A stretch of DNA of 64,000 bases from a virus: positions 56,029 to 120,028 of IMG/VR virus record IMGVR_UViG_3300045988_103986; one strand, given 5' to 3'. The position numbers and the translations under genes are program-made. Below, piece by piece: positions 1-64,000 of the stretch. Positions within the stretch are counted from its first letter, which is position 1; the number at the start of each line of letters is the position of its first letter. The notes beneath the pieces were generated by a model. That model was not told the DNA's origin. It saw only the letters and a list, made by a program, of their open reading frames with translations, and made no database searches.

Positions 1-74
1 GTCGCTTTTTCCAGATAACCCTCTTCAGTTGCCGCAATGTCGAGCAGCTTTTTCTTTGCTTCCTGAATGGTCAT
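1..74 (-). CDS. Probable endolysin/cell-wall hydrolase, 5' end only (gene continues left of the window)
   Basis: ATG at 74-72 with GGAGGAA RBS (81-87). N-terminus MTIQEAKKKLLDIAATEEGYLEKA resembles openings of Firmicutes phage peptidoglycan hydrolases. Lies directly downstream of holin-like genes. Confidence 0.4.
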   Translation of the reverse strand, partial: MTIQEAKKKLLDIAATEEGYLEKA

Positions 75-105
75 TTGATATTCCTCCTTTTGCGAGGCCA
101 AAGCC

Positions 106-327
106 CTATTCCTGACTACCGTTCGGTGTGCTGTTCTTATCTTCGCTCTTGGCGCTCTGATAGCCGAAGTAGAACGTCAGAACCATCACTATGATGGAAT
201 AAAAGTCCTTCGGTTCTACCTTGTCACGAAGTGCCATTGCAACAAACGCACCCGTGAGTACAATCGTTACGAGTGACTTGACCTTAAAAAGGTTCTCGAT
301 GATGACTTGCCACCAGCTGTTTTTCAT
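106..327 (-). CDS. Putative holin (73 aa, two hydrophobic helices, charged C-terminal tail)
   Basis: Small ORF with an AAGGGA RBS. Predicted TM segments VTIVLTGAFVAMAL and FYSIIVMVLTFYFGY. Positioned immediately before the endolysin start. Confidence 0.55.
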   Translation of the reverse strand: MKNSWWQVIIENLFKVKSLVTIVLTGAFVAMALRDKVEPKDFYSIIVMVLTFYFGYQSAKSEDKNSTPNGSQE

Positions 328-341
328 AATAGTTTCCCTTC

Positions 342-632
342 TCAGTCTTTAAGGACTGCTTCAATGATTCGTGCGGTTGCATCCAAGCCATGCTTTTCCG
401 CCAGTTCCCGTACAAATATGAGTGCGTACTTGCTTCTATTTTCGTTCTTTGCTTTCCAGAAATAAAATCCGGTAGCTGCAGAAACCTCTACGATCCACCC
501 GCAGAGTACCGTTGCAGCAGCTGCTTTATCGTCAGCAGCCAGGAAAATGACGATAAACACAACAAGCATCAGATACGAGAAAATGAGAATGCGTTTGCTC
601 CATTCCATTCCTTTTAAGACACCACTTCCCAT
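342..632 (-). CDS. Small two-TM membrane protein of the lysis cassette (second holin or antiholin candidate)
   Basis: ATG at 632 has an AAGGAAG RBS 7 nt upstream. TM segments ILIFSYLMLVVFIVIFLA and VLCGWIVEVSAATGFYFW. Confidence 0.5.
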   Translation of the reverse strand: MGSGVLKGMEWSKRILIFSYLMLVVFIVIFLAADDKAAAATVLCGWIVEVSAATGFYFWKAKNENRSKYALIFVRELAEKHGLDATARIIEAVLKD

Positions 633-919
633 TCGTCCACTTCCTTCTTGATTTTTTCGATGAAAGAATTGCCCTTGAGTGCCTTGTATGCCTTGTACGA
701 ATATTCGAAATTTTCGGCTTCGTACTGGCGGATCTTTTGTGTGTCCTTATTCTTGTAATAGGTGTGCAGCATGTCAGAACGAAGTTGACACTTCATTCCG
801 GCCTTGATCGCGCTATCCCCCATGACCCACTCACGGATTGGCTTAACCAGAACCACCAGTACAGCGCCAATCGTAGTAATCCCACCAAAGATGGTCACGA
901 TATCTTTGAAAGTTTCCAT
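614..919 (-). CDS. Membrane-anchored protein (single N-terminal TM), first gene of the lysis cassette
   Basis: 101-aa ORF with RBS TTGGAGAAAAGCA before the ATG. N-terminal TM segment IVTIFGGITTIGAVLVVLV. Overlaps the next gene by 19 nt, suggesting coupling. Confidence 0.5.
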   Translation of the reverse strand: METFKDIVTIFGGITTIGAVLVVLVKPIREWVMGDSAIKAGMKCQLRSDMLHTYYKNKDTQKIRQYEAENFEYSYKAYKALKGNSFIEKIKKEVDEWEVVS

Positions 920-949
920 TGCTTTTCTCCAATCATTCGATATTGACGA

Positions 950-996
950 AGCAAAAGAGAGCCGCGAACGCAGCCATCTTTTGCTTCGCTCGCGGC
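950..996 (-). terminator. Intrinsic terminator-like hairpin upstream of the lysis cassette (minus-strand sense)
   Basis: Stem gccgcgaacg (961-970) pairs with cgctcgcggc (987-996), one mismatch. On the minus strand it is followed by TCTCTTTTGC. The 3' arm (CTGCGTTCGCGGCTCT) is related to the terminator at 19343-19382. Confidence 0.5.
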
Positions 997-1046
997 CCTC
1001 TTCGGCCCTTCTGCGCCGCCCTTTCAGCGCAGGACACTATGGTTTT

Positions 1047-1181
1047 TTATTTCACAGCGGGAGGTGGAATCCACTTGCCGCAGAAGAAATGAATACAGGC
1101 ACTGATTCCGTATGCTGTGTCGGTGAATGATCTGCACAGTTTTGCTCCATGGTTGTTGAGCACGGGACCAATCTCACTCAT
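1047..1181 (-). CDS. Hypothetical 44-aa Cys-containing peptide
   Basis: ATG at 1181 overlaps the stop of the upstream reading frame (ATGAGTGA). Sequence MSEIGPVLNNHGAKLCRSFTDTAYGISACIHFFCGKWIPPPAVK. Below the ORF-track length cutoff. Confidence 0.3.
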   Translation of the reverse strand: MSEIGPVLNNHGAKLCRSFTDTAYGISACIHFFCGKWIPPPAVK

Positions 1182-1345
1182 CGTTTGCGCCCTTTCTGGC
1201 TTTTCGCCGTGTCACACGTTCAATCTGCCTGCTTGTCTTCTTGAACTGGGTTCCTTTGCAGACCCAGTACAAATTCGTTTCCTCAATTACGTCGAAGGTC
1301 TCTCCGGATTTGAGTTTGAGAATGTATTGCGCAGTTTTCCTTTCA
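1174..1345 (-). pseudogene. 3' portion of a small (58-aa) phage gene separated from its RBS and ATG by the IS insertion
   Basis: This frame has no start codon after the IS right end. Its RBS and first codons (GGAAGGGGG-N7-ATG GCT GAA AGG A) lie at 2659-2687 on the other side of the IS. Removing the IS plus one copy of TGAAAGGA restores MAERKTAQYILKLKSGETFDVIEETNLYWVCKGTQFKKTSRQIERVTRRKARKGANDE in frame. Confidence 0.6.
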
Positions 1346-1500
1346 TTGACACTCCCCACGGCTAAAGCCGGGGGATTCTCGTTTCTACGACCGCTGCCTG
1401 CACCTGCGAGGTCTACGCAATCTCCACGAGCGTTAATTCGGGCGTGTCCCGCCCTATTGTTGATTTCCATAATGATTCCTTTCTACGCCATTAGGCGCAT
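1326..1500 (-). ncRNA. Predicted TnpB omega-RNA (right-end RNA): scaffold overlapping the tnpB 3' end and RE, with the guide extending into flanking DNA
   Basis: Inferred from the known IS200/IS605 TnpB architecture. The region from the tnpB stop (1483) to the RE end (about 1346) is highly structured and includes the RE hairpin at 1354-1374. The guide would be about TGAAAGGAAAACTGCGCAAT (1345-1326). Ends are not determined. Confidence 0.45.
1354..1374 (-). repeat. IS right-end subterminal hairpin (CCCCCGGCTTTAGCCGTGGGG on the IS top strand)
   Basis: Imperfect palindrome nearly identical in form to the LE hairpin. Confidence 0.7.
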
Positions 1501-2586
1501 TCCTTCGTGCAAAATGTTCTTCGCGGCGTTGATGTCCCGATCATGACGCGTCCCACATTTGGGGCACGTCCACTCCCGCACCGCCAGATTCTTTGTGCCG
1601 ATGTTCCGATATCCGCAACAGGAGCATAGCTGGCTGGAAGGGAAGAAACGGTCTATCTGTATGACCTTTTTCCCATACCACGCGGCTTTGTATTCTAACT
1701 GCCGTCGGAACTCGCCCCATGATGCGTCGCTGATGGACTTCGCAAGGCGATGGTTCTTGACCATGTTCTGCGGTGCTAAGTCTTCGATGCAGACTACATC
1801 GTTCTCCCGGATGAGTTGCGTTGACAGTTTGTGCATCATGTCGCTGCGCTGGTTTGTGATATGCTCATGCAGCCGTGCCACCTGAAGCCTCGCTTTCTCG
1901 TGCCGGTTGCTCCCCTTTGGTTTTCGGGAGAGCAGCCGTTGTAGTCTGGCAAGTTTCTTCTGGCTCTTGGCTAAATAACGCGGGTTTGGATATTCCGTTC
2001 CATCTGACGTAATTGCGAATGCTTTCAGCCCCATATCAACGCCGATAACACAGCCTGTCTTTGGAAGCGGCTCAATCTCCACATCAGTGCAGCAGAGCGA
2101 TACGAAGTATTTCCCGCTGGGATTCTGAGATATCGTGGCCGATAAAATGCGCCCTTTGACTTCCTTTGAAACCCGACACTTGACATGTCCCAACTTTGGA
2201 AGCTGGACTGCATTTTCAAAAATCTTGATGTTGCAATTCGTCGTGTAACTCTGTCTATGGTCGCGCTTGCTTTTGAACTTTGGAAAACCGGGCTTCTCAC
2301 CGTTCTTTACTCGGCGAAAAAAGTTCTTATATGCAGCGTCCAAGTATTTCAGCGCATTTTTTAAAGCGCACTTATCTGGTTCTTGTAGCCATTCGAGTTC
2401 CTTTTTTAGTGCAGTGAGTTCCTTGTCCTGCTGAAAACGTGTAGGAGATTTCCCAGTTTCTCTATACTGCGCGATACGCTCAGCGAGAAAGTAGTTATAC
2501 ACAAACCGGACACATCCGAAAGTGTGCTGTATTAAGTTTCTCTGAGCCGAATTTGGGTACAGCCTAAATTGATAGGAATATTCCAT
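1483..2586 (-). CDS. tnpB: TnpB (OrfB) RNA-guided endonuclease, IS200/IS605 family
   Basis: 367 aa. RuvC motifs GVDMGLK, CIEDL and [10 protein letters not shown]. Zn finger CSCCG...CPKCG. N-terminus '[11 protein letters not shown]' is typical of OrfB_IS605. Confidence 0.93.
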
Positions 2587-2628
2587 ACTTTCACTGCTCC
2601 TCGCATTCAGTGGACTTGCAGCCCTTTA

Positions 2629-2649
2629 CCCCATGTCTAAAGGCAGGGG
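2629..2649 (-). repeat. IS left-end subterminal hairpin (CCCCTGCCTTTAGACATGGGG on the IS top strand)
   Basis: Imperfect palindrome matching the RE hairpin. Lies 42 nt upstream of the tnpB ATG. Confidence 0.7.
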
Positions 2650-2687
2650 CTTGCGGGCTCCTTTCAGCCATTTCAGCACCCCCTTCC

Positions 2688-4490
2688 TCACTTCGGCCAG
2701 CTCGTGATCGTCGCAATCGGGAAGTCAGCAACCGATACGGCGTTGATTGTCATTGTCCCGTTGCTGGTAAGTGGACGTGTGAATCCTTGAATCAGATGCC
2801 GTTCTACCGGTGAAGACGGTTTGTCCGTCCTAACGATTTCAACAAGACTGTTTTCAAATATATGCATCATCTGTATGCACTGAATTGATACTGCTTTCTG
2901 CAGAACTGTCGTTCTTTTCAGTTTCCACTCAGCGAGATCTCTGCACTGCGTCGTGGTATAGTATCCGGACGCAGTTTCCCGATAGGTTTTTCTACCTATG
3001 AGGTTGATGTTTGTATCGCTGCTCGGGTCAAGATTCTGCGCTCTTCCGGACGCCTGCGGATAGTTATCAGTCTGCTCGCCAAGGACGATATAGTCATTGA
3101 AAACCTCCGTGTTTTTGACCGTGTAAGTCGCACCAAGAAGCTGTGCCTCATCCATTGAGAACTGCCAGAGAATCGGCTTGTCCGTATCAACGATGTCATC
3201 CTGCGACGGTTCCATTCTGAATGTTCCCGTTTGGTCGTACCCTACCCATGCGTTTACCATCTCCGCCATGCCGAGTGCAACATCCGCGATTGTTCCGTCG
3301 TCGCTGTCTACACGCAGCGTGTATGGCGAGTCTGTCAGCGCAGCTGTCGTGCCATCCGGAAGCGCCTGCGTCTTCCCATTGTAGTAGTTCGTGAAAACCG
3401 GCGTCACATGGTCAATGGGGTATCCGTTGCCCTTGTCGAGCTTCAGGAGCGCCGCCACGGGTTCAAAGATATTCGTCCCTACCGGAACCTCATATGTTGC
3501 TTCAAGCCGCCCAAACAGGCTTCCATCAATGTATGCCCACTTGTCTACAAGCGGGTACGTCATGGTTCGAAGATTTGGGTTCATCGTCTCCTGCGGCTCT
3601 TGGATGTAAAAGACGCCCTGCTGGATGTAGTATTCCGAACCATCCGAGAGAATGAGTCCTTCATCGATTGCCACCTGCTGACCGAACCAGATATTGTTGA
3701 CATTATAGTCATACTCGGCATCTACGTTCGAAAGCGTTATGCTCGCTGTCCTTCTCTGGCCGTTTTGCAGATTGCAGGTGATGCTTCCCTCTTGAATAAA
3801 CGTGCCATTTCTCCGTCCGAGCGGATTATTATCGAGCGCAAAGGCTGTACTTCCGTCCGGTTGCAGGAAACGAATCCGACAGAGCTTTGTAAATGGCGTG
3901 CGCAGCTGCGCAAGATAGTCTCTGACTCGTTCTGCGTGCTCGCCAGCATAAACATATCCGGGTGTCGGATCAGGCGTAGGAGGCTGCGGCGCATTCTTTT
4001 GCCAAACCGGATAAAACGTAGCAACTGAGTCTGTCATGTATGTGCCGCCAAGGTCATATGCTTTCTCCCCGCCGTCCGTTGTGGCCCAACCGACTTGGGT
4101 GTAGCCATCACGGCCGAAGATGGCTCCGGCAAGTGTAAGCGGTTCACCTTGGTTTTTGGTCACAGATTGCGCCGTTCCCGTGCCGTTCATTCCGGGGAGG
4201 TAGGTTATGACATACGTTGTGGCTATCGAGTAGCTTCCATCATCGTTCTTGATGACCTTTGTATCTGATTTAACGACGAACGCAGGCCGGATGCCTTTGG
4301 ATTCCGTCTGCGCGGCCCATCCGCCGCTACCGGCCGTATCCTGATACCAGACTGTCGTTGCTCCGGTATCGGGCTGCGTTCGTGTCCACCAGTTCGCCGC
4401 CGCCCCGTTCAGATAGGCAATGAGCGCTTCTTTGCTGCTGTTTTGTTCGAAATATTCAAGCTTTGCACCGTCGATTGCTTTTGCACACAT
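2688..4490 (-). CDS. Tail-associated (Tal/baseplate-hub-like) protein with N-terminal DUF6273 C-terminal fragment and one Listeria-Bacteroides repeat
   Basis: 600 aa with RBS GGAGGTGG 9 nt before the ATG. The N-terminal 80 aa (..NWWTRTQ..GIRPAFVV) look like the last third of a DUF6273 domain. YVITYLPGMNGTG...GYTQVGWAT...FYPVWQ is a Flg_new-type repeat. The C-terminal ~420 aa resemble the siphovirus Tal / prophage-tail N-terminal domain. Last gene of the tail module. Confidence 0.6.
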   Translation of the reverse strand: MCAKAIDGAKLEYFEQNSSKEALIAYLNGAAANWWTRTQPDTGATTVWYQDTAGSGGWAAQTESKGIRPAFVVKSDTKVIKNDDGSYSIATTYVITYLPGMNGTGTAQSVTKNQGEPLTLAGAIFGRDGYTQVGWATTDGGEKAYDLGGTYMTDSVATFYPVWQKNAPQPPTPDPTPGYVYAGEHAERVRDYLAQLRTPFTKLCRIRFLQPDGSTAFALDNNPLGRRNGTFIQEGSITCNLQNGQRRTASITLSNVDAEYDYNVNNIWFGQQVAIDEGLILSDGSEYYIQQGVFYIQEPQETMNPNLRTMTYPLVDKWAYIDGSLFGRLEATYEVPVGTNIFEPVAALLKLDKGNGYPIDHVTPVFTNYYNGKTQALPDGTTAALTDSPYTLRVDSDDGTIADVALGMAEMVNAWVGYDQTGTFRMEPSQDDIVDTDKPILWQFSMDEAQLLGATYTVKNTEVFNDYIVLGEQTDNYPQASGRAQNLDPSSDTNINLIGRKTYRETASGYYTTTQCRDLAEWKLKRTTVLQKAVSIQCIQMMHIFENSLVEIVRTDKPSSPVERHLIQGFTRPLTSNGTMTINAVSVADFPIATITSWPK

Positions 4491-4506
4491 ATGGTATCAC
4501 CACCTC

Positions 4507-6780
4507 CTAGAAACACCATGCCGCTGTGATGCCGTCCACCTCGGACGCGACGCTCCAGTCCGCTTCACCGCTCCATCCAGTTCTGTCAAAGCAGGTGGTG
4601 CTGTTGAGTCTCGGCGAGCGCAAATACCATGCGCGGTTTTTCTTCCGGTTCGCGGCCGTCTTGTAATACTCGTACTGCGTGCCCTCGCCTGGATAGGAGA
4701 ATGTCCGTGTGCCCTGCACCTCGATCTCCGACAACAGGAACAGCGTGTCCTCCGTCGTGTCGATGGTCGAGCTGGCGCTGCCTGCCGAGGTTTTCTTCGT
4801 CACGGCTTTCATCGCAGCCACGACCTCTGCCGGCATCACCTGTCTCAGCTTCGGGAATGCATTGTACGTTCGCACCAGACAGTTCACCCAACCACAGCTA
4901 TTGCTCTCTGCACCGTTCATCTTATACTGCGTCGCGTAGGTCGTGTGCATCTGGAATGTCAGCGGAGCCTTGCCCGAGCCGTCGGCATAATCGTCGTGGT
5001 TCTTGCCGATGATGTCGATTGCGTAGGTCGTGTTGTTGATCGTCATGTTGCAGCTGTCGCCGACGTTCCATGTGTCAGGAACCGTTTTTGTCTGACAAGC
5101 AAGGATAATGTCTGCCCAGCTATTCTCTCCAAAGTTCTCGCTGAGTCCGTTCTGCAAGCCAAGTTCCAGCGCAGAGAGCAGGAAAACCTTTGATTCAACT
5201 CCGCTTGTCCCTGCTGAAACTGATGTTCCGCTCGCATATGGAATCTTGGCTGTTTGCAGAGCATTCCGAAGGTTCGCACTGAGAAGATTGTAGAAATCTC
5301 CGTTCAGATAAGAAGCAATCTGACTTCCAGAATAGATGCTTGTGCTGCCGCTTCCATTCCAGACCTGTTGATTGTAGAGCTGCTTCAGCATCAGCCACGT
5401 TCCGTTGCAGCTGCTGTCATACAGGCTGCTTTGCTGCGGGACACCTTGGTTGACCACGATGAACTCAAACTCAGCTCCATCTATCGTGTCTTTGACGATG
5501 GTGCCGGCTGGAAGATTGTCAATCGTCGTTACGTCTGCAGCTTCCTTCTGCCAATACGGATAGAGCGTCACGCTGGCATCCTGCGTGTATTGGGCTCCAA
5601 GACTATAGGCTTTCGCTCCGCCGTCAGTCAGGCTCCACCCGGTCTGTACATAGCCATCACGCGTGAATGTAACCCCACGAAGCGTGATAGCCGTCCCCTC
5701 CGTTTTTGTCTGCGTCTGCGTGCTGCCGACACCGTTTGCTCCGGGTGCATATGTAACGGTATAGGTGGCAAGTACAGTGGCCGTTGCTTTGGCTGTCAAC
5801 GCCAAATTCGAGCTAATACCGGAAACCGTGTACCTTTGAGCGGAGGACACCTTCACGTCAGAGGCGTTGTACCATCCATCAAACGTTACCTGATAGCCAG
5901 ACTGTGAACTCAGCGTGCAGTCCACCCAGCAAGATGTTTGGGTGTTCCCGTTGTAATCGATAAACGGGATGCCCTGATACTGCCTGGATACGTTTGCAAT
6001 GTAGTCCCCCGCTATCACGTCGACCGAATACTGATACCACTCGGCCGTCAGCTCAATATCTTCCGGCGTGGTGCCTAACGTCTGTCCTGGGCTAACAGAC
6101 ATTGTGTATCCGCTGGTAAGACCTACGGCGACCCAATTTGCGAAGGTATAGCCCGGCCGGCTCGGAATCGTTGTTGAGATTTGAACGTTTGTGTCTTCTC
6201 GCACGGTTTGCGAAGAAGGTGCGCCATATCCCCCGTTTGCGTTGTAGGAAATCGTGTGCGTCGGTACAGTGATCTCCTGCCAGACGCAGTAGAATACGCG
6301 GTCTACATATACCGTTGTTGTCTGCCCCGGCTGCCATTGGGCTGAGGTTGCACTGGCTGTGCCAGCATATCCGGCGAAGGTTTTTCCGGGCGGAGCGGAG
6401 AACGGACAATCCGGGATGGTGATGGTGGTGCCAAACGGGAACGTATTGCTCACGGATTGGCCGGTCCCATCATTGGCATAAATCGTGACTGTTTTATCCC
6501 CCTGCAATGTGGTAACAGGAGTTCCATTTCCTTCGATCTTCCCGCCATTTGCATCATAGAGCGTGCCAGTCAGATAATAACTCTTATTCGCTGTCAGTCC
6601 GGTAAACGTGACGGCATAATTATTCGACTTGTCAGAAGTCCTTTGACTTCTGGTCGATTCCCCGTCTGCATTCAGCACCCATTGCAGGTATGCAGCATCT
6701 GACGATGATCCGTCCGAAATGCTTTCGTAGTATTCCGCACTGATGGAGTTAGCAGTTGTTTCTAAGATTTTAATGCCCAT
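4507..6780 (-). CDS. Tail fibre/adhesin-like protein: FN3-like N-terminus, Listeria-Bacteroides repeats, truncated DUF6273, then a complete DUF6273 cassette
   Basis: 757 aa. Repeats include 'ISYNANGGYGAPSSQ', 'YTVTYAPGANGVGSTQ..GYVQTGWSL..LYPYWQ'. The 'KVFLLSALE' half-domain is followed by a complete domain ending 'AWYLRSPRLN...AAWCF'. The C-terminal ~190 aa are a near-identical copy of the C-terminus of the ORF at 25754-26671. Confidence 0.7.
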   Translation of the reverse strand: MGIKILETTANSISAEYYESISDGSSSDAAYLQWVLNADGESTRSQRTSDKSNNYAVTFTGLTANKSYYLTGTLYDANGGKIEGNGTPVTTLQGDKTVTIYANDGTGQSVSNTFPFGTTITIPDCPFSAPPGKTFAGYAGTASATSAQWQPGQTTTVYVDRVFYCVWQEITVPTHTISYNANGGYGAPSSQTVREDTNVQISTTIPSRPGYTFANWVAVGLTSGYTMSVSPGQTLGTTPEDIELTAEWYQYSVDVIAGDYIANVSRQYQGIPFIDYNGNTQTSCWVDCTLSSQSGYQVTFDGWYNASDVKVSSAQRYTVSGISSNLALTAKATATVLATYTVTYAPGANGVGSTQTQTKTEGTAITLRGVTFTRDGYVQTGWSLTDGGAKAYSLGAQYTQDASVTLYPYWQKEAADVTTIDNLPAGTIVKDTIDGAEFEFIVVNQGVPQQSSLYDSSCNGTWLMLKQLYNQQVWNGSGSTSIYSGSQIASYLNGDFYNLLSANLRNALQTAKIPYASGTSVSAGTSGVESKVFLLSALELGLQNGLSENFGENSWADIILACQTKTVPDTWNVGDSCNMTINNTTYAIDIIGKNHDDYADGSGKAPLTFQMHTTYATQYKMNGAESNSCGWVNCLVRTYNAFPKLRQVMPAEVVAAMKAVTKKTSAGSASSTIDTTEDTLFLLSEIEVQGTRTFSYPGEGTQYEYYKTAANRKKNRAWYLRSPRLNSTTCFDRTGWSGEADWSVASEVDGITAAWCF
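4508..5082 (-). repeat. Copy 1 of a 575-bp direct repeat (DUF6273 cassette, about 98% identical to 25755-26330)
   Basis: Aligned by eye, with roughly a dozen mismatches. Identity starts exactly at the stop codon and ends at ..tgtgtcaggaac. Confidence 0.9.
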
Positions 6781-6797
6781 CTCAATTCACCCTCCCA

Positions 6798-9700
6798 TCA
6801 GTACGGCCATGCTCCGTCAGACTTTGTGATGACGATTCTCGCGTCATCCGTACCTCCAACTTCGACCCAGGAAATTTTGGCTGTTTGTGCTTGCGTTGGA
6901 GAGTTGTCCATTGTGCTGACCTCAATAGCAGCACTTATCCGGATTCTCAGCAGATCACCCTTCCGGCTCTTCAGAAACAGCGTATTCCTCGTTGTTGACA
7001 GCTCCATTATCTCGTTCCGCAGGTTTACAGTGTCAGAATATTTTCCGTCGGAGATCGTTCCAATCAAACTCGTCAGCGTACCGCTCTTGTAGTTGAACGG
7101 TGCCGTCTGGACCGTCGGGTACTGTGTGAAGTTCTGCAAGATCTGAGGCGTGTTGTTGTTGCTGATATCCCCACTGGACAGATTCTTTCCGAAGAAGAAA
7201 ATCTTTTGCGGGTGGAAAACCCCGTTTGCGTCCTTCGTGCATGACAGAACAGACCAATTCCAAATACAGGTTGTGATTTGATTGCTGATAAGAGCAGCCG
7301 AGGACGCCGAGTCATTGATTCCGAACGCATAGTACGTATATGCCTCTGCGTTTTTGCTTCCACAGTCAATCACGACGTTGCCGTCCTCCGGACTTGTGTC
7401 AAAGACATGCGTAAGGGTCAGACTTCCGGCCAGATAGCGATAAATCGCAAATTTGGTAAACCCGGTGTTTCCAAATCCTCCGCCATTCAGATCTGTGTCA
7501 AAGTCTGCGAAGAACTGCCCCGAAACGTCCGTCGGGTGGTATCTCGGTTCTGCCAAGATGTTATTCCGCACTGTGCTGGTCAGCTCGTTTTTACTTACCA
7601 ATACATAGTCACACGTCTGCGAGCCCTCCATCTGCAGAGAAGTGAGTGAATCAAATGAGAAATCGAGAGGAATTTCTGTTTTACTCACGAAGCCGGAAGA
7701 CGTATATGCATTGGTGTTATCCACCCAAACAAAGCTTCCGCCGAACGCCAGTTTCACCATCGTTGGGTTGACTGACGAAGATGCCGGGATTGGGCTATCG
7801 CACGCAGTCCAGTTGATCCCGTCTTTGCTCTTACCTGCGCTTCCAGCGTAGACCGACAGGAACCAACCTTGTGCGAATATGATGTTTGGCCCAGAGTGCT
7901 CATTGCTGTAAACGTCCCATGTGATTCCGTCATAGCTGCACAACGTTATCCGTGTGTTGTTGTCGCCGACGATTACAAATCGATCACCGGAAAAACAAAT
8001 ATCATATAGAAATAAGACCGGTGAACTGACGGTATAGTGTGGCGTCAGTTCAACAACTGAAACGACTGTCCAATTCATTAAATCTTTTGAGTAAGCGATT
8101 GCTCCACCGTTTGGTGCAGTGGCCTGTGGTGCAATCACAACATATACGCCATTGCCATACACAATCTTTCGCCAACCATTGTCAGCCGCAGGCATTGCTG
8201 ATACAATCTCCCAACTTTCCCCGGTTTCTGAAACTGCAACGACGATGCCGCCGTCATTCATTCCGAAAAGTCCAACGAATTGGTTTTTTGCAAAGAACAA
8301 GTCAATCGGCTGTGCATTCGCAACGGCCTCGCTATCTTTCCACGCTTTCACGTCGGTGGAAACAAAAGAGTGCGTTCCAAATGGGGACACATAGGACAGC
8401 GCAACAAATTTTCCACCACCAAAACATGCCGGTTCATAAGGCGTAAAGCTGCCATAGCCGCCCGAGTTCCAGTTAACTCCATCATCGCTGTAAGCACTTT
8501 GATTGTACGAAAAGGCAACATACAGACCGTTGCCATATAAGACTTTGCTACTGGCGAACTGCACACTAGATTCGTGCTGTTCCCACGTCAGATCATCCGC
8601 ATCTGTCGAAACGACAATTTTATGTCCTTCGTTGAGATGCAAAACACTGAGAATCTGCGTGCTTGGGAGGCTCAACGATGCCAGCACGCCGTCGTGCGCA
8701 TGGATTTGCATCGAAGCCGACGTTGAGTCAGTTCCATACACGTTTGCTGCGCCATATGGCATTAAAAGCAGATTTCCATTGCCATAACATCCAGCCCAGC
8801 AGGCATTTCCAAGCGGTATTGCATTCCAAGTCTCACCATCTGTGGAGGTGAAAATGTGGTTCTCCCCTGCGCAGCAAATGAACTGTGCGCCACTATAAAA
8901 GACATGCGCCCCATAAGATTCGCTGCTTCGCCCCAAGACATTCTTATAAACCGTCCAGTTCAAGCCGTCAGAGCTGACCATGACGTCCGAGCTATAGCCA
9001 ACTGCGACGAAAAGCGTTCCGCCGAATGCTATATCGCTGGCGTGGATCATATTCTGAGTTGCAGAATGCCCCCACGACTCTCCATCATACGAATACACAA
9101 CCGCGCCGTCTCCATGTTGTGGAATAGAAACATAGATTCCATTCCCAAGCACTGGCGCTGTATAGTCCCCGCTGAATACAGTGCTCCAGTTCTCCAGGTT
9201 CGAAGAAACGTCAACTGTCCACGCGTTCAGGTTGGACACAAAAAACTTACCGTCAACGAACGATACATCGGTAATCGCACCAATCTTCGTTTTCGCCGTC
9301 CACGTTGCTCCGTCGCTGCTGGTGGCAATATCACCCGCATAGGAGAAAGCGTAGAAAGTTTGGTTCGCATAGATCACGAAACCCCATGCCGAAGATACAG
9401 GCAGTGTAGCTGCAGTCCACGTTTTCCCGTCAGTCGAGTAAGCCGCAGAGTCTGAGTTATACTGCAGCGCCACATATTTGCCATTTCCGTAGGTGACAGA
9501 CCGCCATTCCCCCGCGCTCGGCAGCTCTCCGTAAATTCTTGGATTCAGGTCCGGTGCGCTTACCTCAATACCGAGACTATCGTTCATAGGCTGGTTGACA
9601 CTGATAGCAGTTTTTACAATTCCGCGATTGGAAGAAGCGAAGAACTTCCCATTCCCATAAAAAACAGAGTCAAACACCTCGTTGGAGTATCCGGTGTCCA

Positions 9701-11450
9701 GTTTCGTTGCCATCCAGTTCTTTGCGTCGTAGCTGTAGAATGCATAATTTTGTTGGGAGCCGTTATTGTACAAGACTATGAAGTAATCTCCGCCGTAGCA
9801 GACGGAGTAACTAGACACATAAAAGTGCTCTTCTATGCTAGGAAAGAAGTCCTGCGGCTTGACGTTGCTCCAATCAGTTCCGTTCGTGGACACAAAAAAT
9901 TCAGTGTTCGGATATATGGAAACCATCAGGTATATTCCGTTTCCGTAGCATAGCGCATTTGATTGAAATCTCTCTTCAAAACTGTGTATTTTCGTCCACG
10001 TTTTCCCGTCTTCTGACGTAAAAATGCTTGTTACTTCATTCTGTGAAGTGTTCGAATTGTAAGTGGCAAGCATAAACTTCCCGTCACCAAAGGTGAGGCT
10101 ATTTATACCAGCGCCACTGTCAATACCGACTGTGACCTCTTCCCACGTCACGCCATCACTGGATACGGCAATTTTATTGCTTCCGTCGATTGCAGCAAAA
10201 ACATTATTGCCAAAACAGAGCTGTTCGAGTTCTACTGTAATGGTCAGTGTGTGTGCTGTCCACGTGATTCCGTCTTCCGACGTCGCAGAATATCCAGCTT
10301 TAATCGCGACATATTTTCCGCTGCCATAAGCAACTTCGCCCCACCCGAGGAGATCTTGGCCGTTGTTCTGCGGTGGGTTCGCTTCTGCCCAAGTTGTTCC
10401 GTCTTCGCTGTAGTAAATACGGCCGCTTGTTGCAACGAACTTGTCTCCGTAGCAGCCATATGTCAGACGCTGGTTAAGTATCTGTTCAAAGGTGAACCGT
10501 TCCGCCACTCCGTTTTCTTGGAGGATCATTCCATTGGCATTTCCAAGGCCACGCCACGCCGCGTCGAACGGAGTTTCAAGGTTCATCTGCTCGCCATCTT
10601 GTTTTTCCCACTTCACGCTGGTTCCTTCCGGAAGTCGGAGGTAACTGTCCGAAACTGTGTATGATCCGCTTGCCTCGCCAGGAATATTTGTGACAGACGG
10701 GAACGTCAGTTTGACGCCACTCCCCTTTCCGCTTTGACAAGCAGTGAGTGTGCCGTTCAGCAGCTCAGATTGATATTCAACAGCAAACTCAATCCAGCCC
10801 GTAGTGGTCTCAACACCGTTTTCCGTTTGCACAGAACATCTGACGGCATATGTGCTTCCAGTGAAGAATCCATCGTAAGAAAATTGAAGTTGCGAGACCC
10901 CATAGAGTTTTCCGGTATCTTTAAGGACGTCATACGACGTTGAATTCTTCAGTGCAACTTCCCAACGGACCCAGTTCAGAACGTCTCCTTCAGCCTGCGC
11001 GTAAACAGCATAGAACGTGAACATCCGATATGGGACCGGATTTGGAAGTGTGGAGATTGTGAGCGTCGGCGCAGTGCGCGTAATAAACGCGCTTGCGCTG
11101 GACTGCGAAACCGAGTTGCTGTCCGACCACCATTGCGTAATGATAAGCTTATAATCATTCCCGTTCGTGATGCCGGCGCTCAAAAGCTGGCTGGCCGAGA
11201 TAACGTAGCTGAAGTATTGCACGTTCCCCGCATAGTCCACGCCGTAGAACGGACAACCATCTGTTATCTTTCCGGTTGAAAACCGCTGCGTCGAAGTCGG
11301 ATTGTTGTCGTATATCACGATCTGGAATGCAGTCAACGGCGAATTGCCGTTGACTTGCCAGCTAACAGTGAGATTCCCGTTGGCATCGACAACACCGTTT
11401 CCGAGTGCGCCGGTCATGCTGGGATATACGTTGGTCGGCTGATAAAGCAT
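6798..11450 (-). CDS. Giant distal-tail (Dit-like) protein carrying about 19 Asp-box/BNR beta-propeller repeats
   Basis: ATG at 11450 with RBS ACGGAGGA. About 19 S-x-D-G-x-x-W motifs at ~50-aa spacing (YSEDGTTW, TSEDGITW, SSDGVTW, TSEDGKTW, YSTDGKTW, ...). The C-terminal ~300 aa resemble a siphovirus distal tail protein. Immediately follows the tape measure gene. Confidence 0.65.
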   Translation of the reverse strand: MLYQPTNVYPSMTGALGNGVVDANGNLTVSWQVNGNSPLTAFQIVIYDNNPTSTQRFSTGKITDGCPFYGVDYAGNVQYFSYVISASQLLSAGITNGNDYKLIITQWWSDSNSVSQSSASAFITRTAPTLTISTLPNPVPYRMFTFYAVYAQAEGDVLNWVRWEVALKNSTSYDVLKDTGKLYGVSQLQFSYDGFFTGSTYAVRCSVQTENGVETTTGWIEFAVEYQSELLNGTLTACQSGKGSGVKLTFPSVTNIPGEASGSYTVSDSYLRLPEGTSVKWEKQDGEQMNLETPFDAAWRGLGNANGMILQENGVAERFTFEQILNQRLTYGCYGDKFVATSGRIYYSEDGTTWAEANPPQNNGQDLLGWGEVAYGSGKYVAIKAGYSATSEDGITWTAHTLTITVELEQLCFGNNVFAAIDGSNKIAVSSDGVTWEEVTVGIDSGAGINSLTFGDGKFMLATYNSNTSQNEVTSIFTSEDGKTWTKIHSFEERFQSNALCYGNGIYLMVSIYPNTEFFVSTNGTDWSNVKPQDFFPSIEEHFYVSSYSVCYGGDYFIVLYNNGSQQNYAFYSYDAKNWMATKLDTGYSNEVFDSVFYGNGKFFASSNRGIVKTAISVNQPMNDSLGIEVSAPDLNPRIYGELPSAGEWRSVTYGNGKYVALQYNSDSAAYSTDGKTWTAATLPVSSAWGFVIYANQTFYAFSYAGDIATSSDGATWTAKTKIGAITDVSFVDGKFFVSNLNAWTVDVSSNLENWSTVFSGDYTAPVLGNGIYVSIPQHGDGAVVYSYDGESWGHSATQNMIHASDIAFGGTLFVAVGYSSDVMVSSDGLNWTVYKNVLGRSSESYGAHVFYSGAQFICCAGENHIFTSTDGETWNAIPLGNACWAGCYGNGNLLLMPYGAANVYGTDSTSASMQIHAHDGVLASLSLPSTQILSVLHLNEGHKIVVSTDADDLTWEQHESSVQFASSKVLYGNGLYVAFSYNQSAYSDDGVNWNSGGYGSFTPYEPACFGGGKFVALSYVSPFGTHSFVSTDVKAWKDSEAVANAQPIDLFFAKNQFVGLFGMNDGGIVVAVSETGESWEIVSAMPAADNGWRKIVYGNGVYVVIAPQATAPNGGAIAYSKDLMNWTVVSVVELTPHYTVSSPVLFLYDICFSGDRFVIVGDNNTRITLCSYDGITWDVYSNEHSGPNIIFAQGWFLSVYAGSAGKSKDGINWTACDSPIPASSSVNPTMVKLAFGGSFVWVDNTNAYTSSGFVSKTEIPLDFSFDSLTSLQMEGSQTCDYVLVSKNELTSTVRNNILAEPRYHPTDVSGQFFADFDTDLNGGGFGNTGFTKFAIYRYLAGSLTLTHVFDTSPEDGNVVIDCGSKNAEAYTYYAFGINDSASSAALISNQITTCIWNWSVLSCTKDANGVFHPQKIFFFGKNLSSGDISNNNTPQILQNFTQYPTVQTAPFNYKSGTLTSLIGTISDGKYSDTVNLRNEIMELSTTRNTLFLKSRKGDLLRIRISAAIEVSTMDNSPTQAQTAKISWVEVGGTDDARIVITKSDGAWPY

Positions 11451-11472
11451 GTTCTGTGTCCTCCGTTTCGTA

Positions 11473-14400
11473 TTAGCTGAAGTTCCCAAGCCCGAGCGCG
11501 AGATCCGCAAAGCGCTTGACACTCATGTTGCTTGCCTGCTGTTCACTGATCGTCACGCTGCCGAACTGATACGTGTTTCCGTTGTGCTGAGTGCCAATGC
11601 TATGGTTGTCATAGGAAGCCGTGGAGACCGTTTCAGCCTCGTGTTTCGTACTCAGGCAACTCCGCAGCGCATCCATATTGCGGTCGAAGTTCGCGTCTCT
11701 GACAGGCGACAGGAGCCGTTTCTTGAGCAGTTCCGTCACATCAGGAGGTGTGACACCTTCGTCCTGCATGGTCGCCTTGATGCCGCCCATGCCGTGCAGG
11801 ATGCCGCCCTGGTCATAAACCGTGTAGTGACGGCCGTACCGGTCTGTAATGGAAGTTGTACCATCCGCGTTTTTGACCCAGTAAGACTTATCTCCGCCGG
11901 TCATGGACGCGCCAGCCGGTTTATTGTTCAGGAAGTCAAGGCCGCTCGCGCTGGAGATCTTGTAGCGCTCTCCCTGCCCATCATCGGGCTCTGCGTAGAC
12001 AACACCAGAATACCGTTGACCGCCGTTCGTGGTGTCACCCGTGGTATCACCGGTGGTCTGGTTGGGATTGACCGTATAGGAAACGCCGTCCTTATCCACA
12101 ATGGTGACAGTTCCGTCGGGATTCTTTGTCCATGTTGAACCATCGCCGCCGGTCATGGTAGACCCTGCAGGCGCGTTGTTTACGAAGTCAATGCCCTTGT
12201 CACTACCAATTTCATACTTGCTTCCGTTGGAAGAAAGACCATACAGTTTCTTGGCCGTTTCCTTGACCGCATCGGAAAGCTCCGAAACATCAAATCCGAA
12301 CTGTTTGAAAAGCTCTGCGTTTTCCTGAATAATCTTCTTGAGCTCCGGCGTGGCGTTCTTCCAGATATCCTGCAGGATTTCGCCGATTCCACGCGTCTTC
12401 TCTTTCAGAGATTTCAGGAAGTTGTTGTAGCTCTTTTCGAGCGCATCGTACTGCGCGTTTATAGCGTCCTTCTTGGCTTCCAGTTCGGCCAGCGCGGCTT
12501 CGTAGGCCATGTTTGCCTTGAAGTCTTCGAGATCCTTTTTGGCGTCATCCAACGCTTCTTGCGCACTGTCCACTTCCTTCTGGTCCGCCACCCACTCCCA
12601 CTGACCGGTGCGAGCGTTGTACTGCCGGATGGTTCGCTCATTTTGTGCATTGGCAAGCTTGGCCTGTGCCTGCTGGACGGCGAGGATTTTTTCTTCGAGG
12701 TCCAACTGCTCGTCGCGGGTGTCTTTCTGCTGTTTGAGCGCATCAATCTGCGCGTCGATGGCATCCAGCTCATTTTGCCGCTGGTCAGAGAGGTCGGAGA
12801 GTTTGTCGGACATGACGTCCTGCAGTTCGCTCAAAAGCTCATCTGTACTTTTAAGCGTGCCATTGATTTTCTCTTGCCACTCCCACCATTCGGCAGAAAG
12901 CGCGTTGATATCCGCTTGACTGCCTCCGATGGACCGCAGATACTGTGCCTGCGCATGAAGCGCCTGCTGGATCTGCCGCATTTTGTCCTTCTGCGTGTCT
13001 TCGCTGGCATTCTGCTTTTCCAGCAAGGTCAGCTCGGACTTCAGAAGTTCGACTTTCTGTTTATGCGCTTCAAGGTTTGCATCGGAAGAGCTGCCTCCGC
13101 CGCCACCGGTCGAAGTCCCGGTATAGTCGGAGGTGTACTTTGAAAGCTCCTCCATCTGCTTTTTGTATTCTTCCTGCTGTTTTTTGTAATACTCGGAAGA
13201 CTTGTTCAGCAGATATTGAGAAGACCACTGCGCGTAATCCTCTGCGTCCTTCTTCCAGTTCTTCCCCGTCTGCTGGTTGAACAGACGGCGCATATTGAAC
13301 TCTTGATTCTCGGCTGACCACGTATTCGTTGTCAGCCCCGGAATCAAGCCGATCATCTGCTGAAGCTGCTGAGAAGTAATGATTGCAGAAGAACCAACCG
13401 CCTGAATCTGGGCAATCAGATTGTTATAGTTTGCGGTCGCAGCCGCATTTTGCAGTTCGAGCTCCTTCTTTGCAAGATCTGCGAGGGCGGTGTTGGTCGT
13501 GAGAGCCTTTTTCGCGTGCTCGGTCAATTTTCCGTTCGCGTCGAACAGAGACTTCGTGAGCTTTGCAGCAGCGGTGTTTTCGTTGTAGGTAGCGACCTCG
13601 ACTTCTTCGAGAGAATCTGCAAGTTTGTCCGCGCCGTCCGCAGCACCGGTCTCCGCCGTTTTGAGTTTGAGCGTACCGTCTGTGGCGGTCTCCACTTCAT
13701 TGCTCATCTCGCGGATATTCGGGTTTACCAGCCCGATGTGTTGCGCAAACCTCAGTGCTTCCGCCGCAGAGATTCCCAAGGCATTACCAATAGTGACGAC
13801 AATCTCCGCAGGATTATCATATTCTTTGAGAGACACGAAAGCTGCAACCATCGATTCAAACGAATCAACGTAGTGCTGCTGCTCGACAGTCAGGTCTTTA
13901 AGACCCTTGAGATATTTGTATCTACCGTCGTCTGCATCAATGAAAGCCTGATATTGTTCTTTCATGGTCTGGCTCATCTGAGTGCCAGACGATTTCGCTT
14001 GGGAAATGTACTGTGTGACCTGGTCCATGCCGGTCGCCTGAGACTCGGCGAACTTGTCCGCGCTGACAGTCACTTCGTCGAAGGTTATTCCAATCTGACG
14101 AAGCGCCTTTTCCATTTCCTCATATGCTTTTGCTGTGTTGCCGGATTCAATAAGTTCAGCTATTTTCTTCTTCGACGTCTCGCTGATATAATCATCAAAT
14201 GCAGAAATGTTGGCGCGAACGGCCTCTTCGACATTGTTATATTCAGTTGTGAGCGCTTTAAGCTGCTCTTGTGTCAGTTTGATCGAACGGACATTTGTGC
14301 CACCACTAGACAGATTTATGCGGCTTTCGCCCTTCTCATTTTGGGAAATATCTCCTGCATAAGAGATGGCTGTTGTAACGTCCGCAGAAAATGCCTTTTC

Positions 14401-16701
14401 AGCTGTTCTATTCGCCTCATTTTTCCGGAGTTCAAGAAGATATTCATACGCATCTATCGTTTGCTGAAGCTCTTCTTTTTCCTTCCGCCATTCCTCCCCT
14501 CGTTCTGCGTAAGGAGTCTGGTTGAGCTCATCGAGTTTTTCCTTTGCTTCCGCCAAATTGGCAGATGTTTCTTTTACCTGTTCCGATAAATCATGGAATG
14601 ACTCAATTAGATTCTCGTACTTCTGAGACTCTGCATAATCATTGAGCGCCTTTATTCCCGCAACAACGACGCCAATAGCTACACCAATAGCTACAATCGT
14701 TCCAAGCGTGGGATTTGAAAATAATTTGACAGCACCGGACGCAAAAGCTCCTGACGTTTTCAAACTGTTCAGGGTTACAAGCAGCCCATCAAGTGCCACG
14801 CCGGCTTTTTGGAAAGCAATTATAGCTTTGTAGAGGGCTGTTATCGATACTGCCACGCCGGCTACCGTAGCCATGAACTTTCCGAATCCGCTGTCAAGCG
14901 CCTCGACGAGTTTAATCAGTCCGTCAAGGGCACCTTTTATCAAGTCGGTGTCCGTCATGTGGCTGATGAATTCCGTCCACTTGTTCTTGAGAATATTGGT
15001 CTTACTTTCCCAAGAATTCAGCATAATGCTGACTTCTTTGTCAGCGCTGCCGGCAGACTCCGCGACCTTATCCAGCATCGCGGCGTACATATCATAGTTC
15101 TTGATAAGCGCGTCGAGCTGATTGGTGCGGAGTTTGCCGCCAAGATCGGATTCAAGGCTTGCCAGCTCTGATTGGGTCAAGAGTCCGTCCTTGTACGCTT
15201 TGGAAAGGCTTGCGATTGCCTGCATGGGGTCTACGAGTTTTCCGGACGCCTGCGCGGCCTTCATCGCGTCTTCAGCATAAATCCAGAGGGCGTCGTTGAG
15301 GCTGTTGATTTCTTCCTTTGTCCAAGAAACGCCGTCTTCAATTTCCGTCTCGGTGTCACCGATGATGTTCAGAATCAGCGCACGGAGAGCCGTCGCAGCC
15401 TTTGTACCGGACTCCTGCGTGACTGCGGTGATCGTGCCGAGCGCCGCCATCAGTTCATCGATGGACATATTCGCCATCGATGCAACGTTCGCAACAATCG
15501 GGAAGCCTTCGGCCATCTTCTGAATGGACGTGGCGTAGTTGTTTTCAATTTCGTTAGCTTTGTCGAGAACATCGTTGAGTTCTTCAACATTGCCCTTCAT
15601 CTGGTACGCCGCATCGGCCGAAAGAATGAACTGGTTCGCAATATCAGAGGTCACGTCGCCGACGAGCTGCGTCTTCGTTGCCAGCTCTGCCATGTCTTCT
15701 GACATTTCTTTATAGCCAGCCTTTGCGAATGTGCCGACAGATTCCAGATAGTCGGTGACAGCAACGCCGTACTTGGATGCAGCCTCATACGCTGTATTGC
15801 CCAGTTTCTCCATTTCGGCGGCAGTGTTGCCAGTAACCTTCTGGATAGCCGTCATTTCCGTATCGACCTGTTTCATCGTATCGATAGCTTCAGTAAACGA
15901 CCGCTTTACCTTTGCAACAGCCGCATTTACGACCTGCCAGACGGTGATTTTACCGACAATGTGGCTGAACGTGTCACCAAGGACATTGGTGGAGTTTGTG
16001 AGCTTATCCGTCTCGTTGCGGGTCTGCGCGTAGTTTGCACGAAGGTTTTTCAGCGAACCAGAAGCATCCTTTACGCCAGCGACAAATTCCTTATCGCTGA
16101 TAGCACCGCTTTTCCAGCTGCTATACAGGTTTTCGAGTGCAGCACTCGCCTGTTTTGCGTCGGATTCTATTTCAGAGAATGTACCGGTTGGATATTTCTC
16201 TGCTGCGGATTTCATCTGCAAGCCGAGGTCTGCAAAGCCTTTGCGGAGTGTATCGACCTTGGATGCAGCGTTTTCAGTTTCTTTTGCCTGTTCTTTCGCA
16301 GCCTTCTCAGCCTTTTCAGCGGCTTTCTGCGCCGCTTTTGCCATCGCATCGTAGTTGGTAGTTGCCTTTGTCTGAACCGTCGTGTACTGCTGCGTTTCTT
16401 CGTCCAGAGTCCGAATAATCTCAGTAGTCCGGCCAAGCCCTTCGTTGACGGTTTCAATCGTTCTGGTCGGTGCGCCATCTGCTGCGCCAGCCCAAACCTT
16501 TGTAAACTTTCCGCTCAGACCATCGACATTCTGCGTAATAGCCTGCACAGAGGTATTGAATCGATTGATTGCTTCCAGTCCGGAGGAATCAACAGTGAGT
16601 TTCAGTTTCTGATCCTTCAGGCCGTTTACATCCTTCACCAGCGAATCAAGCTGCGTGCGGATAACCTCTACCTGAAGTTGAACCTTTTCAAAATCTGCCA
16701 T
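11473..16701 (-). CDS. Tail tape measure protein
   Basis: 1742 aa and coiled-coil rich. TP901-type core region (ATSIQKMAEGFPIVANVASMANMSIDELMAALGTITAVTQESGTKAATALRALILNI). Hydrophobic segment LGTIVAIGVAIGVVVAGI. RBS AGGAGG before the ATG. Confidence 0.9.
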   Translation of the reverse strand: MADFEKVQLQVEVIRTQLDSLVKDVNGLKDQKLKLTVDSSGLEAINRFNTSVQAITQNVDGLSGKFTKVWAGAADGAPTRTIETVNEGLGRTTEIIRTLDEETQQYTTVQTKATTNYDAMAKAAQKAAEKAEKAAKEQAKETENAASKVDTLRKGFADLGLQMKSAAEKYPTGTFSEIESDAKQASAALENLYSSWKSGAISDKEFVAGVKDASGSLKNLRANYAQTRNETDKLTNSTNVLGDTFSHIVGKITVWQVVNAAVAKVKRSFTEAIDTMKQVDTEMTAIQKVTGNTAAEMEKLGNTAYEAASKYGVAVTDYLESVGTFAKAGYKEMSEDMAELATKTQLVGDVTSDIANQFILSADAAYQMKGNVEELNDVLDKANEIENNYATSIQKMAEGFPIVANVASMANMSIDELMAALGTITAVTQESGTKAATALRALILNIIGDTETEIEDGVSWTKEEINSLNDALWIYAEDAMKAAQASGKLVDPMQAIASLSKAYKDGLLTQSELASLESDLGGKLRTNQLDALIKNYDMYAAMLDKVAESAGSADKEVSIMLNSWESKTNILKNKWTEFISHMTDTDLIKGALDGLIKLVEALDSGFGKFMATVAGVAVSITALYKAIIAFQKAGVALDGLLVTLNSLKTSGAFASGAVKLFSNPTLGTIVAIGVAIGVVVAGIKALNDYAESQKYENLIESFHDLSEQVKETSANLAEAKEKLDELNQTPYAERGEEWRKEKEELQQTIDAYEYLLELRKNEANRTAEKAFSADVTTAISYAGDISQNEKGESRINLSSGGTNVRSIKLTQEQLKALTTEYNNVEEAVRANISAFDDYISETSKKKIAELIESGNTAKAYEEMEKALRQIGITFDEVTVSADKFAESQATGMDQVTQYISQAKSSGTQMSQTMKEQYQAFIDADDGRYKYLKGLKDLTVEQQHYVDSFESMVAAFVSLKEYDNPAEIVVTIGNALGISAAEALRFAQHIGLVNPNIREMSNEVETATDGTLKLKTAETGAADGADKLADSLEEVEVATYNENTAAAKLTKSLFDANGKLTEHAKKALTTNTALADLAKKELELQNAAATANYNNLIAQIQAVGSSAIITSQQLQQMIGLIPGLTTNTWSAENQEFNMRRLFNQQTGKNWKKDAEDYAQWSSQYLLNKSSEYYKKQQEEYKKQMEELSKYTSDYTGTSTGGGGGSSSDANLEAHKQKVELLKSELTLLEKQNASEDTQKDKMRQIQQALHAQAQYLRSIGGSQADINALSAEWWEWQEKINGTLKSTDELLSELQDVMSDKLSDLSDQRQNELDAIDAQIDALKQQKDTRDEQLDLEEKILAVQQAQAKLANAQNERTIRQYNARTGQWEWVADQKEVDSAQEALDDAKKDLEDFKANMAYEAALAELEAKKDAINAQYDALEKSYNNFLKSLKEKTRGIGEILQDIWKNATPELKKIIQENAELFKQFGFDVSELSDAVKETAKKLYGLSSNGSKYEIGSDKGIDFVNNAPAGSTMTGGDGSTWTKNPDGTVTIVDKDGVSYTVNPNQTTGDTTGDTTNGGQRYSGVVYAEPDDGQGERYKISSASGLDFLNNKPAGASMTGGDKSYWVKNADGTTSITDRYGRHYTVYDQGGILHGMGGIKATMQDEGVTPPDVTELLKKRLLSPVRDANFDRNMDALRSCLSTKHEAETVSTASYDNHSIGTQHNGNTYQFGSVTISEQQASNMSVKRFADLALGLGNFS

Positions 16702-16716
16702 TCAATCTTCCTCCTT

Positions 16717-17181
16717 TCACTTGGGGTCGAATCCGTCTCTTTTGAGCTGATACCGGAGAGCGTCAGAGAACATACCCTCACGCATTACCATGCTCTGCGC
16801 TTCTTTGTGGAACGGACGCGCCTGCTTCGTTTTGTAGATCGTCGACTTTTTCCACTGATATCCCTTGCCGCTTTCTACAACCGGCGCAATCAAACGTCCG
16901 GTATCATCGTCACGGCTCATGTTCTGGACTTCCAACATCATGGTCTCAGGGTCATACTTCGACTCCATAACGTTCCAGTCCTGAAGGCCACCACTCTTCC
17001 CTACCTCGTCGCGGCGTATGTACGGAAGATAATCTCCGCGCTCGTAGACGTCGTAGACTTCTGTCTGAACGGCTTCAACAATGGCCGCTTTCACGCTGTC
17101 CGTCACAGGACCTTCTATTGCTCTGTGGATGGATTGGTCGAGCGCGGCATTGAATTTAATCACAAAATCTTCAATCGACAT
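16717..17181 (-). CDS. Hypothetical tail-module protein (occupies the tail-assembly-chaperone position)
   Basis: ATG at 17181 with RBS GGAGG 5 nt upstream. Lies between the major tail protein and the tape measure gene. I found no slippery site for a G/GT-type frameshift. Confidence 0.5.
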   Translation of the reverse strand: MSIEDFVIKFNAALDQSIHRAIEGPVTDSVKAAIVEAVQTEVYDVYERGDYLPYIRRDEVGKSGGLQDWNVMESKYDPETMMLEVQNMSRDDDTGRLIAPVVESGKGYQWKKSTIYKTKQARPFHKEAQSMVMREGMFSDALRYQLKRDGFDPK

Positions 17182-17261
17182 ATCTGCCTCCTGAATGCGA
17201 AAAATGCGCAAGCCTACCAACATCTCGCTTGCACTGAATATTGATCGGTTTGCGCATTTCC

Positions 17262-17283
17262 CGGAGGGGATTTCTCCCCTCCG
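17262..17283 (-). promoter_or_regulatory. GC-rich stem-loop directly after the major tail protein gene (no U tract)
   Basis: CGGAGGGGA-gaaa-TCCCCTCCG, a 9-bp perfect stem 14 nt after the stop codon. Confidence 0.5.
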
Positions 17284-17296
17284 AGTAGCAGGTTAT

Positions 17297-18427
17297 TTAG
17301 GTCGAAGTGACCTCGACCTCGCAGGTGTCCTTGAACGTGGACTCGCCTGCGGTATAGCTGACCTCAACCGTGAAGTCACCGGCAGTAGCGCCGGCGGTAA
17401 TCAGACCAGTGTTTGCACCAACGGTCGTACCGTCGGGAGCGCCAGTCGCGGTATAGGTGAAGGTATTCGCGTCGCCCTTGACCAGTTCGCCATTCTTCAT
17501 GGCGATACGGGGCTGCATCTGATAGGTGGTGGACGCCTTGAGGGAAATGCCGCCGATGTTGGCAACAACGCCCTCGATCTCTTCCTCACCAGAAGCGCAC
17601 GGCTGGTAGATGTAGTACGCAAGGTCACTGCCCGCGCCGGCGCATTCGTCGCAGCCATCGGTGATGACGTCCGGGTCATAAGCGATAGCCTGACCAGACA
17701 GAGACGTGGTGTCGTTGTTGGTCTGGTCGCCGGTAATGCCGCCGTTTGCGCCAAACTTCAGGGACGGGATGATGATGTACAGCGTGCCAACACGAGTGCC
17801 CTCGTTCTGAGAGGAACCAGCAGACGTGGAGAAGACCGCCACAGTCGCAATGAAGTGAACGACCTTCGGGTCCATAGCCGTGGTGATGGTGGCAATCTGC
17901 GCAGTGGCCTTGTTGACGAAGTAGAAGACCTTGTAAGTCTTACCCGTAGTCGCGGTGAAACCGGAAACTGCGCCGTCAGTCGGGTTGATGTCATAGGCAA
18001 CACCACCGGTTGCGACCGGGGACGCAGCGCCGACTTCCTGGACATAGCAGAAGATCTTGGAGAAGCCCTTCTGCGCGACCGGCGTGCCTTCCTTGAGATC
18101 GATGGACAGTGAAGCAGTTGTAGCCGTGATAGTCTGGCACACCATGACCGGCGCGTTGTGCTGCAGCATTGCGCCCATCTGCGCTGCCTTCGCCCAGAGG
18201 TTGAAGTCGGCAGCAGTGAACTCGACGTTGACAGAAGCGTCGGAAGGAAGCGTGGTTGCGATAGCGTTGCCAAGGCCAGCGCGGATTTCGCCGATGGTGA
18301 CGCTCGGCGTCACGTTACCGGTCTGGAACTTGTTGGAGAAGTAAAGAATCTGGCCGGTAGTCTTGTCCGTACAGATTGCTTCGCCGATGCCCTTCGCGTA
18401 AAGGCGGGAGTCAGTAAAACGAATCAT
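17297..18427 (-). CDS. Major tail (tube) protein with C-terminal Ig-like domain
   Basis: 376 aa with RBS AAAGGAG. Position upstream of the tape measure gene. C-terminal Big_2-like segment (TFTYTATGAPDGTTVGANTGLITAGATAGDFTVEVSY). Followed by a stabilising hairpin. Confidence 0.6.
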   Translation of the reverse strand: MIRFTDSRLYAKGIGEAICTDKTTGQILYFSNKFQTGNVTPSVTIGEIRAGLGNAIATTLPSDASVNVEFTAADFNLWAKAAQMGAMLQHNAPVMVCQTITATTASLSIDLKEGTPVAQKGFSKIFCYVQEVGAASPVATGGVAYDINPTDGAVSGFTATTGKTYKVFYFVNKATAQIATITTAMDPKVVHFIATVAVFSTSAGSSQNEGTRVGTLYIIIPSLKFGANGGITGDQTNNDTTSLSGQAIAYDPDVITDGCDECAGAGSDLAYYIYQPCASGEEEIEGVVANIGGISLKASTTYQMQPRIAMKNGELVKGDANTFTYTATGAPDGTTVGANTGLITAGATAGDFTVEVSYTAGESTFKDTCEVEVTST

Positions 18428-18470
18428 TCTTTTGTCACTCCTTTGTGTGTTTCAAAAAGATGTTTGTGTG

Positions 18471-19304
18471 TTATGTGGTCTTGTTTCCTGCATTCTGGAC
18501 AGCCCGCATACCAGCTCCTCCAGCGAACGTTGACATATCAATCAATCCGCCGCAGTAGTCGATCTCACGGTCATACAGAGGGCTCGGGTACGGGTTTCCA
18601 TGCTTCCATTTCCCGCCCTGCGACTCTGCAAAACTGCATGTGATATACCCAACGAGCCGCTGCACTGCATCACGTCTGCACATCAGCTTCAAGATCGGCC
18701 AGTTTTCCATTTCCGACTCGTCTGCGCCGGAGACCGTCGCGATTGTCGCTTTCAGTGCTTTCACGTCGTAGATCAGTTTGGGCGCATTCATCTCCGCAAG
18801 GTCTCGTTCCGCCTGCACCAACTCAGGGTTGGCATTCTCAGATACCAGATCAATGCCGTTCTGAGCTGCCAAAATTGGCCGCAGACGCTGAAACTGCATA
18901 GGGGTGATTCTTTTGACTTCCCTGCCTGCGAAGACAAGCACGCTTTTCAGACGCATTGGGTCTTTCTCATTCGGTTCAAGCTCCACAAGCTCCATCCGTT
19001 TTTCGGCCGTTAAGCCTTCCCCTGCTTGCAGCGCAAGCAGAAGAAACAGGATGCTCTTGTAGAAAAGCCCGCTTCCGGGCTGTCCGTTTGCTGCCGCGTC
19101 AAGCTCCATCTGGTAGTACGCCTGCAAAAGAGGCTTAGACAGCAGCGCCACAGGGAGACTCTGCTGCATAAACTCGATGGCTGGCCTTGCCATGGTGAAT
19201 TCGTTGATTTCCTTGACGCAGATTGGATATAGGGTCAAGCCTTCGGTCTCGATTGGTTCAAATCGCCGAACAGCCTTTGCCATCTTTGGAGAAAGGTCTT
19301 GCAT
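18471..19304 (-). CDS. Hypothetical structural protein (neck/tail terminator region)
   Basis: 277-aa ORF, the first gene after the internal terminator element. Confidence 0.5.
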   Translation of the reverse strand: MQDLSPKMAKAVRRFEPIETEGLTLYPICVKEINEFTMARPAIEFMQQSLPVALLSKPLLQAYYQMELDAAANGQPGSGLFYKSILFLLLALQAGEGLTAEKRMELVELEPNEKDPMRLKSVLVFAGREVKRITPMQFQRLRPILAAQNGIDLVSENANPELVQAERDLAEMNAPKLIYDVKALKATIATVSGADESEMENWPILKLMCRRDAVQRLVGYITCSFAESQGGKWKHGNPYPSPLYDREIDYCGGLIDMSTFAGGAGMRAVQNAGNKTT

Positions 19305-19342
19305 TTTTTATTCCTCGCCTTTCTGGTTGCCGTATGAAAACG

Positions 19343-19414
19343 AAAAAGAGCCGCAAACGCAGTTTTTCTGCGTTCACAGCTCCACTAGCTCTTCCTCGCC
19401 GCCACTTCGGCGCG
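19343..19414 (-). terminator. Structured intergenic element: GC hairpin, then the 18-nt motif GGAAGAGCTAGTGGAGCT, then an intrinsic terminator
   Basis: Terminator stem gagccgcaaacgcag (19348-19362) pairs with ctgcgttcacagctc (19368-19382), followed by a U tract on the minus strand (19343-19347). The 18-nt motif at 19378-19395 is identical to the one at 39673-39690. An upstream hairpin lies at 19397-19414. Confidence 0.6.
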
Positions 19415-19433
19415 GGTCAAATATTGTTCTGTG

Positions 19434-20120
19434 CTATTCCTCTGGCAAATCCATCTCCGAGTCGCACCACTCAACGCTCATGTGTGGCATACGACCGACG
19501 TGGTTGCCATAGTCGAAGATACTCTTGCTGCCGTTATCGGCATGAGCATACCGGTCGAAGTCGATAACGCCGATGCCGGTAATGTTTACGCCGTGCAGGG
19601 CCTCGATGATGCACTGCTCGATGTTATACGCTCTGGAATAGGCATCAGTCCGCGTGGTATTCTCCATGTTGACATTCACAAGGACCTCAAACTGCAGGCC
19701 GAGGACCGTATGGAAATTATCTTTTGCAATCGTGCGGCCCATGTAGAGTTTCAGTATCGTATCCGCCTCTGTATCGCTCTGACCCCAGACTCTCTGCGGA
19801 TAGATGCGATATCCTTTCGGGTGCCGTTCTTTCTCTTCCTGCGTGTTGAGCACGGGATTGTCCCCATCAAACAGCATGGACAGCTTTTCAGCCGGCGTAG
19901 GCAGCGGATTCGCCAACGGCCTAGCGCCATCGTGCCACAGATACTTCATCAGCCGCACGCGGGCGCGGTCGTTGTCATCAACCGGCATGTACCCCGGCAG
20001 AGGAAGGTCCATCAGATACTTTAAAATCTTGATGGGGATTTCCTCTGTGCCACGAAGCCTGTTGAAACCCGGACTGACGCGGCTATAGGGATAAGTGTCC
20101 GAGTTCACCGATACCGCCAT
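19434..20120 (-). CDS. Hypothetical structural protein (228 aa)
   Basis: ORF immediately following, with a 1-nt gap, the gene at 20122-20700. Confidence 0.5.
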   Translation of the reverse strand: MAVSVNSDTYPYSRVSPGFNRLRGTEEIPIKILKYLMDLPLPGYMPVDDNDRARVRLMKYLWHDGARPLANPLPTPAEKLSMLFDGDNPVLNTQEEKERHPKGYRIYPQRVWGQSDTEADTILKLYMGRTIAKDNFHTVLGLQFEVLVNVNMENTTRTDAYSRAYNIEQCIIEALHGVNITGIGVIDFDRYAHADNGSKSIFDYGNHVGRMPHMSVEWCDSEMDLPEE

Positions 20121-20121
20121 A

Positions 20122-20700
20122 TCAAGCTCCCTCCGGCTGTTTCTTCCGGCTTTCCATGTAGTCAGCGAATGCCTTCTGCGCGTCCTTCAGCTCGTTCAGC
20201 GCGCCGCTGACAGCCTCTGGCGTGGTCTGCTGCTGCAGCGCCATGATGATGCGTGTGACCGGCTCGTTCATGACCTGCGTGAGGCCGTAGATTTCGGTAT
20301 TCAGCCGCTTTTCGAGGTCGCGCATATCTGCAACCACGTCAAATGCCTTATCCCGAACCTCTCCGTCGTAGCGCTTCAGGCGCTCAATCTGGTTCATGAT
20401 GTGGCTCGCGGCAAAGCGGTCGAAATCCGGAGTTGACATAATCCAAGGATTCTTCTCTGACTCGAATGCCTCGCCCAAGTAGAGCTTCGCATATGCCGCC
20501 ATGAGCACACGACTCTTGATTGCCGTGTTTTCTTTATAGAGCGGCGGCATCGGCATACTGTCCAGTCCGCTATCAATCTTCAGCTCCACGCGGTCAAAGC
20601 AAAGATCCGCCGCCTCTTTGACGAGCTGCATCTTCTCAAGCAGCGGAACATAGTCCGGCATCTGCATGAGTTTTTCCTTCGTAATAACGATCTTTTCCAT
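20122..20700 (-). CDS. Hypothetical structural protein (192 aa)
   Basis: RBS AAAGGAG before the ATG at 20700. Confidence 0.5.
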   Translation of the reverse strand: MEKIVITKEKLMQMPDYVPLLEKMQLVKEAADLCFDRVELKIDSGLDSMPMPPLYKENTAIKSRVLMAAYAKLYLGEAFESEKNPWIMSTPDFDRFAASHIMNQIERLKRYDGEVRDKAFDVVADMRDLEKRLNTEIYGLTQVMNEPVTRIIMALQQQTTPEAVSGALNELKDAQKAFADYMESRKKQPEGA

Positions 20701-20744
20701 ACCTTCACGACTCCTTTCGGTTGTATGGCTCAGTTTATTGTATG

Positions 20745-20921
20745 CTAGGTTTTAATCTTGCAGTGGGCTTCTCCGTCGGAAACCTCCCACTTTTTTGTCC
20801 TTGCGCACAAATATTGATGTGCGCACCAATCATGTCGTTCGCCTTTTTCTGTAAGATACCGGCAATGCAGACTCACGTCGCCGTTTTTACGGTAGGCGTA
20901 TTCGCAGTAATGTGCGCCCAT
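20745..20921 (-). CDS. Small Cys/His-rich protein (58 aa)
   Basis: MGAHYCEYAYRKNGDVSLHCRYLTEKGERHDWCAHQYLCARTKKWEVSDGEAHCKIKT. Below the ORF-track cutoff. Follows paralog E. Confidence 0.4.
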   Translation of the reverse strand: MGAHYCEYAYRKNGDVSLHCRYLTEKGERHDWCAHQYLCARTKKWEVSDGEAHCKIKT

Positions 20922-20930
20922 GTTTTCTTC

Positions 20931-21355
20931 TCATCCTTCCGTGATATCCGCTCTGTAAGAGTAACGGTAAAACTTCACAGTGACGTCTTTTTTCAGGACG
21001 TACTCGTAGTTTATAAAGCTTTTCTGTTCAGCGACTTTGTTCCCGTTTAAATACACAGAGCAGTTTGCTTTGTCTGCATTCGATATGATGATGCTGATTT
21101 TGGCCCCAGAAGGCAGCACTACACTTTCAGAAAACAAGTATTGGTTGTTGTAGTTCACCCACATATAATACGTAGAGCCGCCATTCCAGCCGTCTACGAC
21201 TGTAAGAATCACTTCTTTTGGCGCGAATGCGATCTCATATGTGGTCCCCTCGACCTGCGTCCACCCCCCCCGATATGGAATATAGTTCCATCTACGAGGT
21301 TGGTCCCGCCGGTGATGTCATAGCTCGTACCGGCGATTATGGTTTTATGGCTCAT
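20931..21355 (-). CDS. Fibre-tip-like paralog E; reading frame split at poly-G(8) and would be continuous with G9
   Basis: AGGAGG RBS plus ATG at 21355 opens MSHKTIIAGTSYDITGGTNLVDGTIFHIGGG. After the tract, the long ORF (..WTQVEGTTYEIAFAPKEVILTVVDGWNGG..) lies in the -1 frame and has neither an RBS nor an ATG of its own. Confidence 0.7.
21264..21271 (-). repeat. Homopolymeric G8 tract (C8 on the plus strand) inside paralog E
   Basis: Counted directly in the sequence. Confidence 0.9.
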
Positions 21356-21382
21356 GTTGCCTCCTAGTTCGCGCTTTGTTTT

Positions 21383-21849
21383 TCATTCTGTGACGTATGT
21401 GTTGTAAACATCTATAGCAATTGCACCGTCTCCCCATGGGTTTGCCGTCTGAATAGAGTCATAAAGCGTAACGGTCACGTCTGAATTTACTGTGTAATCG
21501 TACCAAAGCACGCTGCTGCTAGAGTCGGCTTTACGGACGTTGTTTATAAAAACTGATCCGGTATGATTGTATTCTCCGCCGTACTTCAACTGAATGACTT
21601 CGCCTTTTTCCACTGTCAGGGTTTTCGGCGCAGAGTACAGGGTGCCGTTATACTTTACCCGATTGGTATTGTAGCCCGAACCGCCGTTAACGATCGTTAC
21701 CGTCACGTACTCGGTTTTCTTCAGTACGATATCGACGGCTGTCCCATCAATCAACGTTTTGCCTTGTTCAATTGAATATACCGTTCCACCAATGAGGGCT
21801 TTACCCCCCCCACTTGGTAATTAGTACCATTCACAAGTGCATTTGCCAT
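21383..21849 (-). CDS. Fibre-tip-like paralog D; frame split at poly-G(8), needs G9
   Basis: GAGGTGG RBS plus ATG at 21849 opens MANALVNGTNYQVGG. The continuation GKALIGGTVYSIEQGKTLIDGTAVDIVLKK... lies in the -1 frame. Confidence 0.7.
21804..21811 (-). repeat. Homopolymeric G8 tract inside paralog D
   Basis: Counted directly in the sequence. Confidence 0.9.
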
Positions 21850-22310
21850 CATGCCACCTCAGTGAAATACTGGCCGATCAGCTCGTGCGGGAGATACTGC
21901 AGGGTGATCTTGTCGCCGGCCGTTGCGCCGGTGCGCTCGCAGAGGTAGAGTTTGCTGTCTTCCGGGTCGGTATAGTACAGGCCGTAGGTGTACTCCATGC
22001 CTCTGGACGCCGGGATCGGGTCTTCCCGCGTGCCGGCGTGCTGCTCATCGATGACGGTGAAGAGCGCAGGAGTCTTATCCGGCTCCCAGCCGGTTTGAGT
22101 GGTGTGGCCCTGGCCTTTGTTGACGCGGTACAGCTTGTCCACGCCGTCGGTCGCGAAGACGAGCCGGTCGCCGGGCTTGACCACCATATCGGGGGCCCAG
22201 CGGGCGTAGAGTTCCTTCGCCTGCAGCGCGTCTGCGTCATCCAGATATGCAGACGCCTTCACGATGAATGGGCGCAGGGCCCGTGCGCGTTCGGTGTATG
22301 TAGTAGCCAT
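21849..22310 (-). CDS. Hypothetical protein (153 aa) with a possible CBM5/12-like W..P/Y..GD motif pattern
   Basis: Translationally coupled with its neighbours (ATGA-type overlaps). Motifs 'YARWAPDMVVKPGDRLVF..DKLYRVNKGQGHTTQTGWEP'. The domain call is weak. Confidence 0.45.
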   Translation of the reverse strand: MATTYTERARALRPFIVKASAYLDDADALQAKELYARWAPDMVVKPGDRLVFATDGVDKLYRVNKGQGHTTQTGWEPDKTPALFTVIDEQHAGTREDPIPASRGMEYTYGLYYTDPEDSKLYLCERTGATAGDKITLQYLPHELIGQYFTEVA

Positions 22311-22702
22311 TATTCTGCCTCCCCCATCAAGATTTTTGCCGCCTGTTCGGCGTCCGCTGCCTGCTCGCGGGCAAGCTCAAGTTCGGTCTTTTTGCCCATC
22401 TTCGCCGTCACGGTCCCGTCTCGATTATCGGTAATAGGGCCTGCGACAGCGTAGTCGGCGTTGTCCCATTCCTGCACCTGCTCCTCGGTCGCGCCGGTGG
22501 GGTTGCCGTCGGTGTCGTAGACGGGGACGGTATCGCGCTGGATGATGGACCAGCTCAGTCCGTCCACAAACAGCTGCGCGGCGGCAGCGTGGGTCATGGT
22601 CAGCGTGACGGCCTTGCTCTCGCGCCCGCCCCAGTCCCGGTCGGTGACTTTCCCGGCGATCGACGCCGGATATTCGGTGTTATTTGTCTTAAAATAAATC
22701 AT
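22310..22702 (-). CDS. Hypothetical protein (130 aa), common companion of Firmicutes prophage tail-fibre genes
   Basis: ORF with start/stop overlap to the next gene. C-terminal Ala/Glu-rich helix. Confidence 0.45.
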   Translation of the reverse strand: MIYFKTNNTEYPASIAGKVTDRDWGGRESKAVTLTMTHAAAAQLFVDGLSWSIIQRDTVPVYDTDGNPTGATEEQVQEWDNADYAVAGPITDNRDGTVTAKMGKKTELELAREQAADAEQAAKILMGEAE

Positions 22703-22706
22703 GTTG

Positions 22707-23169
22707 TCATCCCTTTCTTTTCAGTATGACTGTGCAAACTATATAAGACGCTGCCATTGGCCACCCTATGTAGCTTGCTCCCGTTGAATATTTGGCGTTT
22801 ATCGTCAGCTTCCCGTTTACAGTCGCGTTTTCTGTTATTTTATAATTGAGAAGTTCATATCCCGAGCTCATAGCATTGGTGTACGCTCTGTTAAACCTAA
22901 TCGAATTTTCTATGGATGTTTTTACGGCTATGAAACGTGAAGATTGTTGTCCGAAAACAAAGTATTCAGCAAGATCGTATTTCGTCCAGTCAAACGCAGC
23001 ATTTTCGAGCGTCATCACTTCCTTGCTGATCGACGTCGGGTTCATCTCAACAACAACCGTGTCGTTCACTTCGCGGGTAGCCATGATACTGTAGACTGTG
23101 CCGTCGATCATGACTTTACCCCCCCCCAACTTGGTAATTCGTACCATTTAAAAGTGCAACGTGTGCCAT
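22707..23169 (-). CDS. Fibre-tip-like paralog C; frame split at poly-G(9), needs G8
   Basis: AGGAGG RBS plus ATG at 23169 gives MAHVALLNGTNYQVGGG followed by TAA. The continuation KVMIDGTVYSIMATREV... lies in the +1 frame. The ORF-track start at 23147 has no RBS. Confidence 0.7.
23119..23127 (-). repeat. Homopolymeric G9 tract inside paralog C
   Basis: Counted directly, and consistent with the ORF-track translation LGGGK. Confidence 0.9.
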
Positions 23170-23182
23170 GCTGATTCCTCCT

Positions 23183-23705
23183 TTATGCTGGCTCGAAAGA
23201 TAAAACCTTCACATACGCGCTTAAATCGCCCAAGCACGGATTTATCATGTTGAAATTAGGTCTATAGGTTCCTTCTTTTGTCGCTTGTATAGTAAAAATC
23301 ATTGATTTGTTGTCACTCGCCTCATGATAATCAGTGACACCATCGCCAGTAATGGTATTGCAGTTTCCTGTGACCTGTAATTGCAAAATGCCAGGCGTCA
23401 TCTGGATTGTCATCGAGTTTCTACTTAGATACACGTATTGCGCTTTCGAACCAAATGATACGCTCCCCTCCGTGCTCGGGTAAGTGAGCGTAGGCATTTG
23501 AATGTCTTTAGTGCTGTCGTATTGACTAAGCACGTAACGCCACGACATATCAATCGTGTACGATCCTTTTGAGAACAGGATGTCATACCTGGTCCCGTTT
23601 ACAAGTGTGCGACCCCCCCCCGATTTGGAATATAGTTCCATCTACGAGGTTGGTCCCGCCGGTCACGTCGTAGCTCGTACCGGCGATTATGGTTTTATGG
23701 CTCAT
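23183..23705 (-). CDS. Fibre-tip-like paralog B; frame split at poly-G(9), needs G8
   Basis: GGAGG RBS plus ATG at 23705 (ATGA overlap with paralog A's stop) opens MSHKTIIAGTSYDVTGGTNLVDGTIFQIGGG. The continuation RTLVNGTRYDILFSKG... lies in the +1 frame. Confidence 0.7.
23613..23621 (-). repeat. Homopolymeric G9 tract inside paralog B
   Basis: Counted directly, and consistent with the ORF-track translation SGGGR. Confidence 0.9.
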
Positions 23706-24156
23706 GTTTTTGCCTCCAAGACGATGGTGTATATGCTACCCTCAACAAGTAAATTTGCAGATGGGAGCGCTGGGAGCACCGCTTTTCCGTTTTGTGAAAA
23801 ATTGAACATTGATGTTACACTTGGGCTATCTGCAGATGAGACACCGCTGTAATGTCCGCCGGAAACTATTCCATTCATTTTCTGATAATTTTTCTCATAC
23901 ACAATTAAGACCGTCACTCCGGTCATATTGTAATATCCGGCAGTTGCGTACAGCGCTTGCACGACTTCATATTTGTCGTAATCCAAGCGTGCATCATTAA
24001 CCGTGAAGCTGCCATTTACAGTAGACGGCAGTTTGCCAGTAACAACAATGGTCTTCTCCACTTCCTTGGTCGTCATGATCGAGTAGGCCGTTCCATCAAT
24101 GAGAGCTTTACCCCCCCCACTTGGTAATTCGTGCCATTTACAAGTGCATTTGCCAT
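23702..24156 (-). CDS. Fibre-tip-like paralog A; frame split at poly-G(8), needs G9
   Basis: GAGGTGA RBS plus ATG at 24156 opens MANALVNGTNYQVGG. The continuation GKALIDGTAYSIMTTKEVEK... lies in the -1 frame. Confidence 0.7.
24111..24118 (-). repeat. Homopolymeric G8 tract inside paralog A
   Basis: Counted directly in the sequence. Confidence 0.9.
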
Positions 24157-24165
24157 AATTTCACC

Positions 24166-24546
24166 TCATGTTGCATCCGATTTCGGAATAGCGATATAGT
24201 AGTAGGTAGAGCCATTGTAACTGTCATTAAAATACGCGGCACTTGAAGCTGAATTTGCTTTTAACGTTACCGACTTTCCATCCCACACGACCGTTCCCAA
24301 TCTATCAAAAGACGTATTTCCACTACGTTGTCCGGTTAAGCCTGTTTCTCCATTTATCAGTTCAATCTCAGATTCAAGATACCCAGAACTGATCCAATGA
24401 ATTTTAAAAAGGGCTAGTTCAAAGTCAAAAGCAAATGTTCGGCTTAAATTTCCATTTCCTTTATAAGACCCGATAACTGCGCCTTTGTCACCGCTTCCTC
24501 CGCCTATTGTATATATGGTTCCGTTGACTAAAGTCTTACCGCTCAT
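24166..24546 (-). CDS. Fibre-tip-like paralog P1, the only intact family member with no homopolymer
   Basis: GGAGGA RBS 9 nt before the ATG at 24546. MSGKTLVNGTIYTIGGGSGDK.. has the same LVNGTxYxIGGG motif, but GGG is encoded GGC GGA GGA. Confidence 0.7.
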   Translation of the reverse strand: MSGKTLVNGTIYTIGGGSGDKGAVIGSYKGNGNLSRTFAFDFELALFKIHWISSGYLESEIELINGETGLTGQRSGNTSFDRLGTVVWDGKSVTLKANSASSAAYFNDSYNGSTYYYIAIPKSDAT

Positions 24547-24564
24547 TACATATATCCTCCACAA

Positions 24565-25731
24565 TCACTCATATTGCCAAGCAATGGTTCCGTTGATGGA
24601 AGGCGTCGTCTCTGCTGAGAACAGTGCCTCGCCACGGGCCATGTAGGTCGTATAGTTGCTATCCGCAATATTTACTGCATTATTACGATTAAGCGCCGTA
24701 TTGATATTGCTAGTCGTTGCTGCGCCCACATCGGCCGCAGAAAGTGACACCACGCCGGTCTTATTGTTGACACTGGTTACAGGGGCAGATTTAATATAAT
24801 CCACACCTTCTTCAGCGATTTCCCATGCGGTTGGAACGCCACTGGAATCTACAGATTTTACCTTAATAAGGTCTCCGACCGCCGCGCCGGACGAGATGAG
24901 CGTGTCTTGCTTCTTTGCAAGAGCTGTGTTGAGGTCGCTTTCCGTCTGGAATTTCGCATCGTTGTCGAGGTCAGAAGACTTTCCGCTGAATGCGACCGTC
25001 TTCAAATCCGAGAACCATTTTGCGATTTTTCCAAAGAGGACGGAAAGCTTGTCGCCGGAAGCGACGTTTTCGCGTACCGCCGCCTGTTCGAAAGTCGCAG
25101 TCGTCTCGGAAGAATCGCCAGTCTTCTTGAGGTAATCAGTGGTAACAAAGTCTTCCGTGGCGAGTTTCTTCGAGCCGTTGTCCATGCCGGTGCCGCTGGT
25201 AGATCCGACGTAGACGTCGCCGGCATACCATGCGTTGCCGTTCCAGTCCATCGTATGGGCGTTGGAGCGGTTCGAATTGGAAGTTCCATTGCCCACGATA
25301 TGCTGATAAGTACCACGTCCGGAAGGCTCATTCCCAGACGGGTCCTGAACGTTGTACTCACCCTCTACATGCTGAGAGCGATTTGCTGCGACAGTTCCGG
25401 TCCCTTCGGCGTGTGCGGCCTGTCCGGAAGCCTCCGTGGAGGAACCTTCTGCATGAGAACAATCGCCAGAAGCCTTTGTGCCGCTGTTCTGCGCATGGGA
25501 AGCGCTGCCGGACGCGACTGCTCCGTTACCTTCTGCATGAGCACTGGCTGCGGATGCAGACGTACCGGAGCCAAACGCCGTCGCGTTTGCACCGGAAGCA
25601 GCTGCTGCACCCGCTTGCTTCAGCGCGCCAGCTCCGGCCCCGTTCTCAAGGTTCGTCGCAGTGGAGCGCTCTTCCACGTCTTTCTTGCGAGGAATCGATA
25701 AGTCCTCATTGTATTTCGTAAGGTTTCTCAT
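24565..25731 (-). CDS. Tail/neck fibre protein with YadA-head-like SHAEG repeats and an SVNxKTGxVxLxAADVGA motif
   Basis: 388 aa. Repeats 'AHAEGNGAVASGSASHAQNSGTKASGDCSHAEGSSTEASGQAAHAEG'. 'VTSVNNKTGVVSLSAADVGA'. N-terminus MRNLTKYNEDLSIPRKK is shared with the ORF at 26668-26997. Confidence 0.7.
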   Translation of the reverse strand: MRNLTKYNEDLSIPRKKDVEERSTATNLENGAGAGALKQAGAAAASGANATAFGSGTSASAASAHAEGNGAVASGSASHAQNSGTKASGDCSHAEGSSTEASGQAAHAEGTGTVAANRSQHVEGEYNVQDPSGNEPSGRGTYQHIVGNGTSNSNRSNAHTMDWNGNAWYAGDVYVGSTSGTGMDNGSKKLATEDFVTTDYLKKTGDSSETTATFEQAAVRENVASGDKLSVLFGKIAKWFSDLKTVAFSGKSSDLDNDAKFQTESDLNTALAKKQDTLISSGAAVGDLIKVKSVDSSGVPTAWEIAEEGVDYIKSAPVTSVNNKTGVVSLSAADVGAATTSNINTALNRNNAVNIADSNYTTYMARGEALFSAETTPSINGTIAWQYE

Positions 25732-25753
25732 GTGATTTCCTCCTACATGTTAA

Positions 25754-26671
25754 TTAGAAACACCATGCCGCTGCGATGCCGTCCACCTCGGACGCGACGC
25801 TCCAGTCTGCTTCACCGCTCCACCCAGTTCTGTCAAAGCAGGTGGTGCTGTTGAGTCTCGGCGAGCGCAAATACCACGCGCGGTTTTTCTTCCGGTTCGC
25901 GGCCGTCTGGTAATACTCGTACTGCGTGCCCTCGCCTGGATAGGAGAATGTCCGTGTGCCCTGTACCTCGATCTCCGACAACAGGAACAGCGTATCCTCC
26001 GTCGTGTCGATAGCCGAACTGGCGCTGCCTGCCGAGGTTTTCTTCGTCACGGCTTTCATCGCAGCCACGACCTCTGCCGGCATCACCTGTCTCAGCTTCG
26101 GGAATGCATTGTACGTTCGCACCAGACAGTTCACCCAACCACAGCTATTGCTCTCTGCACCGTTCATCTTATACTGCGTCGCGTAGGTCGTGTGCATCTG
26201 GAATGTCAGCGGAGCCTTGCCCGAGCCGTCGGCATAATCGTCGTGGTTCTTGCCGATGATGTCGATTGCGTAGGTCGTGTTGTTGATCGTCATGTTGCAG
26301 CTGTCGCCGACGTTCCATGTGTCAGGAACTTCTTTGTTATGCACAGCGGCAATGATGTCGGGCCAGCTGTTCTCGGAGAATACAGCCTTGATTAAAACGA
26401 CGCTAATCGCTTGCGTCGTGGTCGCAGTAACACCGAACTCTGTAAAGCTGATTGTGATCGCGGTATCACCCGTCGCGGCGACCGTGGGCGAGTATGTGAA
26501 TCCAGTTGTCACTTCTCTGGTCGCGCCATTGGAATACGTTGCTTCCAGTACCATTCCGGAAACGTCTATGGTCTCGTCCACTTTATATTCAGTCACTGTC
26601 GGTGGTGTCTTTACCGCAATGCTGGAAAGCTCAATTCCTCCAGACTTCTTATAAATCGTGTTTACAATCAT
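25754..26671 (-). CDS. Ig-like domain plus DUF6273 domain protein (fibre distal module)
   Basis: 305 aa. N-terminal Ig-like segment (PTVTEYKVDETIDVSGMVLEATYSNGATREV). The C-terminal domain ending AWYLRSPRLN..AAWCF is about 98% identical at the nucleotide level to 4508-5082. Coordinates are taken from the ORF track. Confidence 0.7.
   Translation of the reverse strand: MIVNTIYKKSGGIELSSIAVKTPPTVTEYKVDETIDVSGMVLEATYSNGATREVTTGFTYSPTVAATGDTAITISFTEFGVTATTTQAISVVLIKAVFSENSWPDIIAAVHNKEVPDTWNVGDSCNMTINNTTYAIDIIGKNHDDYADGSGKAPLTFQMHTTYATQYKMNGAESNSCGWVNCLVRTYNAFPKLRQVMPAEVVAAMKAVTKKTSAGSASSAIDTTEDTLFLLSEIEVQGTRTFSYPGEGTQYEYYQTAANRKKNRAWYLRSPRLNSTTCFDRTGWSGEADWSVASEVDGIAAAWCF
25755..26330 (-). repeat. 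Copy 2 of the 575-bp DUF6273 cassette direct repeat
   Basis: See 4508-5082. The copies are 21.2 kb apart in the same orientation. Confidence 0.9.
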
Positions 26672-26997
26672 ATAGCAGCCTCTTGAATGCTAACCAAGAT
26701 ATTGATATCGCCAGTGGGGATTTTATCGCATGTGAATGTCAGAAGATTTGCCGCCTGTGAGCGAAGCCAGACACCGGCTTCGTAGTATGCGTCCTGCATG
26801 GATGAAACAGGAGCAGCCTCAATCCGCTGCTTCGTTTCATCAGCGGAGATTCCGTCAACAACAATAGATTGCTGCATTGTCGCGCTGTCCCACGCGGAAG
26901 CCGGAAGCGTTGCCTGTACGATCTTCACCATAGCAAGGATGACTTTTTCTTTCGTCGGGACCGCTAGATCGTTATCGTATTTTGAAAGGTTCTTCAT
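26668..26997 (-). CDS. Fibre N-terminal anchor-like protein (109 aa)
   Basis: N-terminus MKNLSKYDNDLAVPTKEK parallels that of the 388-aa fibre. ATGA overlap with the following DUF6273 gene. Confidence 0.5.
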   Translation of the reverse strand: MKNLSKYDNDLAVPTKEKVILAMVKIVQATLPASAWDSATMQQSIVVDGISADETKQRIEAAPVSSMQDAYYEAGVWLRSQAANLLTFTCDKIPTGDINILVSIQEAAI

Positions 26998-27015
26998 TCC
27001 GCACCTCCGCTTTTT

Positions 27016-27080
27016 GCATCAAACAGCACCTCAAAAGAATTTCTGAGGTGTTCTTTGATGCCCCCGGATTTCTCCGGGGG
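27016..27080 (-). promoter_or_regulatory. Two adjacent strong hairpins between fibre genes (no U tract)
   Basis: gcatcaaacagcacctca (27016-27033) pairs with tgaggtgttctttgatgc (27044-27061). A second hairpin cccccgga-tttc-tccggggg lies at 27061-27080. Confidence 0.4.
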
Positions 27081-27094
27081 CTATAACGTGCAAA

Positions 27095-28630
27095 TCAGCC
27101 GATTGCAACGACCTTGTAGGTGCCAGCCGCCAGCGTGGTAGCAGTGGAATCAGTCTGGTTGATAACAACAGTGATGCTGTTGTCCTCGTTCAGAGAGACA
27201 TCCGCAATTACCATGTCGTTGGTAGCAACTTCGTACACCTGAACCAGCATCGGGAACGTGGGGCCGTTATCCTGTGCCGCAATGGTCCACGTGTAAGCGC
27301 CGCCTGCAGCCGTCAGGACGGGGTTGTTAGTGCTGTACTTCTTGAGGTGTACCGGCATAGCCTGCCAAGTCGGGGCATTATCCGCGCCGCCGGAGACCAG
27401 AATCTGACCGGCCTCACCGGCCCCAGTGGGAGCAAAGAAGGACGGGTCCTTCGTAGCCGTACCATTGAGCGTGATGGTGTTGTTGGTAGCACCTTCGGCA
27501 ACAGCATCCAGTTTGTTCTTGTCTTCCTTACTGAACTGCGTGTAGGTGGTGCCTGCGCCGATGTCATCCTGCGTCAGGACAACGACACCAGTCTTGCCGT
27601 TGACAGAGTTGACGTCAGACGGGTTGCAGAGCACGTAGGTCGTGCCGCCCCAACGATACTGCTTGTTCTGGTAAGCACCTTCCGTCATAACAACGTAGAT
27701 CTTACCAGTCTCCGGAGTCAGGGCTTCGCCGCCAGCGGTCAGGGACAGCCAGTCAGTTGCAAGCGGGGTCTCGCCGACGATGTAGGCTTCCACAACGTCA
27801 TCGACGTAGCTGGGCAGCTGGGCAGCCGGAACAAGGCCGTCAGCGCCGAGGGTCGCAACGCCGTTCGCCGCGCCTTTCTCGGAAGCAGGAATCTTGGAGT
27901 CGAGCTGTTCCTGCGCGTCAGAGGTGAGGCCAGTGATGTACTGTGCGCCAACGATCTCCTTTGCCTCAATGGCAGTGACGTGGCCGGCAGCGTCAACAGT
28001 GACGCCTACAGTGTGCGTGGCATCGCCGTATGCGCCTGCAGTTGCACCGGAGAATGCGTGACCGACGGTGATGGTCTTCGCCGTAGGATCAGCAGCAACA
28101 TGCGTCCACTTGTCACCAGAGGCCAGCGTGAAAGTGTCCGTCTTGGAGCTCGCGGAAACGGTAGCTGCAGCAGCCTGACCGGCGACCTCAGTCGTATCGT
28201 TCTCACTCTGCTTCGGGACATTGATGTTCGACCATGCGTTCTGGTTGACTTCGCCGCCGCCAGCAACCGCGTTCTTGACCGCAGTGTCGAGGGCTGCCAT
28301 AGCCTGCTGGATTGTCATGTCCTTTGCGACATAACCATCGTCAACAGGCGTATAGCCGGTCAGAGTCAGTTCGACGACATTCTTGGTGGTTACAGTGCCG
28401 GTGGAATCGAGGCCAACGATGACTGCACCGGTGCTGCCTTCCTGGTTGTAGACAACACCTACGGGCTTCCAGCGTTCGCCATCAAACTGATAAATGACCT
28501 TATCAGTGCTGTTGGTGTAAATCTGACCGAACTTCGGGTTCGCAGGCGCAGTAGCCAGCGGCTGAATGACAGCATTCTGAAGTTCATTTTTGCTGAGGTC
28601 AAGATTTACGAGGAAGGTTCTTTTGCTCAT
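27095..28630 (-). CDS. Tail/neck fibre protein (511 aa)
   Basis: N-terminus 'LVNLDLSKNELQNAVIQPLATAPANPKFGQIY' is typical of Firmicutes prophage fibre/HylP-type N-termini. Internal 'SVNGKTGVVVLTQDDIGAG'. Confidence 0.7.
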   Translation of the reverse strand: MSKRTFLVNLDLSKNELQNAVIQPLATAPANPKFGQIYTNSTDKVIYQFDGERWKPVGVVYNQEGSTGAVIVGLDSTGTVTTKNVVELTLTGYTPVDDGYVAKDMTIQQAMAALDTAVKNAVAGGGEVNQNAWSNINVPKQSENDTTEVAGQAAAATVSASSKTDTFTLASGDKWTHVAADPTAKTITVGHAFSGATAGAYGDATHTVGVTVDAAGHVTAIEAKEIVGAQYITGLTSDAQEQLDSKIPASEKGAANGVATLGADGLVPAAQLPSYVDDVVEAYIVGETPLATDWLSLTAGGEALTPETGKIYVVMTEGAYQNKQYRWGGTTYVLCNPSDVNSVNGKTGVVVLTQDDIGAGTTYTQFSKEDKNKLDAVAEGATNNTITLNGTATKDPSFFAPTGAGEAGQILVSGGADNAPTWQAMPVHLKKYSTNNPVLTAAGGAYTWTIAAQDNGPTFPMLVQVYEVATNDMVIADVSLNEDNSITVVINQTDSTATTLAAGTYKVVAIG

Positions 28631-28648
28631 TTTACTTTCTCCTTTGCG

Positions 28649-29107
28649 TTAATTTAGATATGCAACTCCAGAAAACGGAGATGCAAACAACAGAATGACA
28701 TTGTTGCTATCCACATACTGAACTTCTCCAACAACCTCAGAGCCGGCGCTGTCAGCAACCGTTACAGACGGATATTTACCCATATTATGAGCGATTTCCC
28801 ACTTCTTTTCGGCGGTTGCCTGTGTAAATGTGAAGCTCTTGTCTCCACCTCCACCGGATTCAGCCCCTAGATGCTTCAGCGTTTTATCAGGTTGGATGAT
28901 ATACGCGTCGGCTGAAGAATCTGTCAGAACGTGAATGATTTGGCTGTAAAAGTACAGTGTGTCGGTCGAGCCAGGAGGACCAGCAGTTGCAGCAGCAGCT
29001 TGCGCTTCTTCGAGCGATGAGAAATACGAGTTGTATTCTGCTGGAATCGCAGACGTCATTGCGAAGGACACGCTCATGCCAAGCTTCGGAACGTTTGGAA
29101 GTGCCAT
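28649..29107 (-). CDS. Hypothetical fibre-module protein (152 aa)
   Basis: ORF with an AGGAGG RBS, located between two fibre genes. Confidence 0.45.
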   Translation of the reverse strand: MALPNVPKLGMSVSFAMTSAIPAEYNSYFSSLEEAQAAAATAGPPGSTDTLYFYSQIIHVLTDSSADAYIIQPDKTLKHLGAESGGGGDKSFTFTQATAEKKWEIAHNMGKYPSVTVADSAGSEVVGEVQYVDSNNVILLFASPFSGVAYLN

Positions 29108-29123
29108 CTTTGTTCCTCCTTTC

Positions 29124-30262
29124 TCAAATGGTTACGTTGTAGGTGTTCTTTGTGTCGTTTGGAGTTGCAAAATCCAGGGTGTAGACTTTGTAAGGAATCG
29201 ATAGATACGATGCCGCGCCCTCGACTTCTACAGTTGCCTGTGTAAATGCGGTCGTAATGTCGGCGTTCAGGCCATTTACGTCCTTGATGCTCGTTACATC
29301 TCGCAGGGTTGCCGGGTATGCAATAATGACCCGCAGTGCGCCAACCGGAATCGTTACGCTGAACGTCGAGCCGTTTGCGTATGCTCGGTTCGATTTCTGC
29401 GCAAGGCCACGAATCACAGCACTATCCGTTGCTGCTTCCTTGTCGGTCGTCGTTCCGTAGAAGGAATTGCGGTATCCGGTGATTGCACCGGTAGCGGCAG
29501 ATTTCGTTCCACCCTTGATTTGACCAGCCGGATATTCCTGATCTAGTGCGGTAAATGGAATCTCACCATCGCTGTATGTGCAGTTGAGCGTAATCCTGTA
29601 GTTTGCACCATCTGGTACGATATAGGCCGCAAACGCGCCGCTCTGCGCCGCGATTTGTTCAGATGTAACGTTGTTGACAGCGGACCAGCTTTGTGCAACA
29701 ACACCTGTCGGCTTTGGTTTGTATTCGTAGGCCCCCGGATTCAGCGACCCATTGTATGCAGGCGTGACACTTGTTCCGACTTCATATGCCCTTGCCGTAG
29801 AACTCGATACACTTACAGATGGCTGTGTAATCGTCGGATTTTTATCCTGGGAAAAAGCGTCAAGGACTACTGCCTGCACACTTATGTTTTCTGCGGGAAC
29901 CGTGACTTTACCGTCAACAGGCACATATCGGCCAAACTGTTCCGTGAGCACAAGATCTTTCGTGAATAGAACTTGGTCTGCCGTCGGGGTCTCACCCGTA
30001 CCGCCGCTGCCCGGCTTATACCAAAGAGCGCCGGTCTCATCGACTCCGACTTGTGCCGTCATCTCGTCGGTCTTCGGAATCGCCTTTACGCCGCCGAGCG
30101 CTTCTTCGCTGGCGACCGGAAGCTCATAAGCCTCCGGTTTATCGGTCAAACTGTTGTACGAGCCATCAAAGTCCGACGTGCCAGCGCCGATGTTCTCCCT
30201 AGCCTGTTGCTTCTCTGCGTCAGAGAGTGCCTGCGCCGTTGTTTTTACCGCGTGCGTCTGAA
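29124..30262 (-). CDS. Fibre protein C-terminal part; open frame extends upstream of the annotated TTG start with no start codon
   Basis: The frame is open from about 30262. Residues ..AVKTTAQALSDAEKQQARENIGAGTSDFDGSYNSL (30150-30250) carry the fibre motif 'QxxARxNIGAG' but contain no ATG, GTG or TTG. This frame is -1 relative to the upstream ORF at 30245-30790. Confidence 0.55.
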
Positions 30263-30790
30263 GATGTATCCAGCTCCGTTTTTGAGGTCCTTATTGTCCG
30301 TTGGAACAGTTATGTCAACCGTCTTATTATTGATTGACTGTTCAATCCCATTGACCGAGATGGTGTCGATTTTACCGCCGTTCTCCGAAACGAACTTCGA
30401 TATGCCGCCAGCTTCCGCGACAGTTCCATCCGGGTCGTAAGTGGCCTTCAGCATATCTCCGCCGCCAGCGTTTTCGATTGCATCCGCGACGGCCTTTTCG
30501 CTCGGTACTTTGTCTGCGCTCGTTCCAAGCTGTTGGGTGATGTCATCCTTCGAAACCGCACCAACATCAGAAGCATTGAGCTCGACTGCCCCCGTTTTCC
30601 CGTTTACGCTGGTTACGGGAGTGGCAGTGGTTTCCCATTCTGTCGGGTTTCCATTTTCATCGACGCTCTTTACTACCGGGATTTGACCAGGAGTAGCACC
30701 GGTGATGCCAAGGGAAGGATCTCCGCTTTCGACTACGTAAGTGTCCGGAAGGCCCGGAAACTTTATTGTTTTTAATGGAACATTCGCCAT
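30245..30790 (-). CDS. Fibre protein N-terminal part (181 aa in the current frame)
   Basis: 'VTSVNGKTGAVELNASDVGA' motif. Ends ..NGAGYIFRRTR* and overlaps the open downstream frame by about 18 nt. Confidence 0.6.
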   Translation of the reverse strand: MANVPLKTIKFPGLPDTYVVESGDPSLGITGATPGQIPVVKSVDENGNPTEWETTATPVTSVNGKTGAVELNASDVGAVSKDDITQQLGTSADKVPSEKAVADAIENAGGGDMLKATYDPDGTVAEAGGISKFVSENGGKIDTISVNGIEQSINNKTVDITVPTDNKDLKNGAGYIFRRTR

Positions 30791-30808
30791 AGTGCGGCCA
30801 CCTCTTTC

Positions 30809-31507
30809 TCATTCCCAAAAAATACTTATATTTCCGGCTCCGTCGTCCTTCGCTCCAGCTCCGGGAATGCTGGTAATCACAACGTTCCCGTCGCCAAGGT
30901 CTGCCGCACCAAACGTGCCGGCACCAATGTTTTCTCGCGCCTGCAGTTTCTGTTCTGCGGTCAGATCTTGTGCTTGATCGTACAGGACAGCGCCGGTCCC
31001 GGCCTTATCTGCGCCGATGTTCTTACGTGCCTGTTCTTGCTGTTCTTCCGTGAGATCTTGCTGGATGTCATATCGTACTGTGCCTTCTGGAGTGACCGTA
31101 ACGCCGGCCGCGTTGATTCTGATATAAATCAGCCCGGTAACGCCGCTGTTATCAGAAGTGTTTCGGTTGACACTGCTACCTGTCGAGCTGTCTTTTCCGA
31201 TGATTCCTCGGCTCAAAGCTTTCGCCACGTCAATCGACTCGCCAGAACCGCCAAAGATTGAGCCGTCCGAGAACTCCACTCTTGCCTGCGGCTCAACATA
31301 GCCGCGCATGGCAAATGTCTGTTTTTGCGTGAGCGGCATCATCCACTTTCCGTTTTCATAGGTGACGTTTCCTGGATACTGCCTTGAAAGACTGCCGAGG
31401 TTCAAAACCACGGTCTTCACGATATCTGGCGTAATGAGCGTCCCATCCAATGCCTGCAGCATAAAAGGGACTGCGTATTTATCTCCCTGTGTCATTGAAA
31501 CAGCCAT
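30809..31507 (-). CDS. Fibre/appendage protein with two 'LTxEQxxQARxNIGA' repeats
   Basis: 232 aa, containing 'DLTEEQQEQARKNIGAD' and 'DLTAEQKLQARENIGAG'. Confidence 0.6.
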   Translation of the reverse strand: MAVSMTQGDKYAVPFMLQALDGTLITPDIVKTVVLNLGSLSRQYPGNVTYENGKWMMPLTQKQTFAMRGYVEPQARVEFSDGSIFGGSGESIDVAKALSRGIIGKDSSTGSSVNRNTSDNSGVTGLIYIRINAAGVTVTPEGTVRYDIQQDLTEEQQEQARKNIGADKAGTGAVLYDQAQDLTAEQKLQARENIGAGTFGAADLGDGNVVITSIPGAGAKDDGAGNISIFWE

Positions 31508-32826
31508 CAGATCCCCTCCAGTTTGATTTTTGTGCTTACGCTCTTATCGCCATAGGTTGCTGTAACGATCAGCGGTTTTGTATCTCCCTGCCAGCATGTA
31601 ATCGTCACAGAGTTCTCGCTGATATCTGCACTGTACGCCATTGTGTCCGGACCTTCGAATGTGTACGTGACTATATCTTCCGTCTGCTCGCCGAGGTCAA
31701 AGTATGCTGCCGTCAGCGTGCAACTTTCATAGGATTTCAGCCGTTCCGGAGTAGTCCCAAGGAATGCGATTTCCGGCTCTTCCGAAATAGGCTCAACCAT
31801 CAATTCATAATCCATAAAAATGTCCTGATTCTGTGCCAGCGAGCATCGGATCACACATTTTCCTCCGGAGACGGCCGTAACGAGTCCATCCGGTCTCACG
31901 ATTGCCACCTCATCATTCAGTGACGTCCAAATGTAATTCACCGGGTGTGCTTCTGTGCTCGCTGCGTATTCTCCGCAGCGGATACTTGTAGCGGTCAGCA
32001 AGCCCTTCTGGCCGGCTTTTATCTTTGGTTGTCCGTTCACTCGAATTTCCCAAGAAAACGTCTTGCCGCCCGCCACATGGCGCTCCATGTCGTCTATTTC
32101 TTCGTTCGGTGGATCATATCTGGCCGTGAATTCAAGCAGCCGGACAGAATCATAGTCGCCGGTGAATTCCTGTGCATAGTCACCAAAGCCTGTGATGTGA
32201 TAGGCAGCTGACCCCAGAATGATTCTGCTGTTTGTGTTCAGTTTCTTCGTCTCTTCGTTTCGCTGGCATGTGATATTGACATAGCCCTTCGTGATAAGGG
32301 CATATTCCTGCATGTCGCTTTCGTTCGCGGTCAAGATTGCCTTTTCAACGCAAATTGGCTCTTTCAGGAGATTGCCGTACCAGTCCAGATGGTTCCACGT
32401 CGACCGGCAGCGCTGTATGACTCCGCCGCCAATCGCGTTTGAGATGTTCTGTGGATTCGTGACCAGCCAGATACTTCCCATTGCCTCGATTTTCGTTCCT
32501 TCTGGAACGTACTCGATGCTTTCGTCCGCAAAGATGATGTTCTTGTAGTCATCCTGTTTCCGGAGCGTAGACGCTGTTTCCGGTGCGATATCCGCCATGC
32601 GGATCATCGTTGTTTCCCATTCATACGGCGCATCCGGGTTTAGGCCCTGCACGCGGGCTGCAAAGAAGTCTGTAGCGTACTTTGCGTACTGATGTACAAA
32701 TTCTGTGCTGGGGTCTCCAAGGTATTGCCGCTGTCGGCCAGCATATTGCGCCGGAGCATTTCGAATCGCCGTCTTCAGTCGGCCAGACACAATCAGGCCG
32801 TTCGTGATGTTGTCCGAGATCGGCAT
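31507..32826 (-). CDS. Structural protein with C-terminal Big_2-like Ig domains (439 aa)
   Basis: 'VAIVRPDGLVTAVSGGKCVIRCSL' is Big_2-like. Start/stop overlap with the next gene. Confidence 0.55.
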   Translation of the reverse strand: MPISDNITNGLIVSGRLKTAIRNAPAQYAGRQRQYLGDPSTEFVHQYAKYATDFFAARVQGLNPDAPYEWETTMIRMADIAPETASTLRKQDDYKNIIFADESIEYVPEGTKIEAMGSIWLVTNPQNISNAIGGGVIQRCRSTWNHLDWYGNLLKEPICVEKAILTANESDMQEYALITKGYVNITCQRNEETKKLNTNSRIILGSAAYHITGFGDYAQEFTGDYDSVRLLEFTARYDPPNEEIDDMERHVAGGKTFSWEIRVNGQPKIKAGQKGLLTATSIRCGEYAASTEAHPVNYIWTSLNDEVAIVRPDGLVTAVSGGKCVIRCSLAQNQDIFMDYELMVEPISEEPEIAFLGTTPERLKSYESCTLTAAYFDLGEQTEDIVTYTFEGPDTMAYSADISENSVTITCWQGDTKPLIVTATYGDKSVSTKIKLEGI

Positions 32827-32856
32827 GATATCCAGCCACCTCTTTCCGAATTTGAA

Positions 32857-33570
32857 TCAGAGCATCGAGAATACGCGCCGCATGGGGTTGACTCTGCGCA
32901 TGTAGGCACATTCCTGCTCATATCCGCGCAACTCCGAATAGAAGAGCTGCAGATTTTCTTTGTACCGTGCCGTCGACTCCTTCATCGTTGTGTTCTCGTT
33001 CGGCGTGTTGAAACTCTTATCCTTGACCTTCGGCTGGATGTTCAGCCACTCCCGGTTGAACCGGTTATCCCATGTCACAGCGATTGCCAGCCCGAGAAGT
33101 CTCTTTTGCCGGAATGTCAGGTCATGAGCGAACTGACCATCCGTGTAAAAGTCCAGCCTGTACTCCACGTCGGCGCTGTCCTGCTGTGGGAATGTCACCA
33201 TGCCGGTTTCTGGGTCATACGTAAAGTCTGTATATGGGAAGAACGCCGCATCTCCGTTTCGTGCATACTGGACGCTCACGCAGTTGCAAAGCTCATAGCC
33301 GACCTTTCCGGTTTCGACGACAGTCTCCTGCGTTGTGCTGATCTGGTCGCTTGTCCACTCAAAGTCAGCATACTGCGGCTCTACGAGGCCATCTGTCAGG
33401 TAGACCAGCAGTTCAGGTGGACTTTTTAGCATTGGGATTGCCATCCCCATCCAGGAGCTCATGCGGCGGAAGAAGAGTGCCGCATCGGTTCTCAGATCGT
33501 CTTGCATCCGGTCATCGCCGATTACTACCATTGCAGAATTTGTAATGATGTCGCTCCAAGCAGTCCCCAT
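32857..33570 (-). CDS. Hypothetical head-tail joining region protein (237 aa)
   Basis: ORF with TAATG coupling to the upstream small gene. Confidence 0.45.
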   Translation of the reverse strand: MGTAWSDIITNSAMVVIGDDRMQDDLRTDAALFFRRMSSWMGMAIPMLKSPPELLVYLTDGLVEPQYADFEWTSDQISTTQETVVETGKVGYELCNCVSVQYARNGDAAFFPYTDFTYDPETGMVTFPQQDSADVEYRLDFYTDGQFAHDLTFRQKRLLGLAIAVTWDNRFNREWLNIQPKVKDKSFNTPNENTTMKESTARYKENLQLFYSELRGYEQECAYMRRVNPMRRVFSML

Positions 33571-33719
33571 TATTCCCAGTCCTCGCTTTCATACGAGTCT
33601 CTATCCATGACTGCCATGTACTCTTCCCGAATACAGTTCGCGGCGGTTTCATCCTGAATCAGTTCCAGAAGTTCCTCAATTACGCCGCAAAGCGCTTCGA
33701 TTTTTTCCTTGCTGTCCAT
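33570..33719 (-). CDS. Small acidic protein (49 aa)
   Basis: MDSKEKIEALCGVIEELLELIQDETAANCIREEYMAVMDRDSYESEDWE. Below the ORF-track cutoff. Stop overlaps the next ATG. Confidence 0.4.
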   Translation of the reverse strand: MDSKEKIEALCGVIEELLELIQDETAANCIREEYMAVMDRDSYESEDWE

Positions 33720-33746
33720 GATGTGACCGCCGCCTTTCCTATAACG

Positions 33747-34742
33747 TTAAGCCGTGACAGTGACAGTGCATTGTGCCTGTCCCGCCAGATAGTTTTCATT
33801 TTCATCCTGCGTGACAGTGATAACCGTCTCGCCGGCAGTCAGCGCTTCAACAGTGACGTTCGAACTTTCATCTACATCGCCAAGCGCTGCGACCTCTGGC
33901 ACGCTGTTCTCAACGCGCATCTCCCCATTGGAGCTGGTCGTGATTTTAAATGTATCGCTCGTTCCGGCCGACATCTCCAGCGCATCCGGACTGACGCTCA
34001 GTCCAGCAGCTGCCTTTGCAATCGCCCACGGAACGATAATTGTTCCCTTGTAGTCCCCCTTGCCGTCAATACGCAGAGAATAGGCCCCAGCATTCGTACC
34101 GGTATTGTCTGCGACGGCATAGTCTGTGTCTTCCGTCAGCGCATTACCGCCGAGTGTTACGCTTTTAACCTCTTTGGTCTGCTCGCTGCCGGTATAGGTG
34201 AGTGCATCTCCGACAACGACATCGGCGTTTTCCAGACTCAGTTTGACGGTCATAGATTCTTCGAGGTTGTAGAAGAATCCAGCCCGTACTCCATTGGCCG
34301 TGATGATATAACCGCCAATCGCCAGCTCATATTCGCCAGCTTTTGTCTGTGGGATCTCATATCCGCCACGAGAGATCTTCGCGCCCGAGACAGTTGAAAT
34401 CGCTACAACGCCGTGTGTTTTGTTCGCCATCCCCCACCGGACGTGCAGATAAGTAAGCGTTGCAGCCGCGTTGAAGACAATGTACTCAATCGGGCCGTTG
34501 TATCGAACGGTATAGACCGTTCCTTCCTGCACGGCGGTCAGTTGTGTCTCTCGGTTGAGTTTCACGGTAAAAGCTGCCGCCGATTGCATTTCGACGCCGA
34601 GGATATCTGCTTCTGAGCCGCGCCAGTCAAGGCCGGGGAAGCCATTCTGTACTGCAGTGCGGATATCCGGCAGGACGTTCATATTCGCCGCGTATGCGGA
34701 CGCAGGCACAAAGGAAAATTCACTATAGGCAGGACTACTCAT
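33747..34742 (-). CDS. Ig-like/MBG-domain protein (head decoration or appendage candidate)
   Basis: ATG at 34742 with RBS AAAGAGG. 'ALTYTGSEQTKEVKSVTLGGNALTEDTDYAVADNTGTNAGAYSLRIDGKGDYKGT' is MBG-like. C-terminal Big-like domain. Confidence 0.55.
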   Translation of the reverse strand: MSSPAYSEFSFVPASAYAANMNVLPDIRTAVQNGFPGLDWRGSEADILGVEMQSAAAFTVKLNRETQLTAVQEGTVYTVRYNGPIEYIVFNAAATLTYLHVRWGMANKTHGVVAISTVSGAKISRGGYEIPQTKAGEYELAIGGYIITANGVRAGFFYNLEESMTVKLSLENADVVVGDALTYTGSEQTKEVKSVTLGGNALTEDTDYAVADNTGTNAGAYSLRIDGKGDYKGTIIVPWAIAKAAAGLSVSPDALEMSAGTSDTFKITTSSNGEMRVENSVPEVAALGDVDESSNVTVEALTAGETVITVTQDENENYLAGQAQCTVTVTA

Positions 34743-34781
34743 GTTAAAACCTCTTTCCTGCGCCCGGATACGGCGCAAAGT

Positions 34782-35678
34782 TTACTGCGCGTCGCGCGCG
34801 TTCATTTCTTCAATGATGGAGACAAAATCACCCTTCGGATTCTTTGCAGTCTTACTCAGCTCGTTCAGCTGAACCACAATGTTACGAGTCACATAGGGGC
34901 TTCCGCTCTGGTATGCCTCGGCATATCGCTGTGCAACCATTTTCTTGTGGCCTTCGCAGAGGTTCGGGTAGATCTCCAGCATCTTATCGCCGAGCTCGAC
35001 CATCTTTGCAAACGCCTGTTTATCCAGCAACTCGCCATCCTTATAGTCAACGCCAAGGACTTCACGTTCCTCATCTGTCAGGCCGGACACGATAATGAGC
35101 CAGCGTTTCTTGAGGAAGTACCGGTTGAGCTCCGTGAGCACTCTGGACAGATCTTTCTTGGGAACATAGAAGCTTCCGGTTTTGCCAGTGACCTGACCAT
35201 ACAGGCCGCCTTCGCCAAAGAAAACCGTATTGTCTTCCGCGACTTCGGCCTGCCAGAGGAACTGCACCATTTCCGTATCACTCGATACCTGTACGATCTG
35301 TGGCACGACTGCGGGCTTCGCTTGGAAATCAGCAGCTGCTTTTGCAACCGCTTCCGCAATCATCTTCTGGACATCTGCCATCGTAAAGGTCGGTTCTGCT
35401 GCAATCGGAGCTTTCTTTGGAACTTCCACAGTCTCGCCTTTCAACGTGGGGTCCAGAGTAGTCAGCGGCGTTTCGCTGCCATCGTGTCCGATTCCGACCA
35501 CGTCTTCTGCGTTAACAGTCAGAACGTTATCTTCGCCAGATGCTGCTTTCTCCGCAGTGTTGGTCGTCTGACCCTCTTCCGGGACATCGAAAAAAGCGAC
35601 TTCTTCCTTGACTTCCTCTGCTACAGGTGTCTTCTTCGGTCTTCCGGGTTTCTTTCCAGTGTTCTTGCTTTCAGCCAT
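34782..35678 (-). CDS. Hypothetical protein with AT-hook-like N-terminus (GRPKK)
   Basis: ATG at 35678 with RBS AAGGAG. About 298 aa. Confidence 0.5.
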   Translation of the reverse strand: MAESKNTGKKPGRPKKTPVAEEVKEEVAFFDVPEEGQTTNTAEKAASGEDNVLTVNAEDVVGIGHDGSETPLTTLDPTLKGETVEVPKKAPIAAEPTFTMADVQKMIAEAVAKAAADFQAKPAVVPQIVQVSSDTEMVQFLWQAEVAEDNTVFFGEGGLYGQVTGKTGSFYVPKKDLSRVLTELNRYFLKKRWLIIVSGLTDEEREVLGVDYKDGELLDKQAFAKMVELGDKMLEIYPNLCEGHKKMVAQRYAEAYQSGSPYVTRNIVVQLNELSKTAKNPKGDFVSIIEEMNARDAQ

Positions 35679-35723
35679 ATCGCACACTCCTTCCAGATTT
35701 TATGGCTATTCCTCCACAAATGT

Positions 35724-35770
35724 TGGCTCCGAACGGACTCGAACCGTCTCTTACAGCACCATGCGGAGCC
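35724..35770 (-). ncRNA. tRNA-like minihelix (acceptor stem plus T-arm only) or an internally deleted tRNA remnant
   Basis: Minus strand reads GGCTCCG-CATGGTGCTGTAAGA-GACGG-TTCGAGT-CCGTT-CGGAGCC-A. This gives a 7-bp acceptor stem and a canonical T-loop TTCGAGT, with no D arm or anticodon arm. Confidence 0.5.
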
Positions 35771-35777
35771 ATATGGT

Positions 35778-35809
35778 GCGGGACGGGCTGGAGGTAAGAC
35801 CCGCCCCGC
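35778..35809 (-). promoter_or_regulatory. 10-bp GC-rich hairpin immediately after the major capsid gene, followed by ACCA
   Basis: Minus strand reads GCGGGGCGGG-tcttacctccag-CCCGTCCCGC then ACCA. No U tract follows. Confidence 0.5.
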
Positions 35810-35823
35810 AAAAGGAGGAACGC

Positions 35824-37047
35824 TTAAATCGTGAAGTGCGCAATTCGATTGCTGAAGATGGAAACCGAATCCAGCGCAATCGTGAGGTTGAGACCGATCT
35901 CGAAGTTAGCGGTACGCGTGGGATCAATCTCGAGGGTGATGGGCGTCGCGGAATTGTAAGCGATGGTCATCGGCTTTCTGCTGTTCGCGGCCATCATCCA
36001 AATGTCGTTTGCAGACAGGATGGTGGTGGGAGCAGTGTTGAGGTTGACCGGGCTGACAGCATCACGCAGCGGCATCAGGCGCACACCAAGGAACTCGCCC
36101 AGCATACCAGTGCTGTTGTAGCGTTCGCCGAGCAGCATAGCCAGCGCAGCGTCCATGTTGACGTTGGTGGAGCCGGTGGCCTGCGTCGGCAGGACCTTGC
36201 CAAGAGCGACCGCAGAGCCAGTGGCGAACAGGTTGGAAGTAACCGTGTTGTTGAGGGCAGCGATCTTGTTGGCAGCTGAGAGCCAGTTCTGGTTGGAGAA
36301 CGTGAAGTTCAGGTTGGCCGGAATCAGGGTGGTGTCTGCGGCAGCCGCAGTCAGAGCGGCATTCCACATGCCCATCGTCTTGGCGTACATACCGGCAACG
36401 ATGTTGGCAAAGAAGACGCCGAAGTCCTGATTGTTGCCCACCAGCTGGAACCACTTCGCAACGATCTGAGCGGTCTTGGGCTGCGGGTTGAGGGTGTAGT
36501 CCTTGGAGTAGAAGCGGTTGCTAGGAACGCTTCTGGACGCGCCCCAAGAGGAATCCTGGAACACGGGGATATCGTTGGAGCCAACGGAGATTGCGTAGGT
36601 CTCGCCGAAGCCGACCTCAACGACATCTGCGAAGCGATCAACAGCCTCGGAATAGACGGAAGCGATGATTGGGGTCACGATCTCCTGATAGATGCCCTGC
36701 AGGACGCGATAGAACGCAGAGTTGCCATAGAAACGCTGACCGTTGCGCTTGAAGTCATCAAAGTCAACGGGGGCAGCTTCGCCGGTCTGTGCGCAGCAGA
36801 TCTTGGCTGCATACATCAGGTGCTCGCGCTGGAACTTCTCGTTCAGTTCCTTGTAGCCCTTCGGAGTCAGCATGTGCTGAACACCGGCGGAGCTCAGGCC
36901 ATTGGCCGCCATGATAGCAGACTTGCCGTTGGCTGCGTGCTCATAGAAGAGGACTCTGCCCTTCGACACGATATCGGCGCGCTCATCGTTGGCCGCATTG
37001 ACCATAAAAACAGACGGAGAAACGCTGTTCAGATTGATTTTCGGCAT
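35824..37047 (-). CDS. Major capsid protein
   Basis: 407 aa. Position after the scaffold/protease genes. Composition is typical of HK97-fold capsid proteins. Followed by a stabilising hairpin. Confidence 0.75.
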   Translation of the reverse strand: MPKINLNSVSPSVFMVNAANDERADIVSKGRVLFYEHAANGKSAIMAANGLSSAGVQHMLTPKGYKELNEKFQREHLMYAAKICCAQTGEAAPVDFDDFKRNGQRFYGNSAFYRVLQGIYQEIVTPIIASVYSEAVDRFADVVEVGFGETYAISVGSNDIPVFQDSSWGASRSVPSNRFYSKDYTLNPQPKTAQIVAKWFQLVGNNQDFGVFFANIVAGMYAKTMGMWNAALTAAAADTTLIPANLNFTFSNQNWLSAANKIAALNNTVTSNLFATGSAVALGKVLPTQATGSTNVNMDAALAMLLGERYNSTGMLGEFLGVRLMPLRDAVSPVNLNTAPTTILSANDIWMMAANSRKPMTIAYNSATPITLEIDPTRTANFEIGLNLTIALDSVSIFSNRIAHFTI

Positions 37048-37064
37048 GTTAATTCACTCCTTCC

Positions 37065-37646
37065 TTATGCGTAGACCTTGCAAGCCTGCACGTCGACATA
37101 CTCGAAGCTGGCAGTCGTACCTTCGGTGAACTTTCCGGTGTCGAGCAGTTTGAAGTACAGCGCGCCATTTGCAGTCGGAGCGGCTGCGGCGGGCTTCAGC
37201 TTGCCTGCATCGATGGTGAAGAACGTGTTGGTGCTGATTTCAGCGTTGACGTTGCCAATGCCGAAGCGGTACGCATGGTCGCCGTCGAAGACGATCTTGG
37301 TGAACGTGCCGTCGCGGCCAGCGGGAATGCCAAGGCCAAGAGTCTCGGTGCCGACAGCGTACATGTTGCCGTGCTTACCCTGAAGCATCTGAACTTCGTA
37401 GGTGTTCGCGGCATAGACGACCTCACCAGCATTGGTGGTGGAAGTCGCGTCATTCATGTACCACGCGTTCTCGTTCTTGACACCGGTGAATCCTTCACAC
37501 GGAAGCTGACCGTTGCGAATGACCAGACGGCCGGCATCGCAGTCCGCATCAGCGCTGGAAGCCTGGTATCTACCGGTGACATTGATGAGGTCATCGCGGA
37601 AGTTGTTGGTCACGCGAGCCTCGAATGCAGTTTTTTCAGTAAACAT
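37065..37646 (-). CDS. Head-associated protein (decoration or scaffold candidate, 193 aa)
   Basis: ORF directly upstream of the capsid gene. Confidence 0.45.
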   Translation of the reverse strand: MFTEKTAFEARVTNNFRDDLINVTGRYQASSADADCDAGRLVIRNGQLPCEGFTGVKNENAWYMNDATSTTNAGEVVYAANTYEVQMLQGKHGNMYAVGTETLGLGIPAGRDGTFTKIVFDGDHAYRFGIGNVNAEISTNTFFTIDAGKLKPAAAAPTANGALYFKLLDTGKFTEGTTASFEYVDVQACKVYA

Positions 37647-37663
37647 TTCGTTTCACTCCTCTC

Positions 37664-39076
37664 TCACTTTTCAGTGGCAGCTTCGACGCCCCACTTGGCG
37701 ATCAGACCAGCCATCGTACCGTCATCCGCTGCGCCGCTGTTCTGATTGAACTTGTCCCATGCGTAGACCGTCTTGTTCCGGTTTGCATTCGCAGCATCCA
37801 GTCTTTCAACCGCTTCGCCGCAGACGGCGTAAACAGCCTTGGCGACTTCTGCTTCGCCAATCCAGTTCCGGTCCTTGTCGCACTTGTTGGTGTAAAGGCC
37901 GGCTTCGATATCAGTCAGGATGGGTGCGATCTCACTCTCAGCGACCTTCTGCTCACGGTTCGCATTGAACTTCGCAAGAGTTGCCTTCGCCTTGTCCTTG
38001 GCCGCATTCAGACGACGCTTGTCCTCGAACTCCTGCATGGCATTAAGCTGTGCCTTGGCCTCGTCAAGTTCTCTGCTCAGAGAAGTGACCTTCTCTTCAG
38101 CGGCGTTCAGGCGAGTGGTGTTTTCCATGCCGACCAGCTCCATGAAGTCCTGAGTTTCCATGGTGATGCAGTCCTCGCCCATCTGCATGGCGGTGTTGAC
38201 AGACATGTTCTGGTAACGTTCGGGGACGATGGTCTCGGCCGCGTTCTCGATGACGTAATACTTGTAAGCGCCGTCTTTCGCCATCAGGCAGACAAAGACC
38301 TTACCGTCCTTCTCGCCTGCGGCCAGAACCTTATAATCCGTGAAACGCGCTGCCAGTTCCGCAAGCTGTCTCTTGTTATAAGTTTTCAAGTCTTTCACTC
38401 CTTCGTGTGATAAGCTCCCGTTATTCGGGGCGTTGTTTGTATCCGGGGCCTTCTGCAAAGATGCCGCTTTGAGCTTCAAAGTCTTAAATTCTTCGTCCAA
38501 TGCGGCAAGTCGAGCGATGTTGGCCCCCGGAACAGCCGGAGCAACGCCCGCACCGAGGATCGTGACCCCCACTCCCGACCAGACATCCTCAACTTCGATG
38601 TCTCCGTCCATGTGGTTTTCGTCTATCAAGGTCTCCACAGACACATCCATGCGCCCTGTTCGCACGATTTCATCCACGGTTTCCTTCGCATAGAAAGCGA
38701 AGAGCTTTCCACGCGCCACGATCCAAGTCTGACCATCCCTCTTCTGGAGGGAGAAATCACGTTCATCGTCTGACAGCGTGCCGACAATGCGTTCCGCCGT
38801 TCCGTCTGTGTAGGAGTAATACTGTTCGCCCGTTCTGGGATCTGTCTTGAGCTGGCTGTTATGGCCGTCACCGATTTTTCCCATGACGTAGGCGATCAAG
38901 ATTGGTCTCCCTACGAACGTCTTGTAGTATTTTTCTAGGTTCTGGTAATTCCATTTGTTCCGGTTGACGCCTTCGCGCATCAGCCACAGCTCAACTCCGA
39001 ACTCGTAGGGGTTCAGCTTTTGGAGAACCTTGAGCTGGCCGGTCGCCACCGTTTTCTGGTTCTTTGTCAGCGGCAT
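37664..39076 (-). CDS. Putative prohead protease/scaffolding fusion protein (470 aa)
   Basis: N-terminal globular ~200 aa, then a long coiled-coil C-terminal half (..EEKVTSLSRELDEAKAQLNAMQEFEDKRRLNAAKDKAKATLAKF..). Lies between the portal and capsid genes. Confidence 0.5.
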   Translation of the reverse strand: MPLTKNQKTVATGQLKVLQKLNPYEFGVELWLMREGVNRNKWNYQNLEKYYKTFVGRPILIAYVMGKIGDGHNSQLKTDPRTGEQYYSYTDGTAERIVGTLSDDERDFSLQKRDGQTWIVARGKLFAFYAKETVDEIVRTGRMDVSVETLIDENHMDGDIEVEDVWSGVGVTILGAGVAPAVPGANIARLAALDEEFKTLKLKAASLQKAPDTNNAPNNGSLSHEGVKDLKTYNKRQLAELAARFTDYKVLAAGEKDGKVFVCLMAKDGAYKYYVIENAAETIVPERYQNMSVNTAMQMGEDCITMETQDFMELVGMENTTRLNAAEEKVTSLSRELDEAKAQLNAMQEFEDKRRLNAAKDKAKATLAKFNANREQKVAESEIAPILTDIEAGLYTNKCDKDRNWIGEAEVAKAVYAVCGEAVERLDAANANRNKTVYAWDKFNQNSGAADDGTMAGLIAKWGVEAATEK

Positions 39077-39078
39077 TG

Positions 39079-39612
39079 TCAGTCACCGTCCTCTTCAAAG
39101 AGCTCGTCGATCCAGCCGTCAAAGCTGGTCGCGCTCATCTCGTGTTCGGAGTACATTTGCCACGCATACAGGAACTTCTCGTAGCTGGCACTGTTCTCCA
39201 TCTGGAGGTTTTCGAAGCCCCGTCCGAGCGGATAAAGCCCATTTTCATCGCAGACCTCCACGCATTTGCGCAGGGCATCTTCGATTTTCTGAAGCATGTC
39301 GATGATGGACCCAAACACACCATCCAGATCGTCCGGCCGGCCATCGTACTCGGCAGTCGCCGGATAGACTTGCAGGATATGCCGTTGATGCAGCAGGTCC
39401 CCGACAACATCGAAGCGTTGCGGCTGCAGGTGGGCCAGTTTGTGAATGGCATCTGCTGTATTCGGCATTCCAAACTCGATCAGCACCCATTCCTTCAGCG
39501 TGTCGAGTCCGCGCGCCGCATCCTGATACGCGCCGGTCACGTCCTTTGCGGCATCTCTCACGGCAGCGAGAGCACCGTTTTCAAAATCAAACCGTTCTTT
39601 CAGTCGAGCCAT
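39079..39612 (-). CDS. Hypothetical protein (177 aa)
   Basis: RBS AAAGGAGAG before the ATG at 39612. First gene after the internal terminator element. Confidence 0.5.
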   Translation of the reverse strand: MARLKERFDFENGALAAVRDAAKDVTGAYQDAARGLDTLKEWVLIEFGMPNTADAIHKLAHLQPQRFDVVGDLLHQRHILQVYPATAEYDGRPDDLDGVFGSIIDMLQKIEDALRKCVEVCDENGLYPLGRGFENLQMENSASYEKFLYAWQMYSEHEMSATSFDGWIDELFEEDGD

Positions 39613-39639
39613 TTCAGATCTCTCCTTTCCGTGAAAATG

Positions 39640-39710
39640 AAAAAAGAGCTAACGGCACATTCCTGTGTCGTTAGCTCCACTAGCTCTTCCACACCGCTGC
39701 TCCGGTGTGG
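39640..39710 (-). terminator. Structured intergenic element: GC hairpin, then the 18-nt motif GGAAGAGCTAGTGGAGCT, then an intrinsic terminator
   Basis: Stem gagctaacggcac (39646-39658) pairs with gtgtcgttagctc (39665-39677), followed by U6 on the minus strand (39640-39645). Motif at 39673-39690. Upstream hairpin ccacaccg..cggtgtgg at 39689-39710. Confidence 0.6.
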
Positions 39711-39754
39711 GATTCTCTATTAACCCAGCCTTGCCTACCTAAACACCTCGCGCA

Positions 39755-39934
39755 TCAGCGCAAGCCTTCGGCTTGGATGGGAGAGTCTTTTACAAGGTCC
39801 CGCTTTGCAAGGACTTTTACCGTATCTTCTACGATGCGGTAGCCGTCCTTTGTGCGTTGTATCCTTATATCTCTGTTATTATTAAGCGCCATATTGATAA
39901 TGTGGAGGTCTTCTTTTCGTACAAATTCAATCAT
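39755..39934 (-). CDS. Small hypothetical protein (59 aa)
   Basis: ATG at 39934 with RBS GGAGGG 4 nt upstream. Overlaps the portal stop codon. Confidence 0.45.
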   Translation of the reverse strand: MIEFVRKEDLHIINMALNNNRDIRIQRTKDGYRIVEDTVKVLAKRDLVKDSPIQAEGLR

Positions 39935-41678
39935 TTGTCCCTCCGTATTGGTCAATCATGGTTTCGCTGCCGTCAGTCGTTGCACTTCCGTCACCTTTTG
40001 GACGCCCTGGGCTCTGCGGTGGTAATCCAGAAGATTCTTGCTTCATGTTGTATGTCGATACGAGCGGAATACGCTTATCCAGAATCCCACTGTTATAGAC
40101 CGCATCAGACAAGCACATATCGTCCAGAATGGAGCGGTCAAGCAGCGCATTGTAGATGATGGTGTCCGGCAGGATGCCATGTTCCATTCCCTTCATGCAC
40201 CGATCAAGCATCTTCTCGTCTTCCGAAATGTCTCCGAACATGACGAACTTCCACTCGTACCGAGGATTGAGCTTTTTGATGATTGCATTCATCATCCGCT
40301 CATAGCCACGATAGACTGTCTGCATGAACTTGCTTTCGATTTGAAGCGAGATCTGAGCAGTTCCAGCTTTCGGGTCATCTCCAAGCGGGATAATCGCGCC
40401 CATGCCGGCCTGACTCATGGTGTCACTGTAGCCCTGCTTCACAATGTCCATTGCGGACGGGGCTTCGGACAGACTTTCCAATTTCATGTTCTGCGCAGGA
40501 GCAAAGTAAATTCCCAAGCCCGATGTGTTGTTGGCCTGTAGCATATCGTACCAAATAGCCTCGAAGAACAGCCTTCCGGCGTTACTAAGTCTATATTGGT
40601 CTTCACCAGCAGCAGTTTTTTCATCCCGATACGGAATCTCACCATGCAGAAGACTCACCAATGGGTTCTGAATCAACTCCAACTGAATCTGTTCCATCTG
40701 CGCGAGCTGGATCATATTGAGGAACAGCCCCGCAAACGGAGAAATCGCTGTGCGGCTCACATCGTCGGCCTCGAAAGTGAATACTTCGTCCACCGGCAGG
40801 TACACCCAGTAATACCAGCGACCATTCTGATAATAGACATCCGGCTTCCCCGGCATGTCGCCCTGCGCTTGGATGAGCTGGAACTTCTGCATGTCAATGC
40901 GCGTCTTCTGCGCAAAGACCATCGTCGAGCCAACGCCCTTCGGCCGCTGCACAACGCTGCTGAAGTCATACAGGTACGGAGTAAACAGGTCTCCGAACTG
41001 CTCCGGGACGCATCCCGGCTGCAGGAAGTACATCATATTGAAAGCTACGGTGTACTTCGAAACGCTGTTGTAGCCCGTGATTTTCGTCCAATCGCTTGGA
41101 AGCTGCTGCATAAAGGCGTAGTTGACCTTGTTGTGGCTCTTATCTACACTATAGCGAGGATAGTAGAAGACTTTCCCTTCCACTCCGACCTGACCTACGA
41201 TTTGATGGGCCGTTTCCTTCGGTTTAAACTCTTCGCGCAGCTTTTCAAGCAGTTTCCACTCGCGTGTGAACTCGTCCTTCTTGGTATCGGCTGAGTCCAC
41301 CATTTTCGGCATCACATAGCTGTGATACGTCAACATGTCCTGATAGACTTTGCGGATATGGAAAAGCGGGTATGCCGTGTACTCCAGAATGTGCGCCACC
41401 TGACGGAGCGGCTGTTCGCTCTCATACGGCTTGGTGAGCATTTCGCCGACTTTATCCTTGGTAAAATTGACTGGAAGCGAAGAAATCTGCTTCACCCGGC
41501 GGTTCTGAATGTAAGGGTTCGCCATTCCGTAGCGACCAGAGTTTATGCCGGAGAACGCTGACGTAATGGCAGACATCGGCATTCCCTGGTTATCTGCCGC
41601 GAGCTGACGGAACCGATTGAAAATATCGGGGAAAGACTCATATTGAAGTTTACTGAGCTCGCTCGTCTCTATCGCCAT
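39927..41678 (-). CDS. Portal protein
   Basis: 583 aa. Immediately downstream of terL and a small ORF. Size and position are typical of a portal. Confidence 0.7.
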   Translation of the reverse strand: MAIETSELSKLQYESFPDIFNRFRQLAADNQGMPMSAITSAFSGINSGRYGMANPYIQNRRVKQISSLPVNFTKDKVGEMLTKPYESEQPLRQVAHILEYTAYPLFHIRKVYQDMLTYHSYVMPKMVDSADTKKDEFTREWKLLEKLREEFKPKETAHQIVGQVGVEGKVFYYPRYSVDKSHNKVNYAFMQQLPSDWTKITGYNSVSKYTVAFNMMYFLQPGCVPEQFGDLFTPYLYDFSSVVQRPKGVGSTMVFAQKTRIDMQKFQLIQAQGDMPGKPDVYYQNGRWYYWVYLPVDEVFTFEADDVSRTAISPFAGLFLNMIQLAQMEQIQLELIQNPLVSLLHGEIPYRDEKTAAGEDQYRLSNAGRLFFEAIWYDMLQANNTSGLGIYFAPAQNMKLESLSEAPSAMDIVKQGYSDTMSQAGMGAIIPLGDDPKAGTAQISLQIESKFMQTVYRGYERMMNAIIKKLNPRYEWKFVMFGDISEDEKMLDRCMKGMEHGILPDTIIYNALLDRSILDDMCLSDAVYNSGILDKRIPLVSTYNMKQESSGLPPQSPGRPKGDGSATTDGSETMIDQYGGTND

Positions 41679-42030
41679 GGTCTTCCTCTCCCTTCTTGTT
41701 CTCACCGGCCAGTTTCTTGCGCTCTACTTCCAGAGCTGCAGCGAACTGGTCAACCATCCGGCTCAGGTTCGCCATTGCCTCCGGCTTCTCCTTTTCCAGC
41801 CGTTCCCGCAGGAGTGTCGCCGCGCAGCTCATGATCCAGTCCACATCGGCCGTGCTGAGGCGCTTCAGGTTCTCTCCGTTTATAGCAAGGCTTTCTTTTG
41901 GTTGTTCCCCTGCCGTATAAATCAGGATATAGCCAGGAGCAATCCGGCTGAATCGCTCCATCATGGCCGTTTCCACGGATTCCTGCGTAACGCGCAAGGC
42001 GTACAGGCTGTAGACTTTTTCTTCTGCCAT
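41650..42030 (-). CDS. Hypothetical protein (126 aa) between terL and the portal gene
   Basis: ATG at 42030 overlaps the terL stop (TGATG). Confidence 0.4.
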   Translation of the reverse strand: MAEEKVYSLYALRVTQESVETAMMERFSRIAPGYILIYTAGEQPKESLAINGENLKRLSTADVDWIMSCAATLLRERLEKEKPEAMANLSRMVDQFAAALEVERKKLAGENKKGEEDHGDRDERAQ

Positions 42031-43736
42031 CAGAATATCCTTCCTCCGCGTCTCTGCGTCACAAGCCGGCCGCCGCTGCCCTGTCGTCCTCCAACGTTCC
42101 GAACCGTGTTTTTGTCTTTGTATCTTGACAGTACGGCGTCCCAATCGCTTTTCTTCTTGACCTCGCTCAAGGCGAGTTCACGTTCAAGCTTCTGAGCCAG
42201 CCGCAGGCCGTATTTTATAGCTGACCAGCTGTCTCTCTGTATTGCGCGGGAAATACGCTTCTCGCTGAATCCAGCGCCCGACGGAACCGCCTTCAGGTTC
42301 TGAATCTGTCCAGAAAGTTCTCGGGTCTTCTGATACGGCCGTGCGATCTGATAATCCAAATCATCGTCCTTGATCTTATGAAGCCGTTTGTAGGCTTCCA
42401 CGCCTTCGCGGGTGTTCATCGTCAAGAGCTGCACATTGTGGTTATCAAACTGCGTCTGTGCATACCGGATCATCTCAACATCTGGATCTGTGACGCCGCT
42501 TCCGCCGGCTTTGATGGGGTAAATGATAGGCAACGCGCCATCAAGCTCCAACGCCGTATATTCGGTATGGTCCAAAATGCACAGTGGTGGTAATCCATCG
42601 CCGAGGTCTTTCATCAGGTCCTCGATGACCGCCTTGCCATACTGCCATCCGTCGATTGCGATATAGGTGGTGTTCCCACCATCAAAGCAGAACCGATACC
42701 ACACATCTTTCAGTTTTCGAGCCTGTTTCATGGCATTATCGGGTGGCGGCCAATCGTCCAGCCACACAAGCTGTTTCAGGTATCTGTCCCGCTTCAAGAA
42801 ATCATCCTGCTTTGTGAGTTTCCAGACGCCGACGGCGCATTTGGCGTTCTTCTTCGCGTCTTCGTAGGAAACGTCGTAACAGACGACGTATATTACATCC
42901 TTCGGGTCTGTCTTGCATCCGGGGTACTTGCAGCAGTGCTGCCGCTCCATAGACTGCAGGCAGCAGCTCTCAGAAAGGCTTTCGTCCGAGATAATGGGAT
43001 ATTCGTCCGCGCCGGTATATCGACTCTCCATCTCACGCATCCAGCGCTCCGGGGTCAGTTTCGATCTCAGTTTCTGCGCCCAGGAGTACGGACGCATCTG
43101 CTGCAGGATGACGCATTGATACGGGACGTCCATTTGGAAACTGCTGTCCCCATTTTGCATTCCCTTGCGAACTTCGCAGCGAACCAGAAATGCGTGATTC
43201 TGCTTCCTTCCCGCGCTGGTAATCGAATGGTTCTTATATGCGACGAAGTTCTCGTCTTTCTCACCGTTTACATTGTGCGCCAATCGGACGGCAGGAAGTG
43301 CGACTGTCGTGTATTCGTTGAAGTCAAACGCTGGCGGTTCTTCCTGTGCAAACTCTTCCGCGATAACCGCATGAAGGTTATCGCCACGTTTGGCCCCTAT
43401 GTAGAAGAACGACCCATAATCTGTTGTGATTCTGAAATCGTCCTTGCTTTCCGCTGCAATGCGCCAGTGTTTTGTAATGCACGGATAGCTTTTCGCTATG
43501 TCGGCATGTGTTTTGCTCCCAATGTCTGCCAGCTGGTTAAGTGCTGGACCAGTATAGAGCACGCGCGTGCCAGGCCATACGACACCGTTGATTTCCTCGC
43601 CAAGCATCTCCGAGTAGGTTTTGCTAAGTCCGCGAGTTCCCGTGATTGCTACATCCTGATATCGAGCATTTGCACGCATCATGACGCGCTGCACAATTTC
43701 GAGCGTCTTGTAGTCTGCATCATCGGCACGAAGCAC
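42030..43736 (-). CDS. terL: Terminase large subunit (annotated from the first canonical start after an in-frame TAA)
   Basis: Walker A-like 'ITGTRGLSKT'. 568 aa. Position upstream of the portal gene. The GTG start at 43736 has no RBS; see the 5' extension feature. Confidence 0.85.
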   Translation of the reverse strand: MLRADDADYKTLEIVQRVMMRANARYQDVAITGTRGLSKTYSEMLGEEINGVVWPGTRVLYTGPALNQLADIGSKTHADIAKSYPCITKHWRIAAESKDDFRITTDYGSFFYIGAKRGDNLHAVIAEEFAQEEPPAFDFNEYTTVALPAVRLAHNVNGEKDENFVAYKNHSITSAGRKQNHAFLVRCEVRKGMQNGDSSFQMDVPYQCVILQQMRPYSWAQKLRSKLTPERWMREMESRYTGADEYPIISDESLSESCCLQSMERQHCCKYPGCKTDPKDVIYVVCYDVSYEDAKKNAKCAVGVWKLTKQDDFLKRDRYLKQLVWLDDWPPPDNAMKQARKLKDVWYRFCFDGGNTTYIAIDGWQYGKAVIEDLMKDLGDGLPPLCILDHTEYTALELDGALPIIYPIKAGGSGVTDPDVEMIRYAQTQFDNHNVQLLTMNTREGVEAYKRLHKIKDDDLDYQIARPYQKTRELSGQIQNLKAVPSGAGFSEKRISRAIQRDSWSAIKYGLRLAQKLERELALSEVKKKSDWDAVLSRYKDKNTVRNVGGRQGSGGRLVTQRRGGRIF

Positions 43737-43901
43737 ATCTGCAAGTATATCTGGAAAGAATCTTCCGACCCAAATCAGAAGACACCAAAAATCATTTTCA
43801 AAGTTACTGTAATCGCGTTGTTCAACCTCGCGTTTACTTATCCATCCAACACCTTATGATTGTAGGCCCGGCGCCCACGCCTTACCGTAACGTCTCGCCA
43901 T
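43737..43901 (-). other. In-frame 5' extension of terL containing a single TAA (43854-43856)
   Basis: ATG at 43901 with RBS GAGGGG. It reads MARRYGKAWAPGLQS-TAA-GVGWISKREVEQRDYSNFENDFWCLLIWVGRFFPDILAD, in frame with terL. Confidence 0.55.
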
Positions 43902-43910
43902 AAACCAACA

Positions 43911-44744
43911 TCACCCCTCTTCATATCTCCATTGATACCCTGCGACTGCTTTTCCGGTTTTACAGGATCTTATGATTCCCGTTTTGTTCGCTCCGGTCAT
44001 TTTCTCTGCTTCTCTGGCACTTTTAAATGTTTCACCTGTAGCAACGTTCACGACTCGTTTTACGCGTTTATGAAATGGGAGCGATTTGTCTGATTCAAAG
44101 TTTTCAAGGAATGCCCACCTATGGCCTCCGGCTGTGTAGCAGTTCTTTTTGTGTTGGCACACTTTTCGAATGGTCATGCTGGAAATGCCATGTTTCTTTG
44201 CCGCTTCGCCACAGGATGAATAGATTTCTCCGGTGTCCATGTTGATTATCGGTTTATTTTCCGGTGCAGTTTTCCTCGATTCATCTACGGCAAACGAATC
44301 TCTGTCTGCGAGAAAACACCAGTGTTTCCTTGCGACCTGTGCATATTCACCAGTACATGCCGCTTTCAGCATGTCTCGCTTCAGCCCCGTCTTTTTTGCT
44401 GCCTCATGCAGTGAGGGAAATATTTCTCCGGTCTCAATACAACATACAGGCTTATGCTGTTCGCCAGGAAGCTTGTTATATCCCTTTGATGGGTTCCGCG
44501 CATCCATTTCTTCAATGTATTTTCGTTCCAGTTCGTATGCTTCTGCTTGTGTCAGATTGCTGTCGAGTATTTCATGCCTTACATTTTCCCATCCGTAATA
44601 TTCACAAGCAGCGGTAAACTCTGGATTGGCCTTATAGAGTCTTCCGTTTCCCCACCTCGTCTCTGGCTTCTGTTGTGTTTGCCCAACATAGACCTTTCCG
44701 TCTGGGGTTATATGTCGATAGACGCAATAGTTTCTTTCTTCCAT
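43911..44744 (-). CDS. Free-standing GIY-YIG homing endonuclease with three C-terminal NUMOD-like DNA-binding repeats
   Basis: 'YCVYRHITPDGKVYVGQT..RW..G' is the GIY-YIG motif. Three repeats of the form 'V.C.ETGE.F.S..EAAKK.G......I...C.....TAGG..W' follow. Confidence 0.85.
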   Translation of the reverse strand: MEERNYCVYRHITPDGKVYVGQTQQKPETRWGNGRLYKANPEFTAACEYYGWENVRHEILDSNLTQAEAYELERKYIEEMDARNPSKGYNKLPGEQHKPVCCIETGEIFPSLHEAAKKTGLKRDMLKAACTGEYAQVARKHWCFLADRDSFAVDESRKTAPENKPIINMDTGEIYSSCGEAAKKHGISSMTIRKVCQHKKNCYTAGGHRWAFLENFESDKSLPFHKRVKRVVNVATGETFKSAREAEKMTGANKTGIIRSCKTGKAVAGYQWRYEEG

Positions 44745-44752
44745 ACCAAAAT

Positions 44753-44798
44753 CTCCTACACAGATTTTGTTAGAGCCGGTAATCTCACTGTGTAGGAG
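44753..44798 (-). promoter_or_regulatory. 11-bp hairpin that sequesters the homing-endonuclease RBS (also terminator-like)
   Basis: Minus strand reads CTCCTACACAG-N24-CTGTGTAGGAG then ATTTTGGT-ATG. The GGAG RBS lies in the 3' arm. Confidence 0.55.
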
Positions 44799-44839
44799 CG
44801 AGAAAAGGAAGCTACCCTCTGTCCCAGCTAATAACCTAT

Positions 44840-45790
44840 TTATTTTTCTTTCACTGGAGGCATCTTTACATAGCCGAACCCTTCATACGAGGTTTTCTCC
44901 ATCTCGTTCGGTTCTTCCGCAAACTCATGGAGATCATCTTTGATCCTTGCGCTGTCTGGGAGCGTTGAAAACTCCGGAAGCGAATCATTCATACGCGAAG
45001 TGTTGATAATTGCGAGAAGCATCTGCTCTGCAGCGTCTTTCGTATAAGAATACTTGGGTCTGCGGTGGAAAAGTAACTCAAATGCAGTGTCAGGGTCTAC
45101 CGGTTTACCGTTCTTCATTAAGCCAGCCTTTTCGAGCCGTTCAGTAATTCCGTCGATTCGGATTTCCTCTACTGGCTTGGCATCGCGCTTTCTGAGGTTA
45201 TCACTCGCTAAGTTTTCCTGAATGATGGCCGACAGCTTTCTTGCTGCATCGAATTTTCCAGCGTCAGAAGCATCGTTCATTTGCTTTGTCCATTTGGAGA
45301 CGTTGCGGAGAATGAGCTGCTGCTTTGCACTCAAAGCATCTTCTCCACCCAAATCTGACGCAAGGACAGTGTAAATCCTGTCAAACTCTGCATAGTCTTC
45401 ATTGGTGTATGGATGCTCGTCGTTTCCAGTCCCCCAGTCCTTCCGCTGCCTCACCGTGCCAGCTTTGGCTGACTGCGCATTCTTTTCAGCGTAAACAGCC
45501 TTCGTGAACTCGCCGTCTTTCAGGCCCTCGCCGAATATCTTCGTGATGTCGGTCAATCCATCGAGGAAGCCGTAACGCTCGCCGCTCTTGCTGGCATCCA
45601 GTTTCTTGATATGGAGGTTATCGAGGTACGAAAGCCACTTGTCGCGCCCTTCATCGCGCGGCACGCAGTCGCGCGCAAACGGAACATCATATTTGACGCA
45701 GCAATAGAAATACGCAAGGCTTTCTGAAGTCTTTTTTGCAAGCTGCACGTAGTATTCTTGTTGTTCCAGTTCGCTGACTTCTTCGCTCAT
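44840..45790 (-). CDS. Putative terminase small subunit (assigned by position only)
   Basis: ATG at 45790 with RBS GGAGGA. 316 aa. First gene after the late promoter and leader. Upstream of the homing endonuclease and terL. No recognised motif. Confidence 0.35.
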   Translation of the reverse strand: MSEEVSELEQQEYYVQLAKKTSESLAYFYCCVKYDVPFARDCVPRDEGRDKWLSYLDNLHIKKLDASKSGERYGFLDGLTDITKIFGEGLKDGEFTKAVYAEKNAQSAKAGTVRQRKDWGTGNDEHPYTNEDYAEFDRIYTVLASDLGGEDALSAKQQLILRNVSKWTKQMNDASDAGKFDAARKLSAIIQENLASDNLRKRDAKPVEEIRIDGITERLEKAGLMKNGKPVDPDTAFELLFHRRPKYSYTKDAAEQMLLAIINTSRMNDSLPEFSTLPDSARIKDDLHEFAEEPNEMEKTSYEGFGYVKMPPVKEK

Positions 45791-45809
45791 TTTTTCCTCC
45801 ACAAACGAC

Positions 45810-45860
45810 AAAAAGCGCTGGTTCGATACCTCTTCCAAAGGAAAAGCACCAAACCAGCGC
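45810..45860 (-). terminator. Leader terminator-like hairpin between the late promoter and the first late gene
   Basis: Minus strand reads GCGCTGGTT-N28-AACCAGCGC followed by TTTTTG. Lies 20 nt upstream of the RBS. Confidence 0.5.
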
Positions 45861-45886
45861 ATACATTTCTCTGTTTATTTTGCTTA

Positions 45887-45915
45887 ATTATACCATACAG
45901 TCAGCAAAAATGCAA
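45887..45915 (-). promoter_or_regulatory. Strong sigma-A-type promoter for the packaging/late operon
   Basis: Minus strand has TTGCAT (45915-45910), a 17-nt spacer ending TGg, then TATAAT (45892-45887), which is an extended -10. Confidence 0.6.
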
Positions 45916-45936
45916 GAGAAGTTGCAAAAGTTTGTT

Positions 45937-46176
45937 TTAGGCTGTTTCAAACGCGGCTAAAATGGCCTTTACTGTTTCATCGTCAAGCGTTCCTATCTCC
46001 CCCGGATTGACAGGTTCTGTGTTGTTATCCAAGGCATAATCGATGTGTATGAACTCCACGACATGATGTTGTGTCCCCGCTTCCCCTGCATCCATTCTGG
46101 ATGAAGCAATGGGGGTGCTACACTCAAACTTGCAATCAACAAGTTTGTTTACCGAAGGGGCTACTGTGTTTTTCAT
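45937..46176 (-). CDS. Hypothetical protein (79 aa), last early gene
   Basis: ORF with RBS AAAGGTGGAAAC upstream. Confidence 0.45.
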   Translation of the reverse strand: MKNTVAPSVNKLVDCKFECSTPIASSRMDAGEAGTQHHVVEFIHIDYALDNNTEPVNPGEIGTLDDETVKAILAAFETA

Positions 46177-46191
46177 TGTGTTTCCACCTTT

Positions 46192-46620
46192 CTATCCAAT
46201 GATGTTTTTTGTTGGGAGCTTTTTTGTTTTAACTCTTTCCATTGGGTTCACAACTTTGCTAACAAATTTTTCACCGTCCCATTGCTTAACCGCGTAAGGT
46301 TCAACTTTTAGTTGAGTCTCCGACACGGGAGAATCCAGAACAAAGTACCCACCACAGTATTCGCATTTAGATTCCCATGGTGAATGTGGTGCGCCGCAGT
46401 TTGGGCAAACCGTTCTATGAAGGCTCTGCGCGGTTTTATCCGATAGTCCCTTTATCGGATAAGCTTCGCCATCTAAAGTGAGTGTCCCAATCAGTTCGCC
46501 GATTTTCGCGTAAATCTTCTGTGGTGTTTCGTTCATTGCATCGTCGCGTTTCTTATTAAGTTCTCGGATGCGCCGTTCTGCGTTTGAGTAGAAGTCTTCA
46601 AATTTCTCGTCATCGTCCAT
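46192..46620 (-). CDS. Hypothetical Zn-ribbon protein (142 aa)
   Basis: CPNCG..CEYCG motif. Overlaps the upstream gene. Confidence 0.45.
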   Translation of the reverse strand: MDDDEKFEDFYSNAERRIRELNKKRDDAMNETPQKIYAKIGELIGTLTLDGEAYPIKGLSDKTAQSLHRTVCPNCGAPHSPWESKCEYCGGYFVLDSPVSETQLKVEPYAVKQWDGEKFVSKVVNPMERVKTKKLPTKNIIG

Positions 46621-47011
46621 GAACTTCTAACCTCCCCGCGATATACGACACGCGCAAAGCAGTTGCCGTCAGCACGCCGATCTTTTCGTGTTTGCTGTCA
46701 TTGCTCAGCACGTCTACCTCGAACGTGACATCATATGTCCCATCGCCATTCCACTTCTGAGAAACAAATCTGAACGGTGTTCCTTCCAGAATCTCCGCGA
46801 AGTTGACTCCCGGCCCGATTTCCTTCAAAAAATCAAGTCTTTCCATCATCGGCTCCGCCCAATCGGAGAATTGCCGCATATGCTCAAGCGCTTCGTCCGC
46901 CTGCCGTGCAAATTCTGACAGTTCCCATTCCCGTCGCTTGCTTTCAGCGTCCCTCTGACGTTCTTTCTGCTTCCATCTGGCATCACGCCACCTCTGGTCA
47001 TGCTTCGCCAT
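46610..47011 (-). CDS. Hypothetical protein (133 aa)
   Basis: ORF in the co-directional early operon. Confidence 0.45.
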   Translation of the reverse strand: MAKHDQRWRDARWKQKERQRDAESKRREWELSEFARQADEALEHMRQFSDWAEPMMERLDFLKEIGPGVNFAEILEGTPFRFVSQKWNGDGTYDVTFEVDVLSNDSKHEKIGVLTATALRVSYIAGRLEVHGR

Positions 47012-47297
47012 ACGGTTTCTCCATCCCGCCCGTCAGGATTTCAATCGCTTCTGGTGTTCCATACACGCATTCTGGGGGTCTGGTATCTTGAAATCGTCTC
47101 CAATCCGCAACGGCATTGGCTAATTTCTCGATATCATCATGCTTTACATCGCCCGGAAGTACAACAGCCATATATTCTTCTCCGCGCGCTTTCGCACGTT
47201 TTTGAATCTGTCGGATGCTCGTCTCGTCGATGCCAAACCCTTTTTTCACCTCATAGATGCCGCCGGTGAGTGTGTTGCACACGAAGACAGTTTTCAT
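46998..47297 (-). CDS. Hypothetical protein (99 aa)
   Basis: ATG at 47297 forms an ATGA overlap with the upstream stop. The longer track ORF is a spurious extension. Confidence 0.45.
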   Translation of the reverse strand: MKTVFVCNTLTGGIYEVKKGFGIDETSIRQIQKRAKARGEEYMAVVLPGDVKHDDIEKLANAVADWRRFQDTRPPECVYGTPEAIEILTGGMEKPYGEA

Positions 47298-47767
47298 TTC
47301 AAGGCTTCCTCCGTCCATGGTCCAATCTTCGTGAAGTCCTTGTAGGAATCCCCTTTGAATGCCTCGTAGCATCCGTATTCGAATTGGACCGTCGTGCCTG
47401 ATACGGTGTTCGTTGATATGACCACGCCGTATCCATGTTCTTTGTGATTTACGACCATTCCCGTCATAACATTCTCCCAGCAAAAAGGCCCCGGATTTTT
47501 CAAAAACTGCGCCCACGTCATCCCTTGTTTGTCTTCCACGCCCAGTTTCTCCCTCCTGAATTCCCCGATAAACTCGATTCCGGTGTTTTCTAGGTTCCAT
47601 CCGTTGTTGTACTTGAGATCCATGAATGTTCCTCCGCACATATCAGGGAAGAATATCTGCACCGATGGCTTGCAGATTCCCAGGACTTCTCCGATTCCGA
47701 GTTCCTTGTGCAAAACCTTGTCTCCATGATGGATTTTCTCAAACGAAAAGTCTTTAAGGTTTGCCAT
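47294..47767 (-). CDS. Hypothetical protein (157 aa)
   Basis: ATG at 47767 (MANLKDF..). Coupled to its neighbours. Confidence 0.45.
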   Translation of the reverse strand: MANLKDFSFEKIHHGDKVLHKELGIGEVLGICKPSVQIFFPDMCGGTFMDLKYNNGWNLENTGIEFIGEFRREKLGVEDKQGMTWAQFLKNPGPFCWENVMTGMVVNHKEHGYGVVISTNTVSGTTVQFEYGCYEAFKGDSYKDFTKIGPWTEEALK

Positions 47768-47774
47768 ATGCCCC

Positions 47775-48134
47775 TCACTTGTTATATGTCCCGAGCACAC
47801 CGCGTTCCGCTCGATCATCGGCGCGTTTCGCCATCCACATGAGGGCTTCTTCAATATGCGTGATTGCGCAGGCGTTCTCCCGCGTGGCAAATTCGCCCTT
47901 GTTGAAGGCCGTCAGCCTATCACGCACGATTTCCAAAAGGTCAGCATCTAAAACGCCATGACGCGCGTTCGGGTCGTTTCGTGCGCCTTTCTGAAATTTT
48001 ATCTGTGCAATCACACTTTTTCTGTCCACATCCATCACAGTGTAATCGTGATAGCCGCCTCCGGGTCCTTCGTTATCACTCCGAAGGATGGCGTGCGGGT
48101 TATTGTGCTTTTGAATCGTCGATAGCTTTACCAT
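47775..48134 (-). CDS. Conserved phage protein of unknown function (119 aa)
   Basis: The pattern 'FQKG..N.....GV.D.DLLEIVRDRL..F..GEF..REN..A..H.EEAL.W...R...R..RGV.G' looks familiar from many phages, but I cannot name the family. Confidence 0.5.
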   Translation of the reverse strand: MVKLSTIQKHNNPHAILRSDNEGPGGGYHDYTVMDVDRKSVIAQIKFQKGARNDPNARHGVLDADLLEIVRDRLTAFNKGEFATRENACAITHIEEALMWMAKRADDRAERGVLGTYNK

Positions 48135-48480
48135 ATTGTTCCTCCCATTTATCCAACGGTTCTTTCAGAATTTCCACTGATGCAAGTTCACCGTTTGCAA
48201 ACTCGCATCCGCAGTATCTGGTTGAAATTACGATTTCAGTAATATCGGGCCGTATGCTTTTCAGAAGTCCAACGGGATTGCCGTTGAACGTCACAAATGG
48301 CGCATTCTCTGGCCGATAGTCCTTAATTGGTACTTCCGGTGCGAGTTTCAGCATTCTCTTGAAACGGAGCAATTCATTGACATCCTCCGTGTCCGGCAGG
48401 CTTCCATCTTCTCGCCGTAGGGAGTCAAGTGCTTTGTTGATCCCTTCAATGATGTGCGTTGCATTAACGTATTTATCCAC
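48100..48480 (-). CDS. Hypothetical protein (126 aa, GTG start)
   Basis: GTG at 48480 with RBS GGAGGGTGAGC. N-terminus VDKYVNATHIIEGINKAL is paralogous to the upstream 56-aa ORF. Confidence 0.4.
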   Translation of the reverse strand: MDKYVNATHIIEGINKALDSLRREDGSLPDTEDVNELLRFKRMLKLAPEVPIKDYRPENAPFVTFNGNPVGLLKSIRPDITEIVISTRYCGCEFANGELASVEILKEPLDKWEEQYGKAIDDSKAQ

Positions 48481-48643
48481 GCTCACCCTCCGTTTTGGAC
48501 GCTTCTTCGAGCAGCCGTTTCGCATATTTCATCGACATTACAGCCAAAAGTTTCTCGATTCCTGCTGGTTCTTCGCGTTCCGCCCTCTCGATTGCACCTT
48601 CTAGTGTTACAATCAGTTTGGTCGCGTTTATGTACCTATCCAT
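48473..48643 (-). CDS. Small protein (56 aa)
   Basis: MDRYINATKLIVTLEGAIERAE... Below the ORF-track cutoff. Confidence 0.35.
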   Translation of the reverse strand: MDRYINATKLIVTLEGAIERAEREEPAGIEKLLAVMSMKYAKRLLEEASKTEGERG

Positions 48644-49041
48644 GTGCTGTCAATCTCCTTCCCGTCGAATACCGCAACAAGTGAAATGGGGCCGACTTCA
48701 ATTTTCTCAATTTGTAGCTTGTCGGTAACATTATCGGTTACAACAAACCTGCCGTCTTTATTTAGATCAATCGCGTTGTCATCATCCAGCATCGCAGCTA
48801 CGTCAATTTTTGCTTTGTACAATCGCCCTGGTAGCCCCTGTTTGAAGCAGACACGTCCGAGTGGGTCGCTGAATGTATTGACACCGTATCGGCATTTCAC
48901 TGTGAATGTCTGCCTATTTTCCGTCCGCTTGTAGTTTGACGCAATGCCCATGATGTATGGTCCAATGCTTTCCACCGGAAAGTCAAAGTTTTCTTTCGGT
49001 GGGAACCCAGCATACTGTTTAATTGCCTCGCGCAGTGTCAT
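48628..49041 (-). CDS. Hypothetical protein (137 aa)
   Basis: ORF with ATGA overlap to the upstream gene. Confidence 0.45.
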   Translation of the reverse strand: MTLREAIKQYAGFPPKENFDFPVESIGPYIMGIASNYKRTENRQTFTVKCRYGVNTFSDPLGRVCFKQGLPGRLYKAKIDVAAMLDDDNAIDLNKDGRFVVTDNVTDKLQIEKIEVGPISLVAVFDGKEIDSTWIGT

Positions 49042-49571
49042 TCAAATTCAAACCTTTCTTCCACACCAATGATCTTCGCCCCGCACTCGCAGAGCGGATA
49101 CCTTTGTTTCAGATTCCGTGCGTCGATATAGTTGAAGAACCATTTTTTCTGTCCACATTTCGAGCACGTCTTCCAATACCGCTGCACACCCGGCTTGCAC
49201 TCGTCCGTGACGATCCAGCTGGCCGTGCCCATCGGGTAGTCGATGTACCCCATCGCCCATCCACCTTCTCCGAAAACGACAATGCTACCGTCTTCGTCAT
49301 CCATGACAGCAGAAAAATGGACGCCGTATGCGCATGGGTTCACTTTCAGTTCCTTGTACCGGCTATTCTCGCTGATATCAGCCTGATTCATCGGCGCAAC
49401 TGCAGGTTCTTCATTGACAGTCTCATCATATGGTGGTTCTGACATTGCACGCACTTCCTCCATGAGAGCGTCGAATTGTTCCTGCGACATTGCCTTGATT
49501 TCATTGAAAACTGATTCCAGGTCCATCATTTCGTCCTCCCTGACAATTTTAGTGGCATCGTTCATGTTCAC
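49038..49571 (-). CDS. Hypothetical protein with C-terminal Zn-ribbon (177 aa)
   Basis: CSKCG..CECG motif. Acidic N-terminal half. Confidence 0.45.
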   Translation of the reverse strand: MNMNDATKIVREDEMMDLESVFNEIKAMSQEQFDALMEEVRAMSEPPYDETVNEEPAVAPMNQADISENSRYKELKVNPCAYGVHFSAVMDDEDGSIVVFGEGGWAMGYIDYPMGTASWIVTDECKPGVQRYWKTCSKCGQKKWFFNYIDARNLKQRYPLCECGAKIIGVEERFEFE

Positions 49572-49758
49572 GTTCTCTGTCCGCTACATCACTGACAGCG
49601 TCAATGCTTTTGAACTCGCCGCATTTGTACAGGCTATACACGATGCGTCGCCACTCGACTTCCGAAAAGCGCTCGCCTTTGTGCTTTTTGCACCGGTGCG
49701 GATAGAGATACCCCTTCTGGCATTCGTGGAATGCGCAGGTCGCACAGCAGTCAACCAT
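49549..49758 (-). CDS. Small Cys-rich protein
   Basis: MVDCCATCAFHECQKGYLYPHRCKKH.. The start was chosen by GGAG spacing and is uncertain. Confidence 0.4.
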   Translation of the reverse strand: MVDCCATCAFHECQKGYLYPHRCKKHKGERFSEVEWRRIVYSLYKCGEFKSIDAVSDVADREREHERCH

Positions 49759-49975
49759 CTTCGTCATCTCCAAAGCGCTCGTCATATTCTTCCGGCGTGA
49801 TGAACTGAATATCGTCGCCGGTATAGCCGGCTACGTCAAGGCACATCAGCTCTATCAGCGTATCTTTGTTGACACACTTGCACAGAGCTTCATACGGGAT
49901 CGTGTTTTCTGACTCGAAACTCATCTGCGCACCGAACTCCCCCCGGACGGTAAAACACACTCGATTTTCAATCAT
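49751..49975 (-). CDS. Small hypothetical protein (74 aa)
   Basis: ATG at 49975 with RBS AGGAGG. Confidence 0.4.
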   Translation of the reverse strand: MIENRVCFTVRGEFGAQMSFESENTIPYEALCKCVNKDTLIELMCLDVAGYTGDDIQFITPEEYDERFGDDEDG

Positions 49976-50174
49976 TTTCGTTCCTCCTATTCCAAGCTTT
50001 GATAGCTGCACGCTTCGTACCTTTTATCGGTCCACTTGCCCCGCAGTATGTACAGCGGCATTGATACATCAATTCTGGGTATATGTCTGCATTAAACTGG
50101 TGTATCTCATCAAGATACACTGGCCAATCCACAGAGCACTTGTGGCAAAATGGGCAGTTACTCGGTTGCTCCAT
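49968..50174 (-). CDS. Lar-family (restriction alleviation-like) Zn-ribbon protein, paralog 4
   Basis: N-terminal 'NCPFC' and C-terminal 'AIKAWNRR', the Lar-family signature. Confidence 0.55.
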   Translation of the reverse strand: MEQPSNCPFCHKCSVDWPVYLDEIHQFNADIYPELMYQCRCTYCGASGPIKGTKRAAIKAWNRRNEND

Positions 50175-50478
50175 CTACATACCTCTCATTCCACGCACGG
50201 ATAGCCGCTTCAACGTATGGTGCGAAAAGCTCCGTCTGCCTTTGGCATACTGGAGATTTCGCGTCATATGTCGGTCCCCATGCACAGCTATACGGATTAG
50301 GGTTAATCAACGGCTCCGTTCTGATAGGCTTGCCCCGGCTGGCGCACCGGTTGCAAATGATTTGTACGCGGTACACAATTTTCTTGTCGCCTCTGTAATT
50401 CTGACCTGCGAAGCGAGCATCCTTGAAACTCACCCGCCCGCGCCCGCCGCAGAACGGGCAACTACGAATTTGTTCCAT
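50158..50478 (-). CDS. Lar-family Zn-ribbon protein, paralog 3 (with insertion)
   Basis: 'SCPFCGG...CNRC...AIRAWNER'. RBS GGAGGT. Confidence 0.5.
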   Translation of the reverse strand: MEQIRSCPFCGGRGRVSFKDARFAGQNYRGDKKIVYRVQIICNRCASRGKPIRTEPLINPNPYSCAWGPTYDAKSPVCQRQTELFAPYVEAAIRAWNERYVDGATE

Positions 50479-50671
50479 CATCGTACCTCCGGTTCCACGC
50501 ATCCACGGTTTCGACGTATGGGTTAAGCGACCATTTGTGCTTAAACTTAAATGTCGTTTCGCACTTCTGGCATTTTACATCCAGCGTCATGACCTTTTTT
50601 CCATAGTTGCAGGTTCCACCCCGTTCCTCGACTTCTCCACCGCAGAACGGGCAGCCTTTAAGATCGTTCAT
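50462..50671 (-). CDS. Lar-family Zn-ribbon protein, paralog 2
   Basis: 'GCPFCGG...CQKC...VDAWNRR'. RBS AGGAGGG. Confidence 0.55.
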   Translation of the reverse strand: MNDLKGCPFCGGEVEERGGTCNYGKKVMTLDVKCQKCETTFKFKHKWSLNPYVETVDAWNRRYDDGTNS

Positions 50672-50852
50672 TTTCCCTCCTATTCCACACTTCCGCAGCT
50701 TCTTCCGGTGTGTCGAACCAGTTTGTGCATGGTTCGCATTTACACACGTCCCCGCGATTTTTACAGGCCACAAGGAATCGATTGTGCGTGTATGGTTCAC
50801 TTATCATCACGGCTTTCCCTCCGCAGAATGGGCAGCACTTGAGATCAGTCAT
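50658..50852 (-). CDS. Lar-family Zn-ribbon protein, paralog 1
   Basis: 'CCPFCGGKAV...EEAAEVWNRR'. Start at the internal ATG at 50852. Confidence 0.55.
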   Translation of the reverse strand: MTDLKCCPFCGGKAVMISEPYTHNRFLVACKNRGDVCKCEPCTNWFDTPEEAAEVWNRRENERS

Positions 50853-50908
50853 GTTCTTCCCTCGCTTTGCATGGCAAGAAGCACGTTTCGCAGGGCGGTA
50901 CGTCGCAC

Positions 50909-51499
50909 TCACCGCTTAGAATAAAAGGACATCCCTTTATTTTGCAGTTCATTTTTCCTCCAAACCTTCTTGGCTTCTTCCTGATTTAAGAACACTTTTG
51001 TTCCGAAATCTTCCTCTGTGAACTCCCAATGCGCGCCACCCCAATCATCATAGACACACGGCGCAACGACCTTCGCATACAACCCATCGGAAGCGCGGCA
51101 GATCATGATGCGTTTGCATTTTGTTTCCTCGATTCCACCCAAACTGTCTGTTGTCAGAACAAACAGTTTGTCGCCCGGTTTGCATGGAAGAGTAATGTTC
51201 ATGCCGGCTTTATCTGCTCTTACCAGATCACGGATACGTTCTATTGAGCTGATTTCCCCGCCGAATGCCATTTCAACGATGCTCTTAGCAGCGTCAGCTT
51301 GCCACGTTTCAAGGCCACTGTCCTCAAATTCAGCCAAACGTGCCCATACTGCTTCTTCCCACTTGCAGCCGTAAGCGCAGTTCCCGCCGACTTCGAGGCA
51401 TTCCTTGCTTTTGAAATGTGTGCAGCATACGCCGTTTTCGTGGCTTGTTTCACTGCTCCGTAATGTTAATCTCTCCAAAGTCCCCTCCCAGCACCTCAT
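50909..51499 (-). CDS. Hypothetical Cys-rich protein; start uncertain
   Basis: The convincing coding part is ..ENGVCCTHFKSKECLEVGGNCAYGCKWEEAVWARLAEFEDSGLE... There is no canonical start after the upstream stop; the nearest in-frame ATG is at 51499. Confidence 0.4.
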   Translation of the reverse strand: MRCWEGTLERLTLRSSETSHENGVCCTHFKSKECLEVGGNCAYGCKWEEAVWARLAEFEDSGLETWQADAAKSIVEMAFGGEISSIERIRDLVRADKAGMNITLPCKPGDKLFVLTTDSLGGIEETKCKRIMICRASDGLYAKVVAPCVYDDWGGAHWEFTEEDFGTKVFLNQEEAKKVWRKNELQNKGMSFYSKR

Positions 51500-52118
51500 G
51501 CCGTTCGATTTCCGCGTTGATGCAAAAGACATCGCTGTACGGATCTGCATCTTCATCCTCGCAGACCAAAAGTGTCTGCTCTGCCGTTCCGACGTGTTCT
51601 CTAACGATGTACCAGACGCCGAGATTTTTCTTGCAGTAACCGATGCGGATGATTGTTCCGTCGTTAAACCACAACCGCACATCCTTGTCGAAGCAGTCAA
51701 TACTACCATCATTGTAGTTGCTGTTTTCGATTTCGACCGTATCGTCGCTATAACCATAGATTGTTACCACTGGTTTGTTTCCCTCCCTTGTCCAGTTCGG
51801 ATTGCTGGATTCCACCTCATATGGGCCGACATTTCGGAACCTGTTCTGCAAATCGAGGTTAAACATATCCGACGGTGTTACTTCCACGACTTCGCTATCG
51901 CAGACCGTTTTCGCGTGCTGCTTGTCCTTGTCGTGGAATTTGAGGATGAAAGCGCCGGTGTCTGGCGCAATGCCCATTATTTCCACAGAGAAGTTACCCA
52001 ATACTCGGTAGAACTCGTCCTGATCGATTATCGACCGCAACACGTCCTTATGAAGTTCAAGTTGCAGATTATCGCAGATACGCGCACACATGAAATCTAC
52101 CACCACAGTAGCCCCCAT
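51450..52118 (-). CDS. Hypothetical protein (about 220 aa)
   Basis: ORF in the early operon. Start is either 52118 or 52091. Confidence 0.45.
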   Translation of the reverse strand: MGATVVVDFMCARICDNLQLELHKDVLRSIIDQDEFYRVLGNFSVEIMGIAPDTGAFILKFHDKDKQHAKTVCDSEVVEVTPSDMFNLDLQNRFRNVGPYEVESSNPNWTREGNKPVVTIYGYSDDTVEIENSNYNDGSIDCFDKDVRLWFNDGTIIRIGYCKKNLGVWYIVREHVGTAEQTLLVCEDEDADPYSDVFCINAEIERHEVLGGDFGEINITEQ

Positions 52119-52453
52119 TTCCTGTTTTCGTACATGTATGCCCCATCAATGTATCTCTCAATGAAACCATCCAGTTTGAGGGGAATATTGCTGCACAGCA
52201 ACGAAATCTCATCCAAGCAAAATACCTTGTGGTATTTTCCTGCCGGAAAGCTATCAGTTTCTTCCGGAATGGGGCCTTTAGCCGGATATACTACATCATG
52301 AGATTCGTCGGTGAAAATATATTCCAGCTCTCCACATTCCTTCGGTGTTATCTTCACAATGTCGCCGGTTTTATGTTCCGTCTCGCAGAAGTATGGCATC
52401 ACACTCCATTCGGATTCAAACGGTGGGAACGCTACAATTCTGACGTGTCTCAT
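52097..52453 (-). CDS. Hypothetical protein (118 aa)
   Basis: ATG at 52453 forms an ATGA overlap with the upstream stop. Confidence 0.4.
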   Translation of the reverse strand: MRHVRIVAFPPFESEWSVMPYFCETEHKTGDIVKITPKECGELEYIFTDESHDVVYPAKGPIPEETDSFPAGKYHKVFCLDEISLLCSNIPLKLDGFIERYIDGAYMYENRKWGLLWW

Positions 52454-52761
52454 TCTGCCGTCTTTGCAATGACCGCTTCGCGGACTTTCGTGCTCTTTGC
52501 CATCTTTCCCGCAAGGATTTCCGCTGCTTGGTTGATAATCGCGTCTCGGTTTTCTGCGAGCGTGTCCGCTACGAGATTCTGCGCCCATGTAGATAACGGA
52601 TCACTGGCAGGGTTCGCATTTCCGTATCGGTATGCTGTGAAAACTTTATTGATGATTGCCTGTTTGATCTGTGCTTCGATAGTCTTAACGCCGCTTTCCA
52701 TTACGGTACGCTTGATTGACTCGTCATCGATGTTGATGCCAAACTGTATAATATGCTCCAT
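52450..52761 (-). CDS. Hypothetical protein (about 103 aa)
   Basis: RBS GGAGGA 6 nt before the ATG at 52761. Confidence 0.4.
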   Translation of the reverse strand: MEHIIQFGINIDDESIKRTVMESGVKTIEAQIKQAIINKVFTAYRYGNANPASDPLSTWAQNLVADTLAENRDAIINQAAEILAGKMAKSTKVREAVIAKTAE

Positions 52762-53081
52762 TAACATTCCTCCACATGATAGATATTTGCTCCATCGATC
52801 AAAATTCTCGTTGTTCGCCCGCATTTTTCACACATGACCGTTATATCCGCGTTGTTGGCAGAAAACGTGACGACTCTCCCTTTCCGCGAAACGGTCAGCA
52901 GATATCCCTCGTACCCGGCGATGATGTTTCCACATCTACACCGGATAAGCGTCTTGCAAGGCATATCTTCTGGGCTGCGGCGAAAATCCGCATATTGCTT
53001 AGCGCAGGCAGTGATTTGGCACTGCCCAAGGTCCGCCGCGTACACGCACGGCATGTTTTTATTGCTGCAAAAACCGCTCAT
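52761..53081 (-). CDS. Cys-rich hypothetical protein (106 aa)
   Basis: ATG at 53081 overlaps the upstream stop. Multiple CxxC-like pairs. Confidence 0.4.
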   Translation of the reverse strand: MSGFCSNKNMPCVYAADLGQCQITACAKQYADFRRSPEDMPCKTLIRCRCGNIIAGYEGYLLTVSRKGRVVTFSANNADITVMCEKCGRTTRILIDGANIYHVEEC

Positions 53082-53644
53082 TCCAATTCCTCCACAAAGA
53101 ACCATGACTGCGGCGGCTTCTGCACAAAGCATCCAGAGTCCGTGCATTTCTCGCAGTCCGGGATGGCAAACCCGAGATCTGAATACGCGCACTCCCGAAA
53201 CCACTTTTTGAAGGTGTTGAGCGGCAGCGGCTTATCGTAGAGTTTGAAGTCCGAAATATGCCAGCCGTAGCCGGTTCCCTTTAGGTAGTTCACAATTTCT
53301 TCCCGTGTCAGGCAGGCTTGCTTTTCTACGTCATCCGGCACATGGTTGAGGGGCGCAAGCTCATAAATCCGGTCGCAGGTGAACTCACCAATGACCTTGC
53401 CATTTCCCGGATATAGCCCGCACGCACCCTTCGCGGTAAAAACGGCTGTTGGTTTTTCAGGAAACAGTTTTCTGTCTTCTGGATGCAATATCCAAAGCAT
53501 GTCAGGTCCATGTGTGCAGTAGATGTACACCTTAAATGGCACATCCAACTGGGGCTGTCTTTTACGAACCTCGATAGTCTTTTTGTCGTTGGCAATTTTC
53601 GAGCACCACTTTGGTCTGATGCTGATGAGCACCGCTTGGCTCAT
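53078..53644 (-). CDS. ASCH (PUA-like) domain protein
   Basis: 'AVLISIRPKWCSKIANDKKTIEVRK' is a typical ASCH N-terminus. ATG at 53644 overlaps the upstream stop. Confidence 0.6.
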   Translation of the reverse strand: MSQAVLISIRPKWCSKIANDKKTIEVRKRQPQLDVPFKVYIYCTHGPDMLWILHPEDRKLFPEKPTAVFTAKGACGLYPGNGKVIGEFTCDRIYELAPLNHVPDDVEKQACLTREEIVNYLKGTGYGWHISDFKLYDKPLPLNTFKKWFRECAYSDLGFAIPDCEKCTDSGCFVQKPPQSWFFVEELE

Positions 53645-53988
53645 TTCTTCACCTCCACGCATTCGTTCCACCGAATGTTTACCCTGTACCCGTTGGCAGT
53701 GATGACGTATCCGGGGTGCTTTCCATCGTATTTTTCCGCTGCATACGGCGCGCCGATTTTCGGCCGCATCTGTTGAAAAATCGGGATATCCTTCGTAATT
53801 TTTATCGTGACCTTCTCATGTGCCAAGTCGCCCGGCAAACTGGTTTCTTTCCGCTGGCCCCACATTCCGTTGCGCCGCGCGAAATTGAAGCACGTTTGAC
53901 TGCAGAAATAGCTCTTTTGGCCGGGTTCCCTGATTCGCGTCACACGCTTCCCGCACACCGGGCAGACAAACTGCACATTTACCGACAT
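53641..53988 (-). CDS. Zn-ribbon protein (115 aa)
   Basis: CPVCG..C..TC motif. Confidence 0.4.
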   Translation of the reverse strand: MSVNVQFVCPVCGKRVTRIREPGQKSYFCSQTCFNFARRNGMWGQRKETSLPGDLAHEKVTIKITKDIPIFQQMRPKIGAPYAAEKYDGKHPGYVITANGYRVNIRWNECVEVKK

Positions 53989-54164
53989 TGGTCTTTCTCT
54001 TCAGCGGGTTCCTCAAACGACCTGTACTCAACCTTCTCGGGCTTCCCTTCCCAGCTCCATCCGCAGTTGAAACACTTCTTCTGCGGAATCGGCGGGAACG
54101 TAGCGATCACGATATTCTGCAGTTCTGCACCGCATTTCGGGCAAGTTTCAATGAGAATGCTCAT
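53979..54164 (-). CDS. Zn-ribbon protein (61 aa)
   Basis: CPKCG...CFNCG motif. Confidence 0.4.
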   Translation of the reverse strand: MSILIETCPKCGAELQNIVIATFPPIPQKKCFNCGWSWEGKPEKVEYRSFEEPAEEKDQCR

Positions 54165-54775
54165 TCTGCCTTCCTCCGTTCATAGAAGAATTTATTATAG
54201 GCATCGTAGCGGTCTTTGATATTCGTCGAAGCTACCGCACCGTCTGTTTTCTCCATCAGCACATCGAAGTAACATTTCTCGCCTCCGCACGGTGTCATTT
54301 CACTGCAACCGCAACGGTAGATGCAGTTACACACCAGAACGTCCGAGATTTCCGGTTCGATCTCATGGAGCGCTGCCTTGAAGTCCTCTGCATACTGTCG
54401 CGTCTCTGTTGAGGACTGGCGGCACAAACGTTTCCGCATGGTATCGATTAGTGCCTGAACGTTTGCGTCACCTGTAAAGTCAACAGGCGCGTCCTGCGGC
54501 AGTTTATCGCGCGGGATGCCGGTTCTGTCTGAGCGCTGAGACTTGATGTACTTCTCGAACTTGTGTCTGCTCCAGTGGGTAGCGACCCAGCTTTTGATTC
54601 CGTGCCACGTCCACTTCACGGAAATGTCCCGAATCGGGCTGTGCTCTGCAATGAGGATCTTCCGTTTGAATTCCGCACTCGGCTCATGGTCGAGCGGCGG
54701 CTTGCCGACCGTTGACCGGCAATCGGAAGCGACCTCTATCCAGTCACCCTTGATTTTCGTGATTTCAGTTTTCAT
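54161..54775 (-). CDS. ThyX-like (flavin-dependent thymidylate synthase-like) protein
   Basis: 'AEHSPIRDISVKWTWHGIKSWVATHWSRHKFEKYIKSQRSDR' resembles the ThyX RHR-(X7)-S motif region. Recognised by eye only. Confidence 0.45.
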   Translation of the reverse strand: MKTEITKIKGDWIEVASDCRSTVGKPPLDHEPSAEFKRKILIAEHSPIRDISVKWTWHGIKSWVATHWSRHKFEKYIKSQRSDRTGIPRDKLPQDAPVDFTGDANVQALIDTMRKRLCRQSSTETRQYAEDFKAALHEIEPEISDVLVCNCIYRCGCSEMTPCGGEKCYFDVLMEKTDGAVASTNIKDRYDAYNKFFYERRKAE

Positions 54776-55032
54776 CTATACTCCAGCTGCCTCCTCATTC
54801 TGATTGCTTCTTCGCTCTGCATGATATCATCTTCGGCCTTTTCGTATCCGACGATTGAGCGGTCCCATGCGACCGGCTGAATATCGCCGAGGTCAATGCG
54901 CAGGCCATCCGGGTATCCGTAGTAGAAACCTTTGACCCGAAGCTTTTTGATACACAGCCCCGCATCATACAGACAATAGTCTCCGATTTCACACGGGGTT
55001 GTGAGTTTCTTCCCACCATTCAGCGTCTTCAT
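54772..55032 (-). CDS. Hypothetical protein (86 aa)
   Basis: ATG at 55032 is adjacent to the upstream stop. Confidence 0.4.
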   Translation of the reverse strand: MKTLNGGKKLTTPCEIGDYCLYDAGLCIKKLRVKGFYYGYPDGLRIDLGDIQPVAWDRSIVGYEKAEDDIMQSEEAIRMRRQLEYR

Positions 55033-55331
55033 TTGGTCTCCTTGTCGCATGGGCTTCGCAGCCACTCGACGTATTTGTCTCGGATGTCTGGGCATTCCCA
55101 ATCGGTTATTCCGAGGCGGCAAAACATCTCTGCTACTATCCCAGAAACAGATTGGTACAGAATGTCCGCAAGCTGAATGTCATCTGCTTGCCTGATGTAT
55201 TCGCCATTGGTTAGCGGGTCGGTATCGATTCCTACCTTTGCTCGGTTCGCGGCGCATTCGCTGCCACGATACGCCGCAGTACAGTTCTTGACTGGGCAGT
55301 TATAGCAGCCAGATTCCATCATGGGCAGCAT
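55029..55331 (-). CDS. Hypothetical Cys-containing protein (about 100 aa)
   Basis: Internal start MLPMMESGCYNCPVKNC... The exact start is uncertain. Confidence 0.35.
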   Translation of the reverse strand: MLPMMESGCYNCPVKNCTAAYRGSECAANRAKVGIDTDPLTNGEYIRQADDIQLADILYQSVSGIVAEMFCRLGITDWECPDIRDKYVEWLRSPCDKETK

Positions 55332-55660
55332 GGCCGTCCCTCCTTCTGTTTCTCCAGATACTCTTTCAGCAACTGGCATTCTTCCATACAACTCTTTGAC
55401 TCCACTTTCCCGTTTTTGTATCCTACGATTGACCCCCATCCATGGTCACATCCATCGCACGGGTTTTTGCCTATTGGCTGTACAAGAGATTCCAATCGTT
55501 TTACTTCTGATGCAAGTAACTCAAGTCGTTCTGCGGCAGCTTCATGCAGTTTGATTCTGCACCCTTCCACATTCACGAACGGACACATCGATTCGCAATC
55601 AAGTTCCCCGGTCGTGTCATAGCAGCAACGTAGTCCACGGATAATATCGTCCGTTTTCAT
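55319..55660 (-). CDS. Cys-rich hypothetical protein (113 aa)
   Basis: ORF with 12 Cys residues and a central coiled coil. Confidence 0.4.
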   Translation of the reverse strand: MKTDDIIRGLRCCYDTTGELDCESMCPFVNVEGCRIKLHEAAAERLELLASEVKRLESLVQPIGKNPCDGCDHGWGSIVGYKNGKVESKSCMEECQLLKEYLEKQKEGRPCCP

Positions 55661-55914
55661 GCTTTCACCTCATAGCAATCTTTTAAGCCTGGATTCCGTC
55701 TGCAGCACGAACATTTCTGGTGACGGCCGTTCCACCTGCACCCGTCGCATTCCCCAAGCGTAATGCAGCCGAAATATTCCGGATGTTCGTTGATGATCCG
55801 ATGCAGTTTCAGCAGCGCATATCCGGTTGTCGGTGAAGATTTGTTTTCAATCAATTTCATGTCCAAATAGGCGGTAATATTGCCTGCATGGATGTATTTT
55901 GTCAGCATTGCCAT
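55657..55914 (-). CDS. Cys-rich hypothetical protein (85 aa)
   Basis: 'ECDGCRWNGRHQKCSCCRRN'. Confidence 0.4.
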   Translation of the reverse strand: MAMLTKYIHAGNITAYLDMKLIENKSSPTTGYALLKLHRIINEHPEYFGCITLGECDGCRWNGRHQKCSCCRRNPGLKDCYEVKA

Positions 55915-55944
55915 GAATCACCTCAACCGTCATATTGCAGGAGT

Positions 55945-56274
55945 TTAACCTACCCCAAGCTTCTTTTTCTTCCGATAGAGTGTCTCTTCCCGGATTCCGA
56001 ATTCTTCACAGATCTCGGCAGTCGGGACTTTCAGCCGAAGCAGCTCTTTCAATCGCTCTACGTCAATTTTCTCTCTTGCCCCTTTTCTGGCCTTCTCGGG
56101 CTTACCGCCGGACAGACAATCGCAGCACTCTGTATTCGCATATGGACAATGATGGAGGCAGAAGTCGATTTCATCCTGCGTCTCCTGTGAAACCCGCACC
56201 GGCTGGTCATCTCTGTAGATGCTATTCCATGGTGCGACGGCCAATCTCAGCACGTCTTCTCGCAAAAATTCCAT
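55945..56274 (-). CDS. Small DNA-binding protein with C-terminal HTH
   Basis: The C-terminus 'VPTAEICEEFGIREETLYRKKKKLG' is resolvase-HTH-like. Start at 56274 by RBS GGAGG. Confidence 0.45.
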   Translation of the reverse strand: MEFLREDVLRLAVAPWNSIYRDDQPVRVSQETQDEIDFCLHHCPYANTECCDCLSGGKPEKARKGAREKIDVERLKELLRLKVPTAEICEEFGIREETLYRKKKKLGVG

Positions 56275-56291
56275 CGGTTTCTGCCTCCAAT

Positions 56292-56834
56292 TCAAACTTC
56301 AACAATTCTAATTCCATGTATCCAGAGCATCAGTTTCCGTTTCAACACGAACTTTGCATAAGGTGCCGAAGATGGATTCCTGTAGCCCTTCGAGTCTTCC
56401 ACGACTGTCTCTCCATCCTTTTCGTAAACGAAATCGGCAACATATGTCACCTGCCGTTCGAGAAGAATGCGCTTGTCTTTGATTCTCGTTCCGCGTTTCC
56501 CGTACTGCTCGACGGTTTTGTACTGTGCCGGAATCAGGAGGTATTCTTTCTGCCATTCCAGATTTTGAATAATTCCCTGCTTTTCCAGAAGCACAAGCTC
56601 GTCGTAACGGTCCGCCTCCCGCTTGCTGTCAAAGGTCTTGCCTCCGCGAGTGACCTTCTGGTTTCGCAGTTTTGGCGGTTTGACGGGCTTTTCCTTTTTT
56701 CGAGGATTTTTCGGGTTTGCAGTTTCAGTTTTCGGTTTCAAAGCTGCCCGTCGCTGCATTTCCTGTATGAGCTTTTGTTCCGCCTGACGTCTGTAGGGTT
56801 CTGGCAGATCAGATAGACTGATTCCTTTTCCCAT
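56292..56834 (-). CDS. DUF1064-family protein (putative Holliday-junction resolvase-like nuclease)
   Basis: 'FDSKREADRYDELVLLEKQGIIQNLEWQKEY' is the characteristic DUF1064 core. Confidence 0.55.
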   Translation of the reverse strand: MGKGISLSDLPEPYRRQAEQKLIQEMQRRAALKPKTETANPKNPRKKEKPVKPPKLRNQKVTRGGKTFDSKREADRYDELVLLEKQGIIQNLEWQKEYLLIPAQYKTVEQYGKRGTRIKDKRILLERQVTYVADFVYEKDGETVVEDSKGYRNPSSAPYAKFVLKRKLMLWIHGIRIVEV

Positions 56835-56844
56835 AAAACAGCCC

Positions 56845-57417
56845 TCAGATCGTCAGCTCGTAGTCATCACCGCCGGCAAATTCTTCGCCTTCTGCTTCCT
56901 GCGGTTCTTCACCCTGCATAGCCTGACAGAGTTCCCAGAATGAATCTACAAATGCCGTATTGAACGCCTTTGTAAATTCCCCTCTAGTGTGAAGGTAGCC
57001 CTTGCTCATCGCAGTCGTGAGCGCAGTCCAAAGCCGGTCCGTCATCTCCAACTGATATCCATCACTCTGGATGGCGATCTGCTCAATTCTCAGCTCTGCC
57101 CACGTCTTGTCTTCGCCGTCTTTTGTTTTGTACTGTTTGTTTGACCATCTGCCGGCGATTAAGACGTGATCGCCCTTTCGAACACGCTGCGCGATACTGG
57201 TTTGCGGGCAGTCCCCTATGGCGAGGACGTTCATGAACTTCTTGTCCTCGTAGGCAATGCCGAACGTGACTTTTGGCATGGGAGGCTTGCTGTCTGACCC
57301 CTTTGTGGACTCGATCTTTGCGTCCCGCGTGACCTTGCCCCAGATGAGCATGGTTTCGCAGCACTGCCGTTTTGGATCTTTGGGGTCCTGGATAATCGCA
57401 CTGCTGATTGGTCTCAT
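56845..57417 (-). CDS. OB-fold single-stranded DNA-binding-like protein
   Basis: Adjacent to recT. Has an acidic C-terminal tail (EEFAGGDDYELTI). Sequence only loosely resembles an SSB. Confidence 0.4.
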   Translation of the reverse strand: MRPISSAIIQDPKDPKRQCCETMLIWGKVTRDAKIESTKGSDSKPPMPKVTFGIAYEDKKFMNVLAIGDCPQTSIAQRVRKGDHVLIAGRWSNKQYKTKDGEDKTWAELRIEQIAIQSDGYQLEMTDRLWTALTTAMSKGYLHTRGEFTKAFNTAFVDSFWELCQAMQGEEPQEAEGEEFAGGDDYELTI

Positions 57418-57425
57418 CGTTCACC

Positions 57426-58454
57426 TCATCCGAAAAAGCCATCGTCCGTGTAGGACGTATCGACTGCCTCTGGCTTACTTTCGGTTGCCGCCTTCCGGCG
57501 TTTGGCTGGTTCTGCAGGATGTGCCGTTTCCTGCTTTGTCTCGTTGCGGCGGTTCAATTCCTCGCTCACATCATCTGCGTCGAAGAAATCGTCATCCGAA
57601 GCCGCGCCGATAGCAGGAGCTGCCGTAGCCGTTCCGACTACCTCGCCGGTGGTCTTGTCCACGTTGATGATTGGCATGTCAGGAATCGCGCCATATTCGG
57701 AGTCGTTGTCCATCACATAGCGAACCTCATTGGACAGCGGCGCATAGCCGGAGTTCAGGAGGCTACGGAGAACGGTTTTCTTGCACATTCTGTCCTGACC
57801 GTATCCGACGTCATACCATGGCGAGGATTTCCGAATCTTGGCCTCTTCTTCCGCCGTCATTTCACCAGCAACGAATCTCTCGTACTTTTCACGGTCGAAT
57901 GCCTGCGAGTATTTTTCGGCATGGAAGATCAGTTTGTTCATCGACCAGAACTCAGATCGGAACATTCCATTCTTCAGCTTGAAATATGCGTAGTATCCGA
58001 TGATCTGCGCTTTCTCTCGTTCTTCGTCGGTTCCATAGACATCGAAGTCGAATGTAGGCTTTCCTGTCCTGTGATCTCTGCCGGTGTATTCGCCTTCTCT
58101 AATGTCCATGCAATCGATATCTTCGTACTGACCAGTTTCCAACGCCAGAGCGATCAAGCCCTTATAGCCGATTACGAATGTGCAGGTCTGCCCATATGGC
58201 ACAAGATAATAGCCAATGTTGAGAATCAGGCCCATTCCTTCGCCGCGAAGCGCCGCCGCAACGATAGTGCCAGGGTCACATGCTTTTAGCTGCTCTGACG
58301 AATTAACGGCAGAAATCAGCGTGGACGTGAATCTCGCCACGACTTTTGCGTCTTTCAATGATTTCTGAATGAGCCCCTGCATCGCATTGGATGTAATCGC
58401 ATTTGAGAACGTCTGCTTCTGTGCAGGCGGAGTAAGTCTAGTTGTTGCGTTCAT
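57426..58454 (-). CDS. recT: RecT-family single-strand annealing recombinase
   Basis: 'CDPGTIVAAALRGEGMGLILNIGYYLVPYG..FVIGYKGLIALA' is the RecT core. Confidence 0.8.
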   Translation of the reverse strand: MNATTRLTPPAQKQTFSNAITSNAMQGLIQKSLKDAKVVARFTSTLISAVNSSEQLKACDPGTIVAAALRGEGMGLILNIGYYLVPYGQTCTFVIGYKGLIALALETGQYEDIDCMDIREGEYTGRDHRTGKPTFDFDVYGTDEEREKAQIIGYYAYFKLKNGMFRSEFWSMNKLIFHAEKYSQAFDREKYERFVAGEMTAEEEAKIRKSSPWYDVGYGQDRMCKKTVLRSLLNSGYAPLSNEVRYVMDNDSEYGAIPDMPIINVDKTTGEVVGTATAAPAIGAASDDDFFDADDVSEELNRRNETKQETAHPAEPAKRRKAATESKPEAVDTSYTDDGFFG

Positions 58455-58467
58455 ATTTCATCCTTTC

Positions 58468-59418
58468 TCAGTCTCCAAACTTCGGTACGCGGCAGAATCG
58501 AATGCCGTTGGCATTCAGCCAATCCCGAAGCTTGAGTTTCTGTTCATTTGTGACGTACACTCTGAAATCGAGCACTTGAAGCTGCTCTTCCTTTTCATGT
58601 TTCTCAGAAACATCGGGAAGCTTTTCCGCATTCAGAAGCGCTTCGGCGCGTTTTGCCGCATCTTCTTCCTGCTTCATCTGCGCATATCGTTCAGCCTGTT
58701 CTCGCTGTGCCTGGGCTACAGCAGCCTCATGAGCCTCTTGCGCTTCACGTCTCGCACGTTCAGCTGCTTCTTCTGCCGCCTTGCGAGCCTCACGTTCTTT
58801 CTTAATGCGATTCAGTTCATTGCCACGCCGCATTGCTGTTCCAAGGTCGAGCGTTTTCTGGTATTCAAGCATGACTTCGCTCTCAAACTCGCCACCTGCT
58901 TCCGTAATGGTGGCAACATTATCAGCAACAGCGTTCACAGCCGTCTGGATGTCCGTCTTAGCTGTTTCGATTGCATAGGTAACATTCGTCCAGCGCGGGT
59001 TTTCAATCCGTTCAAAGGCGAGCCACGGCTGTGTGTTCACAGAGTTGAAATAGGCTTTCAGCCACTCGCGTTTCTCAGCTTTCCGTTTTTCCTCAAACGC
59101 TTTGACCTGGACGTCGATGTTTTTTGCGGCCTCATCGCACATGCCGGAAAGTTCTTTCATCTTCGCCTCAAAGTCGTTGTACGGTTCCAGGTAACGCTTT
59201 TTGACCGCAATGCGCTGTTCTGAAATCGCCTTGCTGATTTTGGAAATCTTGGCTTTGTCGGCCTTTGATGCGCCGATGGCATCTTCCGTGACGACCATCG
59301 TCTTGTACGCTGCGAGGTTTTCAGACAGCCAGGCTTTCACTTCCTCAAAGTTGAAATCGAGGCTCTGAGGGACAGCCTTATCGAGGTCGGTTAGCATCCG
59401 GATCTCGGTTGTCTCCAT
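58468..59418 (-). CDS. DUF1351-family protein (companion of RecT in Firmicutes phages)
   Basis: N-terminal 'LDFNFEEVKAWLSENLAAYKTMVVTEDAI..AKADKAKI' plus a Lys/Glu/Ala-rich coiled coil. Confidence 0.55.
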   Translation of the reverse strand: METTEIRMLTDLDKAVPQSLDFNFEEVKAWLSENLAAYKTMVVTEDAIGASKADKAKISKISKAISEQRIAVKKRYLEPYNDFEAKMKELSGMCDEAAKNIDVQVKAFEEKRKAEKREWLKAYFNSVNTQPWLAFERIENPRWTNVTYAIETAKTDIQTAVNAVADNVATITEAGGEFESEVMLEYQKTLDLGTAMRRGNELNRIKKEREARKAAEEAAERARREAQEAHEAAVAQAQREQAERYAQMKQEEDAAKRAEALLNAEKLPDVSEKHEKEEQLQVLDFRVYVTNEQKLKLRDWLNANGIRFCRVPKFGD

Positions 59419-59651
59419 TAAACAGTCACCTCCGGCGTGTCGTATTCTGCGATTTGCTTCAGCGGGAAATAGTCAGGGTTGATGTTCTCGTCCGGCACGT
59501 CGACTGCCGTAACGATTGCCCGGTTCTTCCCGCCTGCGGCCGGGACAATCACGCGGTCTCCGACTTTCAGCGGCATCTCCGTGTCGTAGCTGTATCCACG
59601 GCCGACGTAAGCCTGGGATTTCTCCCGGTAAAACTTTACCTCCACAATCAT
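59418..59651 (-). CDS. Hypothetical protein (77 aa)
   Basis: ORF whose stop codon overlaps the start of the downstream gene. Confidence 0.45.
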   Translation of the reverse strand: MIVEVKFYREKSQAYVGRGYSYDTEMPLKVGDRVIVPAAGGKNRAIVTAVDVPDENINPDYFPLKQIAEYDTPEVTV

Positions 59652-59667
59652 TTCGTTCCCTCCATTT

Positions 59668-60315
59668 TTAAATATTCAAGGTCATTGGCGGCATCTGTCG
59701 CTTTTGGATGTACCCCCAGAACGTGTCCGCTTTACCAAGCAGCCACGTAAGATCTTCTTCGTAGTCCGCACGCTCGATTCGGCGTGTTCGTATCGACCAG
59801 TCCCCACGGATATCCTGCAGCGCTGCAAAGACATCTACGAAATCCCACCCGGTCGCCAGTAGCTGCCAGTTAGTTTGCGCAAGGTAGTAAATCGGCACGT
59901 TTCCATCGGCCCACTTCTCATAGTCAGCTTTTTTCATGAGCTGTCCGGTCTTGATTTCCAAGATACCTCGGCGTCCGTTTTCGTCCGTCAGGTCTCCGTC
60001 AAGGGTCGCCGTCAGCCAGGGCCGCTCACTCTGAGCCAGAATGTCGTATGGGAAGTGCTCGACCTGCATTTGCGGATTCATGGCTGCATACAGGTTTCGA
60101 AGCGCAGGCTCCATTCGTACTCCGCGTTCTACAACTGCACTGCTGGATATGTCCTTCTGCTTCTTCTGGCCGGTCTTGACCCGCCAGAGTTCCACTGGCG
60201 ACATCCAAGGAGATAGCCCGCATACTGCCGCAGCATCCGAGCCGCCGATTCCAAGTTCCTGCCGACCTTCTAGCCAGCTCTCACGGTCCTCAAAGTGTTG
60301 GCGGATTAGGCTCAT
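59668..60315 (-). CDS. YqaJ-type (lambda Exo-like) recombination exonuclease
   Basis: 'GIGGSDAAAVCGLSPWMSPVELW' is the YqaJ signature. ATG at 60315 forms an ATGA overlap. Confidence 0.8.
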   Translation of the reverse strand: MSLIRQHFEDRESWLEGRQELGIGGSDAAAVCGLSPWMSPVELWRVKTGQKKQKDISSSAVVERGVRMEPALRNLYAAMNPQMQVEHFPYDILAQSERPWLTATLDGDLTDENGRRGILEIKTGQLMKKADYEKWADGNVPIYYLAQTNWQLLATGWDFVDVFAALQDIRGDWSIRTRRIERADYEEDLTWLLGKADTFWGYIQKRQMPPMTLNI

Positions 60316-60533
60316 ACCTGCACCGCCTCTCGCATGTCCTCCCACGGGATATGCGCTTGCCTGCAGATCATGTTGAGCTCACCGAGTGTGAATGTTTCAG
60401 GGTCGTTCAACCGTCTACGAGCGGTATTCGCGGAGCAATTCAGCATCTTCGCCACTTGTGGAGCCGATGCATATCCTTTGATGACACGAGCGACTTTGAT
60501 AAAGTCAGGCTCTTTCTTCTTTAATCGCGGCAT
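60312..60533 (-). CDS. Small HTH DNA-binding protein (73 aa)
   Basis: 'SAPQVAKMLNCSANTARRRLN' is HTH-like. Second gene of the early operon. Confidence 0.5.
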   Translation of the reverse strand: MPRLKKKEPDFIKVARVIKGYASAPQVAKMLNCSANTARRRLNDPETFTLGELNMICRQAHIPWEDMREAVQV

Positions 60534-60535
60534 CT

Positions 60536-60757
60536 TTACCCTCCAGTAACAGCCCGATCTTTAGCGCTTTTTTCTTTAAGCGCTATGGCTGAACATCCAA
60601 AATATGCTGCGATCTTATCCAGCATGAATGGATGTGGGCTACTTCCATTCAGCCAATTTGCCACGGACGATTGGCTGACGCCGAGATCTTTTGCTAACCT
60701 GTACTTAGTCACACCCTTCGTTTCCATCATTTTTTGTAATGTTTCAGGAAAGTTCAC
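60536..60757 (-). CDS. Cro-like XRE-family HTH regulator (GTG start)
   Basis: GTG at 60757 with RBS TTGGAGGTG. 'VTKYRLAKDLGVSQSSVANWLNG'. Faces the repressor gene. Confidence 0.7.
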   Translation of the reverse strand: MNFPETLQKMMETKGVTKYRLAKDLGVSQSSVANWLNGSSPHPFMLDKIAAYFGCSAIALKEKSAKDRAVTGG

Positions 60758-60777
60758 AGTTTCACCTCCAAATTGGC

Positions 60778-60806
60778 TTGACAAGCGCAAGTTGGAGCAG
60801 TAAAAT
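60778..60806 (+). promoter_or_regulatory. Candidate rightward promoter (for the repressor transcript)
   Basis: TTGACA (60778-60783), 17-nt spacer, TAAAAT (60801-60806). Confidence 0.45.
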
Positions 60807-60892
60807 CTGAACGTCCAATACAGATCTGCTCCATTTTCATTCCAAAGCATTTTACGATGTTTTGGTGTTTCTGCGTTTGCTCTGTACTCCAA

Positions 60893-60921
60893 AGTTTACA
60901 CCATTATTGTCGTGAATGCAA
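60893..60921 (-). promoter_or_regulatory. Candidate leftward early promoter (for the cro-like operon)
   Basis: Minus strand has TTGCAT (60921-60916), a 17-nt spacer ending TG, then TAAACT (60898-60893). Confidence 0.4.
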
Positions 60922-60966
60922 CCTTTTTGGAGCAATATTTATAGCCAAACTTGGAGGTGCGTTTTT

Positions 60967-61314
60967 ATGAATTTTCCACAAAACCTAAAGAAACTGATGA
61001 CTGATCGCAAATTATCAGCCTATAAAATGGCAAATGACTTGCACTGCTCGCAAACCACGATCAGAAATTGGGTCGACGGAAAAACGACTCCGCAGCCACG
61101 CACAATTATTCAGCTTTGCGAGTATTTCGATGTTTCCGAAGAAAAACTGCTTGGAAGTTTTCCAGAACAAAAAAATAGCCCCGACATCAAAAACGATGCC
61201 GAGACCGAGGAGCTCTACGCTTTATTCAACCAGATGTCTGAATCCAGTCGGACCAAATATATTGAACTTGCTCGCATCTTTGTAGACGCGGAGCGCAAAA
61301 ACGAAGAAATCTGA
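60967..61314 (+). CDS. CI-like XRE-family repressor
   Basis: ATG at 60967 with RBS TTGGAGGTG. 'LSAYKMANDLHCSQTTIRNWVDG'. 115 aa. Same orientation as the integrase gene. Confidence 0.7.
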   Translation: MNFPQNLKKLMTDRKLSAYKMANDLHCSQTTIRNWVDGKTTPQPRTIIQLCEYFDVSEEKLLGSFPEQKNSPDIKNDAETEELYALFNQMSESSRTKYIELARIFVDAERKNEEI

Positions 61315-61820
61315 GGAACCGTCTTTTATCTTTCACTTCTTTCAACAGCTCTTTGAATCTTTCATCCAGTTCGTCCAGTTCAATTTCATTCTGCATCTTA
61401 TCCGATTCCGCCACTTATTCCACGTTCCTTTCCAATTCTTACGTTTGTTTCGTGTGTCCTATTTTAAAACGAATGTTCGTAAAAAGCAACTGCTCATATT
61501 GCACAAACATTTCGTTTATTTTTCTACTATTTGGATTCCACAATTTATTTGACGGAAAGTTATTTCGTCAGCCCCACCGCCTGTGCCAGAGGCGGCAGGG
61601 CATTGCAGCAGACCATATTGCTTTGCCCACTGGATCGCTACGCCTACAGCGTAGCAGACAGGCAGAATTTTGAAAAGATGGAGTTCTGCGGTTTTTACAC
61701 GAAATTTGCGATTTCAGCATTTCAGTTTTGAAATTTTATTGAAAATCATGCGAATTACCATAGTGTGGCGTAAATCCCCCGGCTTTATCCGTTGGAAATG
61801 TCAAGATGGAGGTTATATCT

Positions 61821-62432
61821 ATGAGTGCAATTCAAGAGTTAGCCCCGTATATTGCAAAATATCAGCCAAGCATAAAACGTGCAAAGATGGAAAAGGGATA
61901 CACCTGCAATGACTTGGTTGAGCTTTCCGGCATATCGAAATCCGCAGTAGAGCGCTTGTGTGATGGAACGCAAGCTGATCCGAAACTGTTTAATGCCGTT
62001 GCTCTCTGTAAAGTGCTTGGGTTATCCATCGACAAACTCTTCGGTCTACCATCTTCTGCAGACTCCAGCGCAGAGCTTCGAAAAAAAATCCATGAGATGG
62101 AACTGCAAAACCACGAGTTGGAAATGAAACTCTCCAAGACTACCGGCGAGTTGAACGTGTCAAAATCCGAATTTTCTCATCAAAAGGAAAAAACTGACAT
62201 GCTTCAAACGCAGTTGAAAGCACGTCAGCCTGTAATTTACACCCTCCTGTGTCTGTGTGCAACCATGGCCTTCTCGCTACTTTTCTATATTATCCTCGAT
62301 ATCAATGCGCCGGCCGTTGGTTTTATTCAACACGGAAAGATCAGTGTCGTTGCATGGATCGTGATTGCGATGATTTCTGTATCTACTGTTGCTATTTCAT
62401 GGTCGATCATTAAAGTTATTCAAAAAAAATGA
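61821..62432 (+). CDS. Membrane-anchored XRE-type HTH protein (HTH, coiled coil, then two C-terminal TM helices)
   Basis: ATG at 61821 with RBS GGAGG. 'YTCNDLVELSGISKSAVERLCDG'. TM segments VIYTLLCLCATMAFSLLFYIIL and VVAWIVIAMISVSTVAISWSII. Confidence 0.6.
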   Translation: MSAIQELAPYIAKYQPSIKRAKMEKGYTCNDLVELSGISKSAVERLCDGTQADPKLFNAVALCKVLGLSIDKLFGLPSSADSSAELRKKIHEMELQNHELEMKLSKTTGELNVSKSEFSHQKEKTDMLQTQLKARQPVIYTLLCLCATMAFSLLFYIILDINAPAVGFIQHGKISVVAWIVIAMISVSTVAISWSIIKVIQKK

Positions 62433-62484
62433 ATTTATCTGTCCGCACCCGGTACGTATCCAAAGTCCAAATGGAGGTAATATT

Positions 62485-62682
62485 TTGAACAACGATTCTT
62501 ACAAGCGCGATCAAGTGGTGCTGGACAGCCTTGATGCAAATATGCACGAAGCCCCTAAATACGGCATCTGTGCTGACACATTTTATGCCCTAAAGGAAGA
62601 GTTTCTTCGTGTCATGCAGGAGCGTGACGAAGCCATTGCGAAGCTGCAGACGCTTCAGGAGGGCCAGCCTCATGAAATGTAA
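62485..62682 (+). CDS. Small hypothetical protein (65 aa, TTG start) upstream of int
   Basis: RBS GGAGG 8 nt before the TTG at 62485. Overlaps the int start by 11 nt. Confidence 0.35.
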   Translation: MNNDSYKRDQVVLDSLDANMHEAPKYGICADTFYALKEEFLRVMQERDEAIAKLQTLQEGQPHEM

Positions 62683-63796
62683 ATCTTGCGGCCGCGAAAT
62701 CGAAGATAATTCCATGTTCTGCAACTGGTGCGGCGAGAAACAGATTAAAGAACGTAAAAAGAAAGACGAGATCAAGATCCCAGCTCCAAGGCAGCTTGCG
62801 AGCGGTAGTTGGCGTATTTATCTTGACGCAGAGAAGCAAAGCATTACGGACACCTCAAAGGAAAAGTGTATTGCCAAAGCTAAGGCTATTCGTGCTGGAT
62901 TCCTGGAAAAAAAGAAACACGCCCCCAAACTAACTGTCGAAGATGCAATCAAGAAGATGATACACGATAAAGATGGGGTTATTTCCCCTTCCACCATACG
63001 TGGCTACGACATTGCTCTTCGTCATGGGTTCAAAAAATATATGAAGTGCGATATCTCTTCGCCCATTGATTGGCAGGAAGCGATAAAGGAAGAGGCAGCG
63101 CTTGTTTCCGCAAAGACTGTTTTTAATCGCTGGAATGTCATATCAGCCGCTATGCGGCACGTCAAAGTAACCCCACCAGATGTCACACTTCCGAAATTCA
63201 AAAAAGGTGGTCAGCCATATTTAGATTTTGAGCAGATTCGTGCCTTCATCCCTCTCATCCGAGGAACTACCTGCGAAGTCGCAGCTCTCTTGGCGCTTCA
63301 CTCCTTGCGCTTATCTGAACTCGTAAATCTTAAAGGTCGCGACATTGTTGTTTCAAAACGCGGAACTGCCTTCATCAACGTCTCAGGCTCTCGCGTTCTT
63401 GACAAGAATAACAAACTTATCGAAAAGGACACTAACAAGACATACGAATCGACAAGAGAAATTCCGGTTGTGATTCCGCGTCTGCTCGATATTCTTCCAG
63501 ATGTCGCTCCGGATGATTATATCGTCAAGCTCACTCCGCAAGCGATTGGTAAACAGATCAACAAGATTTGCAAAGCAAACAACCTTCCGTTGGTTTCCGT
63601 TCATGGTCTACGTCGGTCTTTCGCATCTCTCGGTTATCATTTGGGATGGCCCGAACTTCGTACAATGAAATTTGGCGGTTGGACTAATATCAAGACCGTT
63701 CATGAGCATTACCTTCATGAGGCGCAGAAGGACATGGACAAGAGTACGAAAAAGATGCAGAAGTTCTACAGCGACATTGAGAAGTGTTCAAAATAG
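62672..63796 (+). CDS. int: Tyrosine integrase with N-terminal Zn-ribbon
   Basis: ATG at 62672 with RBS AGGAGGG. N-terminal CKSCG..CNWCG. Catalytic-region motifs 'LHSLRLSE', 'HGLRRSFAS' and 'HEHYLH'. Confidence 0.85.
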   Translation: MKCKSCGREIEDNSMFCNWCGEKQIKERKKKDEIKIPAPRQLASGSWRIYLDAEKQSITDTSKEKCIAKAKAIRAGFLEKKKHAPKLTVEDAIKKMIHDKDGVISPSTIRGYDIALRHGFKKYMKCDISSPIDWQEAIKEEAALVSAKTVFNRWNVISAAMRHVKVTPPDVTLPKFKKGGQPYLDFEQIRAFIPLIRGTTCEVAALLALHSLRLSELVNLKGRDIVVSKRGTAFINVSGSRVLDKNNKLIEKDTNKTYESTREIPVVIPRLLDILPDVAPDDYIVKLTPQAIGKQINKICKANNLPLVSVHGLRRSFASLGYHLGWPELRTMKFGGWTNIKTVHEHYLHEAQKDMDKSTKKMQKFYSDIEKCSK

Positions 63797-63806
63797 GCCC
63801 AGATTC

Positions 63807-63830
63807 CGTGCCGATTTTCGTGCCGATTTT
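63807..63830 (+). repeat. Perfect tandem 12-mer (CGTGCCGATTTT x2), candidate integrase arm-type sites
   Basis: Seen directly, 10 nt after the int stop, between int and the tRNA end. Confidence 0.6.
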
Positions 63831-63933
63831 GGCCAATTTTTTATTGCACATATGTAATCTTTCGTGTTTGAAAAGTTCAGTTTTTAGAGTTGTAATTCAG
63901 TGGGAATATTCCGTGAAACCCTTGATACGCAAA

Positions 63934-63972
63934 GAAAAAACCTGCAATCCATTGAGATTGCAGGTTTTTCTT
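63934..63972. terminator. Bidirectional intrinsic terminator between int and the tRNA gene
   Basis: A-run, then stem acctgcaatc (63940-63949) pairing with gattgcaggt (63956-63965), then a T-run. Confidence 0.7.
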
Positions 63973-63974
63973 CT

Positions 63975-64000
63975 TGGCAGGGGATGAGGGATTCGAACCC
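63975..64000 (-). tRNA. 3' part of a tRNA gene (T-arm, acceptor 3' strand, G discriminator, CCA); probable integration target
   Basis: Minus strand reads GGG-TTCGAAT-CCCTC-ATCCCCT-G-CCA. The window ends inside the T-stem. The acceptor sequence with G73 is compatible with tRNA-Trp, but the identity is not determinable. Confidence 0.6.

What the first reader, a model, noticed from the sequence alone, without database searches (positions are those of the whole stretch)
20931..24546. Six paralogous small fibre-tip-like genes, five of them split at a 5' poly-G(8-9) tract and all five currently out of frame
Downstream of a 388-aa fibre gene lie six small genes (about 125-175 aa) of one family.

Shared architecture:
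- The N-terminus has one to three copies of a beta-strand-like motif, (K/R)xL(V/I)(N/D)GTxYxI(G)GG.
- The C-terminal ~110 aa are unrelated between paralogs.

Evidence that the five genes are split:
- In paralogs A to E, a good RBS plus ATG opens a short frame that runs into a G8 or G9 tract encoding the GGG of the motif. That frame stops within 0-20 codons.
- The long conserved continuation lies in another frame and has no RBS or start codon of its own.
- Frame arithmetic from the ORF track shows A, D and E need G9 but have G8. B and C need G8 but have G9.

Evidence that the tracts are selected:
- The sixth member (24166-24546) encodes the same GGG as GGC GGA GGA and is intact. The homopolymer is therefore not forced by the protein sequence.

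Interpretation:
- This looks like a contingency locus. Slipped-strand or transcriptional slippage would switch alternative distal fibre modules on and off independently, giving up to 32 virion types.
- Hypermutable poly-G tracts in receptor-binding genes are described for Campylobacter phages. I am not aware of a multi-gene array like this in a Firmicutes temperate phage.
Basis: partly seen in the sequence, partly recalled or inferred. Interest (0 to 1): 0.9.

Follow-up and report, generated by a model that had tools for sequence, protein, structure and literature searches.

The report
Poly-G on/off switches in phage adhesin genes
A temperate gut phage carries a row of small fibre or adhesin-like genes, each switched on or off by the length of a run of 7-13 G's, and near-identical phages from other samples differ almost only at these runs, which points to a combinatorial phase-variation system so far documented mainly in Campylobacter phages.

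Summary
They are the only G/C runs of 7 or more in 64 kb, where 0.64 runs of 8 or more are expected.

This is not an assembly artefact or gene decay.
- In-frame full-length homologues exist in other assemblies.
- Loci from different accessions that are 99.8-100% identical over 4-7 kb differ almost only by tract length.
- Across 59 loci, 109 tracts range from G7 to G13. About one third are in frame.
- The reading frame downstream of the tract is under purifying selection (pN/pS 0.07-0.7), even for a cassette type seen only off.
- The same C-terminal domains also occur behind N-modules that lack a tract.

Best explanation: slipped-strand contingency loci that independently switch accessory virion adhesin cassettes. 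The cassettes share a 14-residue-repeat N-terminal module, and the tract sits in a permissive linker of it. The phages are temperate siphophages assigned to Oscillospiraceae.

The "fibre-tip" role is plausible but unproven. In this phage the array lies between the head and tail-tube genes, not at the baseplate.

Novelty: a new variant of a known kind (Fletchervirus poly-G receptor-binding proteins; T2/T4 contingency loci).

The parts
25754..26671 (-). 305-aa protein with an Ig-like region and a DUF6273 domain, the first gene of the fibre/adhesin block shown here
   Evidence: Pfam DUF6273 E=3.3e-9. The same domain occurs in the distal-tail proteins 4507-6780 and 2688-4490 and as the C-domain of some switchable cassettes.
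24565..25731 (-). 388-aa fibre-like protein immediately upstream of the array
   Evidence: It matches PHROG families that include a tail protein (phrog_26941). It is conserved upstream of the arrays in L005, L006, L043, L044, L046, L047, L048, L050 and L052.
24166..24546 (-). Constant sixth family member (126 aa). It has one N-module repeat, no tract, and encodes GGG as GGC GGA GGA.
   Evidence: It directly follows the 388-aa gene in L044, L046, L047, L050 and L052.
23702..24156 (-). Cassette A (151 aa when in frame). The tract at 24111-24118 is G8 and the gene is OFF; it needs G9.
   Evidence: In-frame orthologues are P0028, P0039 and P0040 and L005/L006/L007. AF2 model with pLDDT 74: beta-hairpin repeats plus a jelly-roll-like domain.
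23183..23705 (-). Cassette B (173 aa). The tract at 23613-23621 is G9 and the gene is OFF; it needs G8.
   Evidence: The same tract with the same downstream flank occurs as G7, G8 (ON), G9 and G10 in other samples.
22707..23169 (-). Cassette C (153 aa). The tract at 23119-23127 is G9 and the gene is OFF; it needs G8.
   Evidence: The orthologue in L001 is ON.
22310..22702 (-). 130-aa unrelated gene inside the array, with a weak Ig-like (invasin D3) match
   Evidence: It is conserved together with the next gene in all related arrays. The L092 296-aa protein has an N-terminal region resembling this gene; this was judged by eye from its translation, not aligned.
21849..22310 (-). 153-aa unrelated gene (phrog_27545, with a weak CBM_5_12 match), used as the anchor to fetch related loci
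   Evidence: The identical protein is listed in 51 blocks of the collection, of which 23 contigs were read. Homologues occur in Oscillospiraceae genomes.
21383..21852 (-). Cassette D (156 aa). The tract at 21804-21811 is G8 and the gene is OFF; it needs G9.
   Evidence: There are 11 full-length in-frame homologues of 155-156 aa. AF2 model with pLDDT 69: N-terminal beta-hairpins plus a beta-sandwich.
20931..21355 (-). Cassette E (141 aa). The tract at 21264-21271 is G8 and the gene is OFF; it needs G9 or G6.
   Evidence: This cassette type was seen only as G7 or G8 (never ON) in 8 observations.

Best explanation
The locus is an array of simple-sequence-repeat contingency genes in the late (structural) operon of a temperate siphophage of gut Oscillospiraceae.

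Each cassette encodes a small protein with two parts:
- A shared N-terminal module of one to three 14-residue beta-hairpin repeats (K-T-L-V/I-x-G-T-x-Y-x-I-x-x-G).
- A variable beta-sandwich or jelly-roll C-terminal domain. In relatives this is sometimes DUF6273, the domain also found in the phage's distal tail proteins.

The x-x-G linker between two repeats has been recoded as GGG-GGG-GG(G), which gives a G7-G13 run. Polymerase slippage during prophage or lytic replication adds or removes G's. Each cassette therefore flips heritably and reversibly between a full-length protein and a 15-50-aa stub, independently of its neighbours.

A given genome usually has 0-3 of its 3-7 cassettes on. The genome in this window has 0 of 5 on, so the cassettes are accessory.

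What is shown:
- The tracts, the frame logic and the selection for the homopolymer.
- DNA-level length polymorphism far above the background substitution rate.
- Purifying selection on the downstream frames.

What is inferred:
- The proteins are virion-borne adhesins or receptor-binding modules docked through the common N-module.
- Switching diversifies adsorption or host range as bet-hedging.
For: 1. Frame logic and ribosome-binding sites.

2. The tract is selected.
- Five runs of 8 or more are observed against 0.64 expected, in a window otherwise depleted of G/C runs.
- No other Gly-Gly-Gly tripeptide uses GGG-GGG.
- In tract-free relatives the equivalent linker reads KQG, ESG, DKG or PKG.
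- The same C-domains occur behind tract-free N-modules: P0003-P0011, L006 1258-2022 and the L092 273-aa protein.

3. Hypermutability:
- L043 vs L048: 7368 bp, 0 substitutions, 2 tract indels.
- L044 vs L049: 5834 bp, 0 substitutions, 1 tract indel.
- L006 vs L043: 4002 bp, 1 substitution, 3 tract indels.
- L044 vs L050: 5767 bp, 4 substitutions, 5 tract indels.

4. State statistics.
- 109 tracts in 59 loci span G7-G13.
- In loci not retrieved through an in-frame protein, 27 are ON and 58 OFF, which is 32%.

5. These are not pseudogenes.
- Full-length frames are restored by tract length alone.
- pN/pS downstream of the tract is 0.07-0.70. It is 0.15 for a type seen only OFF.

6. A structural or adhesin role.
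- The array sits in the late operon among fibre-like genes.
- DUF6273 is shared with the proteins downstream of the tape measure.
- In the small relative L092 the cassette follows the tail proteins.
- The models are all-beta, with weak lectin, jelly-roll, CBM and phage-tail matches.

7. The window sequence is not an assembler quirk. Two other assemblies are 100.000% identical to it, including all five tract lengths. An A8 run inside the ORF 61806-62432 does not break that ORF.
Against: - There are no read-level data, so within-population heterogeneity, switching rates and reversibility are not measured.
- Some length differences between assemblies could be consensus or assembly noise at homopolymers.
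- Some 'different accessions' may derive from the same sample.
- There is no evidence that any cassette protein is in virions. The fold matches are weak (best PDB E about 0.01) and there is no Pfam or PHROG membership.
- In this phage the array lies between the head and tail-tube genes, not at the baseplate.
- The E type was never ON in 8 observations, and the TCT-Gn-TGAA type was ON once in about 16. This is below the one third expected from random phase.
- An ON fraction near one third is also what unselected drift would give, so adaptive bet-hedging is not shown.
Confidence: 0.8

Rival explanations
1. Homopolymer sequencing or assembly errors. In this reading the true tracts all restore the frames, the genes are ordinary intact genes, and the apparent variation between assemblies is technical.
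For: - G8-G13 runs are error-prone on several platforms.
- All five genes in the window are broken, which looks suspicious.
- An ON fraction near one third is what random length errors would also give.
- No reads are available.
Against: - Two further assemblies reproduce all five lengths exactly.
- The window's long genes (up to 1742 aa) are intact despite 39 A/T runs of 6 and an in-ORF A8.
- Lengths differ by up to 5 nt and come from many assemblies in ENA, Logan, NCBI and JGI, made with different assemblers.
- Even if every length were wrong, conserved G8-9 tracts at one linker position in an otherwise G-run-depleted genome would still be hypermutable sites.
Confidence: 0.05
2. Recoding at the RNA or ribosome level is the main route to the protein. 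Transcriptional slippage on the G run, or programmed -1/+1 ribosomal frameshifting on G GGG GGG, would make a fixed fraction of full-length product from an 'off' allele. In this reading DNA length variation is incidental.
For: - A -1 slip on the G8 alleles A, D and E would produce exactly the V/I-G-G-G-K/W junction of the in-frame protein. This follows from the sequence.
- Cassette types that are rarely or never ON at the DNA level are still under purifying selection (pN/pS 0.15). Leaky expression would explain this.
- From established knowledge, RNA polymerase slippage on long homopolymers occurs in bacteria and viruses.
Against: - The alleles in this window need shifts of opposite sign: +1 nt for A, D and E, and -1 nt for B and C.
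- Tract length is not conserved, as it would be for a programmed site. It ranges from G7 to G13, and in-frame alleles are common.
- No downstream stimulatory structure was looked for.
- This rival can coexist with DNA-level switching as a source of leakiness.
Confidence: 0.1
3. The cassettes are decaying pseudogenes, remnants of duplicated fibre genes inactivated at a mutational hotspot, with no present function.
For: - About two thirds of tracts are out of frame.
- This genome has none in frame.
- Some cassettes are truly broken: L004 position 2606, and an IS insertion in L043/L048.
Against: - In 100 of 109 tracts the downstream ORF becomes full-length by changing tract length alone. The other 9 are cut by contig ends or otherwise broken.
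- pN/pS is 0.07-0.40 in most groups.
- The tract is retained across diverged N-modules and across two phage groups.
- Ribosome-binding sites are intact.
Confidence: 0.03

Closest known systems
Fletchervirus (Campylobacter jejuni myophages) poly-G tracts in receptor-binding protein genes (Sorensen et al. 2021 Cell Rep 35:109214, as summarised in PMC8713573, PMC11959909 and bioRxiv 10.1101/2025.10.21.683753)
   Same: - G7-G11 tracts lie inside phage structural or host-recognition genes.
- Slipped-strand length changes switch receptor-binding proteins on and off.
- The result is phenotypically mixed phage populations.
   Different: - Host and lifestyle differ: Gram-negative host and lytic myovirus there; temperate siphophages of Gram-positive gut Oscillospiraceae here.
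- There, two of up to four different RBP genes are phase variable (PMC8713573). Here, 3-7 paralogous cassettes per genome carry the tract at the same linker of a shared N-terminal module, and cassettes are shuffled between strains.
- The cassettes matched no PHROG family. Homology to the Fletchervirus RBPs was not tested directly.
- Function was shown experimentally there, not here.
Contingency loci in coliphages T2/T4 and others (Gomez, Barrick & Waters, bioRxiv 2025, 10.1101/2025.10.21.683753)
   Same: Homopolymer repeats in phage coding regions give reversible frameshifts and population heterogeneity, read as bet-hedging.
   Different: - Those are mostly short repeats (6 nt or more) scattered over all gene classes. 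[quoted passage not shown]
- Here the tracts are long, are the only ones in the genome, and are concentrated in one paralog family.
Neisseria opa gene family (from general knowledge, not tested here): multiple paralogous adhesin genes, each with a CTCTT repeat in the 5' coding region that switches it independently
   Same: - A paralog family of surface adhesins.
- The repeat sits in the conserved 5' part and the ligand-binding part is variable.
- Independent stochastic on/off switching gives combinatorial expression.
   Different: - Those are bacterial outer-membrane proteins with pentamer repeats in the signal-peptide region, and the genes are scattered.
- Here the genes are in a phage, the repeat is a mononucleotide run, and the array is nearly tandem.
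Other phage tropism-switching systems: Mu/P1 invertible G/C segments and BPP-1-type diversity-generating retroelements (cited in PMC12823448)
   Same: A programmed genetic mechanism makes alternative receptor-binding ends within one phage lineage.
   Different: - No inverted repeats of 25 nt or more occur in 20700-26800.
- No invertase or reverse transcriptase was seen near the array.
- The mechanism here is a frameshift switch, not inversion or mutagenic retrohoming.
Programmed -1 frameshift of tail assembly chaperones (lambda G/GT type; general knowledge)
   Same: A short upstream frame and a longer product are joined by a shift at a slippery run in a phage late operon.
   Different: - That site is fixed and conserved, needs one direction of shift, lies between the tube and tape-measure genes, and both products are needed.
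- Here the run length varies, the required direction differs between paralogs, and the genes are not in that position.

Membership tests
Simple-sequence-repeat contingency locus (phase variation by slipped-strand mispairing) | A repeat tract lies inside the coding region, so that a change in length toggles between the full-length ORF and early termination | tested here: met
   For each of the five genes, exactly one length class (mod 3) gives a 141-173-aa protein, and the others stop within 0-20 codons.
Simple-sequence-repeat contingency locus (phase variation by slipped-strand mispairing) | Tract length is polymorphic among otherwise near-identical genomes, at a rate far above the background mutation rate | tested here: met
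   Four pairs of loci cover about 23 kb of alignment. They show 5 substitutions and 11 length changes, all inside poly-G tracts. G7-G13 occur at orthologous tracts.
Simple-sequence-repeat contingency locus (phase variation by slipped-strand mispairing) | The tract is maintained by selection and is not required by the protein sequence | tested here: met
   One search gives the run statistics and Gly codon use. Searches show tract-free N-modules on the same C-domains, with a variable x-x-G linker.
Simple-sequence-repeat contingency locus (phase variation by slipped-strand mispairing) | High-frequency, reversible switching within a clonal population, with a phenotypic consequence | not testable with these tools
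   This needs read pile-ups, single-plaque lineages and adsorption or host-range assays.
Fletchervirus poly-G phase-variable receptor-binding proteins | Sequence homology of the switched proteins to the Fletchervirus RBPs | tested here: inconclusive
   No PHROG family matched four of the five cassettes at E<=0.01, and cassette E had one marginal hit, phrog_7690 at E=0.0082. There was no Pfam hit. The Fletchervirus RBP sequences themselves were not compared.
Fletchervirus poly-G phase-variable receptor-binding proteins | The switched gene products are demonstrated receptor-binding proteins | not testable with these tools
   Only context and fold hints are available.
Phage tail fibre / receptor-binding protein (distal tail) | The gene lies in the baseplate / distal-tail module downstream of the tape measure | tested here: not met
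   In the window the array (20931-24546) is upstream, in transcription, of the tube-like gene (17297-18427) and the tape measure (11473-16701). In the small relative L092 a cassette does follow the tail proteins, so the placement depends on the lineage.
Phage tail fibre / receptor-binding protein (distal tail) | A recognisable fibre or RBP fold, or family membership | tested here: inconclusive
   AF2 pLDDT is 69 and 74. The models show beta-hairpin repeats plus a beta-sandwich or jelly-roll. The best PDB matches have E 0.01-0.1 (lectins, a KP1 baseplate protein, the Pan3 tailspike). The best viral matches are uncharacterised gut phage proteins.
Invertible-segment (shufflon / Gin-Cin) tail-fibre switching | Inverted repeats flank alternative C-terminal exons, with a site-specific invertase | tested here: not met
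   No inverted repeats of 25 nt or more occur in 20700-26800, and all cassettes are on one strand.
Programmed ribosomal frameshift site | A fixed, conserved slippery sequence that needs one direction of shift | tested here: not met
   The length varies from G7 to G13 among orthologues. A, D and E need +1 nt, while B and C need -1 nt.

The most novel reading that the evidence does not exclude
A family of temperate phages of human-gut Oscillospiraceae uses arrays of 3-7 paralogous adhesin or receptor-binding cassettes. Each cassette is gated by a hypermutable poly-G run placed in a shared N-terminal docking module. A single prophage lineage would then continuously produce virions with different combinations of binding domains. 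This would be a phage counterpart of the Neisseria opa system. It would also be the first multi-gene combinatorial contingency array described in phages of Gram-positive commensals. A related prophage (L018) applies poly-G runs to an unrelated small-gene array in the same genomic slot. That suggests poly-G gating may be a general strategy in this phage-host group.
Probability: 0.55. Interest if true: 0.85.

Novelty: new variant of a known kind. Interest (0 to 1): 0.78.

Why it matters
[quoted passage not shown] A 2025 preprint on T2/T4 argues that contingency loci in phages are general.

This locus would extend the principle in three ways:
- To abundant, uncultured temperate phages of a major group of human gut commensals.
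- To a paralog array with a shared switch-bearing adaptor module.
- To a combinatorial mode in which several cassettes switch independently.

It offers a concrete mechanism for host-range breadth and for persistence of gut prophages.

It is also a practical warning. Gene callers split these genes: many 30-50-aa stubs are in the databases. Polishing pipelines may also 'repair' them.

The hypothesis is directly testable from existing metagenomic reads.

Tried and rejected
- A BLASTN of the region against GenBank phages found only three short hits in unannotated human-faecal phage records.
- PHROG, Pfam and PDB-sequence searches of the cassettes gave no family.
- Foldseek gave only weak matches.
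- The local Pfam copy lacks the Yom* (SPbeta) families. The head-to-tail placement therefore rests on precomputed hits on orthologues.
- A literature search for an SPbeta virion structure that would place the neighbouring proteins found nothing usable.
- The genome scan with the 153-aa anchor mostly returned distant prophages without the cassettes. It was useful for host assignment but not for tract comparison.
- The profile search with the N-module returned mainly truncated stubs and contig-end fragments. It therefore did not reveal the range of C-terminal domains.
- The promoter and terminator scan was at background level.
- My first ON/OFF script accepted GTG/TTG starts and mis-framed some IMG/VR cassettes. 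It was redone with ATG plus the motif.
- Rejected readings: inversion switching, pseudogene decay, and a pure assembly artefact.

Full report
**What is in the sequence**

The genes of this region are on the minus strand. Five poly-C runs on the plus strand are therefore poly-G in the coding sense: 24111-24118 (G8), 23613-23621 (G9), 23119-23127 (G9), 21804-21811 (G8) and 21264-21271 (G8).

Each run lies 40-90 nt after an ATG with a good Shine-Dalgarno sequence. I rebuilt each gene with tract lengths n-2 to n+2. In each case exactly one length class gives a long protein, and all five are currently out of frame:

| Cassette | ATG | Observed | Needs | In-frame protein |
|---|---|---|---|---|
| A | 24156 | G8 | G9 | 151 aa |
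| B | 23705 | G9 | G8 | 173 aa |
| C | 23169 | G9 | G8 | 153 aa |
| D | 21852 | G8 | G9 | 156 aa |
| E | 21355 | G8 | G9 | 141 aa |

The intact sixth paralog (24546..24166, 126 aa) writes its Gly-Gly-Gly as GGC GGA GGA.

Minor corrections:
- Two unrelated genes (130 and 153 aa) interrupt the array.
- A and C share homology well beyond the N-terminal motif.
- In B and C the shifted frame happens to contain an ATG upstream of the tract, created by GAT-GG / AAT-GG codons, but it has no ribosome-binding site.
- The five tracts belong to only two N-module DNA families.

**More than chance**

- A first-order Markov model of the window predicts 10.6 G/C runs of length 6, 2.55 of length 7 and 0.64 of length 8 or more. 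The window has 1, 0 and 5, and no simulation of 100 exceeded 3 runs of 8 or more.
- The genome therefore avoids G/C runs everywhere except at one codon position of one gene family.
- None of the 11 other Gly-Gly-Gly tripeptides in the structural genes uses GGG-GGG, and GGG is the rarest glycine codon.

**The fused reading frames are real proteins**

- A search with reconstructed cassette D found eleven 155-156-aa proteins covering 99-100% of it, predicted as single ORFs in other assemblies. It also found in-frame orthologues of cassette A.
- Some homologues carry the same C-terminal domain behind an N-terminal module without the tract, for example MAHKTLIDGTAYAVKGGRDLIAGTGYAKKQGKTLIAGT....
- The aligned N-modules are three 14-residue repeats. 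The tract occupies the x-x-G linker between two repeats. In tract-free relatives this linker reads KQG, ESG, DKG or PKG.
- The homopolymer is thus a derived feature placed in a permissive linker.

**The tracts are hypermutable at the DNA level**

Related loci were fetched in four ways:
- a DNA pattern search;
- contigs encoding in-frame homologues;
- contigs encoding the identical 153-aa anchor protein, which is on record in 51 blocks of the collection;
- a species-representative genome scan.

Orthologous tracts with identical flanks occur in different lengths. For example, ATC-Gn-TCGCAC occurs as G7, G8 (on), G9 and G10. GTT-Gn-TAAAGC occurs as G8 (on), G9 and G10. AGT-Gn-TAAA occurs as G8, G9 (on) and G13.

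The sharpest test compares near-identical loci from different accessions:

| Pair | Aligned | Substitutions | Tract indels |
|---|---|---|---|
| L043 vs L048 | 7368 bp | 0 | 2 |
| L044 vs L049 | 5834 bp | 0 | 1 |
| L006 vs L043 | 4002 bp | 1 | 3 |
| L044 vs L050 | 5767 bp | 4 | 5 |

Every indel is inside a poly-G tract.

Altogether there are 109 family-associated tracts in 59 loci:
- The lengths are 28 G7, 41 G8, 32 G9, 6 G10, 1 G11 and 1 G13.
- Among loci not retrieved through an in-frame protein, 27 tracts are on and 58 off, which is 32% on.
- Individual phages have 0-3 cassettes on out of 2-7 tracts in the stretch held for each.

**Not artefact, not decay**

- Two other assemblies (L047, L052) are 100.000% identical to the window over 4.3-5.1 kb, including all five tract lengths.
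- The window's long ORFs are intact despite many A/T runs of 6, and one ORF contains an A8.
- Downstream of the tracts, pN/pS is 0.07-0.70. It is 0.15 for a cassette type observed only in the off state. In 100 of the 109 tracts, changing tract length alone restores a full-length frame; the other 9 are cut by contig ends or otherwise broken.
- No read-level data were available, so within-population heterogeneity and switching rates remain unmeasured.

**What the proteins are**

No Pfam, PHROG or PDB-sequence family fits.

The AlphaFold models (pLDDT 69 and 74) show N-terminal beta-hairpin repeats followed by a beta-sandwich or jelly-roll domain. Structure matches are weak:
- legume lectins, a carbohydrate-binding module, a Klebsiella phage baseplate protein and a cyanophage tailspike;
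- somewhat stronger matches to uncharacterised gut phage proteins.

The phage is temperate. The window holds an integrase at 62609-63796, an HTH regulator, RecT, a portal protein and a tape measure.

Precomputed Pfam hits on orthologous neighbours are YomX_C, YomW, YomU_Tube, YomN and PhageMin_Tail. These mark an SPbeta-like structural module. Within it the fibre block lies between the head genes and the tube gene, not next to the distal-tail genes. The fibre block comprises the 511, 305 and 388-aa proteins plus the array.

Three things tie the cassettes to host recognition:
- DUF6273 occurs in the 305-aa protein and in some cassettes, and also in the 757- and 600-aa proteins downstream of the tape measure.
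- In 20-40-kb relatives a single poly-G cassette directly follows the tail proteins and a DUF6273 protein that has a tract-free N-module.
- The 130/153-aa pair has weak Ig-like and CBM5/12 matches.

I therefore read the cassettes as accessory virion adhesins docked by the common N-module. Their position on the virion is unknown.

**Hosts**

Homologues of the anchor gene lie in genomes and MAGs of Oscillospiraceae: Oscillibacter, Pseudoflavonifractor, Intestinimonas, Subdoligranulum and Anaeromassilibacillus. Most of those distant prophages lack the cassettes, so the poly-G array is a lineage-specific elaboration.

**Mechanism and rivals**

The best-supported mechanism is slipped-strand mispairing during replication, which gives heritable, reversible and independent switching of each cassette.

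RNA-level or ribosomal slippage cannot be the main mechanism:
- Tract length is not fixed.
- Paralogs need shifts of opposite sign.
- It may still add leakiness. That would help explain why cassette E was never on in 8 observations and the TCT-Gn-TGAA type was on only once in about 16, while both stay intact and the one tested (TCT-Gn-TGAA) is under purifying selection.

Inversion systems are excluded.

**Comparison with the known**

The closest precedent is the Fletchervirus system, which has G7-G11 tracts in receptor-binding protein genes. Two of up to four RBPs are phase variable there (PMC8713573; 10.1101/2025.10.21.683753). A 2025 gut-phage review calls it an exceptional case (PMC11959909).

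The 2025 T2/T4 preprint generalises contingency loci to phages. [quoted passage not shown]

Full-text searches found no report of poly-G arrays in phages of gut Clostridia.

This locus differs from the precedents in four ways:
- host group and lifestyle;
- being a paralog array with the switch embedded in a shared adaptor module;
- cassette shuffling between strains;
- its breadth, since 47 of 49 IMG/VR pattern hits are family members.

Functionally it most resembles the Neisseria opa family (general knowledge, not tested).

**Verdict**

This is a real, selected and hypermutable multi-gene contingency array. It is a new variant of a known kind. The adhesin or host-range role is likely but unproven.

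Noticed in passing
L018 6320-7700 (Subdoligranulum variabile MAG QAKI01000051) and L023 position 7234: A different array of three small paralogs lies just upstream of the homologue of the window's 153-aa gene. Each has a short leader ORF that runs into G10/G10/G9, followed by a roughly 100-aa ORF. In one of the three frames the leader's stop overlaps that ORF's ATG (ATGA / TAATG). This suggests poly-G-dependent translational coupling rather than ORF fusion. The proteins are unrelated to the cassette family.
   Followed up: partly
window, all 64 kb: G/C homopolymers are strongly depleted outside the array. There is one run of 6-7, against about 13 expected from a first-order Markov model. This suggests genome-wide selection against slippage-prone G runs.
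   Followed up: partly
L008/L009 (ENA ERZ15609992 NODE_108, 130.5 kb), record positions about 22.5-40.7 kb: A roughly 5.76-kb segment containing a whole cassette array appears twice in tandem, with identical tract lengths in both copies. The segment includes 228, 169, 49, 158, 48, 76, 137, 108, 159, 30, 114, 58, 192 and 229-aa genes. It could be a real duplication or an assembly artefact.
   Followed up: no
L043 5182-5966 and L048 4090-4874: An IS element (DUF4096 plus DDE_Tnp_1 ORFs) is inserted inside the array. It truncates a cassette-B-type gene in two otherwise identical loci.
   Followed up: no
window 21264-21355 (cassette E type) and the TCT-Gn-TGAA cassette type in related loci: These two cassette types are almost never in frame. 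Cassette E type was on in 0 of 8 observations, and the TCT-Gn-TGAA type in 1 of about 16, with G7/G8 dominating where G9 is needed. Their downstream frames are intact, and pN/pS is 0.15 for the TCT-Gn-TGAA type, the one tested. This is unexplained. Possible causes are counter-selection of the on state, mutational bias, or expression through RNA or ribosome slippage.
   Followed up: partly
window 23641 and 23147 (minus strand): The Asp/Asn-Gly codons GAT-GG / AAT-GG of the repeat motif create an ATG in the +1 frame. In the 'one G too many' state (B and C here), ORFs of 152 and 146 aa therefore run from that ATG through the tract. No Shine-Dalgarno sequence precedes them.
   Followed up: partly
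window 1483-2586 (-) and 43911-44744 (-): Two mobile-element genes lie inside the phage. One is a TnpB / IS605 OrfB-type protein (Cas12f-like TNB domain) after the distal tail genes. The other is a GIY-YIG/NUMOD1 homing-endonuclease-like gene near the packaging genes.
   Followed up: no
L026 (NZ_JAHXLB010000019.1, labelled Helicobacter pylori SHZY19): A 23.6-kb contig in an H. pylori assembly carries a homologue of the Oscillospiraceae-phage 153-aa gene (46% identity). It also carries a 415-aa protein with a G7 run in an N-terminal GGG. This is probably contamination of that assembly.
   Followed up: no
protein database hits P0044-P0163: A profile of the N-module retrieves hundreds of 30-80-aa 'proteins'. 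Some are present on 20 or more contigs. They are largely off-state stubs or contig-end fragments of these cassettes, which shows how gene callers fragment this family.
   Followed up: no
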